Under the pieces are notes generated by a model. That model ran no database searches. It worked only from the letters and a program-made list of their open reading frames with translations, and was not told the origin of the DNA. Shown here piece by piece: positions 1 to 64,000 of a DNA stretch of 64,000 nt; the stretch's first letter is position 1, and the number at the start of each line of letters is the position of its first letter. A program made the translations under genes and the position numbers. This stretch comes from Macrostomum lignano. Taxonomy: Eukaryota. The DNA lies in assembly GCA_002269645.1 (NCBI GenBank), contig NIVC01003972.1, positions 1 to 64,000 on the forward strand, written 5' to 3'.

Positions 1-506
1 CACAACAACCAACAACAGCAGCAACCACAACCACAACACAACAACAACACACAGCAGCAACATTTCACAGAAGAACAAGTACTCAGGCAACTGGAAAATG
101 CAGATCCGACTCAGTAGCTTGAATATAAGAAACAAAACCCAACAGATGGCAACACTTAAACAACACTCTCTCAGATCGAATGAACAGAATCAAGCAAAGA
201 GTTTTCACACCTCAACAAAGACAGGCGCCACAATGACAGTTCCATCTCTGAAAGTGAGCGTCTTTTTGCATCACCTCCCAGCAGCCACAAGCGCAACCAA
301 CTCCACAACCTCAAGACCAACCGCCTCAACTGGAAAAGGCATTTCCTGAATTCTACAAGCGGTTAGCGTTCTTCTAGGAGCGGCAAAGACCGGAATGAAA
401 GATGAGAATAGAAAAATTTGTCAACATCCTGGACAAAATGCTTGAGAGAAAATACATCGATAAGAGGGCGAGAGAGCTTCTGCTTTCGCGGTTCAACAAA
501 AAATAA
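1..506 (+). pseudogene. 3' part of a Polinton conserved ORF (Q/P-rich, then helical C-terminus), frameshifted
   Basis: Joining frames gives KRLSVLLGAAKTGMKDENRK/FVNILDKMLERKYIDKR, which resembles the RL.LL.AS..AGN....EI..ILDEL.....I motif of a conserved small Polinton protein (from memory). Confidence 0.5.
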
Positions 507-521
507 TTTATTTCAAGTAAA

Positions 522-902
522 ATGCCTCTTATTTTCGAAAAAGACATTGACAAATACTATGACAAAGAGGAACTTAATCTCATTAAACGCGGATCTGGAC
601 TTTTCCCTGCAGGCCACTATCCAAGAAAAGAACGCTCTGGGAATGGCCTTGCCGATTTGATCGCTCAGGGGGCCAAGATTTTTAAGGTCATTGGAGAGAA
701 CAAAGAGAACATCAAGAACGTTGCCGAAGCGGCTGGCAGTGTAGCCACAGCAGCCAAAAAGATTAAAGATACGGTTCATGAAACCCGGAAATCAATACCA
801 GATATTCAACCCCTTGCACCGAGTGCAGATAGTGTCGATCCAGCCATCTACGCAAAGATGAGAGCTGAATATAAGAAAGGAGGCGGTTTTAAATTTGACT
901 AA
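522..902 (+). CDS. Polinton putative virion core/membrane-active protein with GxG protease-site motifs
   Basis: 126 aa ORF with KRGSG, RSGNG and KKGGG motifs; amphipathic LADLIAQGAKIFKVIG follows RSGNG. Confidence 0.55.
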   Translation: MPLIFEKDIDKYYDKEELNLIKRGSGLFPAGHYPRKERSGNGLADLIAQGAKIFKVIGENKENIKNVAEAAGSVATAAKKIKDTVHETRKSIPDIQPLAPSADSVDPAIYAKMRAEYKKGGGFKFD

Positions 903-1055
903 TTTGGTGCACCCTGACGGTAAAAGAGGTGTGAGGGTGTAGGACTAGTCGGATGTAGGACTAGTCGAAAAAGACACACACATACACATCCCGAAAAAAG
1001 ACACACGCGTCTTAAATACACAAGTTTAAAAAGAAAAAGTTTTTTTACATAAAAA

Positions 1056-1854
1056 ATGGACTTCACAAACGACTTTCATCCCCACTGGACACGCAATCAG
1101 ATAAAATTTGCTCACAACGAGATAATTCCAGGGCACTTCCGATGCATTGTTGTTGGCTCATCTGGGTCAGGGAAAACCTTCAGAGTTTTTAACATGCTCC
1201 TCAGACCTGGATTCCTCGATTATGACACACTACATATCTATTCACCCACTCTGTATCAAGATGAGTATAAAATGCTAGTAGCGGGCCTACAGAACAAACT
1301 CAACAAGGAAGATATTATTCAATGTTTTAGACATCAAAAAGACCTCAACAGCAACCCGGAAGTTGTAGCCACTGAACGCAAAGCACATCCCAGACAATGA
1401 AAAATGGCAAAACATTAAAGTTTTCACTTATGGAGATCCACAGATAGATCCTAAAACTAAACTCTTACCTCAACCTGATGAACTACAAAAGGGGAGAAAG
1501 CACCTGATTGTCTTCGATGACTGCATGACCGGTCCCCAGAAACAGATAGAAAATTATTTCACCCGGGGTAGACATAATAATTGCAATGTTATTTACATTG
1601 CCCAAAACTGGTTTGAACTGCCAAATAAAACAATTAGAGGTAACTGTAATTTGATTCTCCTTTTCCCAACCATACCACAGGATCGACTGAAACGATTTTA
1701 TAATGAGGTCATTGCCCCAGCTCACATTACATATCCAGCTAAGAACTCTAACAGAACAATATCACAGGAGGAATTTGTTAACATATGCTATGAAAAGTGG
1801 AACCAACCCTATCAGTTTGTCATGATTAATAAGGAGAAAAGAATTTTACTTTAA
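1056..1854 (+). CDS. DNA packaging ATPase (FtsK/A32-like), split by a frameshift near 1390
   Basis: Walker A GSSGSGKT; Walker B HLIVFDD at about 1501-1521; TRGRHNNCNVIYIAQ motif. The second frame is open from about 1393. Confidence 0.92.
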
Positions 1855-1870
1855 TTTTTCATTTAAAAAA

Positions 1871-2572
1871 ATGTCTATTAATTTTGCTGGTGAGTCAACT
1901 ACAGGCAACAGCACTCTCACAACTTCCTTCCTTGACAAGCGCTACATTAACACTGATGAAGAGATCCCAGAGATCAAACTGAATAAAAACAGACTGAAAG
2001 CCCTAGAGCGCTCCATGCACCAGTTGCAAATAAACATGGAAGATCTCAGGCTTAAAGTAGCTAGGCAGAAGTTTGAAAGTGATAAGCTTTATGTGCCGTT
2101 GTTAAACGCAACTAATGAACTTAGGTCAGAAATAACTTCGATAGTCTCGCTAATCAACGGCTTAAGATCATCAGTTAATCTTCTGGGAAATTCCACTGAT
2201 AGACGGATGCGTATTCTTGAAGGAGGAGTTTTCACAAACACAGCTAAAGTGAATAATTTAGAAGAGTTCATGAACCAGTCAACAGCATTGCATGATAGAA
2301 TTAAAGAAAACGTCGCAACCAACACAGGTAAAGTAAATAATTTAGAAGAGTTCATGAACCAGTCAACAGCGTTGCATGATCGAATCAAAGAAAGACTTGA
2401 AGCATTAGAGAGAAAGGATGTATCACACAGTAGCTATCTAAACGGAATGTATAGCTCTTGGGGTAAAATAATAAGGAGGCTTATCGTCTGGAGAGAACAC
2501 TCAATCTTCGTGACATTGCTATTGATGAAGCAGAATCTACTGCTCGTCCGGTCATGTCTACAGATCGAGTAG
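1871..2572 (+). CDS. Polinton coiled-coil protein with an 84-bp internal duplication; C-terminus probably frameshifted
   Basis: Heptad-rich 233 aa ORF; TNT(A/G)KVNNLEEFMNQSTALHDRIKE occurs twice (2237 and 2321). Confidence 0.6.
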   Translation: MSINFAGESTTGNSTLTTSFLDKRYINTDEEIPEIKLNKNRLKALERSMHQLQINMEDLRLKVARQKFESDKLYVPLLNATNELRSEITSIVSLINGLRSSVNLLGNSTDRRMRILEGGVFTNTAKVNNLEEFMNQSTALHDRIKENVATNTGKVNNLEEFMNQSTALHDRIKERLEALERKDVSHSSYLNGMYSSWGKIIRRLIVWREHSIFVTLLLMKQNLLLVRSCLQIE

Positions 2573-2769
2573 AAGGAGCTCTGGACCCCGCCGGAGTAAT
2601 CCGGCACGCTCTCAAACGTCAGCCGCCCAGCCGCTGCCTGCTGGACTCGCGATCCTCCGGCGTCACGAGAGCCGCCTAGACAACCGGCGGTGCAGATGGA
2701 ATTATCAAAAAGAAAACAGATCTTTCAACCGGATAGTTTTTAATTTTTTTATTTTTTCTAGAGAAAAAA

Positions 2770-3484
2770 ATGGCCCAACAAAATTCTCTATACGATCAGT
2801 CTCAATACGCTGAACCTAAAATACCGACAGCACCAAACCCAATGGCACCGAATTCGAACACACAAAGCCTGAATGCACCGAATCTGAATGCACCTCAATA
2901 TGAGCAACAAAAACTCTACCCCGTCATTACTTGTAACTCTCAACAGTTTCGACTAGTGGAGATTCAAAAAATGCGATGATCTTGAAAAAAATATTTTCCA
3001 CAACACAAAGAAAATTAAGCGCTATGACAGCCACTGTAAATTTTTCGACTACAGCAATATGATTCTAGGATCTGTGTCTGTTCTATCTGGATCTGCTGCG
3101 GCTGTCTCAACGTTGCCAGTCATCACAGCCCCAATCGCAATCCCGCTCGGCTCTGTGGGTGCTGCATGTGGACTTATTTCAGCAATTACTGGAGCATTAG
3201 CGCGAAACAGGCGAAAAAAACTAAAGCAGCTACAGGAGAAGCAAGTAAAAGAGAAAGGGGTGCACACTTCAATCATAGGGTACATTTCAAGGGCAATCGA
3301 GGATAAGTTCATTTCAGAGGATGAGTTCAAAACCATTCAGGATCTTTATGAACAATCAATTCGAATGAACTTGAACATGGTCGGTACTGATGACATGAGT
3401 CAGCTGAGAAATGAACTCGAGAAAGTTCTTCAACATTATGCGGGAAGAAAGTCGGCAAGAAGGACAACGAGAAATGCACAATGA
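2770..3484 (+). CDS. Conserved Polinton/adintovirus hydrophobic membrane protein, frameshift near 2970
   Basis: Joined frames: LYP...FRLVEIQKMR/DDLEK..KRY, a long Gly/Ala hydrophobic hairpin, then ISRAIEDKFISEDEF. This pattern is typical of a Polinton accessory family (from memory). Confidence 0.65.
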
Positions 3485-3488
3485 ACCC

Positions 3489-3890
3489 TTATGAAACACA
3501 GCCAATAATAATTTCCTTGTAGGTCTTTCGTGTTTTGGTCATTGCATACAAAACAGTCATGCACAGCTCACCGCAAATATCACTGCTAAGACCTTGGAGA
3601 ATAAAGTCTGAGCGATAAATTTTTTTATTATTTTTTCCCTTCATATAATTTCTTAGCTCTTCTGGTACTGCCGTCCCATAGCTATCGAAGTAATAACACT
3701 TGTGCTTGCGATCGGGATCAATCACCCAGCAAACCCAATGAGATCCTGGCTTATCGGTGGTGTCAAAGTTCATGATGCCGCATTCTTTTCTTAGAGGAAA
3801 ATCAGGCAGAGTGTCCCTCATAAATATTCCTCTAAAGTTTGGGATTTCCAGTTCGTTAGCCAAATCTTCAAGAAAGTTATTTGTCGTCAT
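3489..3890 (-). CDS. Adenain-like cysteine maturation protease
   Basis: Catalytic motifs GSHW (His), YFDSYG (Asp), Q-GLSSDICG (Gln/Cys). Confidence 0.93.
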   Translation of the reverse strand: MTTNNFLEDLANELEIPNFRGIFMRDTLPDFPLRKECGIMNFDTTDKPGSHWVCWVIDPDRKHKCYYFDSYGTAVPEELRNYMKGKNNKKIYRSDFILQGLSSDICGELCMTVLYAMTKTRKTYKEIIIGCVS

Positions 3891-3990
3891 TTTTTATGAG
3901 GTTTATTAAACTTTCTCTTAAACCTAAACCCAATCTCAACCTCCTAAATCCTAAGCCTAATCTCCACCTCCTAAACCCAATCTCCTAAAC

Positions 3991-6900
3991 CTAACTCCAG
4001 TGCCCGAACGGTAGACTGTTAATATTGTCATCAAAAATGAATCTTTTTATCTGCACCTGACAGTCCAATCTTCTTTTGCTGAATTGTGTGAATAATATGG
4101 TTTTTAGATTGTAGCTTTGAGAACTCATGTGATGTCTTTTTGTTGCAATTCAAGGCGTCTCTGTATTCAGCTTCATTAATTTCCTTCCTAACCACGCGTT
4201 TCGGAATTCCCTTTGATTTTTTAATTGGGTCTGACGACTCACATTTTACAAAATAGGACTTTGCTCTCAACCCAATGAATTCAGTGATTATGTCACCAGC
4301 AATCTCGTCCTTCATTTTCCCAATCACTTTCTTGTTAGTGGCGTCAAACACTTGATCGCCATTCTGTGTCCTGCAAGATTCATCATACTCAGACAAGTCA
4401 AACAAATCTTTTTGCTGCAGCATGTCCTGATAAATGTCTTCTGTTTGAATGTCCATAATAAAACTGTCTGTGTCAGTGTACAAGAGTTTCATTTTATCCT
4501 TGTACTGCTGCTTCATGCCATAGAAGAACTGGTACATCAGACGTTTTGATTCGTCGAGAACAGTGACACCTGTATAGATCGGCTTGCGCAGCGTCACCTT
4601 GGTTTTGTAAAATATGATCACACCTAAGTAGCTATTAAAGATATGGAGTTCTTTGAATGTTGGCTTTGACATATTTGCCTGAATAACAGCAGGCTCTGAT
4701 GAGGTAACAAGTTTCAGGTTTGTTCTTTTCCGCTCATTTCAAGAGTCTTGCCATAGACAGAGTTGTTGGCCAACTTAAAGAGGTTCTTGTCAAAGTCGTT
4801 GGTTGCTTTGGTCCTAAACTGGGTGTTCTTATCAATGTAGGGTTTCATCCACGCTTCCTCTGTAAATGTAAGAGCCCTGTGAACTTTGGTGACCCTGCAA
4901 CCAAGTGAGATAAAATACTGAAGCAGTTTGTAATGGATTTTGTAACGTGTCTTGTTGTTTAGATTCTGTGTTAGTTTCTCTGTATGTTCTTTTTCTGTTC
5001 CTGACAGGCGCCAAGTTCCATTGGGAGTTTCGATTATTTTCGGGCACTTGATGTTCTCTGGGAAGGGTGGAAAGTCAGAGAAATAGTCGTGAAGCTCTGG
5101 TGGAATGTAAACATCAACCTCATAAATGGCAGCCAATGAAAAGTCCCATTTGAATTCTGATGAGGGTAGCCATCGAAAATCTCTAACTGGAAGATCTTGA
5201 CTCATCGCCCACCCGTAGAGATTATTAGCGTCCAAGTAAGTAATGTAGTTTGAGGGCTGCTCCTTATTGTAAGATTCAATGTAGGGATTGTTTGCTTTTG
5301 CATACTGTGCAAATTGAGATCCCCCTCGCTTTGACGATTCGACAAAATTGTAATGTCAATGTCTGTAAGAAGTTCAATGTACCAATCTGGATCTTGATCC
5401 CATTTCATTTTAAGCAAAGATTCCCAGCTAGTGGCAGGCAGAGACACATAATGTGCTGGATCGAGGCCATATGCTGTGTACCAGGTGTATCTGAAGGTTT
5501 CAAACACATCGGCCAGCAGAAACACATCTGTGAAGAGGTAAAGCAGGTGATACTGGAAGAAGTTTTGACAATTAAAGTAATTATAGACATGCTTCGCGTG
5601 CTCATAGTCTTTGTCAGAGATTCCAGAGTCTGTTAGCTTGAAAAGAACTTTTCCTGTGGTGGTAAACCTTCTTCAAATACGTGATACCCAGTAATATTTT
5701 CATAGGGGTAGAAGCCTTTCTTTCTTAAAAGTTTAAATGATTCATCAGTTCTTGCAAATATCTTTGTATATGTACATTGTTCATCTTTTAGATTCTTGCT
5801 TAGTTCGTCTAGACTGGCAGCAAGAAATTGATATGAATCCTTCAGTCTTATCTTACCTTTACCCGAATTATCCTGTCTAATATCAACACACTTAAACTTC
5901 TCCTTGTTCTCTGCGATGCAATCAAGGTGTATGTCTGGAATCATGCCGATTTTTTCAACTATTAAATGCATGTCATAGTTCTTTGCGTTGTGACAAAATA
6001 TCGTTAGATCATGAATGTTCGATTTTAGCTTTAGATTACAGGTGTTATGCGCTGCACCTCTAAATTTCCCAGTAAAGTGGCAGTGGTCCCTAACGGTGGG
6101 GTTTTTAATATCAGTGCAAGTTAACTGTTTCCTGCAGATGTGGCAATGAGTTGCTGATAGGAAATTGCTTTCATCCTCCTCAGTCATAATTATTGGAACA
6201 GGTTGAAGGGTGCTAATCAATTTTTGCAACTCTAACATTCTGGCAATAAACTGCTCCACACACTGCTCTCCAAAGAAATAATTATACTCAACAAGTCCTT
6301 TTGTATTAATAAAGGCATATGCTACTGAATTGGGGACATGTCTTTGAGTTTGAGTTTGTTTTTGAGTATGAGTTTGTTTTTGAGTATGAGTTTGTTTTTG
6401 AGTCTCTGGCATGATTGAGCATTCGAAATCAGCATATACAACAAATGGGAGCTTCTCCATCTTGTGATAGTTCTTAAAACGGAGATACTTCTCTTCAGCT
6501 GAAGGAAGAGAGCAATTGGTCGGGTGATCCTCGCATGATAATTCATGCTCTGATAGTTTTTCAATACGCTCAGGTCCACTGTAATGCTTAAGGCACAAGC
6601 GGCAGATGGCAACAGCCTCGTGATGATTATTCAACTGCTTGTGAATGAGTCTTGAAAGATCTTTAATCCAAACATAGTGAGCCTCCTCTAGTAAATTACC
6701 AATCACTAGAAGATCACTCAGTCCGCCTTTTCCCCTCAGGATCTAAAACGTCTTTGCTACATCTGACTGGTTGAACTTTCTCAGTTTTTTCACTCCACTC
6801 AAAGACTGTGATTCTAATTTTGTTATTAAACACTTCTTCTAGCTTTGGGATCTGAGAGATCGCCAAGCCTCCTTTGTCAAACCTGATTCCCTTCTTTTCG

Positions 6901-7802
6901 CATTCGATGAGATAGTGTTTGAAATAATTTTGATAATTTGAGGTTCTTTCGGGGTTGTGAAGGACGCTAAACAGTGCAGAAAGAACTGCCCATAGAGCAC
7001 AGCAGTTGTCTTTATTTTTAACATTTATGCAAGCTTTTTTGCCGGCTAGCTTATGCGGGAGATCTATATAAGAGGAGGCTTTAAGTGGATCATATTTCAT
7101 GACCATAACAGTCGCTCTTTGAATCCCTCCTACGACCCATCCGGAACCTCTGGATGTAAACGCTTCAATTTTCTTAGTGACATCTTGAAGGAAAGGATCC
7201 AGTGTGTCTGTAGGGGTGAATGGCTTTGCCTTTGTTGTCATGTAATACTCGAGATGTTCAGTCGGTTTTGCAGGCACATAAAACGCAATCTTGAATGATA
7301 TCTGTAGTTTAAAGGTCTTGCGTGTTTTGAGTGTGTGATCAACAACTGATTGGATGCTGTCTTTATAGTCGTAGATGTTTGCGGTGGTATCCTTAATTGG
7401 GATTGTGTACTCTACGTAATGTTCTGTAAACTTCCTCTGTGCAAAATTAATCTCTTCAGTGGCAAGCTCCGACTCTTTTAAATGTATTAATTGCTCTAAT
7501 TTCTCTTGTTCCTGCTTATTTTGTGGGTACTTTGCTTTTTCACCTGTGAGAGTTTCGTATTTGTTAACTAAGTTGCGACTCCTCTCTTGGTGTTCCTTTG
7601 CAGGATTTTGTATAGGCGCATACTGGTTTGATTCTAATTGTTTTATGATTTCCAACTGTTTTTCATAGCTTCCCAGGTGACCAGGGTCGGTGTTAAACTT
7701 TTGTTTACATTCTTTTCTTAGTAAATTACTTTTGTCTTGAAATGAGACGCCTTTTGAAAAATATTTGTTGACTAAATCTCTTGCTGGATTGGCTTTTGGC
7801 AT
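3991..7802 (-). CDS. polB: Protein-primed family B DNA polymerase (pPolB), interrupted by about five single-base frameshifts
   Basis: Exo I YADFEC; CHICR..RDHCHFTGKFRGAAHNTCN; HNAKNYD; DANNLYGWAMSQ; KLANNSVYGK; YTDTDS; KMKDE; restored end DKRFIFDDNINSLPFGHWS*. Start MPKAN at 7802. Confidence 0.96.
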
Positions 7803-7925
7803 TTTTTCTCGAAAATATAAAAAAAAATTGAGGGTGACCACCCTGATAGAAAAGTTGAACTGTTTCTACATCCTATCAGTAGCTTTAGGTTTATGAAGCT
7901 GGATAAAGTGGGGTTTTAAACCTCA

Positions 7926-8381
7926 TCACATGCGCATTATTGTAAACCCAGCATTGTGCAGTGTCATGATGGCTTTGACAATGTCAGACTTGCTTACAGA
8001 ATTTTCATGCACACAAGCATCACAATCATCAAAATCAGGGCAGCCCTCTCCTGCCTTAATTGTTATACCTTTGTCTCTTGCAATCTTTTGTAATTCTAGC
8101 TGGTGGGCTCTATCATTCCCAGCTTTAACAGCAGTTGCTACACCTCCAGCTACACCACCTGCGGCACTTACGGCACCTGCAATGATTGGGATAAGAGCTG
8201 CTAATGGTAGGATTCCTCCTGACTTTTCATCTGTGATGCTGTGTCTTTGTTCATTACATTGAACTATTTGCTGTGTGGGATCGATTTTTACTTTGGCACC
8301 TTTAATTGATATAAGACCTGGTTTCTTTGATTCAATGATTTTATTGAGTTTATTGATGGTTCTGGTTTCAATCTTTGTCAT
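7926..8381 (-). CDS. Adenovirus pX-like (mu precursor-like) virion protein
   Basis: KSGG|ILPLAALIPIIAGAVSAAGGVAGGVA closely parallels adenovirus pX MRGG|ILPLLIPLIAAAIGAVPGIA. Confidence 0.75.
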   Translation of the reverse strand: MTKIETRTINKLNKIIESKKPGLISIKGAKVKIDPTQQIVQCNEQRHSITDEKSGGILPLAALIPIIAGAVSAAGGVAGGVATAVKAGNDRAHQLELQKIARDKGITIKAGEGCPDFDDCDACVHENSVSKSDIVKAIMTLHNAGFTIMRM

Positions 8382-8397
8382 TTTTTATTTTAATATT

Positions 8398-9423
8398 TTA
8401 ATTAATTTCTGTGTCAGCTGGTATCACTAGGAGTTCAGCTCTAGTGAATGACCGCGTGGGGGATTTAGGGTTAAAGGCCTGAGATAAAAAGTAATACTCT
8501 CCAGAGTCGGAGGTAAAATGTCTGTCTATTTTATGTACACCAAGGCTGAAGTATGGATCTGTAGCTCTTCTTTTGGTGTCTTTCTCTAACTCTCCAGGTA
8601 GATATAAAAAGCGTAGAAACTCAGAGTTTGTCAGTATGTATGGTGATTCAACTCCTGGAAGCTTAGAATAGTTCGAGGTGTGTTTTGTGTTGTGTGTGTT
8701 GTGTGTGTTGTGTGTTCTATGAGATGCCTTAAGTTTGACAATGTCTTGTTTAATTGCATGGGACGGTTTCAATCCAGTCATACGTGTGACTTCATTGTTC
8801 AGTTGCTCTATAACAATGGGGAGTCTTTCTGTCCACTTAGTATAGTACTGCCCCGCACTCAGTTTGAGTTCTTGCGCTGTCTGCTTAGTGAATAGTCTCT
8901 TGGCTAGAGTTAAATTAAATCTCTCAACGTACGCTTGGTCCCTGTGCAGGTCTGTTCTTCCGTAGCGAATCTTCGTATTTTTCTTTTCCATAAGGGATTT
9001 GACTGCACCCATGAATTCCTTACCCGGGTCGGTCATAAAGGTTTGGGGGTATCTGAGCGGAGAGTTTTTATAAATATCTTGCAGTGCGGCTGCAACTGCT
9101 TCTGATTGTTTAGTCTTTAGTGGGCGAGCTTCCTTATATCTGGAGGCAATGTCTGTAATGGTAAGAGCATACTTGTAGCCTGAGTCATTGGGGAGAAACA
9201 GAAGATCTGCTTGGTGCGCCTCATTAGGTTTATAAATACTGAAATGGGGCCTTTCAAATTTTACTGGTGGGAAATAGACTTGAAAGACAGCCTGCTTAGA
9301 GAGCCATTTTTCTACTGTAGCTTTTGGCTCTTTACTCAGCTCCATGAGTTTACTAACGGCATTTTTGCCTACAAAGAATCCTTTGTCGCTGTAGTAGAGT
9401 TTTTTAAGTTTCTGATCTGTCAT
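8398..9423 (-). CDS. Retroviral-type (rve) DDE integrase of Polinton
   Basis: HQADLLFL (D), MTDPGKEF (D), VERFNLTL (E). Probable start MTDQK at 9423; ORF uninterrupted. Confidence 0.95.
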   Translation of the reverse strand: MTDQKLKKLYYSDKGFFVGKNAVSKLMELSKEPKATVEKWLSKQAVFQVYFPPVKFERPHFSIYKPNEAHQADLLFLPNDSGYKYALTITDIASRYKEARPLKTKQSEAVAAALQDIYKNSPLRYPQTFMTDPGKEFMGAVKSLMEKKNTKIRYGRTDLHRDQAYVERFNLTLAKRLFTKQTAQELKLSAGQYYTKWTERLPIVIEQLNNEVTRMTGLKPSHAIKQDIVKLKASHRTHNTHNTHNTKHTSNYSKLPGVESPYILTNSEFLRFLYLPGELEKDTKRRATDPYFSLGVHKIDRHFTSDSGEYYFLSQAFNPKSPTRSFTRAELLVIPADTEIN

Positions 9424-9452
9424 TTTTTTAAAATAAATTTTTAAATAAAATA

Positions 9453-9953
9453 ATGCAACGCTCTGGTGGTAAAATAGATTCACATGGACTGATAGAAAAG
9501 CTTCCTCATCCAAATAAAGGCTGGACAGTTCCCGGGTACAAATATTGCGGGCCTTTGAATCCACTTGAAATACAGCTGGATGGATACAACAACCCAAATC
9601 CTGGACATGAGCCTGTGAACGAGCTAGACTCTGTCTGCATGTGGCACGATGTTAAGTATAGAGATTTTCCAGAGGAGAAGAATCGCTAGGACAAAGAAAT
9701 GCTTAGGAGATTAGACAATATGGGGACTTCAAGCGGATTTCGTGAGTCGATTGCTAGGAAATTAGTCAAGGCGGTTATTTTTGGTAAGACAAAATTGGGG
9801 TTGGGGATGTACGCCGAGGGCGGGTGCATAGGGAGAGAGGGTGGATGCGTGGGGAGAGAGGGTGGAGGCTCGGGAACAGGGTTTATTTTGTGCGCTCCTA
9901 ACAATGAACTGGGAAGACTTTTGAAAGATATGGGGGTAGAGAGAGACGCTTGA
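9453..9953 (+). pseudogene. Parvovirus VP1u-type phospholipase A2 domain protein with an in-frame TAG at 9687-9689
   Basis: PGYKYCGP Ca-binding loop; DSVCMWHDVKY catalytic HD; NR*DKEML aligns with the usual R..AD..L; the reading frame continues after the stop. Confidence 0.85.
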
Positions 9954-10599
9954 GTCGGGAAGGGTTTAACTATTATTCTCAGCCCTGGCCAAACGCGACA
10001 GCTGCATTTTGAAAAGGGGTGGGGTAACTGCTATTTGCTGAGGTAGCGCAACCCTGTTCCACGCGTGCATTCCTTTCCGCTTTGACAACCGGAGGGAAGG
10101 AAGCGGGTGGAGGAAATCGATCGCTCGGAAGCTAGTTAAAGCAAGCAAGAAAATTCAGCTCATTTTGCTCGCACACGTTCTTCGTCACGCAATACTGCAC
10201 CGTTGTGGCTGCTGATTTCATTATGTTGTAAGTTTATTCATTTTTTTAGTTACTGAAATTCTATCCTGTGTTAAGAATTGAAAAATCTCTTATTTTAATT
10301 AAATCTTTGTTTTTAGTTCACAAAAAAATTACGTTCTACTCGACCGACCTAGAAAATCTCCACGACGGTCGCCTTGTTGAAGGATTAGATGCCGACGAGC
10401 AGGCATCAGAGCGAATTCAAGAAGTTCTCCACAATTTCTTCAATGAAAAAGTTGAGAACCAGCGAATTCGTTCAAGAGCGGCCATGGAGACCCAGGATCG
10501 CAACTATGCCATGAGAACCGAAATGGTGTTTGACGAACTTCGCCGATCATTTGTTGCTGATGAAGATTCACTTCTTAGTTATCAACAATTTTTTTCTGG

Positions 10600-11118
10600 G
10601 ATTTTATTAATGTAAGCTACTCATAGTAGTCTTCTAAACACTTTTCTGGATCTCCAGGATTTTTTTAAACTCGTGCCAATTCCTGACAATACAGGAATTC
10701 CTGACAATACAGGAAAGTCTTTTTACTGGATTTTTTCAGGATTTTATCAATGTAAGCTACTCATAGTAGTCTTCTAAACACTTTCCTGGATCTCCAGGAT
10801 TTTTTTAAACTCGTGCCAATTCCTGACAATACAGGAATTCCTGACAATACAGGAAAGTCTTTTTACTGGATTTTTTCAGGATTTTATCAATGTAAGCTAT
10901 TCAAAGTAGTCTTCTAAACACTTTTCTGGATCTCCAGGATTTTTTAAACTCGTGCCAATTCCTGACAATACAGGAATTCCTGACAATACAGGAAAGTCTT
11001 TTTACTGGATTTTTTCAGGATTTTATCAATGTAAGCTACTCAAAGTAGTCTTCTAAACACTTTTCTGGATCTCCAGGATTTTTTTTAACTCGTGCCAATT
11101 CCTGACAATACAGGAAAG
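10600..11118. repeat. Tandem array of about 140-bp units (about 3.7 copies) in the Polinton subterminal region
   Basis: Unit starts attttat(c/t)aatgtaagcta at 10601, 10741, 10881 and 11020; each unit has an internal duplicated ttcctgacaatacagga. Confidence 0.95.
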
Positions 11119-11337
11119 TGCTGTTCACAAAATGACCGGGAGGAAAATCAATATTATTCTGAATCCGAAGAATATCGATTTTGGATTGTTTCATTTCCAA
11201 CCTTGCAACTAGCTTGCACGTCGCGGAAGAAAATTCTCAGCCGGATAGCCCTGCACACTCAGTGTCTGCTCTTTCCTCCTTATTTCCTCCTGTTTTATGT
11301 AAATATACTTGCGAATAAATGAACTCAGTATGTTTTT

Positions 11338-11532
11338 TTAACGCAATTGCTTAATGATTTCTGCAAAGTTATAGTAGCTGTCGTAATCTTTTACGTAGGT
11401 TACTCCATACTTATGAAACCAGTGTCTTTGGAGAGCTAGATTAATATTAGGGACATTGATATCAATGCCGGGCCAATATTTTCTCATGTACTCGCTGCAT
11501 TCTAGTTTGCATCGGTATTTGGATTTGTACAA
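11338..11532 (-). CDS. Small hypothetical Polinton ORF
   Basis: 64 aa ORF with non-ATG start; protein-like composition (KYWPGIDINVPNINLALQRHWFHKYG). Confidence 0.3.
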   Translation of the reverse strand: MYKSKYRCKLECSEYMRKYWPGIDINVPNINLALQRHWFHKYGVTYVKDYDSYYNFAEIIKQLR

Positions 11533-11699
11533 TGGATTAGGCGAGTATAATAAGAACCTGGAGAGACAACTGGAAACATTTTTTATTAAGAATTTAATTT
11601 TTTCTAAAGGGTAAGGACCCTGCGCTGAGGGTTTAAAGTCTTAAGGATCTGGTTTCGCTTTGCAAATTGAATGTGGAGAGAAGAGTGCAGATTATTTTC

Positions 11700-12033
11700 T
11701 TATTGTTTCGAACATGCTATGGGTGGATGTCAGTGGATTATGTAGGACACTTGTTATGCTCTGATAATATAGATGGATTTTGGGGGATAGGTTAGGAGGA
11801 TTATGGATGACGTTTTCGGAGCTGCTATGCTCAGAATAACAGTAGGACACCGGTTATGCTCTGATTCTGTCGGGGATAATACGGATGGATTTAATGGGAT
11901 TATGTTCGAAGTTTTCGGAGCAAAGGCGACCCCCCTTTTTTTCTGATTCTGTCGGGGATAATATGGATGGATTTAATGGGATTATGGAGGACGTGAAAAA
12001 TTTTGCACCAGAAGCCCCCTCATGCATTCTACT
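11700..12033. repeat. Subterminal direct repeats, probable right TIR of the Polinton
   Basis: Repeated ttatgctctgat, ctgattctgtcggggataata and ggatggatttaatgggattatg; abrupt change to unrelated sequence after 12033. Confidence 0.55.
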
Positions 12034-13014
12034 CAGCCGCTCTCCAGACTCGTCGCATCTGCTTGAGTCGTATTGAAAAGCAAGGCTACTCAAACAGAAG
12101 GACTCTTAGGCAGGCCTGAGACATTCTGGACGCTTTCTGTAAGAGCACAATCGGTTGCCTTAGCAGTTGACTGAGACAGTGTCTAACTTTTTGTGAGACT
12201 ATACTAAGATTAGTAAGGAAGGGAAAGTATATTATTCTTGTATCAGGAGTTTAACCAGCATTAGCATATCTATAGCTCAGCGAAAATATCCCTAGAATGC
12301 TGAGTCTGACTCTGTCGAGGTACATCAAAGGCTGACTGGCGTACGATTGCAGTGTTTGAAATATTCCTGCAAGTAGATAGCTCCTACTTGAAAGATGGCT
12401 CGATGCGAGGAAGGTTTCTTCGTACTAGCGGACATGAAATATTGCATCTGAGTTTCCCTTTAAGTTGCCATTGTTGAGGGCCCTCTTACATTGGCCTCGA
12501 CTTACGGTGCACACTTTGACTCCGATGACACAACGGAAAGATGCGCTTCACCCATTCCGCAAATCCCTGGTGAGAAGAGCCTGCTCAGTCAGATTACGGA
12601 GGCCCGCCGGTTCTTCCTGCAACCTTTCTACTACTGTATGGGATGACAGAGTCTTGCCTGGTAACGCAAAAGGAACGAAATGAACCTGACGCAGGATAGG
12701 CTGACTCATCAGGTAGCCCGTCCCGACCTAGCAGGATTTTGCGACAGTCCCTGGTGGGACCCGTGTCAAGTTTCAGTACAGCAACTGACTCTAGAAAAAG
12801 CCGTGGCGACATCTGATAAGATTTGCATGCCGCAAACCGCGCGGCTATCAATTTAGAATCTCGTTTGGCATATATTTCAATCACTGGGATTTTCTGCTGA
12901 ATCAAAGCGCCTTACGCTCGGGTTGGAAAGCAAATTTTCTGTTTTTCAAATTGTTGTTTTTCGTCTGCAATTTTCGACTTTTCTACAGCATTCAACTTGA
13001 ATTCTCGGTGCCGA

Positions 13015-13625
13015 TCACATCTTCACCCAGACCCACTGGGCCTCGCTGGCGATGTCGCTGAACACAGCGGCAAATCTCATGAGGCGGCACATCCGGCTGG
13101 ACTGCACGAAGGCGCAGGCGAGGCAGTCCTGGCTGTGGTGGCAGGCGGCGAAGCACTCGAACTTCAGAGTGGCCTCCTGGCTCAAGTAGGCGCCAACGGT
13201 GCCGGATTCGGCGACAAGAACCGATGAGTTGGAGGCCATCGGCTTGTAGACTCCGCGGACTGAAATTTCGCATTAGTTCCTTCGGGTTCATTTCAAAATT
13301 AAATTGTGTTGAAAACACATAGTTGTTTATTTTTTAAAGTCTTACGCGGGTTGTAGATGTTCTCGTACACGGAATTAATATTCTGTCCACCGCACACTTG
13401 CGAGGCGTTGCCACCGCAGACTTGGGAGCATTCAGATTCTGGAGCGCTCCCATGCAGTCCGTAGGAGGAGCCGCAGAAGAAGCAGAAACCCCTGGCCTGC
13501 GTTCCAAAGTAGATGAATCTGCCCATAGCGCAGATGCGGCTGCAGAGCTGCAGGGTCATGGATGGATCGTAGACAAATCCGACCGAAGCGTGGACATTAA
13601 ATGGTCCAATATTGGAGTATCCCAT
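13015..13625 (-). CDS. WSC domain + PAN/apple-like domain protein; exons 13625-13346 and 13259-13015; 5' end disrupted or not identified
   Basis: WSC pattern MTLQLCSRIC..YFGTQ..FCFFCG..ECSQVCGGNASQVCGG..NSVY. Phase-compatible GT-AG intron 13345-13260. Second exon has ECFAACHHSQDCLACAF...MCRL. Confidence 0.8.
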
Positions 13626-14223
13626 CAGAGGATCTCAGAGGATCTCACATCTTCAGGTGGGGCTGAAAGAGTAGTCAGAAAGAAGAAAGCAGAGCGAAGC
13701 AATTCTTGTCGATGGGGAGTTCATAAAGGGATAAGGATGTAACGGCAGACGCACCATGTTGAAAATTTCAACAGAAACACTTTGTGGAAAGTAAACGGTA
13801 CTAGCCAGTGCGTTTCCATGGCAACGTCAAATTTTAATTTTGCTTCTTCTTCCAATTTGTTGGTCTAAAAATATTCTTTTATTAATAGCAAGACGCAGAA
13901 TGACCTGGCCTCAGCAATTGCAGCACTGACACTACAAGAGTCTTAAATATATTTAAAAAGCCCATTTTTTGTTTGTCGTCAGTTTTTCGTCAGTTGCACG
14001 TCAAAGGAAGGATTAAGAGCTTGCATGTAGATACCAATCAAAGCAACTCAAAGGGCACGCAAATGCAGCACCTGAGGCTACTTGGTGATGCAAAGCCTTA
14101 AGTAACCTAACTACTGACATTTCGGGCACCCAAACTACTAACAGTAGCGTAAAAGCGTATTGCATTGCGCATTAAACTGTGCTTAAAACACATGCTGCAT
14201 GTATTTTGTTTAAATGCGAAAAT

Positions 14224-14548
14224 CATTTGTAGTTTCCAAAGCAAAAATAGAATTGGCTAAAAAAAATCACTAATTTATGGCGCCCACTCATTTGTAGTTT
14301 CCAAAGCAAAAATAGAATTGGCTACAAAAAATCACTAATTTATGGCGCCCACTCATTTGTAGTTTCCAAAGCAAAAATAGAATTGGCTACAAAAAATCAC
14401 TAATTTATGGCGCCCACTCATTTGTAGTTTCCAAAGCAAAAATAGAATTGGCTACAAAAAATCACTAATTTATGGCGCCCACTCATTTGTAGTTTCCAAA
14501 GCAAAAATAGAATTGGCTACAAAAAATCACTAATTTATGGCGCCCACT
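14224..14548. repeat. 65-bp tandem repeat, five copies
   Basis: catttgtagtttccaaagcaaaaatagaattggctacaaaaaatcactaatttatggcgcccact starts at 14224, 14289, 14354, 14419 and 14484. Confidence 0.97.
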
Positions 14549-15641
14549 CTATCCAGGTGTGCTAATTAAAATAAGCGCACCTGATCCTCGCTCGTGAAAG
14601 GGCAGCAACTTCCGTTACTGATAGCATCCTTGCGGCCTCTGAATCCTGCCTGAGCCCCTGCTGCAGCTGGCACTGAGGATTGGGATGGAGCTTAGCGCTC
14701 TGAGCTAAGCCAGAAACGGTTGCAGCTGTGCGTGACTCAATAGGATTAAGAGAAGCAGTGGAGTACCTGAGACATTTTTGTGTGTTTCACCAGTTTTTAA
14801 TCAGTTTGCTTTAAACAATTGCTGCCACAGCTTCGCCACAGAACATGTATGGATTGTACGATCTCCAATGCGACTCTGAGATCTGGAGACGGGACTCCTG
14901 ACCTTTGAGACGGGACTCTTGACAATTAAGACGCAACGAATTTGGGTCAGGACACCTGAGAAGTGAAATTTCAAGATATTGATATTCAAGACAGACATCC
15001 GAAATTTACGATGAGACACGAGGCATCTAAAACTGCACAGTTGAAAGCATGCACCGCTGGATTGAGAAGTGCATGCAGACACAAGAGCTACCAGCGTACT
15101 TTTTGGTTTTTATCCATTTACCTTTGTTTGAAAGCAATTAGAGCTATCGATTCAGTGAGTTTCATGGAATTTTTTTGAATGAAACTGGCCATCAGAAGAA
15201 TGGCGCTCATTATTTGTTAGTCAAGTTGGCATGGGGGCATTGGGGAGGGGGGCTGCCCCCCTCAATCAATGCGACAGCCATCTCGCAGCCAGGCGCCATT
15301 CCGCTGAGTCCTGAGCACACACTCGGATGTGTACGCAGGCGCTCACACAGGGTGTACATGCAGCGGCCCCTGACTTTCCCGTGTACAACTCTCATGGGTG
15401 GGAATCGCCCAATACCCGGGCCAGTTTTCGTGCAACAGCCCCAGATTAATGCGGCCGTGGAACTCGAGAGCTTCTCTCTCTGCCCCAATTTAAGCCACTC
15501 ATACGCAGATGGCAGGGCGCTCGAGTCCCATTGGCCGGACTGCTTGAGACATTCGAGGCCTCATTAAACGGCTCTCAACGCTATTTTAGCAGCGGTTGCT
15601 AGGGCAGGGGCTAAGCTCAACCAAAGTGGCTCTGCTCAAGC

Positions 15642-17270
15642 ATGACCGCCACAGCGGCTGTCCAGCTGCTCCTGTCCGTGCTGTCCCTGCTGCTGCACTG
15701 CGGCATCCTGGTGCTGCGCCATCGGGCAGGGAGCTCGGGCGCCCCCGCCTCGGTGACAGCGCAGCTCGCGGCCGGCCTGCTCGCCTCCGCCGTCTTCGTT
15801 GCCGGCAGCGCCGCGGATCTCGCGATTGGCGGCAGCGACTCGGAGGCCGTCGTCGAAAACTCGCTGCAGCGGCTCCTCCTGCCGGCTGGCAGCGCAGGCG
15901 GCTGGCTGGCGGAGGCTGGGCTCTCCATCGCCTGCGCCTGCCTGTCGGCGGACGGCGGCCCGGTGCTGGCCGTCCTGCTGGTCACCGTGCTGCACGCGGC
16001 CGCCGTCATCTCGGCCGAGCGCTGCGCCCACCACTGCGGCGGACTGCCGGCCGGGCGGGCTGCCCTGACGCCTCGGCGTTGCCTGGCAACCCTGGCCGCT
16101 ACGGTTGGAGCTGCTGCGGTTGCCATGACGACTGAGGCGGGCGTGAAGTTTGAGATCGGCAAAGCCGGCTGCGAGATAAGGTAGTTTATATTCACGATGC
16201 CTGGAAATATGGATTTGTGGGCCCAGCAACCGAGGATCTGGGAGGCTGGCCCAACAACTGAGGATCTGGGAGGCTGACCCAGCAACTGAGGATCTGGGAG
16301 GCTGGCTCTGCAACTGGGGATTTGGGAGGCTGGCCCAGCAACTGAGGATCTGGGAGGCTGGCCCAGCAACTGAGGATCTGGGAGGCTGGCCAGCAACTGG
16401 GGATCTGGGAGGCTGGCCCAGTAACTGGGGATCTGAGAGGCTGGCCCAGCAACAGAGGATGTGGGAGGCTGGCCCAGCAACTCAGGATCTGGGAGGCTGG
16501 CCCAGCAACTCAGGATCTGGGAGGCTGGCCCAGCAACTGAGGATCTGGGAGGCTGGCCCAGCAACTGAGGATCTGGGAGGCTAGCCCAGCAGCTGAGGAT
16601 CTGGGAGGCTGGCATAGCAAGTGAGGATCTGGGAGGCTGGCATAGCAAGTGAGGATCTGGGAGGCTGGCATAGCAAGTGAGGATCTGGGAGGCTGGCATA
16701 GCAAGTGAGGATCTGGGAGGCTGGCATAGCAAGTGAGGATCTGGGAGGCTAGCCCGCAGCTGAGGATGTCGGAGGGGCGGTCCGAACTACAGTCTCAGCA
16801 ACTCGAACTCTCAGAAACGAGACCCTGGCGTCAAACTCGGCCTGGTCGGCTGCCCGCACCGCGGCGGTCTACGCGAACCTGGCACTGAGCCAAGTCCTGC
16901 CTAGCCTAGCGGTGCTGGCTGTGAACTTCGCCACCGTCACCGCTCTCTTCCGCCGGTTCCTGTCCGCTGACTCCTCCAGCGGGGCGTCTTCGGCCTCGGC
17001 GGCGAAGCCGGGCGGCGCCGTTGGAAATTTTTGCGTCTACCGTCGCGCCACCGTCCACGCGGCTCATGAGCGGCGCGGCACGCTGGCCGCCCTGGCCGCC
17101 ACCTCCGGAGCCGCCGCTGCCGCTCTGGCCAGCGCCTGCCTGGCCGTCTCCGGCAGCAGCGGCTCGCCGGTCGCGGCAGCTGCGGAGCGGCTCTGGACTG
17201 TCGCCGCGGTGATGGGCAACGCGGTCGCCCAGACTGCGCTGCTGGCGCTGCGGAAGTGTGGGACAGAATG
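15642..17270 (+). CDS. Divergent Ala-rich 7TM rhodopsin-like GPCR; exons 15642-16180 and 16815-17270 (about 330 aa)
   Basis: Multiple hydrophobic helices; ISAERC resembles the DRY position; ECL2 Cys (GCEIR|NETL); SQVLPSLAVLAVNF is TM5-like. Donor ag|gtagtt and acceptor ctctcag| are in phase. Confidence 0.7.
16210..16760. repeat. About 28-bp intronic minisatellite
   Basis: (aggatctgggaggctggcccagcaactg)n inside the GPCR intron. Confidence 0.95.
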
Positions 17271-17289
17271 ACGAATACGGACTTGGACT

Positions 17290-17620
17290 GTCACTGACTG
17301 TGCTGTCACTGGCTGTGCTGTCACTGACTGTGCTGTCACTGACTGTGCTGTCACTGACTGTGCTGTCACTGACTGTGCTGTCACTGGCTGTGCTGTCACT
17401 GGTTGTGCTGTCACTGGCTGCGCTGTCACTGACTGTGTTTGGCTGTGCTGGCACTGGCTATGCTGTCGCTGGCTGTGCTGTCACTGGCTGTGCTGTCTCT
17501 GACTGTGTTTGGCTGTGCTGGCACTGGCTATGCTGTCAATGGCTGTGCTGTCACTGACTGTGTTTGGCTGTGCTCTCACAGGCCTGTATGTCACTTGTGA
17601 TACCAATGTCTGTCACTGGC
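17290..17620. repeat. 15-bp minisatellite
   Basis: (tcactgactgtgctg)n. Confidence 0.9.
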
Positions 17621-18180
17621 CATGCTGTCACTGCTTGTGATGTCATTGCCTGTGTCATTGGCTATGTCAGACTTTTCTGTCACCGGCTGTGTTGTCCCTA
17701 GTTGTCTGTGCTGTCACGTCTGTATGCCACTTGTGATGTCACTGTCTTATGACCGGCTGTTTTGTAGTCACAAATTTTGGAAGCAGTCAAACCGCAGCCC
17801 TCGGACATGCACGTGCAAGCCCAAAAAATGCAACCACTGCCCCTCTAAATTTGAACTTCGAAAAGCGTCAAGTAAATTATGGACGCGTTTTTTAAGCACC
17901 ATCATTTTCGAATCAAAGAGTTGCTGTCAGCTATTTCAGAGTTTAGCTACAGGCACCAATGAATAAATTTGTTCACCCGATGGTCGCAAACTCCACTAGC
18001 AGTCACAGACTGGCTTATTTTCCGTTGATTAGCTTCACTTTTATTACAAAAAAATCGTATTGTAGTGTCTCTAGACTCCACATGTAGGTCAAGGGTCCGC
18101 AAACTCCGGCTCGCTATGCCTCCCTATCCGGCCCTCGGGTCCTTTGTAGCTGCACAATAGCAATCCGGCCCGCTCAAGGC

Positions 18181-18600
18181 TTGTCTTATCTCTTTTACCT
18201 CCTCTCCTTCCTCTCTTCTCTCCTTTACCCCCTCTTCTCACTCCTCTCATCTCCTCTTGTCTCTTCTCTCCCCTCCACTTGTTTCTTCTCTTCTCTCCTC
18301 TCATCTCCCATCCTCCTCTCGTCTTCTTTCCTCTCCTCTCCTCTCCACTCTTCTTCTTTTCTCTTCTCATCTCCCCTCCTCTTTTTTCATTTCCCCTCTC
18401 CTCTCCTTTTGTCTCACCTCTCCTCTGTTCTCTCCTCTTTCGCTTTTGTACCTGTCCTTTCTTCTTTTCTCACTTCTCTCTTCTCTCCTCTTCTCTCACA
18501 TTCCCCCTTTCATCTCATTTTATCTCATCCCCTTTCTCACCTCCTCTCATCTTTTCGTTCCTCTTTTCTCTGTCCTCTCTATTCCCTCTCATTTCCTCTC
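18181..18600. repeat. CT-rich low-complexity tract
   Basis: Polypyrimidine stretch. Confidence 0.9.
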
Positions 18601-19219
18601 TGATCAGGCCCGCAAGCATGATTCTTTATCTGGCCCTAGAAATAAAAAATTTCAAGACCTCTGTCTGCTCCAGGCCGCAGAATGAGAAGCAACTGTCTGG
18701 AAATTGTGTCGCGCCAAAAAGTGAGTAAGAAGAGTGAGAGCAATAAAACTTGACATTTAAACAAATATTGACCGGTTTGATCACAAATTCATCCCCAAAT
18801 TTTCCTAAAAACTACGAGCCGTAACCAACATGGAGAAGAGAATCAACTGAATTTTATTAGGCCCCGTTGAGCCAAGCAGATTATCAGGAGTGTGTTGCTG
18901 CACAACTAATCCGATGCAGGCAGCCAGGCGATAATCCGTCCCGTAGGATTACGAACTGGAAGCGGCCCCTTTAATTATAAATGCAGCTGATAAATCTGGT
19001 TTTAAATTGAAAGCAGCAGTCTCTGAGGAAAAATCGTTAATATTTTAAAAGCTGTCAAATTTGGGAAAAATCTTGCTTTTCTAAACCTGCTGCACACACG
19101 CGAGAACGAAGCCAGATCTTTTGGAGGGTCTGAAATATCGCTGATGAGATTTCCTGGAATGCTTTTCTTCGCCTAGGGGATTGCGGGATAGTTAGGTTGA
19201 GACAGAGTGTCTAGAGAGA

Positions 19220-19680
19220 TGGCACGGTGTCTGTGGGAATCCCATAATGTCTATAAGAGTGCCATGATGTCTATGGGAATGTCAGGGTGTCTATGGGAAT
19301 TTCATGGTGTCTATGGGAATGTCAGGGAGTCTATGGGAATCTCATGATGTCTATGGGAATGCCATGATGTCTATGGGAATTTCATGATGTATATGGGAAT
19401 GTCAGGGTGTCTATAGGAATTTCATGGTGTCTATGGGAATGTCATGATGTCTATGGGAATGTCATGATGTCTGTGGGAATGCCATGATGTCTATGGGGAT
19501 GTCAGGGTGTCTATAGGAATTTCATGGTGTCTATGGGAATGTCAGGGTGTCTATGGGAATGTCATGAAGTATATGGGAATGTCAGGGTGTCTATAGGAAT
19601 GTCATGATGTCTATGGGAATGTCATGATGTCTGTGGGAATGCCATGATGTCTATGGGAATGCCAGTGTGTCTAGAGGGGT
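19220..19680. repeat. 20-bp minisatellite
   Basis: (gtctatgggaatgtcatgat)n. Confidence 0.95.
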
Positions 19681-20615
19681 GTCATGGTGTCGACGAGAAC
19701 TCTGGGGTGTACATGAGAATGCCAGGACGATAAGCAGAGCTTGTATATAATCAAATAAATGACAAAACGCAGTAAGGCCGCAAAATTATCGAATAAAATC
19801 TCAAAGATCTTCAAGAAGAGTTAAAAACTTGTTGGTTCGATAAGTCACTCTCTAATTCCGGTCATTATTTGGAATTTTTCAGAAATTTGAGTACATTTTA
19901 GCCAAAGACCGCATATTGTACTAGAAGAATGTTAGCCTAGTGTACTACCCCGTTCACCGCCAGCACATGCCGGTTAAGCAGAGTCGGCAGCGGTTAGTAC
20001 GTAGCTAATTAACGTTGCCACGTACTTATTTAGTTCCTTAACTTCTTAGCACAAAGTGAAACACTTCTCTAGACTTCTCAAGTGCAGACAAATTTGAGAG
20101 CCCGCAAACATGCCCGAGTGACCAACGAATAAATAAGGAGTGCAGAAGTTCAGCATGCAGTCGTTGTGTGAAAAGCAGACAACTGAATTAGTTATAAACG
20201 ATCACAGAATTACCAATTGAAGTTCAACTGTCAAAAATAAAAATAAAAAATTTGGGCCACAATAAACTCTGACTTCAGATAGGAAGATAATACAATTTGT
20301 TAGAAAATGATATCGATATGTTAGATGACCTATCAATATTGAGCTGAATGCAAATAACACAGGCAAAACAATTATTAAATTTACTGTAGTTAGCGGATTA
20401 CGCTGACAGAGTTGGCGATATGTACAATCAACAGACCCGAGTTTAAAGCATAGCAGTAGGTGAGGATTTACCATAGACAGTCAAACCAGCACTGAAGCGA
20501 TTCCCTCATCCACCCATGCCAGACTCCTCAGCACACACAAGCACTCACTTTACTCACACGGCCTAGGCGAGTGGATTGCTAGGCTGCCTTAAAATCTGCA
20601 ATTAAAAAAACGCGA

Positions 20616-23600
20616 TTAAAAACATTCGGTAGTCATGGCAACGCCGTCACAACCCGACGATTCGCTGCTGCCAAGCCGCCTGAGCAGGTCGTCCCGCTCA
20701 GCCCTGACGGCCGCCAGCTCGGCTTGGCAGCGGGCCAACCGCTTGGCCAGCTCATCTGAGCCCACTGCCTGGCTCTGCTTCTGCTGCTTGTTCTGCTTTG
20801 AGCAGCTGCTGCAGACTGAGTCTGGTCTGGGCTGGTCCGTGGGAGCTGAAAAGTTAGGGCGAAATTGACAGCTCATGACCCATCCTGAATCTCCATGACC
20901 CATCCCGAATCTTCATGACCCATCCTGAATCTCCATGACCAATCCTGAATCTCCATGACCAATCCTGAATCTCCATGACCCATCCTGAATCTCCATGACC
21001 AATCCTGATTCTCCATGACCCATCCTCAATCTCCATGACCCATCCTGAATCTCCATGACCTATCCTGAATCTTCACGACCCATCCTAAATCTCCATGACC
21101 AATCCTGAATCTCCATGACCCATCCTGAATCTCCATGACCCATTCTGCAACTCCATGACCCATTCTGAATCTCCATGACCCATCCTGAATATCCATGACC
21201 AATCCTGAATCTTAATGACCCATCCTAAATCTCCATGACCAATCCTGAATCTCCATGACCAATCCTGAATCTCCATGACCCATCCTGAATCTCCATGACC
21301 CATCCTGAATCTCCATGACCAATCCTGAATCTTAATGACCCATCCTAAATCTCCATGACCAATCCTGAATCTCCATGACCAATCCTGAATCTCCATGACC
21401 CATCCTGAATCTCCATGACCCATTCTGCAACTCCATGATCCATTCCGAATCTCCATGACCCATTCTGCAACTCCATGACCCATTCTGCAACTCCATGACC
21501 CATTCTGCAACTCCATGGCCCATTTTGAATCTCCATGATGACCCATATCTATGACCCATTTTCAGCGTTTAGCCTCACCAACAATCCGCATGACATTGTC
21601 CGTTCCACGCAGCATGGAGAGGCGGCCGGGAGCCTCCAGCCGGACTGACGGGTGCTCACCGGGGCAGGTGGCGTTCAGACAGGGCTGGTCGGACTGCAGT
21701 GGGTGAATGAGAATTGCAATATGGGTGAATGGGATTCGCAATATGGGGTGAATGGTATTCACAATACGGGGTGAATGGGATTTGCAATATGGGTGAATGA
21801 GAATTGCAATATGGGTGAATGAGAATTGCAATATGGGTGAATGAGAATTGCAATATGGGGTGAATGGGAATTGCAATATGGGGTGAATGGGAATTGCAAT
21901 ATGGGGTGAATGGGATTCGCAATATGGGGTGAATGGTATTCACAATACGGGGTGAATGGGATTTGCAATATGGGTGAATGAGAATTGCAATATGGGTGAA
22001 TGAGAATTGCAATATGGGTGAATGAGAATTGCAATATGGGGTGAATGGGAATTGCAATATGGGGTGAATGGGAATTGCAATATGGGGTGAATGGGATTCG
22101 CAATATGGGGTGAATGGTATTCACAATACGGGGTGAATGGGATTTGCAATATGGGTGAATGAGAATTGCAATATGGGTGAATGAGAATTGCAATATGGGT
22201 GAATGAGAATTGCAATATGGGTGAATGAGAATTGCAATATGGGGTGAATGGGAATTGCAATATGGGGTGAATGGGAATTGCAATGTGGGGTGAATGGGAT
22301 TTGCAATATGGGGTGAAGGGATTTGCAATATGGGTGAATGAGAATTGCAATATGGGTGAATGGGATTTGCAATATGCGTGAATGGGATTCGCAATATGGG
22401 TGAATGGGATTTGCAATATGGGTGAATGGGATTCGCAATATGGGTAAATGGGATTTGCAATATGGGTGAATGGGATTTGCAATATGGGTGAATGGGATTC
22501 GCAATATGGGTGAATGGGATTCGCAATATGGGTGAATGGGATTTGCAATATGGGTGAATGGGATTTACAATATGGGGTGAATGGGATTCGCAATATGGGT
22601 GAAAAGGAACTGAATTTAGTAAACGGACACTCTCCAGTGGTTGAATAGAAATCGAGCTCAGGACCTCTATATTCGATTTAAAAAATGATTTTAGTCCACA
22701 CCGTGACATTTCTATGACCCCCACTGCACTCGTGCACCTGCTTCTCCAGCTTTGCGGGCAAAGACCCGCCTTGATATCGAGTTTCAGCCTTGCCAATAAG
22801 CAGTCCCCCATTGCCGCTTCAATGGTTATTGCCCAGCCAGGCGCGAGTTGAACATGATATCAGGTACTGATTCTGGCTAACAGGGGCCAATACTTTAGGT
22901 TAAGTTATGGCGAATTAAAATTGTTTAAAGTATTGTTGTAGCATGCAGTGTTATTGGTGCAGGAGTAGACAAGGGTATTTATTACTTTGCTCACGAACTA
23001 CAGACAATTTTAGACTAAGATGTGATAGCATATCGGGCAGAGCAGTGTCACAGAGAGTGCAACTGGGAGTGCCACTGGGAGTGCTACAGGGACAGGGAGT
23101 GCTACAGGGAGTGCCACTGGGAGTGCCACTGGGAGTGCCACTGGGAGTGTTACTGGGAGTGCCACTGGGAGTGCTACAGGGAGTGCCACTGGGAGTGCTA
23201 CAGGGAGTGTTACTGGGAGTGCCACTGGGAGTGCTACAGGGAGTGCCACTGGGAGTGCTACTGGGAGTGTTACTGGGAGTGCCACTGGGAGTGCTACAGG
23301 GAGTGCCACTGGGAGTGCTACAGGGACTGGGAGTGCTACTGGGAGTGCCACTGGGAGTGCTACAGGGAGTGCCACTGGGAGTGCTACAGGGACTGGGAGT
23401 GCTACAGGGAGTGCCACTGGGAGTGCCACCGGGAGTGCTACAGGAAGTGCTACTGGGAGTGCCACTGGGAGTGCCACTGGGAGTGCCACTGGGAGTGCTA
23501 CTGGGAGTGCCACTGGGAGTGCTACAGGGAGTGCCACTGGGAGTGCTACAGGGAGTGCCACTGGGAGTGCTACAGGGACTGGGAGTGCTACAGGGAGTGC

Positions 23601-26600
23601 CACTGGGAGTGCCACCGGGAGTGCTACAGGAAGTGCTACTGGGAGTGCCACTGGGAGTGCCACTGGGAGTGCCACTGGGAGTGCCACTGGGAGTGCCACT
23701 GGGAGTGCTACTGGGAGTGCCACCGGGAGTGCTACAGGGAGTGCCACTGGGAGTGCTACAGGGAGTGCCACTGGGAGTGCTACAGGGAGTGCCACTGGGA
23801 GTGCTACTGGGAGTGCCACTGGGAGTGCCACTGGGAGTGCTACTGGTAGTGCTACTGGGAGTGCTACAGGGAGTGCCACTGGGAGTGCTACAGGGAGTGC
23901 CACTGGGAGTGCTACAGGGAGTGCCACTGGGAGTGCTACTGGGAGTGCTACAGAGAGTGTCACAGGGAGTGTCACAGGGAGTGGCATCGGGGGTGACAAA
24001 AGGAGTGCCATAGGGAGTGACAAAAGGGGTGCCATCGGGGTGACAAAAGGAGTGCCATCGGGGGTGACAAAAGGAGTGCCATCGGGAGTGACAAAAGGAG
24101 TGCCATCGGGAGTGACAAAAGGAGTGCCATCGGGAGTGACAAAAGGGGTGCCCCAAGGAGTCAATGAGTGACACACAATGCGCCGCGCCCTTTGCTTACC
24201 ACAAGCTCCGCCTTGACGGCCTCCACAAGCAGGCGCATCGGCAGGGCCGGCAGCAGCAGCTCGTCCTCGAAGAAGTCACCAAGGCCGGCCAGCACGGACA
24301 GTCCGGCTGACAGGGACAAATCGGCCGCCTGGACGAACACCTCGCTGTTGCCCGGATCCTCCAGCTTCCGCGCCTCATCAATATAGACTCGAACCCGAAG
24401 CCGCGCCGGTTTGGCTTGGAGACCGTCGCCGCTGCCGACATCGTCCAGAACGTCGACACGCGGCTGCCGGGCTGTCAGCGCGGCGCTCAATGCGACTCTC
24501 GAATTGGCGTCGTCGGCTGCGGCCAGGCCGACCCGGCGGGAGGCGATGCGCACCAGCGAGCCCGCGTGGTCCACCGTCACCAGCACGCTGGAGCCCAGCA
24601 GGCCGCCAGTCAGGCTGGGCAGCCGCACCTCCGAGCCACCGCCGCCGCCTCCGCCGGTTGTCTCATCCTCGTCCTTGTCGACGCTGTCGGCCACCGACAG
24701 ACCGGGCACGGCCAGGCAGGCGCCGGCCTGGGCGGCGGCCTGAGCGGCGGCCTCGGCCTCTTCGAGCAGCTGCAGGCGACGCTGCTGAACCTCGCTGGCG
24801 CTGAGGTCGTCGCTGGACACGGAGACCCGCTCCCAGTCGTCGCCAACGTCGGAGCCGCCGCTGTCTAAGCTGGCCGCCGAGCCCTGCAAGATTTTGGATA
24901 CTTCAGAGGTTCAGTTTTCGGAACCAGGGGTTGCGGAGCGAAAGTTATATCTAAAAATCATCATACTACTGAAGCTCCTGCTCAGTAGTGTAGTAAGCAA
25001 ATAGCTTAAATTCCATGGAAAGGCTGAAGCAACCAACCCGGTGCTTTGCACTGGCAACCAAGCGGCGGCCAAGGCGCTCTACAAACTGTTGAGGCGCATT
25101 GGACTGCTGCTGCTGCTGCTGATGATGATGTTGCTGTTGCCTAGCAACTGCGATTGGCGACGCGCTTGGCGACGAAGCTGAAGCTGTTGAAGGCGACGAG
25201 GAAGCTCCGGAGACGAGGAACTCGACGGGAGCGGAGGCGGCGTAGGCGGGGGCGCCGGGCGGACCCTCAGCCGAGCAGCTGTTGTTGACGGCCTGCCGGG
25301 CAAAGCTGGCGGCGTCCTCAGAGCCCGGGTCGGTGTCGGCGTCTGACGAGTCGCCGCTGGCCGAGCTGGAGCAGCAGCTGTCCGAGGCGCTGGCCGGGCA
25401 GGCCGGGTCCAGCAGGAGGCGCAGGCGGGCTCGGGGAATCGGCAACCAGACGGCGGCCACGGGGCCGGGCGGCCGGTCAGGCAGCCGCATGCCGCGCCGG
25501 TCCCGCTGAAGGCAGTCGGCAAAGTCGGCGAAGTCTTCGCCCATGCGCAGCAGGAACAGGTACTGCAGGTGCGTGAGGGCCAGCCGCAGCTCCCTGCCCG
25601 GGTCGGAGGGCAGGTCCAGCAGCACCACGAAGGAGTCCGGCGAGGAGCCCGCGGCAAGGAACGCATCGACGCGCCCGGCATCCAGGCAGGGCTGGCGGCG
25701 CGTCTTTCTGGTGTCGGCGCCGGGCGCGGCAAAGTCGCACCAGAGCCGGGGGCAGCGGAGGTGCCACACGGAGGATGGCGGAGCCACCGGGCCAACGGAG
25801 GCCGCCGCCTCGGCCAATGCGACGCGAAACGGCAGCCAGTCAAAGTCGGGATCGCCGGGGAAGTCGCCGGTTGAAGAGTCGGCTGCAGAAATGGCGGCCG
25901 CCAGCGAGTCGGCGAAGCCGGCCGGATCGTTGGAGATCGTCACGGAGTCCGCTTGCGCCTCCAGCACAGTTGGCCGGACCTGGTGCAGCTGCGGTGGCTG
26001 CTGCTCAGGTGCAGCCTTTGCTGGGATGAGCAGCTGCGTTGAGAATGAGGGGGCGAAGAGACTCCTCAATATGCTGTTCTCAGGGTCCTCAACGTGTTGT
26101 CCTCAGAGGCCTGAATATACTGTCCTCAGGGGCCTGAATATACTGTCCTCAGGGGCCTGAATATACTGTCCTCAGGGGCCTGAATATACTGTCCTCAGGG
26201 GCCTGAATATACTGTCCTCAGGGGTCTGAATATACTGTCCTCAGGGGCCTCAAAGTGCTGTCCTCAGGGGCCTGAATATGCTGTCCTCAGGGGCCTGAAT
26301 ATACTGTCCTCAGGGGCCTCAAAGTGCTGTCCTCAGGGGCCTGAATATACTGTCTTCAGGGCCTGAATATACTGTCCTCAGGGGTCTGAATATACTGTCT
26401 TCAGGGCCTGAATATACTGTCCTCAGGGGTCTGAATATACTGTCTTCAGGGCCTGAATATACTGTCTTCAGGGCCTGAATATACTGTCCTCAGGGGCCTG
26501 AATATACTGTCCTCAGGGGCCTTAACTTGCTGTCCTCAGGGTCTTCAAAGTACTGTCCTTGGGGTCTTCCATGTGTTGTCTTCAGGGGCTTCTATATGAT

Positions 26601-29600
26601 GTCCTCAGGGGCCTCAAGGTGCTGTCAACAAGGGCTCAGATGCTATTCTCAGGGCCTCAGATGCTATCTCCATGACCCATCCTGAATCTCCATGACCCAT
26701 CCTGAATCTCCATGACCAATCCTGAATCTCCATGACCCATCCTGAATCTCCATGACCAATCCTGAATCTCCATGACCCATCCTGAATCTCCATGACCAAT
26801 CCTGAATCTCCATGACCCATCCTGAATCTCCATGACCCATCCTGGACCCATCCATGACCCACCCATCCATCTAAAATCAGAGCCCCAGAGACAGCCATGG
26901 AGATGAGCAGGTCTCACCCTCGGGAAGATGCTCTCGGCCAGGACGTGCAGCGGTTCGCTGGAGCCGCTGGACTGAATCTGCAGCTGCTCCTGAAGCAATA
27001 ACGGGGTGAGAGTTGAGCTGAGACATCTGCAGTTGCTACTTGTTAGTAGAGTCGTGCGCAAAAACAGTTAATGTTAGTTTCCGCTACCAGAAAGCTTTAA
27101 CAGAATTGCATAGGGAAAATGTACTTACAGATTTCTGAAAATAATTACGACTGAAAACAAAGATTAACACATTTGAAACGGACAGTACATTGAAAACTAT
27201 TAAATTGGACTGACTTCCAACCAACAAAACTGTTTTCAGTGCTTTACAGTCCAGTGTGCTGACAAGTTTGTAAATACGAATACGTTTGAAATGCAAAAAT
27301 AGAGAGGTCCAACAGGAGACACGAGAGAAGTAGAGGGAGAGAATGGGAGAGGGAGAGGAGGGGAGAGGAAGAGGAGAGAGAGAAAGGGAAGAGAGGGGGG
27401 GAGAGGAAGAGGAGAGAGAGAAAGGGAAGAGAGGGGGGAGAGGAAGAGGAGAGAGAGAAAGGGAAGAGAGGGGGGAGAGGAAGAGGAGAGAGGAAGAGAA
27501 GGTGGTAGGGAAAGAAAGGGGGAGGGACAGAAGGGGAGAGGAAGAGGGGAGGGAGAGAAGGGGAGGTGCATGAAGGACTAGAATATGAAAATGTGCAGAA
27601 TATGTGCAGAATATGTTGATAACAGGCATGGTCAGATGGAGGAGGCGACTACTAAATGTTGCAGCCACAAGCAGGATACTTCCAGAGGCCATAATGACAG
27701 ACTTCTTAAAATGAATAATGAGCCGTGACAGCTTCCAGTAGAATTTATGATTGCTGTGGCCCAAACACAGCAGCTCCATTTCGCAATATTAACCAAAGAG
27801 CTGCAAGCAGGCAACAGGAAAAGCGGCTGGCAAAGCTTACAGGCTGGATGATGCTGCTGTCAAACGATTGCAACGAGGCGACCTGCTAGCGTTGAACAGT
27901 TTAAAACAGATCAACTTACAGCATGTGACCTCAGTGCAGTGTGAGCAGCATGGAACACGAGGAATCAAGCGAACTCAGGCAGAGCTGAGACGTAAATAAA
28001 AAATCCGACTTACCAGATTTTTGCTGAGCTTCAAGCTGAACGCATTCAGCCAGATCAGCGTGTCAAAGTCCAGCCTCAGGTGCAGAGGGCTCAGGTGCGC
28101 GTACAGGCAGGGCAAGGGGGCTGCGAGGGACAGAGGGGGAAATACATGAAATTCTGTAAAACAGGGTGACCCACTATGAACCAGAGTCCTCAGTCTCAAC
28201 CCTACAGAGTCCTCAGTCTCAACCCTACAAAGTCCTCAATCTCAGCCCTACAGAGTCCTCAATCTCAACCCCACAGAGGCACGCGAAGGTGTATTCAGCA
28301 CGCCAGTGAAGTATGAGACAGACTAGGCCTATGGGCTACGGTCTGCGATGCTTCACGCCTGCCCCTATCTTTGGCAGGTCAAGGCTGGTGGGAGGTCTGC
28401 ACCCTCTATTTGCCTCTGGCAGCCGCAGACCCCCCCCCCACGCTGTCTCGCAAGTCGACCCAGGGTACTCGTCCCCGCGTGTGTTCAAGGCAGACCCTAC
28501 GGCTGCCGGACAGACTGGGCTCCGGCGCTGGTGACCCAACCAGTGGCTTCGGCCGAATTTGGGTATGCGGGTCTGGCTCGCCAACCTGCAGGCCGTGGTA
28601 CTGCTCAACGTACTCTCTAATGCCTAAGGTGTTGACCGTGCCGATGGGCTGGAAGGCCGGGGAGTAGTCCGGTCGCAAGCGGTCCCCCTCCTGGTGTCGG
28701 GCCAGCCTTGAGGGTTCTATTGGCCTACTACCCGGTCAGGTGGAGCGGCCGGGTGGGTACCGCGCCCCTTTGAGGGTAGCCCACCAACCTTTATCATGGC
28801 CTTCGAGCCGACTATGGATAACCAAGCTTTTTCTAGGGACGGGGACCCTTCTAAACCCCAACCTCAGTCCGAAGGACCGGCCGGCCCTGCTGGCAGATCC
28901 CAACCGACTGATTCAACTGTGGCAAAGGAAGGACCGGCTGGCTCTGCTGGCAGATCCGACCAGAGCTACCAAACTCAAAATACCCAAAGACCTGCCAGCT
29001 CCGCTGGTGGATCTAAGGGAACCGCGAGCTCTGAGCCTAAAGGATCGGCCAAATCTGGCAGATCCGATGAAGCTCAGCGGGCTCGGCTTGAGCGCAAACG
29101 CGCTAAACAACGCGCCAAAAGGCAGGCCAAGAAGGGAGCTGCGGGGGCCAAAGCGGCGGCGTCCACCATGGATGCTGAAGCGACTGGCGTCCCAAGGCAA
29201 CCAGACGGGCCGGCCGGTGGAAGCTCCGGTAGTTCAGCGGCAGCGCTCCCTGGAGATGCTGCTGCGGCTGCTGAGGCCGAAACCACGGCGCAACAAATGG
29301 CCACTGCCAACAAGGAGGTTCCTTCGGGAGCTACCTTTGCGGCAAAGGCCAAGGCCAAAATCCCGGGAGTGATCATCCAAGGTCGCGACCAGGACTGGAC
29401 CACTGACCAGCTTCAAAAAGTGTGGAGTGCTGTTGACTCCTATCTGATTGAGCTGACTGTCGAGGAGGGAATCTCCATCGGCATTGAGCGGATGGTGCTG
29501 CGAAGCACATTCGTTCTTATTGCTCCTAGCAGTGAGGAGGACGCTCGGCAGCTGCTCCAGCGGCTACCGACGGTCTCCTTGGATGCTGACCTTGGCGGAG

Positions 29601-32600
29601 CTCTTTTTCTTCGCGAGGGCCAGCGTCCAAAGACGATACCCTATGTGGTTTTCGTCCCTGCTAAGAGCACCGCAGCTGGACCAGACGTTATCCGCCGGGT
29701 CCTACTGCGTCTGAACCCCGACCTCCCTGCTAGTGGACTGGTGTATCACCGCCGGGTCCGCAGGGGGGAGACGGGCAACTCAATTGTCCTCGGCCTTTCC
29801 AGCACTTGGGCGAGTCGGTACCCTAATGGATCCTCTTTCCAGCTGGGTGCCCTCAAGCTCAAGATGCGCCGAGGAAAGTCTGCCAAAGGGAAGGCTACTG
29901 CCAACCCCGGCATCTCCGGCAAGAGCGGGGCGCAGTCTAAGGCCCAAGGAAAGGCGCAAGCCAATCCCAAAGCCAAAGCTGCGTCTCGCCCCTCTGCTAG
30001 CAGCAGTTCGGCCACCGCGGTAACGGCTCCGGCCAAGCCCCGGGAACCGAACCTGCTAGTCGGAGAAGGAGTTGAGGACGAGGCCGGGTCTTCGGAATCC
30101 GAGCTCTCCTCGGCCGCCCTGGTGGGGTCTGAAGTCAAAGATGCAGATGAGGAAGCTTCCTCCATCCTGTCATCGGAGCCTGAGGACTCTGCTGGGGAGG
30201 GGGGGGGCGGTGAGGGTGAGGAGGCCATGGACGTCGACCAACTCCCATCTCCCAGTCAAGCCCCAGCGGCCTGGGACGAGGACGATCTGTTGTCCAAGTC
30301 TCCTTGATGGCCCTGGGCTCTAGCCAGATATTGCATTTAATACAGTATGACTAAGCTCCACGCTGCCAAAGGAGCGACATTCTGTCTGCAAATAAATCTA
30401 CAGCATTGCGTATCTGCGTCAGTAAATCTGATGAAGATTGCTGAGCTGTACAGGCCAGGCCTCATCCTGATCCAGGAACCCTGGATGCGCAACGGTAAGT
30501 TGCCCAACATTCCCTCTGGCTACTCTGATTTTTATGTGTGTGGCCCGGGGAACAGCCGCCCTAGAGCGGCTATCCTCGCTGCTAGCCATCTCCAGACTTG
30601 GCTGAGGACTGATCTCTCTGATGGAGACCTTTGCGTCATCCAATCTAATCATCTCTCTCCGCGTACGTGTCTTGTTGCCTCGGTTTATATCCCAGGCGAC
30701 AGAGACCCTGCTCCCGAGAGTTTACTGCGCCTTGCGCAGTACTGCGAGTACCAGAACGCTGAGCTGTGCTTAGGGGGCGACCTCAACGCGCACCACAAGC
30801 ACTGGGGCAGCAAAGATACCAACACTAGAGGAGAGGAGCTTCTGGCCCTCATCTCTAACACAAACCTCATGCTCTGCAACCGCGGTAGCACTCCTACCTT
30901 TAACAATGGCAAATGGACTGAGGTCTTCGACGCCACACTCGTTACCCCAAGACTCTTTGACAGAGTTGAGGAGTGGAGAGTCTGGTCTGAGGAGCCCTCC
31001 CTGTCTGACCACTGCTTTATCGTCTTTAACATCGCGGACACTAAACCCAGTCTCCGATCACTTGGAGGCGCAATATCCGCAACACTGATTGGGCGGCCTA
31101 CAAGGCTGCCCTTGATCTGCACCTGCAGGAACTCACGGACTTACGTCCGATTGAGACCTGCGAGGATGTGGATCATATGGCTGAGACGCTGACAGGTTGC
31201 ATTATTGCAGCCTACGAAGCGGCTTATCCTGCTCGCGCCTACAAAGGCAAGACCTCGGCGCCGTGGTGGAACCCGGAGCTGGGGAAACTCGGGCGGAAGG
31301 CCAAAATCCTTCATCGCCGTGCCATGAAGACCGGAAACCCGGAGGACATGGAGCTTTTCCGGCAAGCCTCCCGCAATTTCAAATCTGAAGTGCGCAAGGC
31401 CAAGGAATGTAAGTGGCGCCAATTCTGCAATGAATTGGATCAAGACAGACCTACTTCTAGGCTTGTCAAGGCCCTTATAATGGACAAAATGTCCAAATTA
31501 GCCATGATCAAAAAAGATGATGGCTCTCTTACTAAAGACCCTGAAGAAGTGCTTCAGCATATGCTCAGCACATTCTTCCGAGGGTACCTACTGCTAGACC
31601 GGAGCCCAACCATTCGATGGATGGAGCCACCCTAGCGGCGGGCATTGTCACTGAAGACCTAATCGCTCGTGCGGTCAGAACCTTCAAACCCTTCAAATCT
31701 CCTGGACCTGATGGTATCTACCCTGTTCTCCTTCGTGAAGCAGCCAAGATACCCTCGTTCCTGAGACTCACCCGCAATCTTATGCGGGCCTCTATCCAGC
31801 TGGGATACGTTCCCAAATGCTGGACTGAAGCTCGGTTAGTCTTTATTCCCAAACCTGGGAAGGGTGACTACCAAAGCGTCAAGGCCTTCCGGCCTATTAG
31901 CTTAACGTCAGCAATGCTTAAGCTCACTGAGAGGCTTATTCTCTGGCGGCTGCTGTCCTGCGAGCTGACAGCGATGCCCCTCAGCAATAATCAGCACGCC
32001 TTCCGTACCGGGAGGTCGACTGACAGCGCCCTGCATGCGATTGTCGAGAAGATTGAAAGGGCGGTACTGGGTGACGGTTACGCCCTGGCTCTCTTTCTTG
32101 ACATTGTTGGCGCCTTCGACAACGTTATCTTTGAAGCGTTTCAGAGGGCCCTTCAAAATCGCAAAGCTCATGCTACCCTCATACGGTGGATCATGTACAT
32201 GATCTCCAACCGTACGGTCACTGCCTAACTTCTTGGGCAAACTGCCTCCACCAGAGTCTGTAAGGGTGGACCCCAAGGCGGAGTCCTCACCCCGACGCTC
32301 TGGAACCTGGTCATGGACGCTCTTCTGGGTGACTCCCGACCCGACCCCGTCTTCAAAGTCGGGTATGCTGATGACGTCACGGCCATTGTGGCAGGACCGT
32401 CTCCCAGCACGCTCAGGGATCTGATGCAGAGCGTTATCCGCAAAGCAGAATCCTGGGCCAATGACAATGGTCTGGAACTCTCTGAGCCCAAAACCGTTGC
32501 CATTATGTTTACCAGCAGGCTACGCTGGAACATACGTCCTCTGCAGCTCTACGGCAGAGATATTGCCTTCGCGCACCAGACCAGATGTCTCAGGGTCATA

Positions 32601-35600
32601 CTTGACCACCGGCTCAACTGGTCCTTCCACGTGAAAGCAAAAGCCAAGCGTGCCTCAGCCATCCTGGCCCAGCTCCGACGAGCACTTGGCACTTCTTGGG
32701 GTCTATCCCCAAAGCGGCTTTGGTGGATCTATACTTCCGTAGTTAGACCTGCCATTACGTACGCCTCTGTTGTCTGGGTTAGCGCTACCCAGGTCAAAAG
32801 CCATGCAGATCTGCTCAACACGATCCAAGGCAGAGCGTGTAGGCTCATCTGCAACGCCACCAGGTCCACACCCTTTGCTGGCATGGGGGCCTTCCTTAAT
32901 CTACCGCCTCTTGACCTCTTCGTCAGGGGCGAGGCGGCTAGAACGACGCGGCGTCTAATTGATGCCGGCGTCAAATTCATTTACATGAGAGCACCTGCTA
33001 AGCGGAACCTTGTCCCGCATAGCGACCTGTGCCTCAACTTTCTCAACGAGTGTCAGGCCAATCGCGTCTTCACCGATGGCATTGCCTCAACGCTCAACCT
33101 GAGACAGCGCTACTCCGTAGCTATCGACTCGCGCTATAACATCAATGACCAATGGAACCTTGGTGAGCTTCATTGCTACACCGACGGTTCTAAGCAGTCA
33201 GCCAACACCGGTTTTGGTGTTGGAATCTTCCTGAATGGGAGGGTCATCGCTACCCACGCTCAATACACTGGGGTCAACTCCAGTGTTTTCCAAAATGAAG
33301 TTCTGGCCATCAGCTCCTGCACTGCAGAGCTTCTCGCCACTGGCGTTACTGGTAAGAACATCATTTTCCATTCGGACAGCCAAGCTGCCTTGCACGCCAT
33401 CAGTGGCTGCAGCACCAACTCTGCTACAGTCCTCGACTGTATCAAACTCCTCAACGTGTTGGGTTCCGCCAACAAAATTACCCTTAAGTGGGTTCCGGGG
33501 CATGTGGGGATCCGAGGAAATGAGCTGGTTGACACCCTTGCAAAAGTTGGTGCCTCCGGCTCCTCTCTCGGCCCCGAACCTCTTGTCCCGATTCCTGGCT
33601 GTGTCATCGACTCACGCATCAAAGCGTGGATCAGGACTCAGCACCGCTCGACTTGGGCGAACCGCACGAACTGCAGGCAATCCAGAGGCGCTGTCCCTCA
33701 GCCCTCTCACCAGCTCCGGAAGCTCCTATTGCGCCTCTCGCGCAGAGACATCCGGGCTGCCACCATGACCCTCTCTGGTCACGGCTGCTTCTCCAGGCAC
33801 CAGTACCTGCAGGGCAACGCCACCAACGCCACCTGTAGTTTCTGCAACTCAGGTGACGAAACCGCTGAGCATTTCGTCAGCATCTGTCCCGCCTTCACGC
33901 GGGCCAGACTCACTTACCTCGGGCCACACACATCTATTACTGAAGCGTGCAAACCCGAAAACTTTAATCATCTCATGCGCTACCTTCGGGCCACCCGCAG
34001 GGCTGAACTCTCCTTTCCAGAGAGCACTATAACTGCTGGCGACACTGGGGGACCTCCCTGGGCGGCGCCAACCCTCCGTCCATAGCGACGCGTCGGCCGT
34101 TCAGGGATTAGCGGAATGGGCGTTCGCGCCTTCCCGCTGTGTCTCCCCCGGGACAGCCCTGCAGCTAAGCCAAGTAAGTCAAGTCAACCCTACAGAGTCC
34201 TCAGTCTCAACCCCACAGAGTCCTCAATCTCAACTCTACAGAGTCCTCAATCTCAACCCTACAGAGTCCTCAATCTCAACCCTACAGAGTCCTCAATCTC
34301 AACCCTACAGAGTCCTCAATCTCAACCCTACAGAGTCCTCAATCCCAACCCTACAGAGTCCTCAACCATACAGAGTCCTCAATCTCAACCCTAGAGTCCT
34401 CAATCTCAACCCTACAGAGTCCTCAACCCCACAGAGTCCTCAATCTCAACCCTACAGAGTCCTCAATCTCAACCCTACAGAGTCCTCAATCCCAACCCTA
34501 CAGAGTCCTCAACCCTACAGAGTCCTCAATCTCAACCCTAGAGTCCTCAATCCCAACCCTACAGAGTCCTCAACCCTACAGAGTCCTCAATCTCAACCCT
34601 AGAGTCCTCAATCCCAACCCTACAGAGTCCTCAACCCTACAGAGTCCTCAATCTCAACCCTAGAGTCCTCAATCCCAACCCTACAGAGTCCTCAACCCTA
34701 CAGAGTCCTCAATCTCAACCCTAGAGTCCTCAATCTCAACCCTACAGTCCTCAATCTCAACCCTACAGAGTCCTCAATCTCAACCCTACAGTCCTCAGAC
34801 GCGCACACAGTGCTCACCTGCGGCATCCACGGTGGCGGGGTAGAAGAACTCGGTGAAGTCAACGAAAGCGGTGACGGTGTTCCGGGGCAGCTGCAGCCGG
34901 GCCTTGTCCGAAGCCAGGAAAGGCGCCTTGTTGTTCTTGCTGGCGTCCGTGGAGGTCACGCAGCCCATGCAGAAGTCCTGCAGACTGACCGTCACGCAGC
35001 TCTCAATCAGCTGGTCGGTTTGGCAGCCGCCGCCCAGGGCTTCAACTCGCTGACAGTGCCACCGGTCGGCCTTCTCGTTCGCCTCGGTGTGCTGCAGCCA
35101 CCGCTCGCTGCGGCCAGCAGCTGAATTAAATCGTTGATTGATTAATTGGCGATTTAATGATGATTGATTGGCGATTTAATGATGATTGATTGGCGATTTA
35201 ATGATGATTGATTGGCGATTTAATGATGATTGATTGGCGATTTAATGATGATTGATTGGCGATTTAATGATGATTGATTGGTGATTTAATGATGATTGAT
35301 TGGCGATTTAATGATGATTGATTGGCGATTTAATGATGATTGATTGGCGATTTAATGATGATTGATTGGCGATTTAATGATGATTGATTGGCGATTTAAT
35401 GATGATTGATTGGCGATTTAATGATGATTGATTGGTGATTTAATGATGATTGATAAGTGATTTTATGATGATTGATTGGTGATTTAATGATGATTAATTA
35501 ATGATTTATTGATGATTGATAAGTGATTTCATTATGATTGATTGGTTATTTAATGATGATTGATAAGTGATTTAATGGTGATTGATTGGTGATTGATTAA

Positions 35601-38600
35601 TGATTATTGATCGGTTTCTTCACGATGATTGATTAATGATTATTGATCGGTTTCTTCACGATGATTGATTAATGATTTAATGGTGATTGATTGGTGATTT
35701 AATGATTATTGATTGGTTATTTAATGATGATTGATAAGTGATTTAATGGTGATTGATTGATCCATTCAATTATAATTGACTAATGATTTAAAGAAACAGG
35801 CAATTACCGAATGGGTGCATCGGATACAGGTGAAAGCCAATGTTGAGCAGGGTGAGCTGGATTGCGCCGTTCACTACTGAGCTTTCGCTTAGCTTTGAGT
35901 CTGCAAATTTATAATTATAACGCCGGTTAGTGCTGGGGTTCGGACAGTGGACAGTAGCTAGGGTTCCGGATAGAGGACATTACGAGCGTAGGGCTCGGAC
36001 AGAGGACAGTAGGGTTCGGAAATAGGACACTAGGGTTCGGACAGGACAGTATAGGGCACGGACAGAGGACAATATAGGGCTCGGACAGAGGACAGTATAG
36101 GGCTCAGACAGAGACCAGTAGGACTCGGACAGAGACCAGTAGGGCTCAGACAGAGACCAGTAGGACTCGGACAGAGACCAGTAGGGCTCGGACAGAGACC
36201 AGTAGGGCTCGGACAGAGACCAGTAGGGCTCGAACAGAGACCAGTAGGCCTCGAACAGAGACCAGTAGGGCTCGAACAGAGGACAGGGCTCGAACAGAGA
36301 ATCAGAAAGTAAGGCTCGGACAGTGAACAATGGACCTCGGACAGAAGCTACGCACCAGATGAGCTCTCCTCGCAAAAGTGCAGGTCCACCCGGCCAGTGT
36401 GCAGGTGGTAGGAGGTCTCAAGGATGTCGAATCGGCGAAACGCCAGCTCGCTGGAGCTCTCCGAGGAGGCGCCGCTGGCGGCGGACTGGCGCTGCTGCTG
36501 CAGCTGCTGGGCCGGAGACAGGGCGGAGGCGTGCGACAGCCGGTGCTGGCTGGGCACGGACGGCCCCAGCCCCAGGCTCTGCTGGAAGCAGAAATTCAGA
36601 CGGAACAGAATATTCTCAGGCATCTTAGAGGGGCGATTTGAGGCAAAGCTCTGTGGCTTTTTGGATCCCAGTGGTTTATTGAGTGACTCTCACAGTGGTT
36701 TATTGAGTGACTCTCACAGTGGTATATTGAGTGATTCTCACAGTAGTATATGGAGCGACTCTCACAGTGGTATATGAGGTGACTCTCACAGTGGTATATG
36801 AGGTGATTCTCACAGTGGTATATGAGGTGACTCTCACAGTGGTATATGAGGTGATTCTCACAGTGGTATATGAGGTGATTCTCACAGTGGTATATGAGGT
36901 GACTCTCACAGTGGTATATGGAGTGATTCTCACAGTGGTATATGAGGTGATTCTCACAGTGGTATATGGAGTGATTCTCACAGTGGTATATGAGGTGATT
37001 CTCACAGTGGTATATGGAGCGACTCTCACAGTGGTATATGAGGTGATTCTCACAGTGGTATATGGAGTGATTCTCACAGTGGTATATGGAGTGATTCTCA
37101 CAGTGGTATATGAGGTGATTCTCACAGTGGTATATGGAGTGATTCTCACAGTGGTATATGAGGTGATTCTCACAGTGGTATATGAGGTGATTCTCACAGT
37201 GGTATATGGAGTGATTCTCACAGTGGTATATGGAGCGACTCTCACAGTGGTATATGAGGTGATTCTCACAGTGGTATATGGAGTGATTCCTCAATCTGCC
37301 TTCACTCAAAGCCAGTCTCATCGCGTTAGTTTACGCACCTCCAGCTTCTTCTTAGCCAGCTGCTTGGATTGCTGCTTTGATTTCTCCACGCTTTTCTGCA
37401 GCGACTTAACGAACATTACGGTAGCCTCCAGCTGCGAGACAGTCAGCACCCACAGCAGGTCGTCCAACAACAGTTCGAGACGGGAGGCCACGATGCGCGA
37501 GTCTGGGGAAATGGCGCCAAGATTTTTACACTTGCAAAGCCTTTCAGATATGAATTCCAGGCTTCCCGCACCGCTTAGAAAAATATCTTAAGAATTGTTC
37601 GATGGAGCCGTCTGTGAGCACGATTAGAAGAGAGGGGGTTCCAGAGAGGCGGCAGGGAATCAGAAATGGGCAGCAGATAAAAGAGTGGCTTAGGGAAATA
37701 ATTACAAGGAGGATAGAGAGAGAGACGGGAGGTGGGGGCAGGGGGCAGAGATGGTGAGGGGAACGAGGGAGGGATGGGAGGTGAGGGTGAGAGGGAGAGG
37801 GGAAAGAGGAGGGATGAGGGTGAGGTGAAAGGGGAGAGGGAGGGAGGAAGAGGTGAAGAAAGAGGAAAGGGGAGAGGGGGGAGAGGGAAGGAGGTGTGAG
37901 GGGAGGGTACAGGGGAGAGGGATAGGCCAAGGGATGAGAGGGCAAGGAAGAGAGGGCAGGGAAGAGGGCAGGAATGAGAGGGCAGGGAAGAGAGGGCAGG
38001 GAAGAGGGCAAGGAAGAGAGGGCAGTGAAGAGGGCAGTGAAGAGGGCAGTGAAGAGGGCAGGGAAGAGAGGGCAGGGAAGAGGGCAAGGAAGAGAGGGCA
38101 GTGAAGAGGGCAGGAATGAGAGGGCAGGGAAGAGAGGGCAGGGAAGAGGGCAAGGAAGAGAGGGCAGGGAAGAGGGCAGGAATGAGAGGGCAGGGAAGAG
38201 AGGGCAGGGAAGAGGGCAAGGAAGAGAGGGCAGTGAAGAGGGCAGTGAAGAGGGCAGTGAAGAGGGCAGGGAAGAGGGCAGGGAAGAGAGGGCAAGGAAG
38301 AGAGGGCAGTGAAGAGGGCAGTGAAGAGGGCAGGGAAGAGGGCAGTGAAGAGGGCAGTGAAGAGGGCAGGGAAGAGAGGGCAGGGATGAGAGGGCAGGGA
38401 TGAGAGGGCAGGGATGAGGGCAAGGAAGAGAGGGCAGTGAAGAGGGCAGTGAAGAGGGCAGGGAAGAGGGCAGGGAAGAGAGGGCAGGGAAGAGGGCAAG
38501 GAAGAGAGGGCAGTGAAGAGGGCAGTGAAGAGGGCAGTGAAGAGGGCAGGGAAGAGAGGGCAGGGATGAGAGGGCAGGGATGAGAGGGCAGGGATGAGAG

Positions 38601-41600
38601 GGCAGGGATGAGGGCAAGGAAGAGAGGGCAGTGAAGAGGGCAGTGAAGAGGGCAGGGAAGAGAGGGCAGGGAAGAGGGCAAGGAAGAGAGGGCAGTGAAG
38701 AGGGCAGTGAAGAGGGCAGTGAAGAGGGTAGTGAAGAGGGCAGGGAAGAGGGCAAGGAAGAGAGGGCAGTGAAGAGGGCAGTGAAGAGGGCAGTGAAGAG
38801 GGCAGGGAAGAGGGCAGGGAAGAGAGGGCAGGGAAGAGGGCAAGGAAGAGAGGGCAGTGAAGAGGGCAGTGAAGAGGGCAGGGAAGAGGGCAGTGAAGAG
38901 GGCAGGGAAGAGAGGGCAGGGATGAGAGGGCAGGGATGAGAGGGCAGGGAAGAGATGAAGGAGAGAGAAGGGAGCTAACTAAATAAGCTACTAGGGTACA
39001 AGGAGGTGAAAAAGAAGCCAAATAAGACAAATTCAAATCCACAGTAATGAATATTCAGCAAAATTAATGAAAGCGCAGCCAGGCCCCCAGCCTTACCGGC
39101 TAGGTTTTTCTTCATGGTCAGCCGAATCCGCGATGTGTTGGTGATGAGGCGCACCAGCGTGCCGCCCCAGTCCTCTGAGTTGCCAGCCTCGAACCGCGTG
39201 GTTTCCCACACCACCTCCTTGAACAGCAGGATCTGGTCTCGAGCCCGGCTGCGCAGGTAGGTGAACTTCAGGTCTCCCTTCGTCCAGGTGGGCAGCACTG
39301 AATACAGATGGACCCGGGATAGCTGGAAAAGTTGGGAGAATAGGGATCTAGTTTTGGGACTAGGGATTTCATTATGGGACTAGGGATCTCATTGTGGGAT
39401 TAGGGATCTCATTGTGGGATTAGGGATCTCATTGTGGGATTAGGGATCTGAAGATCATAGGAGTTGGGATCTGATGATTATATGATTTGGGATCTGATGA
39501 TCATATGATTAGGGATCTGAAGATCATAGGAGTTGGGATCTGATGATCATATGATTTGGGATCTGATGATCATAGGATTTGGGATCTGATGATCATAGGA
39601 TTTTGGATCTGATGATCATGGGATTAGGGATTTGATTATCATGGGATTAGGGATCTGATGATCATGGGATTAGGGATTTGATTATCATGGGATTTAGGGA
39701 TTTGATGATCATGGATTAAGGATCTGATGAACATGGAATAGCGGATCAGGATCAGCATACTAAGGATCGGGCCATGGGATTAGATGGAAATTTGGGATCG
39801 AATGCATTTCGAATGGGGTTCAAGGAATTACTCCCAAAACATTTTTGCTGCCAGCACTCGGTGTCCAGAGAGAGCATTACTCACACCGAATGCATCTGCC
39901 ATTTGCTCTACTTAGCTTTGTACCTGTGTTAATCAATTCTCTTCGCTCTGGGCCGAAATGCACCAGTGATTGGAATCTGAATTAGGAATCTGAAATGACA
40001 CGCAAAGCTCGCACCTGAATAGACGCTCGAAACGCCTTGGCAACGAAGACGATGGCCACCGAGTTCACGCACAGATCGATGCCGTTAATAACTTTGTCAG
40101 CGAAGCTGTAGCGCCCGTCGGAGGTTTTGTCCTTGTAGCTGGCCGTGTCGGAGCTGTGCGGCGGCCGCGGGCTGTCCAAGGCTTCAATTTCAACCGTGAC
40201 CTCATCAAGGCTGAGGCACAGCGGCTGCTTCTGCAGTTTGGTCCACTGGCAGCGGATGCAGACCCGGTTGCAGCGGGCGCTGCGCAGCCGCAGCCAGGTG
40301 GGCAGGTCCAGCAGCTGCATGATGGCCTCCTCGTTCAGCTCCAGGTTGGTGAGCTCGCCTTCGCCTTTCATGAAGCTCAGCTTCAGGTGCTCTGGGGACA
40401 GGTTCTTGGCGAATCTGATGGCGGTGAGTGGGGAAACTGCTCTCAGCCAATAGCCACTTAAATGGGTGTGTTGCCAATAGAAACAGCTGGGTGATTCCCA
40501 AGGTTGCACATGTATGCCTCCCATTATCCATTTTCAATATGCATTCATCATGCCTCACTACACAAAACCAATTGCCAACAACTTCCAACTATCAATGCAG
40601 GGTTCTCATCCTCTTAAAATAAGGTAGCTCCAAATAAAGTAAACAAAGCCATCTATACTATAAAGCTATAATCTGTTGAGTATACCTGAACTTTTGTTAA
40701 ACTAATCAGCAATATAGATAAAATCATTGTCAATGAAACTAAACTTTTATATTCAAATTAAAGCTATTGCTATATTATATACATTAAAAAAAGAAGTATA
40801 AAAAGATTTGCCAATAGTTGAAAAAGATTAATATATATTCTAGATTTTAATTTTTTATGAATATTATACGAGCATATTTTAAGTTCTATCATGCTATCCT
40901 GGAGTAAGGAAATTTTAGCTATGCTAATTAGTCTTTGGTAACAAGATTTATGAAATTTAAAATGGCAGCTAGTAATTAAAAAAACTTGTTATAAATACTG
41001 ACTCATATTTATACATAGCAGTAGGGTATTAAGAGATAATAGCTATAAAATATTTTAACCAAAATTTAAACTTGTATAAATTTTTTATTTAAATTTTTAC
41101 TTGTATCAATAAATTTTACCAAAACCATATAATCTTTCTTAAGACATTCTTGTTAATTGGTTTTCAATTGTAGGAACGTGACTTCCGGTTGCATGAAAAC
41201 GCATTTGGCCAGCTGCACTTTGAGTCCGTAGTGGTCCAATCGTGACAGGACAGCTTCCAGGTGTTGCAGGTGCTCCTCTTCGCTCGCAGATGCTACCAGG
41301 AGGTCATCGATGTAGGAGATGGCGAAGGGGAGCCCGCGGAGCACACCGTCGATGAACCGCTGAAAGGTTTGCGCGGCGTTCCTCAGGCCGAATGGCATCC
41401 GGGTCCACTCGTACAACCCGAATGGCGTGACTATGGCGGTCTTGTGAATATCTTCTTCGGCGATCGGGATCTGATGGTACGCTCTCACCAGGTCGAGCTT
41501 CGAAAAGACTTTCGCACCGTGCAGGCTCCTCGTGAAGCACTGGATGTGAGGAATCGGGTACTTGTCTGGCTTGGTCAACCGGTTGAGCTTCCGATAATCA

Positions 41601-44296
41601 CCGCATGGTCTCCACTTGCCGTTCGGAACACCGTCGTTCTTCTTTGGCACCATGTGCAGCGGTGATGCCCAGTTGCTGGACGAAGGTCGCAGGTATCCGG
41701 CATCGATCAGCTGCTGAAACTCATTCTTCGCGATGGCTAGTTTCTCGGGGTGCAGCTGCCTGGCCTTGGCGTGAGTCGGTTGATGCTCGCCGGTAACGAT
41801 GACGTGACGCTTGTCGTGCTTGACCTCTTTGGCTGGTGGCAGGCGACCTCCCTCCACGTATGTGAAGGTGTCTTTGAAGCGGTCAATGAGCTGACGGACC
41901 CGCTGATCGCAGTTGTCGGGGTACGCCAAGGAAACGCTGAAGGTGTCGAGCTGCATCGCGGCAACCGGCAGCGTCTGCGTGCGCAGCTTTGTTTCAGGAT
42001 CGACCAGCTGGCGTGTCTTGCAGTCGACGAGCAATCCATAGTGCGATAGGAAGTCATATCCCAGTATGGGCTGAACCACGGCGGCGACCAAGAAGGTCCA
42101 GCGGAACGAGCGGCGCAGGCCTCGAATAGCGACATCGAGCGTGGCTTCTCCAGCAACCGGGATTGGAGCACCTGTGGCGGTGGTTAAGCGGAATCCAGTC
42201 GCTTGGAAGGCCTGGCGTAGATACTTTGATGGGATGATGGATGCTGCGGCACCAGTGTCGACGAGGAATGCAAATACTTGGCTGTTGAAGGTCAGATCTA
42301 CCACCAGGAAGGCTTGGTTCGCCGCTCTATCGCTGATGGCGCTGCTTACTACGGCGTGTTGGGCAGCGCCGCCCAGTTTTCCGGATCGCGACGCACAGGC
42401 GAGTTAGAGCGAGACTGGGCGGGCGTTGACTCGCGGTTGCTAAGGACGCGTGGCTGGTGCCCCGGCAACTTCGGAAACTGACACCACCGGCGGCATGTGC
42501 GCGCCTGCAGGCCGTAGAAGACGTGCGCGCGGCAGACGACTGGACGTTGACCGGATCGGAACGGCGGCACGTCGTTGCGAGGTGGTCTCCGTGTCGCAGC
42601 TGAGCCTTGGGTTTGCTGAGCTGGGATAGCAGCGACAGGCTGCGCTGCTCCGAGCTGCCCTACTGCGTTGACCTTCCCGCCGGTACTCTGGACGCTGAAC
42701 ATCGCGTCGGCGATGGTGGCGATCTCCGTAGGGGATTGGCCTTGGAAGCCCGACAGTGCGATGCGGAACTCGCTGGGTAGGCAGCGGAGCAGGGTTGCTT
42801 TGACCATATCAGGGCACACCGTAGGATTTAGTCCGCACTGCGACATCTTGGCGACCAGTCGCTGCAGAAAGATCGAAGGTTTATCTCCGCCGAGGTCTGA
42901 GGTTGCCAGAATTTCATTGATTTTTTCTTGTTGGCTCTTCTGCAGCATGTTGCAGACGCCTTTCTTCAGGTTGGTGTAGCTCTGCACATTAGCTGACGAC
43001 AGCGAATCTCTGGACAGGAAGACCGAGCCGATGTCCTCGGGTAGATGGGCGACCAGATGAAAAAACTTAGTTTTCTCAGAGGTGATGTGCGCTAAGTTAA
43101 ACTGCGCCTCCAGAGTGCAAAACCACGCTTCTGGATTTGTCCGATAGAAGGGTGGTGGCTTGACAGCCACAGCTGCCACTGCTGGGTAACCAGTTGGCGC
43201 AGCGTCGTCGTTTGCGGCGTCCTGCTGACCCTGGAGTGCGTCGACTTCGGGTTGAATTGAGTCTTCGTTGGACATTTTTGGTGTCGCCTCACCGGACCAA
43301 TTGTAGCAATAGTTGATGAAGATAAAGAGCAAAGGCGGTGGTTCTGTGTTTGCTGTATGAAAATAATCACTTAAAGAGTTGAAGTACTTTGGTTACGTTT
43401 ATTTATAGTACTGAACTGAGTATAACCGGAAATTTCTAGAAGTTTCGTTAGTTACAACAAAATTAAATATTTTAAATGCTATTACATAACACTACCATAC
43501 AAATGCATTAATAAATATGACAACAATAAATTTTATACCTAATATTAAGCAGTAAGACTAACATTTGATTAAACTAAAGGAAATTTCTGGAATAAACTTT
43601 AACTTTGCACTAAAAAAGTAATTTCTCAAAAATTCTAATTCTAAAAAAATCTAGCATAGGCCTACATGTACTTTCTAAGATTGATACTTTACGCTACACT
43701 AATACATTGGCATTTTAACAAAGGTATCTATTGTAGCAAGGTAGGAAAAGGCAAAAAGAGGCATAGCATAGCAAAGGAAATATGGCTAAATTCTAAATAG
43801 AAAAGTTCAAGGTATTATACAATCATAGTAAAAGTCTAGCCTTGCATAGAAAAAGAGAATTGGCTTGCGTAAATATCTTATTTGGCTATTTTTATATCTT
43901 ATTAATGCTTTTTAGTGTGAAGTTTTAGTAGTCCATATCTTTTTATTAGGCACTCTTTCTATTGTCATAATAGATATTTAAAATATATTTTATATTTATA
44001 ATGCTTTTATAAGTACCAAACTTACAATTAATATTAATATTACCATCTTGATTTGTAGCATGTAATGACAATGTTATTTAGTGTCTAAAGGTTGCATTAT
44101 ATTATCTTTTAAACTATCTATGGCTAAGCTTAGAAAACTTTGACAATGCCTTTTAAAAAAAGAAAACAAAAATTCAATACCTTTGGAAAATATGATAAAA
44201 TAAAAATTATAGCACCATTAGAATAATCTTTACTTACCTAGACAAGTAGTGCAAAATAGGATTTTTTGCTATGTTGAATAAATTTCCAAATACCAT
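20616..44296 (-). CDS. BLTP3: BLTP3/UHRF1BP1(L)-like bridge-like lipid transfer protein, 13 coding exons, 1224 aa
   Basis: Exons: 44296-44238, 40414-40015, 39322-39097, 37502-37339, 36581-36356, 35900-35808, 35120-34818, 28120-28014, 26989-26918, 26033-25038, 24883-24200, 21693-21579, 20845-20616. All GT-AG and phase-compatible, total 3675 nt. Chorein-N sequence [32 protein letters not shown] and [11 protein letters not shown] match UHRF1BP1L; C-terminal coiled coil. Confidence 0.93.
20875..21545. repeat. 20-bp minisatellite in BLTP3 intron 12; the same family recurs at 26665-26850
   Basis: (atctccatgacccatcctga)n. Confidence 0.95.
21700..22600. repeat. About 21-bp minisatellite
   Basis: (gggtgaatgggattcgcaatat)n. 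Confidence 0.95.
23050..24150. repeat. 12-bp minisatellite grading into a 24-bp unit
   Basis: (gggagtgccact/gggagtgctaca)n, then (gggagtgacaaaaggagtgccatc)n. Confidence 0.95.
26080..26650. repeat. About 23-bp minisatellite
   Basis: (ggggcctgaatatactgtcctca)n. Confidence 0.93.
28180..28278. repeat. 23-bp minisatellite, left part (split by the LINE insertion)
   Basis: (agagtcctcaatctcaaccctac)n; continues at 34184-34797. Confidence 0.92.
28279..28522 (+). ncRNA. Candidate HDV-like self-cleaving ribozyme at the LINE 5' end
   Basis: P1 GCACGCG(28279-85)/CGCGTGT(28476-82) with G1-U wobble; P3 GGG/CCC; L3 TACTCGT; P1.1 AC/GT; P4 GGCAG/CTGCC; J4/2 C-A-G-A (C28511); P2 CCCA(G)/(C)TGGG; structured J1/2 insert. 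Confidence 0.75.
28796..30307 (+). CDS. LINE ORF1 protein (503 aa, intact)
   Basis: Long ORF directly upstream of the endonuclease, with basic and low-complexity ends and a central globular region; no CCHC knuckle seen. Confidence 0.85.
   Translation: MAFEPTMDNQAFSRDGDPSKPQPQSEGPAGPAGRSQPTDSTVAKEGPAGSAGRSDQSYQTQNTQRPASSAGGSKGTASSEPKGSAKSGRSDEAQRARLERKRAKQRAKRQAKKGAAGAKAAASTMDAEATGVPRQPDGPAGGSSGSSAAALPGDAAAAAEAETTAQQMATANKEVPSGATFAAKAKAKIPGVIIQGRDQDWTTDQLQKVWSAVDSYLIELTVEEGISIGIERMVLRSTFVLIAPSSEEDARQLLQRLPTVSLDADLGGALFLREGQRPKTIPYVVFVPAKSTAAGPDVIRRVLLRLNPDLPASGLVYHRRVRRGETGNSIVLGLSSTWASRYPNGSSFQLGALKLKMRRGKSAKGKATANPGISGKSGAQSKAQGKAQANPKAKAASRPSASSSSATAVTAPAKPREPNLLVGEGVEDEAGSSESELSSAALVGSEVKDADEEASSILSSEPEDSAGEGGGGEGEEAMDVDQLPSPSQAPAAWDEDDLLSKSP
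30347..34085 (+). CDS. LINE ORF2 (AP endonuclease, RT, RNase H, CCHC) with about three frameshifts
   Basis: QINLQH, IQEP, GDLNAHH, SDH; [29 protein letters not shown]; YTDGS, SDSQAAL, WVPGH..GNE; [14 protein letters not shown]. Confidence 0.95.
34184..34797. repeat. 23-bp minisatellite, right part
   Basis: (agagtcctcaatctcaaccctac)n. Confidence 0.95.
35140..35760. repeat. About 21-bp AT-rich minisatellite
   Basis: (gattgattggcgatttaatgat)n. Confidence 0.93.
35990..36340. repeat. 21-bp minisatellite
   Basis: (gggctcggacagagaccagta)n. Confidence 0.9.
36680..37290. repeat. About 24-bp minisatellite
   Basis: (ggtgattctcacagtggtatatga)n. Confidence 0.95.
37700..38960. repeat. GA-rich low-complexity/minisatellite tract
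   Basis: (agggcagggaagag / agggcagtgaag)n. Confidence 0.93.
39350..39760. repeat. About 20-bp minisatellite
   Basis: (gggattagggatctgatgatcat)-like units. Confidence 0.88.
41170..42380 (-). pseudogene. pol: Gypsy Pol fragment (aspartic protease + RT), in the -1 frame relative to gag
   Basis: FLVDTGAA; [46 protein letters not shown]; breaks off after PEVTFL. Confidence 0.93.
42349..43275 (-). CDS. gag: Gypsy Gag
   Basis: [46 protein letters not shown]; ATG at 43275. Confidence 0.88.
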
Positions 44297-47001
44297 CTTG
44301 ATTTTTCTTTATTATACTATGTATGTCTATAGCATCAGTTACAGATAGAGATAAACTATGTGGGAAGATGTCAACAAGTTAATGAAAGGTGAGGGAATTA
44401 TGACTACTGTAGGTTTGTTTAAAAAATAATTTATAAAGTCAAAGGTATGATTGATATGATTTAAATTTATGTTGTAAATAAAAAGTTAGAATAGAAAGAG
44501 AAGTGCTTCAACTCAATATTTATTCAAATTGTCTGGGTGACTAACAATAGTACCGTCTATTATGTCGATACTACAGCTGCAATCCAGAAACCTCATTTAA
44601 CTTTAGTAATAACGAATCATCTATTACCAGGCGATGGCATGGTACGTGATGTCACATCACACTTAATAAACTGCATTTGTATTTTAGCCCATGGATTAGA
44701 GGAAAATCAACGTAAAAAATGTAGTCAAAATATCTGACTTGATATGTAAAACTTTAGTGTTGCAGTATATAGAAAAAATCAATGCAATTGCTTTTCCTGT
44801 TGACTGAATATCCCAAGCCTAGAAGGAATAATCTCTTCCTCCTAAGCAGACTACCCAGCTTTCAGTTTCTTTGAAAAATGAAATTTTGAATTTTTCAGCT
44901 GTGAAACAAAAAGTGAAACATTTAAAACTACAATACTAAACCGTTACTAAATCTGTTTAAGTTATCATACTTTCATGATTTATGAAAATATCATGCAAAG
45001 CTATTATTTCTTTAAAATAGTGCATGAAATTTCAAACAACTACATTTTATTAGAACCCCGAGCAACGAATTTTTCAGTGTTGGTGGTGTACAAGCAGTAC
45101 AACTACGGTTATCTGATTAACGTTATAAAATTACGAAAAGTAAACAGAAATAATAGGACTAAAATATAATATATGTGTTATCAGATAAGACGATGTTGCT
45201 GTTACGTAGTGTCATTACGGGCCTCTTGATATTTTGCGTACATACAAACATGCATCTGCATGATTAATGCCCACTTTTTTCATGAACAGCCTAGTGCCTG
45301 CCTACTAGCATCGCCAATGCCATAATTGGCATGAATATACTCAACAACAGTCAAAATTTCTACTTGTACAAATCACGTGTAGCTAGAGAGAAACACTTCT
45401 AATTTAAAATGCACAGTCAGTGGTGGATTTAGCAGATGGGGTGCACAACACATACCCCCATGTATGATATAGATATACCCCCATTGAGTTTGATTTTTTT
45501 AATTTTTTATATGGAAAATACACATTATCATGTACATATACTTGTGCATGATATTCATATAACATGTACCTTAGTAGTCTACACCCTCTATTCAAAATTT
45601 TCTGGATTTGTAACTATGTACAGTAAGTTAAATAAAAATATTTAAACAAATTGACAGTAAATCCTGCAACCTAATGATAACATACTCTTGAAATAATCCA
45701 AATATACCATGTGTCTATATTGAGAAATATTTTAAGGGAAGAAAGCAATATAGTTGAATGTAGCAGTAGGTGTAGGTCTAAATGGATCTGATGCTGACTC
45801 TGATGCTAACTATAGGGCCTAGGCCTAACTTATTTGATTTCTATAAGATGAGTGGACATATAATTTTAGTGGAGCCTATGCAGTGTGCACAATAGTTTAA
45901 AACTAATTAGAGGTTGTCACCTAACCTGCTAACCCTCCAAAAGCCAAAAGGTAGTGCTAAATACATGTTAAAAATTATAGTATGCCTATAAATTATATCA
46001 TCTGAAGTATGTCATGATATTAGTCCTAAAAACAAGTTTAAAAAAATATTATTTCTATGCTTTTGTACTATTTTTTAGACTTTAGTTTAACTTTTTTTGT
46101 TAATAGACAAAATGCTTATAGATAAATAGTCTAGTACCTTAGTACAATAACAATAGCAAGATACTTATCATACAACAGTCAGCCAGGTTGGCCAATCCAG
46201 CCAACCAATTTGGTGGCCAACCAGGGTAAGTTGTAAAAATGCCCATTCAAATAAATACCAAAGTAGTACTAAGTAGATTATGAGGCATTTTCCTTTAATA
46301 AGACAGCCATAATTACTCTTGCCATTTACCCAAAATTGCATTAATTTTGCTTTAGGGCTTCTTTTACATTTAAGTCACATTTTTGGCCAAAAACTGTTGC
46401 TTTTTTGTTAAAACTAAGTAATATGGCTGACCAAATTTTGGAGGTTGCACATGTATGAAACTTATATGCCTATAAATAAGTGCTTTTATCTAAGAGCCAA
46501 TGGAGCCAAGTAGGTATAATTGCCTTTAGTATTAATCAATAAAGCAATAATAAGTAAATAAATTTAAAAGAATTATAAGTATGCATATACTATTGCCAAC
46601 CAATCCAACTTTCAAAAATTTTGGTAGACTAAAGATAAGTTAAAAAACTAGATTTAACAAAATTTTAGGTAATTTGCAAAAATAAACAACATAATTTTAT
46701 TCATAACTAAGTTATATAATTAGTATATTTTCAGTCCAGAGGTTAGGTCAATGCATATAAAATTAGACATTTATATAGATAGCATTAGCTAATAGCCATT
46801 CCCCATGGAGATAATAGGGGCTATATTGTAACAATCTTATACATAACAGTATAAACTTTTATTCAAAAGATTATATATTCTTGCTTTTGCTTTATAATTC
46901 AGCCATATATAATAATAATACTAACTTTTAATGAAGTATTGAATAGAGAAAGTATTTAATCAGCATTGATTACCAAATCCCATTTTTATTTTTCAGACAC
47001 T

Positions 47002-50000
47002 ATGAACATTATCTGGAGAAAAAAGTACATTCATGTACTCTGTCGAAGGTAAAGCATTGTATCACTAGTTTCCTACATCCTAGTTTTTTATCTATATAAA
47101 ATCCTTTATTTAAAGCTCCCAGTTAGCATAGGAATCATTCTCATTCCAGATGCCTCAGCGCTGCCAACCTCTATGACAAGCTAGGGGTGAGCCCCGCCGC
47201 AACCCAAGCAGAGATTAAGAAGGCCTACATTGAACTGTCAAAGCTGGTGAGAGAATGGCATTGGTGGGCTTACTTGACTTAGTTGCGCTGTGAGGGATGG
47301 CCGTAGCCTAGTGCTCTGATGTGCCAGCGGCCCAGACTCGATTCCAAGTTCAGTCACAATGTCACATTATTTTGGGGCTAAATTGGGATCTCAGCTTGGA
47401 TCTGCAATCGTGCAGTTAGCGCTATTGAGAGGTGAGAGTGAATCCCCAATGCAAAGCAAAGTGTACATGCCTGACTATAAAGAAAGCCCAACGTTGATGA
47501 GGCTGTCATCCAGGCGTCTGACAGTTCCAGGATGGCTGTGATCCCGGTGTTGTCGGTGCGCTTTAGGGTGTTTTGCAGTCACTAGGCCGCGGCGGGAAGC
47601 TCTCGGTTGACTGCAAGCTCGTCAACAGAGGTAACAACGCTGCTGGCTGGACCCCAGATTCGTCCTCTCTGCAGAAGGCTAAGGTTGAGGTCCCAGCTCT
47701 GCTCGGGCAGCAGTTCAAGGCTGCAGCGTCCTCGAGTCAGCCTCACTGGGCCAAATAAGAAGGCACGAGTCCCTCGTCGCGTTCGAGTGAGTGTTCAGAG
47801 GCTGCCCTTCGGAGTTCGCTCCCACCAGAGGCCATTAGCAGTGCGGCTCAACTGCTTCAGCTGGTCGGGGACTGTCGGTTGCCTTTTGGCCGCCTTAGCA
47901 TAGGAAAGCCGGGGTTCAGTGGAGCCTTCATCGGTTGGGCTGTCCAGCCTCCCGGCTGTTGGTCCCTGGCGCCGGTAGGGCTTCCGCCCTCCTTGGCTCA
48001 ATTCGTCTTGTTAAGTCGGCGGCGAGCAGCTGGAGTGGCAGAGGCGGTTGGAGTGACAGGTGTCTTCTCAGAGGCACCGCTCAGAGTTTGCTCCACGGGT
48101 CACGCCGGGGCGTCCCTGATGGTAGCAGGGGGTATAGCCACGGCTCCACGGCCCCTACTGGATGCACTGTGTCATTCACAACCGGCAATTCACTTGGGCT
48201 AGAAACCGTTGACGAAGTGGAAAAGTTGGGACTTCCTACAGAGCACAGGCAAAGAGCCGCAAGGCCGCGGCTCCAAACCAAGCGGCAAGTCATCAAAAGA
48301 AAAGAAAAAGAAGAAAAGAAAAGAATACCACGGGAACCGTTAGTGACCAGAATACTCCCTGGCCAAGCGTCCAGCACGGAGTTACACTGGGACCTTAGAG
48401 CATGATCTTATGGTCACAACAAGAACTGTGCTCAGTAACACCCACGGGACGAGTACTCTTCGAAGTGCTCGACTTCCAAGGTGAAAAACAGAAGACAAAG
48501 TCTCTTGAGCTATCAGGCCACCGAAAGGAGACAGGTATTGAGCATCGCTGGCTGGGAGAGGCCATACTGCACAGATAGTTCACCACGCCATTCTGGGTAA
48601 AGTCAGGGGAAAATGTGTTGAATTCGGAGCCGTCTGTGGGAGAGCGGTGCCTCAATTTTGTCGGCTAATAATTCTCTTTGATCTCGCCGCCCCGCCGTAG
48701 TACCATCCGGACGCGAAGACCGCGCAAAGCAGCTCGGAGAAATTCGCCGAAATCAACGCCGCCTACGAGACCCTCGGCCGGGCCGACCGGCGCCGCCTGT
48801 ACGACTCGGAGCGGCTCTGGCGGTCCGCGGCCGCCGCCTCCTCAGCGGCTTCCTCCGCTTCACCGCCGCCAGGCGGAGGCCGCCGGAGCGCCGGGCCCAG
48901 CGACTTTGAGCAGCGAATGCGTCACGAGATGGAGTGGATGTACCGGGCCTCGCGGCAGCAGCAGGGCGGGCCGGAGTCGGCTAGCTGGGACGATGAGGTC
49001 AACAGCAGCTTCAAGGTGCGGCTGCGTCTTTCATTTGGGTTTTGCCAAGGTCAAAGGAGTCGGCGCTTAGGCACTGGGGGTGGGGGAGGCTCAACAAGCA
49101 TGCGTCCGACTCTCAAACTCTCGGGCGCATGGTCCTTGGTTCGATTCTGTGCGATTCACAATTTATGGCGATTTCGCCGAAAGCGTTTCGCCAGGGTGAA
49201 TATATGCACATAGTATTGGTGCGTGGGATCCAAACATACAAATATTACCGTGACTAAACTGCATGATCTGGCTCGCGAATGCCCCCGCCATCAGATGAAA
49301 ATCGTGGTCGCTTTGGCTGCAGTTATCGTCGTCGGCGTTGGCGTCCGCTTGTTCGTGATGTCCATCATCCAGGCCAGCCAGCACCGGCGGGACGAGACCG
49401 AATACCAGCTGGCCATGTCGCTGCTCAAGCAATCGGAGGACACTAAAGGGGAGCGAATGGCCGCCATGGCGCCGCAGTGGAGAGGAGCCGGACAGCAGGT
49501 GCGAATGGGGGCAGCGCCATCCCATCCAACTGTGGGCAGCGCCATCCCATCCAGCTGTGGGCAGCGCCATCCCATCCAACTGTGGGCAGCGCCATCCCAT
49601 CCAACTGTGGGCAGCGCCATCCCATCCAACTGTCGGGCAGCGCCATCCCATCCAACTGTGGGGCAGCGCCATCCCATCCAACTGTGGGGCAGCGCCATCC
49701 CATCCAACTGTGGGCAGCGCCATCCCATCCAACTGTCGGGCAGCGCCATCCCATCCAGCTGTGGGCAGCGCCATCCCATCCAGCTGTGGGCAGCGCCATC
49801 CCATCCAGCTGTGGGCAGCGCCATCCCATCCAGCTGTAGCTGTACACCCTGTGTGAGCGAGTGCATGAGTGCCTGCCTGCACACAGTATTGGCGCGCCTG
49901 TCAGTAGTCAGTGGAGTGGGCAGAATTGCCTCAGCGCAGGTTGTGGAACGCCAGGGTGTCTCCAGCCCTCCTCCGGACACCAGCATTAATTATTTTATTC

Positions 50001-50340
50001 TTTACACACGCTAACACCAGCTGTGTTAAAGTTGGCAGCCTGTCTCTCCTTCCAGCGCTCCGCCAAGCAGCAGCGGGCATCGCCAAGCAAGCCGGACCCA
50101 GGCGACATCGATCCCGACTACCTGGCGCAGCTTGGCGGCGGATTCCGCGGAGCCCGCACCGTGGCGCCGTCGCACGCGCGCAGCATGCAGAGCCGCCGGC
50201 TGGCGAACTTCCGCAGGTTGGCGACCGCCTGGTCAGCGAAGACCCGGGCAGCCCTGCGGCCCAGGCTGAGCGCAGAGCTGGTGGAGGAGCTGGACAAGCT
50301 GGAGGCTGAGGAGAGGACGGCTGCCGCTTCCACTGGCTAA
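47002..50340 (+). CDS. J-domain (DnaJ) protein with a C-terminal transmembrane segment, DNAJC4-like architecture, 315 aa
   Basis: Exons 47002-47048, 47150-47246, 48701-49015, 49295-49498, 50056-50340, all in phase. NLYDKLGVSPAATQAEIKKAYIELSKL|YHPD..FAEINAAYETL; TM IVVALAAVIVVGVGVRLFV. Confidence 0.9.
47400..48650 (-). mobile_element. Degenerate 5' fragment (UTR + ORF1) of a LINE related to the 28.3-kb element, in DnaJ intron 2
   Basis: Frameshifted ORF1 remnants LSYAKAAKR, LAVNRELPAAA and KRTDNTGITAILELSDAW parallel [20 protein letters not shown] and [17 protein letters not shown]; the TACTCGTCCC core is shared with the first element's UTR. Confidence 0.65.
49505..49840. repeat. About 24-bp minisatellite
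   Basis: (gggcagcgccatcccatccaactgt)n. Confidence 0.95.
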
Positions 50341-50379
50341 CGGGCCTCGAAACCGATTCAATTACAGATTTCAACCGCC

Positions 50380-51300
50380 CCTCCCATTTGAACAACCGAT
50401 TCAAATCCGCCCCACCCATTTGAACAACCGATTCAAATCCACCCCACCCATTTGAACAACCGATTCAACTCCGCCCCCGTTTGAACAACCGAATCAAACC
50501 CGCCCCACCCATTTGAACAACCGATTCAAATCCGCCCCACCCATTTGAACAACCGATTCAAATCCGCCCCCGTTTGAACAATTAATTCAAATCCGCCCCA
50601 CCCATTTAAACAACCGATTCAAATCCGCCCCCCCCCATTTGAACAACCGATTCAAATCCGCCCCCCATTTGAACAACCGATTCAAATCCGCCCCCTATTT
50701 GAACAACCGATTAAAATCCGCCCCCTATTTGAACAACCGATTTAAATCCGCCCCCTATTTGAACAACCGATTAAAATCCGCTCCCTATTTGAACAACCGA
50801 TTCAAATCCGCCCCCCATTTAAACAACCGATTCAAATCCGCCCCCCCCCCATTTGAACAACCGATTCAAATCCGCCCCCCATTTGAACAACCGATTCAAA
50901 TCCGCCCCCTATTTGAACAACCGATTAAAATCCGCCCCCTATTTGAACAACCGATTTAAATCCGCCCCGTATTTGAACAACCGATTCAAATCCGCCCCCC
51001 ATTTGAACAACAGATTCAAATCCGCCCCACCCATTTGAACAACCGATTCAAATCCGCCCCACCCATTTGAACAACCGATTCAAATCCGCCCCCCCCCATT
51101 TGAACAACCGATTCAAATCCGCCCCCTATTTGAACAACCGATTCAAATCCGCCCCCATTTGAACAACCGATTCAAATCCGCCCCCATTTGAACAACCGAT
51201 TCAAATCCGCCCCCATTTGAACAACCGATTCAAACCCGCCCCCATTTGAACAACCGATTCAAATCCGCCCCCATTTGAACAACCGATTCAAACCCGCCCA
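50380..51300. repeat. About 30-bp minisatellite right after the DnaJ stop codon
   Basis: (atttgaacaaccgattcaaatccgccccc)n. Confidence 0.95.
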
Positions 51301-51849
51301 GCCCTCAAGAATGCATTCAGGCCTGTCCCCGAGCCAGTCCAATTATGTGTTTTGTTGTCTTTCTGAGATTTTAACTTGCTAAAAGATTTTCGAGACTGCC
51401 TGCTGGCTTGCCGGTGTGTCTTCACTTCCAGGACTTGCTTGCTTAGAAAAAGCGACTGTACGCCACATTTTAAAAAAAGTGTTGCTTCATTCGCTTCTGT
51501 TAAATTGTTTGTTACAGCATTTTGACTTTGTTAGTGTTGCATGCCTTATTTTTAACTGTTATGGAATTTAGTGATACAATGTAAATACATGAGTAGAGCT
51601 AGACTTTGAGCTCTCTAAACTTGTGATAAAATGAAGAAAACTTTATGAAAAGTTTCATACTTGTTTTGTTCAGCAACTGCTTTATTGTTACTGCCAAGGT
51701 CAAATTTCTTTCAAACAGGAGGAATGGAATAGGAAACTAGGGCTGCAGGAGGAACCGTTCAGATGACGTGCAGATGCTTCAGAAAATGCGGGGCAGCAGC
51801 CTGAGGCTTCAGAAGGTACACCGTTTGTCCATCACTCAAGAAGTCTGAC

Positions 51850-52330
51850 ATGAAGCTTCAGGAGGAACTGGACAGATGACTGAAGCTTCAGGAGGAACTG
51901 GACAGATGACTGAAGCTTCAGGAGGAACTGGGCAGAAGACTGAAGCTTCAGGAGGAACTGGGCAGATGACTGAAGCTTCAGGAGGAACTGGGCAGATGAC
52001 TGAAGCTTCAGGAGGAACTGGGCAGATGACTGAAGCTTCAGGAGGAACTGGGCAGAAGACTTAAGCTTCAGGAGGAACTGGGCAGATGACTGAAGCTTCA
52101 GGAGGAACTGGGCAGATGACTGAAGCTTCAGGAGGAACTAGGCAGATGACTAAAGCTTCAGGAGGAACTGGGCAGATGACTGAAGCTTCAGGAGGAACTG
52201 GGCAGATGACTGAAGCTTCAGGAGGAACTGGGCAGATGACTAAAGCTTCAGGAAGATCTGGGCAGATGACTAAAGCTTCAGGAAGAACTGGGCAGAAGAC
52301 TGAAGCTTCAGGAAGAATAATGCAGAAGGC
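51850..52330. repeat. 30-bp minisatellite
   Basis: (agatgactgaagcttcaggaggaactgggc)n. Confidence 0.95.
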
Positions 52331-52670
52331 CAAAGCTTCTGACTGAACTTAATTGTTACGAGTAGGAGGCTGAAGCCCCAGAAAAAGACCTGAATTAAAC
52401 GGTCTTAAAGTAGAAAGCCATGTGAAGAAATGAAAGACGACAGGAGCCCATAAAACAGTAACGAAGAGTACAGAAGCCGCACTTATACATGCTGTTATAC
52501 ATGTACAACCTAAATCGGAGAATTAGGCTGAAGCTTTATAAAAGTTGGCTAAATACACGTAAAAGTACTTTGCTAGCACCTGCACAAGCACGCGCGTATC
52601 ATTACATGCACAAGTTGCAGTTTCTAATTATAATGCAAGCTGGTACATCTTCCTGCACACGCATGGCTCC

Positions 52671-53144
52671 TCACGGCAGCGCTCCCACCGCGGCCTGGCC
52701 GAGTTGGTTAAAAACCAACGCTGAGTAGTCTGGCGGTGGCGAGTCCTCTGCGTTGGCGAGCTGGTGGGGCGCTTGTTGCATGCAGCAAACAGAATACCGC
52801 GGTGGTGGCAGCTCGGCTTCGGCTGGCTGCTTCGCCGCTGCCCTCGCGATCCCCATGATGTCGAGCGTAGAGGCTGCTCTCTCTTGCTGCCACTGTGGCT
52901 GCTGCTGCTGCTGCTTAAGACAGCTGCAGCAACGACAGCGAACCAAACGGTGCCGCAAGCAACCAATGAGCAGCGGGCACCAGATGGCGGCCAGAGCTGC
53001 CACGGCAAGGACGAGAATGACAACGATGGCTATGAGGCTGTTTTCCACCTTCTGAGGATTAGAGTGCCAGTCTGGGATCTGACCGTCAGCTGCTGCGCAT
53101 CCATGCAGGTGCGCTGCGAAGAATAGCAGCAGTGCAGTGATCAT
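52671..53144 (-). CDS. Single-pass membrane protein with signal peptide, Cys-rich juxtamembrane segment and two PPxY motifs
   Basis: MITALLLFFAAHLHG signal; TM LIAIVVILVLAVAALAAIWCPLLIG; RCRCCSC; PPPRY and PPPDY. Confidence 0.75.
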   Translation of the reverse strand: MITALLLFFAAHLHGCAAADGQIPDWHSNPQKVENSLIAIVVILVLAVAALAAIWCPLLIGCLRHRLVRCRCCSCLKQQQQQPQWQQERAASTLDIMGIARAAAKQPAEAELPPPRYSVCCMQQAPHQLANAEDSPPPDYSALVFNQLGQAAVGALP

Positions 53145-53923
53145 TGTCGCTGTTGGTTGAGCAGTTCAGAGAGGGTCTTGTAATTGTGGCCAAAATTGCC
53201 TGCATTTTTATAGTTGGCGGGCGGATTGTGCCTTAATTGGATTCGACAAGGCACGTTGCCTTTTTGGGCGCTCCGGTGGCAATTATTGCATGCTCATAGT
53301 TGTTTACTCGCAACTGTGCATTAGAAATGTGCACAAAGGCTCCGGCCATATGATTGCGTCAATTTCAATACTGTACTGATGCATCCAGCACACAACGTGC
53401 ATCCATCCTACTTGACTGCAGATTGAGTTTTGCTAAACTAAAACTAAAACCTAAAAGTGGATCATTGCTGGCTGTGACGTCTCTGCCCTGGACGTAGGTT
53501 GATCTACTGCAGATGTCAGTTAATTACGAGCGTACAATCTGAATTATTTGCATAACTCCTTTCAAAATTAGATTCTCCGCGGTTTGCTAATGCAGGTAAA
53601 AATTTTCAAAAAAATTTTTTGACAAGAAATGCAGGGCTATTCAACAACCTGCTCACTTGCTCACAAAAATGCTCACTTCTCAAGAAGAGATGGAGATCGA
53701 TGCTCACTAACACGTACTGACTGGCGCACCTGGAGCCAACAAGCAATTATCACATCGATCTATTTTTAAAATATACGTACCTTTGATGCCTTCAACTAGC
53801 TGCCATTTTATGTCTGTGGCTACTGAGGCAATTGCAAGCTGATAGAAAAAGCCCATGTTGAAATTTTCAATGCAGCAATAATATGTGCTCTGGGATTCTG
53901 TTCTCTGCTCAAACACCCAACCA

Positions 53924-54570
53924 ATGCGGCTCAGCGACGTTCGAACTCGCGCCTCGGTGATCCTGACCGACGGTCAGCAGGAAATCGAGGAGGGCACCGA
54001 GGAGGAGCTGCTGTTGAAGCTTCTCAAGCACCAGCGCTGGAGCAGCGCCAACGCCACCGTCCGCTGTTTCAAGTGCAAGAAGCTGGTGGTCACAGATGTG
54101 GTCTTCGTGCCGACTGTCCGCACCTACATTGTGTCGCTGGCGCTGTTCTTGACCGGGTGAGTCGCTCAAATCACCGTCATCTTGTCGGGGCAGTTCCAGC
54201 AGTGACTTGTGGGCGATGCGACCAAACTAGACAATAACTCACCATGGACAGCGGAAGGTCGCTGTACTCGATATTTTAAATAATGCTCTGGAACCCTTTG
54301 ACCACACTCTGTCCGTCACAATCTACCATTGTATTGTAAAACACAACTAGTTGTAAAATTGTGCAATTCTTCTGTTTTTCTAAATTTAGTTCCAAGCTAT
54401 AAATTTTGAATCCACAAATCAACACCTGCTCCAGCATCTTCTCTGTCCTGTGCCTCATCCCCTTCTACTACCCGGAACTTCTCGGCGTTGTTCACGTGTG
54501 CTCAAACCCGGACTGCCGGACCAAGCTTGGAGAGAACTCCGGCTGGATGTCGCGGAAGAAGCAGGACTGA
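53924..54570 (+). CDS. LITAF-domain protein; exons 53924-54156 and 54435-54570
   Basis: CFKC..VVTDVVFVP..TYIVSLALFLTG|IFSVLCLIPFYY..VVHVCSNPDC..LG: two Cys knuckles around a hydrophobic segment; intron in phase. Confidence 0.82.
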
Positions 54571-54779
54571 CCGCCGTAGCCGGATTCAACCGTTCAACTC
54601 TCTGTGTTTGGAGAAGCTTACATTCATATACTTTGTTTTGCTGCGTTTCTGGGACTCCGCATTTCTGCTTTCCTCTCCTCACTCCGCTCCCTCCTCCCCC
54701 TACCCCTTCCTTCCTCTGTTTCGCTCTTAGTTCCCTCCCCCCGCTCCTTTCTTCCTCTGCTCTCTTCTATCTCCGCTCC

Positions 54780-55085
54780 TCCCTCCCTCCGCTGTCTCCT
54801 CCCCCCCGCTCCCCTCCTCCCTCCGCTCCCCTCCTCCCTCCGCTCCCCTCCTCCCTCCGCTCCCCTCCTCCTTCCGCTCCCCTCCTCCCTCTGCTCCCCT
54901 CCTCCCTCTGCTCCCCTCCTCCCTCCGCTCCCCTCCTCCCTCCGCTCCCCTCCTCCTTCCGCTCCCCTCCTCCCTCCGCTCCCCTCCTCCTTCCGCTCCC
55001 CTCCTCCTTCCGCTCCCCTCCTCCTTCCGCTCCCCTCCTCCTTCCGCTCCCCTCCTCCCTCCGCTCCCCTCCTCCCTCCGCTCTA
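54780..55085. repeat. 17-bp CT-rich minisatellite
   Basis: (ccgctcccctcctccct)n. Confidence 0.92.
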
Positions 55086-55254
55086 TCCTGTCCTCCGCTC
55101 TCATCTCCGGCTCCCGCACTTCTCTGCTCAGCTCATCACTCTAATCTGGTTGGTTCACACGTCCCTGGCATTATTTTCTACCTGGAAATTGCTTTAGCTG
55201 TTAATTGCTTGGAATGTGAATTTAACAAAAAATATAAGCAGCTGAATATTTATG

Positions 55255-55600
55255 GCGTTTGTTGTTCATAATGTGTTCTCATACAGCTGCATCGAGTTCT
55301 GCTTCAAGTTTTATTCGTTATGTCGCGGTAAAATTTCCGGTAAAGAATCGCGAATTGGGAATTTGTGCAGGACTTTATTCGTTTGTACTGTGCGTTCACA
55401 GCAGCAGTTCACTACGTCGGTGCTATTCATCAATGTCGGTGCTATCCGGCTCCGCGATGTTGTTGTTGTTGTTGTTGTTATTGCTGTTGTAAAAAAATTT
55501 CCTGCGTAATGTGGGCGAGTACGTGTACTCTTCGGCGCTAACGGGCGGTGGCGGCTTGGCTTGAGGAACTGGCTCGGCAACTGGAACGAGATAACCAATG
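55255..55600 (-). pseudogene. Truncated paralog of the 58.3-61.1 kb membrane protein gene (ectodomain piece joined to a 3' UTR-like copy)
   Basis: Encodes YTYSPTLRRKFFYNSNNNNNNNNIAEPDSTDIDE*, versus YTYSPTLQKQFFHGSNNN..AQPENTDIDKD; 55260-55410 closely matches 57988-58140. Confidence 0.7.
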
Positions 55601-55604
55601 CAAG

Positions 55605-56030
55605 TCTAGTGTCGCGAAGGAAGAGGCGATTGTCCGGAGGTTCACGGCCTGGTTGGCGGAGAACAAGCTCCGCTTAGACTAAAAAGATGCTCCAGTGGTG
55701 GATGTGGCTAAGTACGTTCGCTATTTCTACGCTCACCAGCGGAAGGCGGATGGGACGTTCAATTCCCCGAATACTATTGTTGGGATACGTGCCGCTCTTT
55801 TCCGCTACTTCATGAAGCTGCGTGGCCTCGACATCAATGCGGATCCAGCTTTTCATGCGGCTAACCTGATGATCAAGTATGTCTGCAACGCTTTTTTGCA
55901 GAATGGTGGTCGGATCCGCCACTACGGGGCCATAGAGTCTGACGACTTGATCAAGCTTAGTGCATACTTCGACAGGGCAACACCGTCGCGACTTCAGGAG
56001 GAGGTGTACTTCGATCTGCTATACTACGCT
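55605..56030 (+). mobile_element. Crypton-like (DUF3504/tyrosine recombinase N-terminal) fragment
   Basis: YFYAHQRKADGTFNSPNTIVGIRAALFRYF..DINADPAF..AN..HYGAIESDDLIKL..YFDRATPSRLQEEVYFD matches the KCTD1/ZMYM/Crypton pattern from memory; catalytic region absent. Confidence 0.68.
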
Positions 56031-56169
56031 CCAATATTGACTTCATGCTGACCTTAGCGTTACTTCTTTAAATTTATCGTCACTTTGCAACTTAATTCTT
56101 GTTCTACGTTTCACTATTTTTAAATACATTCGTTCCATGGGATGCAGGAATGCAAGAATGAAGCGGAGT

Positions 56170-57130
56170 GCATTCCAAAACCATCCTCCACACTTGGCCA
56201 GTGTGATTTCGGAGTTGCTTCCTCTGCAATTCTCTGAAGAACGAGAATTCGCCACTCGCATAGTGTTGTCTGTGGTGGCGGATTGTCAAGTTCAAGCTGA
56301 ACTTGGGGCAGAGACAACTGACGTTTTATTGACGCATTCAGGCAGGAGTGCGCACTCTCAGTCGGATTCAAAAATGGTGAGTACGGTGGCAGCTGTACGA
56401 CTCGCCAGTTAGCTTCATATTATTGCGGGAGCCTCACGCCGGTGTGGAATCGAGCACCGTCCATTATGATGCAGAATTAATCCGCATTCTCGATGTCTTC
56501 TCTGTTGTTGACAGCGTCGAGTAACTCTTCGATGAAAACTTGGAACACGTTTGCAGTTAGCGTCTGGCCCAAAATCTTGTGGTGTACCAGGCTGAGGCCA
56601 GGTGAGATGGCGGGGTAGCCTGGATGATATTTACCTGTTCACCGCGCTGCGTATGCAAAGTGCGCCTAACACGCTGACCCCGCAAACTGCGCCCCAGAGA
56701 TCGTCGTGTCTTGTTGAGCCCTGTCTCGTCAATATAGATCAAGTGACAATCCGGACGCAGGTCAAGCAGCCACTGTGCAAATTCTTGTCGACGCGCTTTA
56801 TTCTCTGGCGTGTTCCATGCGGCCGGTAGGTCAGCATCTCTGCCTAAGCATTTCAGCGTGATCAGATGTTTGTCTAGAGATCTTCTAAGTGTGGCCTTGC
56901 TAACTCGAAGACCGTCAAACGAATTCTCCAGTGTGCGCTGCAACTCTTTTAGTGTCAGTGATGGATTGGCATCCAGTGAATCCAGAAGCTGTTGCACGTG
57001 CTGGTTTCCTAGCTTTGACGTTCGATATCCTCCTCGACGGAGTCCCATTGGATAGTATACACAGTTTGTACCTTCACATTAAAAAACCTGGAAATCTGCA
57101 CAGCTCTATGTCGATTGCGTCCATTTCGAG
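56170..57130 (-). mobile_element. IS630/Tc1-superfamily DDE transposase remnant
   Basis: HTH region NPSLTLKELQ..VSKATLRRSL; IYIDETG; IIMDGARFH; LPPYSPFLNPTE; several stops and frameshifts. Confidence 0.88.
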
Positions 57131-57216
57131 CTGCTATCGAGATCAGTTCACTTAAGAACTGAGAAAATTTATCAATTGCGTGCTCGCATTATCTATGTAT
57201 AACTTGCGAAATTCTA

Positions 57217-57732
57217 ACGGGTGTCCCAAAAAAGGTAACACTTTGTGCGCTCACTGTGAGTGAGCAGTTAGGCCTATAGCACAGTAATTTAACAGGTCCA
57301 CAGTAAACATTTGTAAGTTTTTCCCACAAACATTTGGTTGCGAAAAATTGCTCCAGAGGCGAGTTATTGAGCACAGAAGTGTACGCTAGCTTTTCTGCCA
57401 AGCTTTGCCATACACAGCTGCCATAGACAATCTTAACGTTTAAGAAATTTAAGAAATTTTAACGTTAGATCAGTCTCAGAGTCTATGCATGCTCTGTCAT
57501 TTTTCTTACGCAAAAGATTGTCTATGGCCTCCGTCTATGGCAAAGCTTAGCAGAGAAGCTAGCGTACACTTCTGTGCTCAATAACTCGCCTCTGGAGCAA
57601 TTTTTCGCAACCAAATGTTTGTGGGAAAAACTTACAAATGTTTACTGTGGACCTGTTAAATTACTGTGCTATAGGCCTAACTGCTCACTCACAGTGAGCG
57701 TACAAAGTGTTACCCTTTTTTGGGACACCCGT
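57217..57732. mobile_element. Foldback MITE of Tc1/mariner type with about 215-bp TIRs and TA target duplication
   Basis: TA|acgggtgtcccaaaaaaggtaacac...gtgttacccttttttgggacacccgt|TA; near-perfect inverted arms. Confidence 0.92.
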
Positions 57733-58270
57733 TATAATCACTGGGGGAGGCAACAATTAAAGACAGACTTTTCAACTGTCTATAGTCCGAATCGGGGGTC
57801 TTTGAAGCAACCTCGGTGCCGCTTTGGCTGCAAATAGGCTCACGCATTCAGCATATGGTGAAGAAAAGGAAGCCTGCGAGCTGAGCAGCGAGCTTTTTGA
57901 GGAACATTGGGAGAGCGTCGCTACCGCAGATGAATCCCTGGGTGAACAGGATAATATATATGCAGCGGAATATTGATGAAGTTTATTGTTGTTCATCTTG
58001 TGTTCTCATACAGCTGCATCGAGTTCTGCTTAAAGTTTAATTCGTTATGTAGCGGAAAATTTCCGGTAAAGAATCGCGAGTTTGGAATTTGTGCAAGACT
58101 TTATTCATTTGCACTGTGCGTGCACAGCAGCAGTTCACTACTGTGAGTTGACTGTGCACTTGCCAGCTGAGGCCATGTGATCGTATTTGAGGAATGTTTT
58201 TTATGATGAGACACAGATAGAGGGTTCTGTTCGATGCTGGAAATCAAAATCTGCAGGTAGAATTTCAGTA

Positions 58271-61088
58271 CTAATGCGCAGCAGGTGCGTTCGGATTGGG
58301 ATAAAGTCCCGGGGCCTGCGGCGGCGGCGGCGGCGGCGGCGGCGGCTGCTGCTGCTGCTGGTAGCTGCCGTACTGCTGCTGCCCGGCTGCGTATCCGGGA
58401 TACCCGACTGGTGCCTGCAGTCGTGAGAAAGCAGAGCGATTGATGCGAATTGCGGTCCGAACTCCATGCGTACCTGTGGCTCTAACTTTGGTGTCCTTGG
58501 CTAACTCTGGTGTCCTTGGCTAGCTCTGGTGTCCATGGCTAACTCTGGTGTCCTTGGCTAACTCTGGTGTCCTTGGCTAACTCTGGTGTCCTTGGCTAAC
58601 TCTGGTATCCATGGCTAACTCTGGTGTCCTTGGCTAACTCTGGTGTCCTTGGCTAACTCTGGTGTCCTTGGCTAACTCTGGTATCCATGGCTAACTCTGG
58701 TGTCCTTGGCTAACTCTGGTGTCCTTGGCTAACTCTGGTGTCCTTGGCTAACTCTGGTATCCATGGCTAACTCTGGTATCCATGGCTAACTCTGGTATCC
58801 ATGGCTAACTCTGGTATCTGTAGGCAGCGCCTCCTATCGTGTGTGTTGGGGTGTTGTTAGCGGCTGCGCCGCGTGACTCTGCTAGCTCAATTCTTATGCG
58901 TACAATATCAAATGTGCATGGTGCGACTTTAGCCACCATTCTGACTCAGCTCAATAATTCAATAAATATACTGATCGCTATTATTCTCGCCTGCAAGCTT
59001 TCGGAAACTATCGACTACAACAAGCAGTCTAGCCTCGTTTCACGCACTACAGTATCCATGGCTAGCTCTGGTATGCATGGCTGACTCTGCTATCCATGGC
59101 TAGCTCTGGTATGCATGGCTGACTCTGCTATCCATGGCTAGCTCTGGTATGCATGGCTGACTCTGCTATCCATGGCTAGCTCTGGTATGCATGGCTGACT
59201 CTGCTATCCATGGCTCTAACTCTGGTTTCCATGGCTAGCTCTGGTATCCATGGCTAGCTCTGGTATGCATGGCTAGCTCTGGTATCCATGGCTAGCTCTG
59301 GTATGCATGGCTGACTCTGCTATCCATGGCTCTAACTCTGGTTTCCATGGCTAGCTCTGGTATCCATGGCTAGCTCTGGTATGCATGGCTGACTCTGCTA
59401 TCCATGGCTCTAACTCTGGTTTCCATGGCTAACTCTGGTATCCATGGCTATCTCTGGTGTCCATGGCTCTAACTCTGCTATCTATGGCTCTAACTCTGGT
59501 ATCCATGGCTAGCTCTGGTATCCATGGCTGACTCTGCTATCCATGGCTAGCTCTGGTATGCATGGCTGACTCTGCTATCCATGGCTAGCTCTGGTATGCA
59601 TGGCTGACTCTGCTATCCATGGCTAGCTCTGGTATGCATGGCTGACTCTGCTATCCATGGCTAGCTCTGGTATGCATGGCTGACTCTGCTATCCATGGCT
59701 AGCTCTGGTATGCATGGCTGACTCTGCTATCCATGGCTCTAACTCTGGTTTCCATGGCTAGCTCTGGTATCCATGGCTAGCTCTGGTATGCATGGCTGAC
59801 TCTGCTATCCATGGCTCTAACTCTGGTTTCCATGGCTAGCTCTGGTATCCATGGCTAGCTCTGGTATGCATGGCTGACTCTGCTATCCATGGCTCTAACT
59901 CTGGTTTCCATGGCTAACTCTGGTATCCATGGCTAGCTCTGGTATGCATGGCTGACTCTGCTATCCATGGCTCTAACTCTGGTTTCCATGGCTAACTCTG
60001 GTATCCATGGCTGACTCTGGTATGCATGGCTGACTCTGCTATCCATGGCTCTAACTCTGGTTTCCATGGCTAGCTCTGGTATCCATGGCTAGCTCTGGTA
60101 TGCATGGCTGACTCTGCTATCCATGGCTCTAACTCTGGTTTCCATGGCTAGCTCTGGTATCCATGGCTAGCTCTGGTATGCATGGCTGACTCTGCTATCC
60201 ATGGCTCTAACTCTGGTTTCCATGGCTAACTCTGGTATCCATGGCTATCTCTGGTGTCCATGGCTCTAACTCTGCTATCTATGGCTCTAACTCTGGTATC
60301 CATGGCTAGCTCTGGTATCCATGGCTGACTCTGGTGTCCATGGCTCTAACTCTGCTATCTATGGCTCTAACTCTGGTATCCATGGCTAACTCTGATATCC
60401 ATGGCTATCTCTGGTATCCATGGCTGACTCTGGTGTCCATGGCTCTAACTCTGCTATCTATGGCTCTAACTCTGGTATCCATGGCTAACTCTGATATCCA
60501 TGGCTATCTCTGGTATCCATGGCTATCTCTGGTATCCGTAATGTTGCAGTATTTGATCACAGCAAGGCATTGAGTGCATCAAATTAACAAAACAATTTTG
60601 CGATTTCCGTATCTAAGCTGCATTAAATTGACAGCGGGCAGGCCCGCGCAGAGCCTCACCTGAGCCTGTGGGGGCGGCTGCCGAAGGTGGGGGGCCGGCT
60701 GCAGCACGGCTCCCTGGGTGGCTCCTCCCTGCTTGCCCGACTTTTTGCACACGCAAACGACGACGGCAACGATGGCAACGACAACACCAACCGAGACGAT
60801 CACGCCAATCACTATGCCGACTATGGCGCCCACTTTCACTGTGTTTTCCACTTCCTCAATATCTTTATCAATGTCGGTATTTTCCGGCTGCGCGTTGTTG
60901 TTCATATTGTTTAGATTGTTGTTGTTTAGATTGTTGTTGTTTAGATTGTTGTTGTTTAGATTGTTGTTATTGCTGCCGTGGAAAAATTGCTTTTGTAATG
61001 TAGGCGAGTACGTGTAGGCACTGATTGTCGGAAGACCCAGACACAGCAGCAGCAATAATATCCGTACATCTTTTGCTTCCGACTTCAT
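58271..61088 (-). CDS. Single-pass membrane protein with Asn-rich ectodomain and Pro/Tyr/Gln-rich tail (Shisa/CYYR1-like architecture); exons 61088-60660 and 58414-58271
   Basis: Signal ILLLLLCLGLPTISA; TM GAIVGIVIGVIVSVGVVVAIVAVVVCVC; phase-0 intron; tail APVGYPGY..PPPPPPPPPQAPGLYPNP. Confidence 0.82.
58480..60540. repeat. About 20-bp minisatellite filling the intron, interrupted at about 58820-59050
   Basis: (atggctaactctggtatcc)n variants. Confidence 0.95.
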
Positions 61089-62249
61089 AATGCTGTGCCG
61101 TTAGAGTTTGCTGGCAACTTGCTGAGATGACGTTGATAGAGCTGAAACTGAGCCTCTGAGTTTGCTTAGTGCTGCAAGTCAGTTGAAAATACGAGTGAGC
61201 GGTTTAAAAAGGAGAGTCTTGGGGCATTTATTGTCTATGGTCCACATGGGAGCTTTATGATAGTAACACTAGTATGGCAAACAAATTGATACCACAATGT
61301 ATGATTATCGAGAGGTCACGCTTCACACACAACTGCCATAGCGTCGAAGCGGGTAGGCCGAGACGCGGTAAGGCAGTTGTGTGTGAAGCGTTACCTCTCG
61401 ATAGTGGAATTGTGTCTATTTTCGTCCAAAAACCAATTCAAAACGGCTATGACACAACTTCCCAGACGGGAATTGTTCCTAAGCGATTCTAGGGATTTGT
61501 GTCATAGGCATTTTCCACTTGGCGCAAGCCAAATGATGGCCATAGACTAAACGTCTGGAACGAAAAATTAAGCGGAACAGTCTGAAATTACCATAGACGA
61601 AACATTTTAAATGAAGTTGTGGTCTTATAAGCTGGAACTCTGCAGCAGAGGATACATGTTCCTGTTTCCTCTCTTTGCCCTAACCTCTATTCATGCCACT
61701 TTTTGAATTTGCCGATTGAAAAGCATTGACGGCTTGAATGGAAATGAGGTCAACTTTCTCAGCGACTTGAGTATGGGTGGACGTGACGAGGTGGATGACG
61801 AAGAGTTGATGGAGTTCATCCGATTCATTGAATGCGGTAACTATGATGCTTGCCCCGAGGATCCCATGCGGAACAAACGATGCAATTCGGCCGATTTGAG
61901 AGTAACGTCTAAAGACATTTTTATATAAATAAGACATTTCTTATTATTTTTCTTTTCGTACATGTATACAATCTGTTTATTCAGCTTTGTTGTATTGAAT
62001 AAAAAATATCCTCGCAAACGCATTGATACAGGAATATACAGATTGCTCATCTGCAAATGGGTATATCCAAATATAACCCGTTGGAATATCCAAAGATGGG
62101 GGCGGCTTGACCATAGACTATTCGCAGATAAGCAATCTGTTATATTCCTGTTTCGATGCCTGAAAGTCACAATCGCAAAAAACCCTCATACAGGAAACTC
62201 AAAACGAAAAGCTTGCAATTCAAAAGTCCTTTGCTGTCATTGCAATCAG

Positions 62250-63720
62250 TGAGTCACCACATCCCCGTACCACTGCGGCGGACGCCCGATTCCTCACTCG
62301 CTCGAGTCGCCGTCGGTGCTCCTTGATGCGGCGACAGCTCTTCAGCCGCCTCCGCCGCCGCTCCTGCCGCAGCCGCGGGTGTCGGAGCCGTCGTGGAGGC
62401 CGGCGCGGGCCACTGCGGCAGTGCTCCTGCCGCCCGCTGCACCCGCAGTCGACGTGCCAACGAGAGCCGTCACTGAGGATCACTGTGGTGGCGCTCGCAA
62501 TACTCGAGATCTCCAGCGGCTCGGACAGCCGGCTGCTCAGCTTGCCACGCGCGAACGGCCGCCTCACGCGCACCCAGTCGCCGACCTTGAACGCCGGCGG
62601 TGGCCTCCTGGCCGAGTTGAGCTTGCTGAAGACTCACTGCTGCTTCTGCCTGATGCTGCCAGCCAGATTGTGCCGCGATGGCGTCCTTGGCTGCAGTGCA
62701 GTCAGCGGAGTTCTGATTTTCCGGCTCGTCATCAGCTCCGCGGGTGACACCCCGTCAGGGCGTGCGGGGAGGCCCGGTATGACCACAGCAGCGCCCTCAC
62801 CGCGTCCTTGAAGCCGTAGCCGTCCTGCAGGTGCGTCTTCAGGCCGTCTTTCAGAAACCGGTTGAAGCGCTCGACTGCAGCGGGTGGTAGTGCGGCGACT
62901 GGCGGTGCTGGATGCTGCAGCGCTGGAGGAAGTCCTTGAAGTCACTGGACATGAACTGCGGCCCGCCGTCCGTGTTGATGCTCTTTGAAAGTCCCAATTG
63001 GCTGAACCACGTCGTTAGGGCGTAGATCACGTCGCTGTGGTCACTGTGGACATGCAGACTGCTCCTGGCCACTTCGAATGCAGGTCGTACAGCACCAGAA
63101 TGAAGCGACATGAGTTCGGCGCCGAATGCAGCTCGCCCAAGCTATCGAGCTGAAGCTCCTTCCAAGGTCGCGTCGCTCTGCTCACTCCGAGGTGCCCAAA
63201 GTGCTGCACTGGCTCTGCCGCTGACGGGGTTCACGTCTTCGTAAGAGTCGTGACGCAAAATATCTCTTTTTTTCTGGGCTTTTCAGCCCGGCAGAGCTCC
63301 CGCTCGTCCACTAAAAGAGTAAATCTTCTTCAGGGGCAGTGGACGGGTGGTGTCACATTCAAAGCTGAAGAGTTGAGAGATTGGGACGTATTCGGATAGC
63401 AAAGCATCCAGCTATCCGACAGTTCGAGCATTGCCGTGAAACCGTCTCTACCCGGCTTGGATTTGCCGGCAGGTCCGAACTGGTAGCCAGCAGCAGGCGG
63501 TGCAGCTCGTCGGCGTTGGTGATGGCGCTGCAAGTTGGGATCCAGGCACTGTGCCGGTGTGTCCGTGTTCGCTCGTCCTCCCCGTAGATGAACTCCAGTC
63601 GAAGGTTTTCAGCATCTCCCAGCTACTGCCCAGACTTGCTGTCGGCTCGTTTGATGTGGAGTGCCTGATCCTCGACGCTCGTCTTCAGGAGTTGGAGCAC
63701 GGTACCGCCGAAAAATTGTA
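62250..63720 (-). mobile_element. Degenerate Ty3/gypsy pol fragment (RT/RNase H junction and integrase)
   Basis: HFGHLGV, RPWKELQLDSLG, FILVLYDLHSKWP, NTDGGPQFMSSDFKDFL; many frameshifts. Confidence 0.82.
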
Positions 63721-64000
63721 GGCTATATAATAAATTATGAAAAATACCCAAGTAAATGACTCGATTCCAGATGGCTACTTTAAATAGTTAATTTCGTGTT
63801 AGAGCTTTTATAATATTTCTTTTATAACTGGCATACATTAGTAGAAAAATAGAACAAACAAGCTGAAAAGGGATGCATTCAAAACTGTTATTTTAATTTT
63901 ATCGATGATTTGTTATAGTAGCCTAGAAAACGAGCTTGCCATGCAAAGCATGTCTAAGATATAAGCTCATGTGAGACCATAGTCACTTAGAGAGTCTGGA

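What the first reader, a model, noticed from the sequence alone, without database searches (positions are those of the whole stretch)
28279..28522. HDV-like self-cleaving ribozyme fold starting exactly at the 5' end of an RNase H-encoding LINE
The first non-minisatellite base is G1 of a perfect 7-bp P1 with the hallmark G1-U wobble. The P3/L3 (GGG-UACUCGU-CCC), a covarying P1.1 (A-U and C-G instead of C-G/C-G), P4 and the C-N-R-A J4/2 follow in HDV order. The 170-nt J1/2 folds into hairpins (GTGAAGTAT/ATGCTTCAC, CCTGCC/GGCAGG, GGTCTGC/GCAGACC). P2 and P3 compete for one G, which one extra G would resolve. HDV-like ribozymes are known to process 5' ends of R2, RTE, L1Tc and some LOA-clade elements; an example from this lineage may be new. 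It lies on the antisense strand of BLTP3, so it would not cut the host pre-mRNA.
Basis: partly seen in the sequence, partly recalled or inferred. Interest (0 to 1): 0.85.

Follow-up and report, generated by a model that had tools for sequence, protein, structure and literature searches.

The report
HDV-like ribozyme at a flatworm LINE's start
The first 241 bases of a dead jumping gene (a LINE) in the flatworm Macrostomum lignano fold like a hepatitis-delta-type self-cutting RNA that would trim the element's transcript to its exact first base; related LINEs elsewhere keep the same fold, so this is probably a real but unsurprising new member of a known kind.

Summary
G28279 is the first base after a 23-bp minisatellite and starts a perfect 7-bp P1 with a G-U wobble. 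P2, P3, L3, P1.1, P4 and a CAGA J4/2 follow in HDV order.

A fold of this kind starting exactly at that base arose in 7 of 40,000 dinucleotide shuffles. It arose in 0 of 40,000 when G1-U and the L3 U and G were also required.

The same descriptor, run on 84 related LINE loci (505 kb), gave one strict hit. It lies in the 5' UTR of an intact related LINE (L014). A second intact LINE (L011) and a multi-copy group of about 15 loci show the same layout. P1/P1' sequences differ completely between these lineages yet stay complementary. In the multi-copy group, similarity between copies begins at G1. Rfam's HDV models are the best sub-threshold matches for L011 and the only ones for L014.

Weak points: the window copy has a 4-bp P2 that competes with P3, it matches no Rfam model, no other M. 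lignano copy could be fetched, and cleavage is untested. This copy's ORF2 is broken.

HDV-like ribozymes at LINE 5' ends are already known (R2, R4, RTE, Baggins, L1Tc). This is a new member of a known kind.

The parts
28182..28278 (+). 5' flank: 4.2 copies of a 23-bp minisatellite (CAGAGTCCTCAATCTCAACCCTA). The last 14 bases, 28265-28278 TCAACCCCACAGAG, are the upstream copy of the probable target-site duplication.
28279..28285 (+). P1 5' strand, GCACGCG. The predicted cleavage site is the phosphate between 28278 and 28279, and G28279 is the first base of the element.
   Evidence: Boundary.
28286..28458 (+). J1/2 peripheral domain, 173 nt. Folded alone it forms a closed multibranch structure (-68.4 kcal/mol) with hairpins 28306-14/28348-56, 28358-63/28373-78 and 28394-400/28425-31. 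It begins AAGGUGU, as does J1/2 of L014.
28459..28463 (+). P2 5' strand, CCCA(G). G28463 is shared with P3.
28463..28475 (+). P3-L3-P3': GGG-UACUCGU-CCC. U28466 and G28471 sit where HDV has U20 and G25. An alternative register is a 2-bp P3 (G28464-C28475, G28465-C28474) with an 8-nt L3, UACUCGUC.
   Evidence: The conserved L3 U and G are described in PMC3774820.
28476..28482 (+). P1 3' strand, CGCGUGU. It follows P3' directly.
28483..28484 (+). P1.1 3' strand, GU. It pairs with C28468 and A28467 of L3.
28485..28507 (+). J1/4 (UCAA) and P4 (GGCAG, a 9-nt loop, CUGCC).
28508..28514 (+). J4/2, GGA-CAGA. C28511 is the predicted catalytic cytosine, equivalent to HDV C75.
   Evidence: In the Rfam RF00094 alignment of L014, the GGCCAA segment aligns with the consensus GGCuAA segment of the HDV model.
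28515..28519 (+). P2 3' strand, (C)UGGG.
28796..30307 (+). ORF1, 503 aa and intact, with no Pfam match. It is homologous to ORF1 of the related element L002 (24% identity, E 8e-8).
30347..34085 (+). ORF2, encoding AP-endonuclease, reverse transcriptase, RNase H and a C-terminal Cys/His motif. It is broken by frameshifts between 31057-31084 and between 31578-31629, and by an in-frame stop at 32226.
34086..34183 (+). 3' UTR ending ...CTGCAGCTAAGCCAAGTAAGTCAAG. It is 75% identical over 91 nt to the 3' UTR of L001, a relative with 57% ORF2 identity.
34184..34791 (+). 3' flank: 28.5 copies of the same 23-bp minisatellite. The first 14 bases, 34184-34197 TCAACCCTACAGAG, are the downstream copy of the probable target-site duplication (13 of 14 identical to 28265-28278).

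Best explanation
Window 28279-28519 is the 5'-terminal HDV-like (nested double-pseudoknot) self-cleaving ribozyme of a Macrostomum lignano LINE. The LINE encodes AP-endonuclease, reverse transcriptase and RNase H, and occupies 28279-34183.

Proposed mechanism:
1. A transcript that starts anywhere upstream folds P1, P1.1, P2, P3 and P4.
2. C28511 in J4/2 and a Mg2+ ion bound near the G28279-U28482 wobble catalyse attack of the 2'-OH of base 28278 on the next phosphate.
3. This releases the upstream RNA with a 2',3'-cyclic phosphate and leaves a LINE RNA that begins with 5'-OH G28279.
4. Full-length reverse transcription of that RNA explains why genomic copies begin at G1.
5. The large structured J1/2 would hold P1 and P2 together. 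The retained fold may also help cap-independent translation of ORF1, as reported for other LINE ribozymes.

Shown here: the fold, its improbability by chance, its coincidence with the element's 5' end, and its conservation with compensatory changes in related LINEs.

Inferred: catalysis, the role of C28511 and any translation role.

This copy is a dead element with a broken ORF2, and its P2 is weak. It may be a decayed example.
For: 1. All helices and core nucleotides are in HDV register.

2. A position-specific shuffle test gave 7 of 40,000 loose hits and 0 of 40,000 strict hits. The window-wide background is 18 loose hits and 2 G1-U hits in 128 kb.

3. G1 is the element's first base. It is the first base after the minisatellite and is bracketed by a 13/14 target-site duplication. 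The relative L001 shows that the element's own tail ends in AAGTCA-type repeats, so the 23-mers are target rather than tail.

4. Prediction test. The strict descriptor over 84 related loci (505 kb, both strands) gave one hit, L014:45 on the sense strand. It lies 396 nt upstream of ORF1 of an intact LINE whose endonuclease is 43% identical to the window's. It has a 160-nt J1/2, a 6-bp P2, an ACC/GGU P3, L3 UCCACGUU, a GG/CC P1.1, an 8-bp P4 and a CCAA J4/2.

5. L011 is another intact LINE. It has a GCGGCC/GGCCGC P1, a 47-nt hairpin J1/2, a CACAC/GUGUG P2, L3 UCCGCGU, a UUCG-capped P4 and a GCCAA J4/2.

6. In a scan for the core alone, the only 3 of 22 sense-strand hits that lie 2035-2185 nt upstream of the endonuclease match are the window, L014 and L011.

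7. A multi-copy group (L017, L027, L032, L035, L043, L044, L047, L052-54, L056/57, L063-65, L070/71) has a sharp shared 5' boundary at GGGGUCA. This pairs 7 of 7, with G1-U, with UGACCCU about 150-175 nt downstream. That partner is flanked by CC-UAUGAGA-GG, then GU, then CAGA or CAAA, then CACAG, which pairs with CUGUG.

8. P1 positions 2-7 all show compensatory changes among the four lineages.

9. Rfam in E-value mode:
- L011 124-195 matches RF02682 (31.5 bits, E 1.7e-4) and RF01787 drz-agam-1 (21.9 bits).
- L014 204-291 matches only RF00094 HDV_ribozyme (19.8 bits) and RF02682 (14.5 bits).

10. Literature:
- In R2 ribozymes, P1 and P1' lie 23 to more than 700 nt apart, P4 is variable, and the L3 G is conserved (PMC3774820).
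- A structured J1/2 activates large HDV-like ribozymes (PMC4908430).
Against: - No Rfam HDV family matches the window copy, even at E<=10 on a 116-nt slice.
- A covariance model built from L014 and L011 does not retrieve the window core. That model also fails on the multi-copy group, so it has little power.
- P2 is only 4 bp, or 5 bp at the cost of a P3 pair. R2 ribozymes usually have at least 5 bp.
- The unconstrained minimum-energy fold pairs GCAC of P1 with the nearby GUGU, and it is 2.2 kcal/mol better than the fold with P1, P3 and P4 enforced. The energies of P2 and P1.1 could not be counted.
- No second M. lignano copy could be obtained, so there is no within-family covariation.
- The multi-copy group departs from the canon. 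Its P3 is 2 bp, it has no P4, and an 18-nt hairpin sits between P2 and P3.
- The Rfam matches for L011 and L014 are below gathering scores, and those regions were chosen after the motif had been seen.
- No cleavage data exist for any member.
Confidence: 0.8

Rival explanations
1. A conserved but non-catalytic 5' UTR structure. The same long-range pairing of the 5' terminus with a downstream hairpin region would serve as an internal promoter element, a translation enhancer, or a binding site for the element's proteins. The HDV resemblance would be convergent or vestigial.
For: No cleavage data exist. The window copy matches no Rfam HDV model. The multi-copy group has a non-canonical layout. The literature assigns extra, non-cleavage roles to LINE ribozyme folds, namely IRES-like activity and protein binding (PMC6765202).
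Against: The nucleotides needed only for catalysis are kept in all lineages: G1-U in three of four, the L3 U and G, and the C of C-N-R-A placed directly before P2'. The element's DNA 5' end coincides with the predicted scissile bond both in the window and in the multi-copy group. Cleavage predicts that coincidence and a mere structure does not. The only Rfam families that score on the relatives' core regions are HDV ribozymes.
Confidence: 0.1
2. Chance resemblance in a GC-rich 5' UTR. The first reader, free to choose helices by eye, assembled an HDV-like drawing from unrelated complementarities.
For: A 7-bp partner for the first 7 nt is found in 40% of shuffles. Loose descriptors give hits at about 1.4e-4 per position anywhere in the window. 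P2 is marginal.
Against: The full fold at that exact start occurs in 1.75e-4 of shuffles with the loose descriptor and in fewer than 2.5e-5 with the strict one. Homologous LINEs carry the same architecture at the homologous place, with compensatory changes.
Confidence: 0.04
3. A sub-case of the best explanation rather than a true alternative. The family has a working ribozyme, but this copy is an inactive relic. It would have lost a base in the CCCAGGG run (or carry other changes), in step with its two ORF2 frameshifts and its stop codon.
For: ORF2 is broken at three places. P2 and P3 compete for G28463, whereas L014 and L011 have clean 5-6 bp P2 helices plus 3-bp P3 helices. The window copy is the only one with no sub-threshold Rfam match.
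Against: A register with a 5-bp P2, a 2-bp P3 and an 8-nt L3 (UACUCGUC) removes the conflict, and the multi-copy group also has a 2-bp P3. ORF1 is intact, and other genomic copies are 88-98% identical at protein level, so the copy is young.
Confidence: 0.35

Closest known systems
R2 retrotransposon 5' HDV-like ribozyme (Drosophila and many other animals, including planarians)
   Same: A nested double pseudoknot sits at the 5' end of a non-LTR element. P1 begins at or near the element's 5' junction. There is a very long J1/2 (P1 and P1' lie 23 to more than 700 nt apart), P4 is variable, and the L3 G and catalytic C are conserved. Its role is to free the element RNA from a co-transcript (PMC3774820; PMC6765202).
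   Different: From my own knowledge, R2 has a single ORF and a restriction-like endonuclease; the papers read here show that it inserts only in 28S rDNA. The window element has two ORFs and encodes AP-endonuclease, reverse transcriptase and RNase H. This copy sits in a 23-bp minisatellite inside an intron. There is no sequence similarity.
Baggins and RTE ribozymes (including the drz-Agam-2 type) and R4/Dong
   Same: These are AP-endonuclease-type or site-specific LINEs whose RNA 5' end is made by an HDV-like ribozyme at position +1 (PMC3774820; PMC6765202). In Agam-2, a structured J1/2 (P1.2) and an extended P2 activate the core (PMC4908430).
   Different: The primary paper (Ruminski et al. 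2011, PMC3308841) could not be opened here. The comparison therefore rests on secondary citations and on my memory of that paper. The clade of the window element was not determined. No Rfam drz-Agam model matches the window.
L1Tc ribozyme (L1TcRz) of Trypanosoma cruzi and the ingi clade
   Same: This is an HDV-like ribozyme at +1 of a LINE that encodes AP-endonuclease, reverse transcriptase and RNase H, and it acts co-transcriptionally (abstracts of PMC3185411 and PMC4035085).
   Different: L1TcRz is a compact 77-nt motif that doubles as the Pr77 promoter. The fold here spans 241 nt and has a 173-nt peripheral domain. The hosts are unrelated.
Genomic HDV ribozyme (Rfam RF00094) and bacterial or insect HDV-like ribozymes (RF02682, RF01787)
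   Same: The order of helices is the same. The core also matches: G1-U wobble, L3 U...G, a P1.1 register equivalent to C21/C22-G39/G38, and C-N-R-A directly before P2'. Relatives L011 and L014 score on these models.
   Different: The window copy does not score at all. Its L3 is UACUCGU rather than UCCUCGCU. Its P1.1 is A-U plus C-G. Its J1/2 is 173 nt rather than a few nt. Its P2 is 4-5 bp.
Twister-variant ribozymes in Schistosoma mansoni non-LTR retrotransposons
   Same: This is a flatworm LINE that uses a self-cleaving ribozyme in retrotransposition (PMC8501958, abstract).
   Different: It is a different ribozyme class, twister, with a different fold.

Membership tests
HDV-like self-cleaving ribozyme (nested double pseudoknot) | P1 of 6-7 bp whose first nucleotide is the cleavage site, usually a G1-U wobble | tested here: met
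   28279-85 pairs with 28476-82, 7 of 7, with G28279-U28482.
HDV-like self-cleaving ribozyme (nested double pseudoknot) | A short P3 closing L3, with P3' followed directly by P1' | tested here: met
   GGG-UACUCGU-CCC is followed at once by CGCGUGU.
HDV-like self-cleaving ribozyme (nested double pseudoknot) | Conserved L3 U and G (HDV U20 and G25, which form a reverse wobble) | tested here: met
   U28466 and G28471 are at L3 positions 1 and 6. The feature is described in PMC3774820.
HDV-like self-cleaving ribozyme (nested double pseudoknot) | P1.1: 1-2 pairs between L3 positions 2-3 and the two bases after P1' | tested here: met
   C28468-G28483 and A28467-U28484.
HDV-like self-cleaving ribozyme (nested double pseudoknot) | P2 of about 5-7 bp joining the segment just 5' of P3 to the segment just 3' of J4/2 | tested here: inconclusive
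   Only CCCA/UGGG, 4 bp, if P3 keeps 3 bp. It reaches 5 bp if G28463 pairs with C28515, which leaves a 2-bp P3. In R2, P2 is at least 5 bp, although a third of elements have mismatches.
HDV-like self-cleaving ribozyme (nested double pseudoknot) | Catalytic C in J4/2 (C-N-R-A) placed between P4 and P2' | tested here: met
   C28511-A-G-A lies 3 nt after P4 and 0-1 nt before P2'.
HDV-like self-cleaving ribozyme (nested double pseudoknot) | Match to a curated covariance model (Rfam RF00094, RF02682, RF01787, RF01788, RF00622) | tested here: not met
   The window gives no match at gathering score or at E<=10. Relatives score below threshold: L011 31.5 bits against a cut-off of 44, and L014 19.8 bits against 50. 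The models do not allow for a 160-173 nt J1/2.
HDV-like self-cleaving ribozyme (nested double pseudoknot) | Helices supported by compensatory change in homologues | tested here: met
   Four lineages were compared: the window, L014, L011 and the multi-copy group. P1 positions 2-7 all change on both sides. P2, P3 and P4 also differ yet still pair. No within-species copies were available.
HDV-like self-cleaving ribozyme (nested double pseudoknot) | Mg2+-dependent self-scission giving a 5'-OH and a 2',3'-cyclic phosphate | not testable with these tools
   Needs in vitro transcription or 5'-OH-specific end mapping.
Ribozyme-terminated non-LTR retrotransposons (R2, R4, RTE, Baggins, L1Tc type) | Ribozyme on the sense strand, with the cleavage site at the element's 5' terminus | tested here: met
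   G1 is the first base after the flank and is bracketed by a 13/14 target-site duplication. In the multi-copy relatives, similarity between copies starts within about 3 nt of G1.
Ribozyme-terminated non-LTR retrotransposons (R2, R4, RTE, Baggins, L1Tc type) | The element is transcribed as part of a longer co-transcript | not tested
   No expression data. This copy lies antisense in an intron of a BLTP3-like gene, so the host pre-mRNA does not carry the ribozyme strand.
A named LINE clade (LOA, I, Nimb, Tad, R1, ingi) | Phylogenetic placement of the reverse transcriptase with reference elements | not tested
   No reference transposon library was at hand. Only the domain order is shown: AP-endonuclease, reverse transcriptase, RNase H, C-terminal Cys/His motif. 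For the relative L014, whose ORF2 was the query, the closest solved endonuclease-only structure is TRAS1 (E 1e-16).

The most novel reading that the evidence does not exclude
The window, L014, L011 and the multi-copy group would together define a previously undescribed, cross-phylum subfamily of large HDV-like ribozymes. It would be tied to one lineage of RNase H-encoding LINEs, found in a flatworm and in the unidentified hosts of several metagenome samples. Its features would be a 47-173 nt structured J1/2 and a tolerated 2-bp P3. One branch would have lost P4 and gained a hairpin between P2 and P3, a layout not reported for active HDV-like ribozymes.
Probability: 0.45. Interest if true: 0.55.

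Novelty: new member of a known kind. Interest (0 to 1): 0.45.

Why it matters
It adds a flatworm LINE family, and relatives in other hosts, to the list of retrotransposons that set their RNA 5' end with an HDV-like ribozyme. It also shows that current Rfam models miss such large-J1/2 examples.

In practice it gives a testable catalytic RNA (with a C28511U control) in Macrostomum lignano, a laboratory model. It explains why full-length copies start at a fixed G. It also offers natural variants for studying what the HDV fold tolerates: a 2-bp P3, a branch without P4, and an inserted hairpin between P2 and P3.

It does not change the general picture of LINE biology.

Tried and rejected
- **Rfam on the window.** No match at gathering score on the whole window, none at E<=10 on 27900-29000, and none on 28430-28545. 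No match at gathering score on 20 loci.

- **Other M. lignano copies.**
  - The ORF1 search found only three chimeric UniRef gene models, which identify the species.
  - Their DNA and the window's own ORF1 are not in the contig index.
  - An ORF1-core search found nothing.
  - Within-family covariation could therefore not be tested.

- **Other searches for relatives.**
  - The window has no second copy of the element.
  - The viral-contig scan with ORF2 found nothing.
  - L002 is a 40%-identity near-full relative, but I found no fold in its 448 nt upstream of ORF1. The contig may start inside the ribozyme.
  - L004 is 5'-truncated, and L003 (a butterfly locus) was not analysed further.

- **Descriptor variants.**
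  - A much relaxed descriptor gave 207 sense and 311 antisense hits, which is useless.
  - Its L015:398 hit overlaps a possible ORF1 start codon and was dismissed.
  - Its L060 and L069 hits, which have an L014-like L3, lie in the ORF2 zinc-finger coding region and are chance.

- **Flank similarity.** The apparent similarity of the flanks upstream of L014 and L011 is not significant: the score is reached by 50% of shuffles. There is no evidence of a shared target.

- **Covariance model.** Model R1, built from L014 and L011, finds only its own training sequences among the loci and nothing at the candidate in the window. It is too weak to be informative.

- **Rejected idea.** I first considered that the 23-bp minisatellite is the element's own 3' tail. 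The homologous 3' UTR of L001 ends in AAGTCA-type repeats without 23-mers, and the flanks fit a 14-bp target-site duplication.
Full report
**What is in the window.**

The finding sits at the 5' end of a 5.9-kb LINE at 28279-34183 on the plus strand.
- ORF1 (28796-30307, 503 aa) is intact and has no Pfam match.
- ORF2 carries AP-endonuclease, reverse-transcriptase and RNase H domains.
- ORF2 is broken by two frameshifts (between 31057-31084 and between 31578-31629) and by an in-frame stop at 32226.
- ORF1 matches three Macrostomum lignano UniRef gene models at 88-98% identity, so the window is from that flatworm and the family is young.

The same 23-bp minisatellite lies on both sides, with 4.2 copies at 28182-28278 and 28.5 copies at 34184-34791. 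I first thought it might be the element's tail. A relative from a JGI metagenome argues otherwise. L001 has 57% ORF2 identity and a 3' UTR that is 75% identical over 91 nt. Its 3' UTR ends in AAGTAAGTCA-type repeats and then runs into unrelated DNA.

The flanks fit a 14-bp target-site duplication inside a pre-existing array. TCAACCCCACAGAG precedes G28279, and TCAACCCTACAGAG follows ...AAGTCAAG. This sets the element's first base at G28279 independently of any RNA fold.

On the minus strand, 34795-35127 encodes a stretch matching Pfam BLTP3A_B (E 5e-6).

**Checking the observation.**

- P1 is GCACGCG (28279-85) with CGCGUGU (28476-82), including the G1-U wobble.
- P3 and L3 are GGG-UACUCGU-CCC (28463-75), followed directly by P1'.
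- P1.1 is C28468-G28483 and A28467-U28484, in the same register as HDV C22-G38 and C21-G39.
- J1/4 is UCAA.
- P4 is GGCAG, a 9-nt loop, then CUGCC (28489-28507).
- J4/2 is GGA-CAGA, with C28511.
- P2 is CCCA (28459-62) with UGGG (28516-19).

L3 has U at position 1 and G at position 6. That is the pair described as conserved in HDV-like ribozymes (PMC3774820).

J1/2 is 173 nt. Folded alone, J1/2 closes on itself at -68.4 kcal/mol.

The P2/P3 competition for G28463 is real. An alternative register removes it:
- a 5-bp P2, CCCAG/CUGGG;
- a 2-bp P3, G28464-C28475 and G28465-C28474;
- an 8-nt L3, UACUCGUC, compared with HDV UCCUCGCU.

**Is it more than chance?**

I wrote a descriptor with these rules:
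- a 7-bp P1, allowing G-U pairs;
- a 3-bp P3 directly before P1';
- an L3 of 6-8 nt;
- a two-pair P1.1;
- a P4 of at least 4 bp;
- C-N-R-A;
- a P2 of at least 4 bp;
- a J1/2 of up to 300 nt.

Over both strands of the window it gives 18 P1/P1' combinations, of which 2 have G1-U. That is about 1.4e-4 per start position.

I then forced the fold to start at the first base and made 40,000 dinucleotide-preserving shuffles of 28279-28620. These gave 7 hits. None remained when G1-U and the L3 U and G were also required. A bare 7-bp partner for the first seven bases occurs in 40% of shuffles. The weight therefore lies in the whole fold at that exact base, not in P1.

**Comparative test.**

No other M. 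lignano copy could be fetched. I therefore looked for related LINEs instead.
- An ORF2 search found relatives on metagenome contigs.
- An endonuclease alignment then pulled 80 related loci at 30-50% identity from metagenome contigs.

Over 84 loci (505 kb, both strands), the strict form of the descriptor returned exactly one hit, L014:45 on the sense strand.

*L014.* This is an intact full-length LINE (ORF1 441-1982, ORF2 1979-5644, poly(A) tail). Its fold is:
- P1 GGUGAUC with GAUCACU, including G1-U;
- a 160-nt J1/2 that begins AAGGUGU, the same seven bases as in the window;
- P2 CGUACU with AGUGCG;
- P3 ACC with GGU;
- L3 UCCACGUU;
- P1.1 GG with CC;
- J1/4 UUAA;
- an 8-bp P4;
- J4/2 CCAA.

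*L011.* This is another intact LINE (ORF1 519-1919, ORF2 1867-5478). Its fold is:
- P1 GCGGCC with GGCCGC, 6 bp with a G-C first pair;
- a 47-nt J1/2 that forms a 7-bp hairpin;
- P2 CACAC with GUGUG;
- P3 ACC with GGU;
- L3 UCCGCGU;
- P1.1 GG with CC;
- a UUCG-capped P4;
- J4/2 GCCAA.

In a scan for the core alone, without requiring P2 or P4, 22 sense-strand hits turned up in 569 kb. Only three lie 2035-2185 nt upstream of the endonuclease match: the window, L014 and L011.

*The multi-copy group.* A block just downstream of the L014 fold (GCGGCGCUAAAGGAG...CCUUGAAAAAAAAUCCC) is shared by about 15 further loci. Aligned, these copies share a sharp 5' boundary at GGGGUCAAGGGGAG, with unrelated DNA upstream.
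- GGGGUCA pairs 7 of 7, with G1-U, with UGACCCU about 150-175 nt downstream.
- That partner is preceded by CC-UAUGAGA-GG.
- It is followed by GU, 3-5 nt, then CAGA or CAAA, one base, and CACAG, which pairs with CUGUG.

This branch is a variant. Its P3 is 2 bp, it has essentially no P4, and a conserved hairpin sits between P2 and P3. That hairpin shows an A-U to G-C change. I am less sure of this branch's fold. Its value is that the element's 5' end is defined there by many copies and falls on G1.

*Across the four lineages.* Every P1 position from 2 to 7 changes on both sides while staying paired. P2, P3 and P4 also differ yet pair.

**Curated models.**

- Rfam gives nothing for the window, even on a 116-nt slice at E<=10.
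- For L011 124-195 the two best of 4227 families are HDV-like ribozymes: RF02682 at 31.5 bits (E 1.7e-4 for that slice, gathering score 44) and drz-agam-1 at 21.9 bits.
- For L014 204-291 the only matches are RF00094 HDV_ribozyme (19.8 bits) and RF02682 (14.5 bits).

All of these are below threshold, and the regions were chosen after I had seen the motif. They corroborate the reading but do not prove it.

A covariance model built from L014 and L011 alone retrieves only those two sequences. It says nothing either way about the window.

**How it most likely works.**

The evidence fits the mechanism established for other LINEs.
- In R2, P1 and P1' lie 23 to more than 700 nt apart, P4 is variable, and cleavage at the element's first base is seen in R4, Dong, Baggins and L1Tc (PMC3774820).

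By inference, a read-through transcript folds. C28511 and a Mg2+ ion near the G1-U wobble then catalyse cleavage between 28278 and 28279. The LINE RNA starts with 5'-OH G28279, which is why full-length insertions begin there. A role of the retained fold in ORF1 translation is reported for other elements (PMC6765202) and is only a conjecture here.

**Caveats for this copy.**

- The element is dead, because ORF2 is broken.
- P2 is marginal.
- It is the most divergent core of the set.
- An alternative local hairpin (GCAC with GUGU) competes with P1. The fold with P1, P3 and P4 enforced is 2.2 kcal/mol above the unconstrained minimum, before P2 and P1.1 are counted.
- A weaker alternative P1 exists upstream at 28095 (GUGCGCG, three G-U pairs).

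I put the family-level ribozyme reading at about 0.8. I put the chance that this exact copy is inactive at roughly one in three.

**Comparison and novelty.**

HDV-like ribozymes that process LINE 5' ends are well described. This includes RNase H-encoding LINEs (Baggins and L1Tc) and a flatworm R2 (planaria; PMC3774820). Searches of the paper library found no report for Macrostomum. Rfam does not capture these sequences. The clade of the element was not determined, because no reference transposon library was at hand.

The result is a new member of a known kind, with some added interest. It appears to be one of a conserved, cross-host set with unusually large J1/2 domains and non-canonical variants.

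Noticed in passing
window 28182-28278 and 34184-34791: The LINE sits inside a 23-bp minisatellite, with a 13/14 target-site duplication (TCAACCCYACAGAG). One copy cannot show whether the family prefers this repeat as a target.
   Followed up: partly
window 34101-34187; L001 2431-2519: The 3' UTR is conserved (75% over 91 nt) with an ORF2 relative of only 57% identity. Shared motifs include GGRTTAGCGGAATGGGCG and CTGCAGCTAAG, followed by AAGTCA-type repeats. This is a candidate recognition element for the reverse transcriptase.
   Followed up: partly
L014 286-326 and about 15 other loci (e.g. L017 1917-1961, L032 1375-1415): A block directly downstream of the ribozyme, GCGG(C/A)(G/T)CTAAAGGAG-N5-CCTTGAAAAAAAATCCC, is conserved across otherwise diverged LINE 5' UTRs. 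It contains a small AAGG/CCTT hairpin. The window shares only CGGCGCT (28523-28529). Its function is unknown.
   Followed up: no
window 28286-28292; L014 52-58: The seven bases after P1 are identical (AAGGTGT) in the window and in L014, although the rest of J1/2 cannot be aligned. In the window, GUGU can pair with GCAC of P1. In L014 no such pairing exists. Unexplained.
   Followed up: no
loci L017, L027, L032, L035, L044, L047, L056/57, L064, L065, L070/71 (e.g. L017 1861-1917): The multi-copy LINE group has a variant core: a 2-bp P3, no P4, and an 18-nt hairpin ((A/G)UGGY-GAAGA-GCCA(U/C)) between P2 and P3, with an A-U to G-C change. It is not known whether such a core can cleave.
   Followed up: partly
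window 28095-28101: GTGCGCG, upstream of the minisatellite, can also pair with the P1' strand 28476-82, 7 bp with three G-U pairs. It would be a weaker alternative P1 in a read-through transcript.
   Followed up: no
window 34795-35127 (- strand): This looks like an exon of a BLTP3-like gene (Pfam PF24917, E 5e-6), ending in a CAG|GTGAGC donor near 34822. The minisatellite and the LINE lie in the following intron, antisense to the gene.
   Followed up: partly
window 35139-35791 and 35980-36375: A 22-bp tandem array (TGATTGATTGGCGATTTAATGA, about 29 copies) is followed by a minus-strand ORF made of repeated SEPYWSL-like units. A GA-rich array lies at 27323-27566.
   Followed up: no
window 60892-61090 and 24480-24810 (+ strand): Other loose descriptor hits: 60892 (G1-U, P1 GCGTTGT with GTAATGT, several G-U pairs) and cores near 24669 and 24752. 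They are probably chance and are not tied to any element boundary.
   Followed up: no
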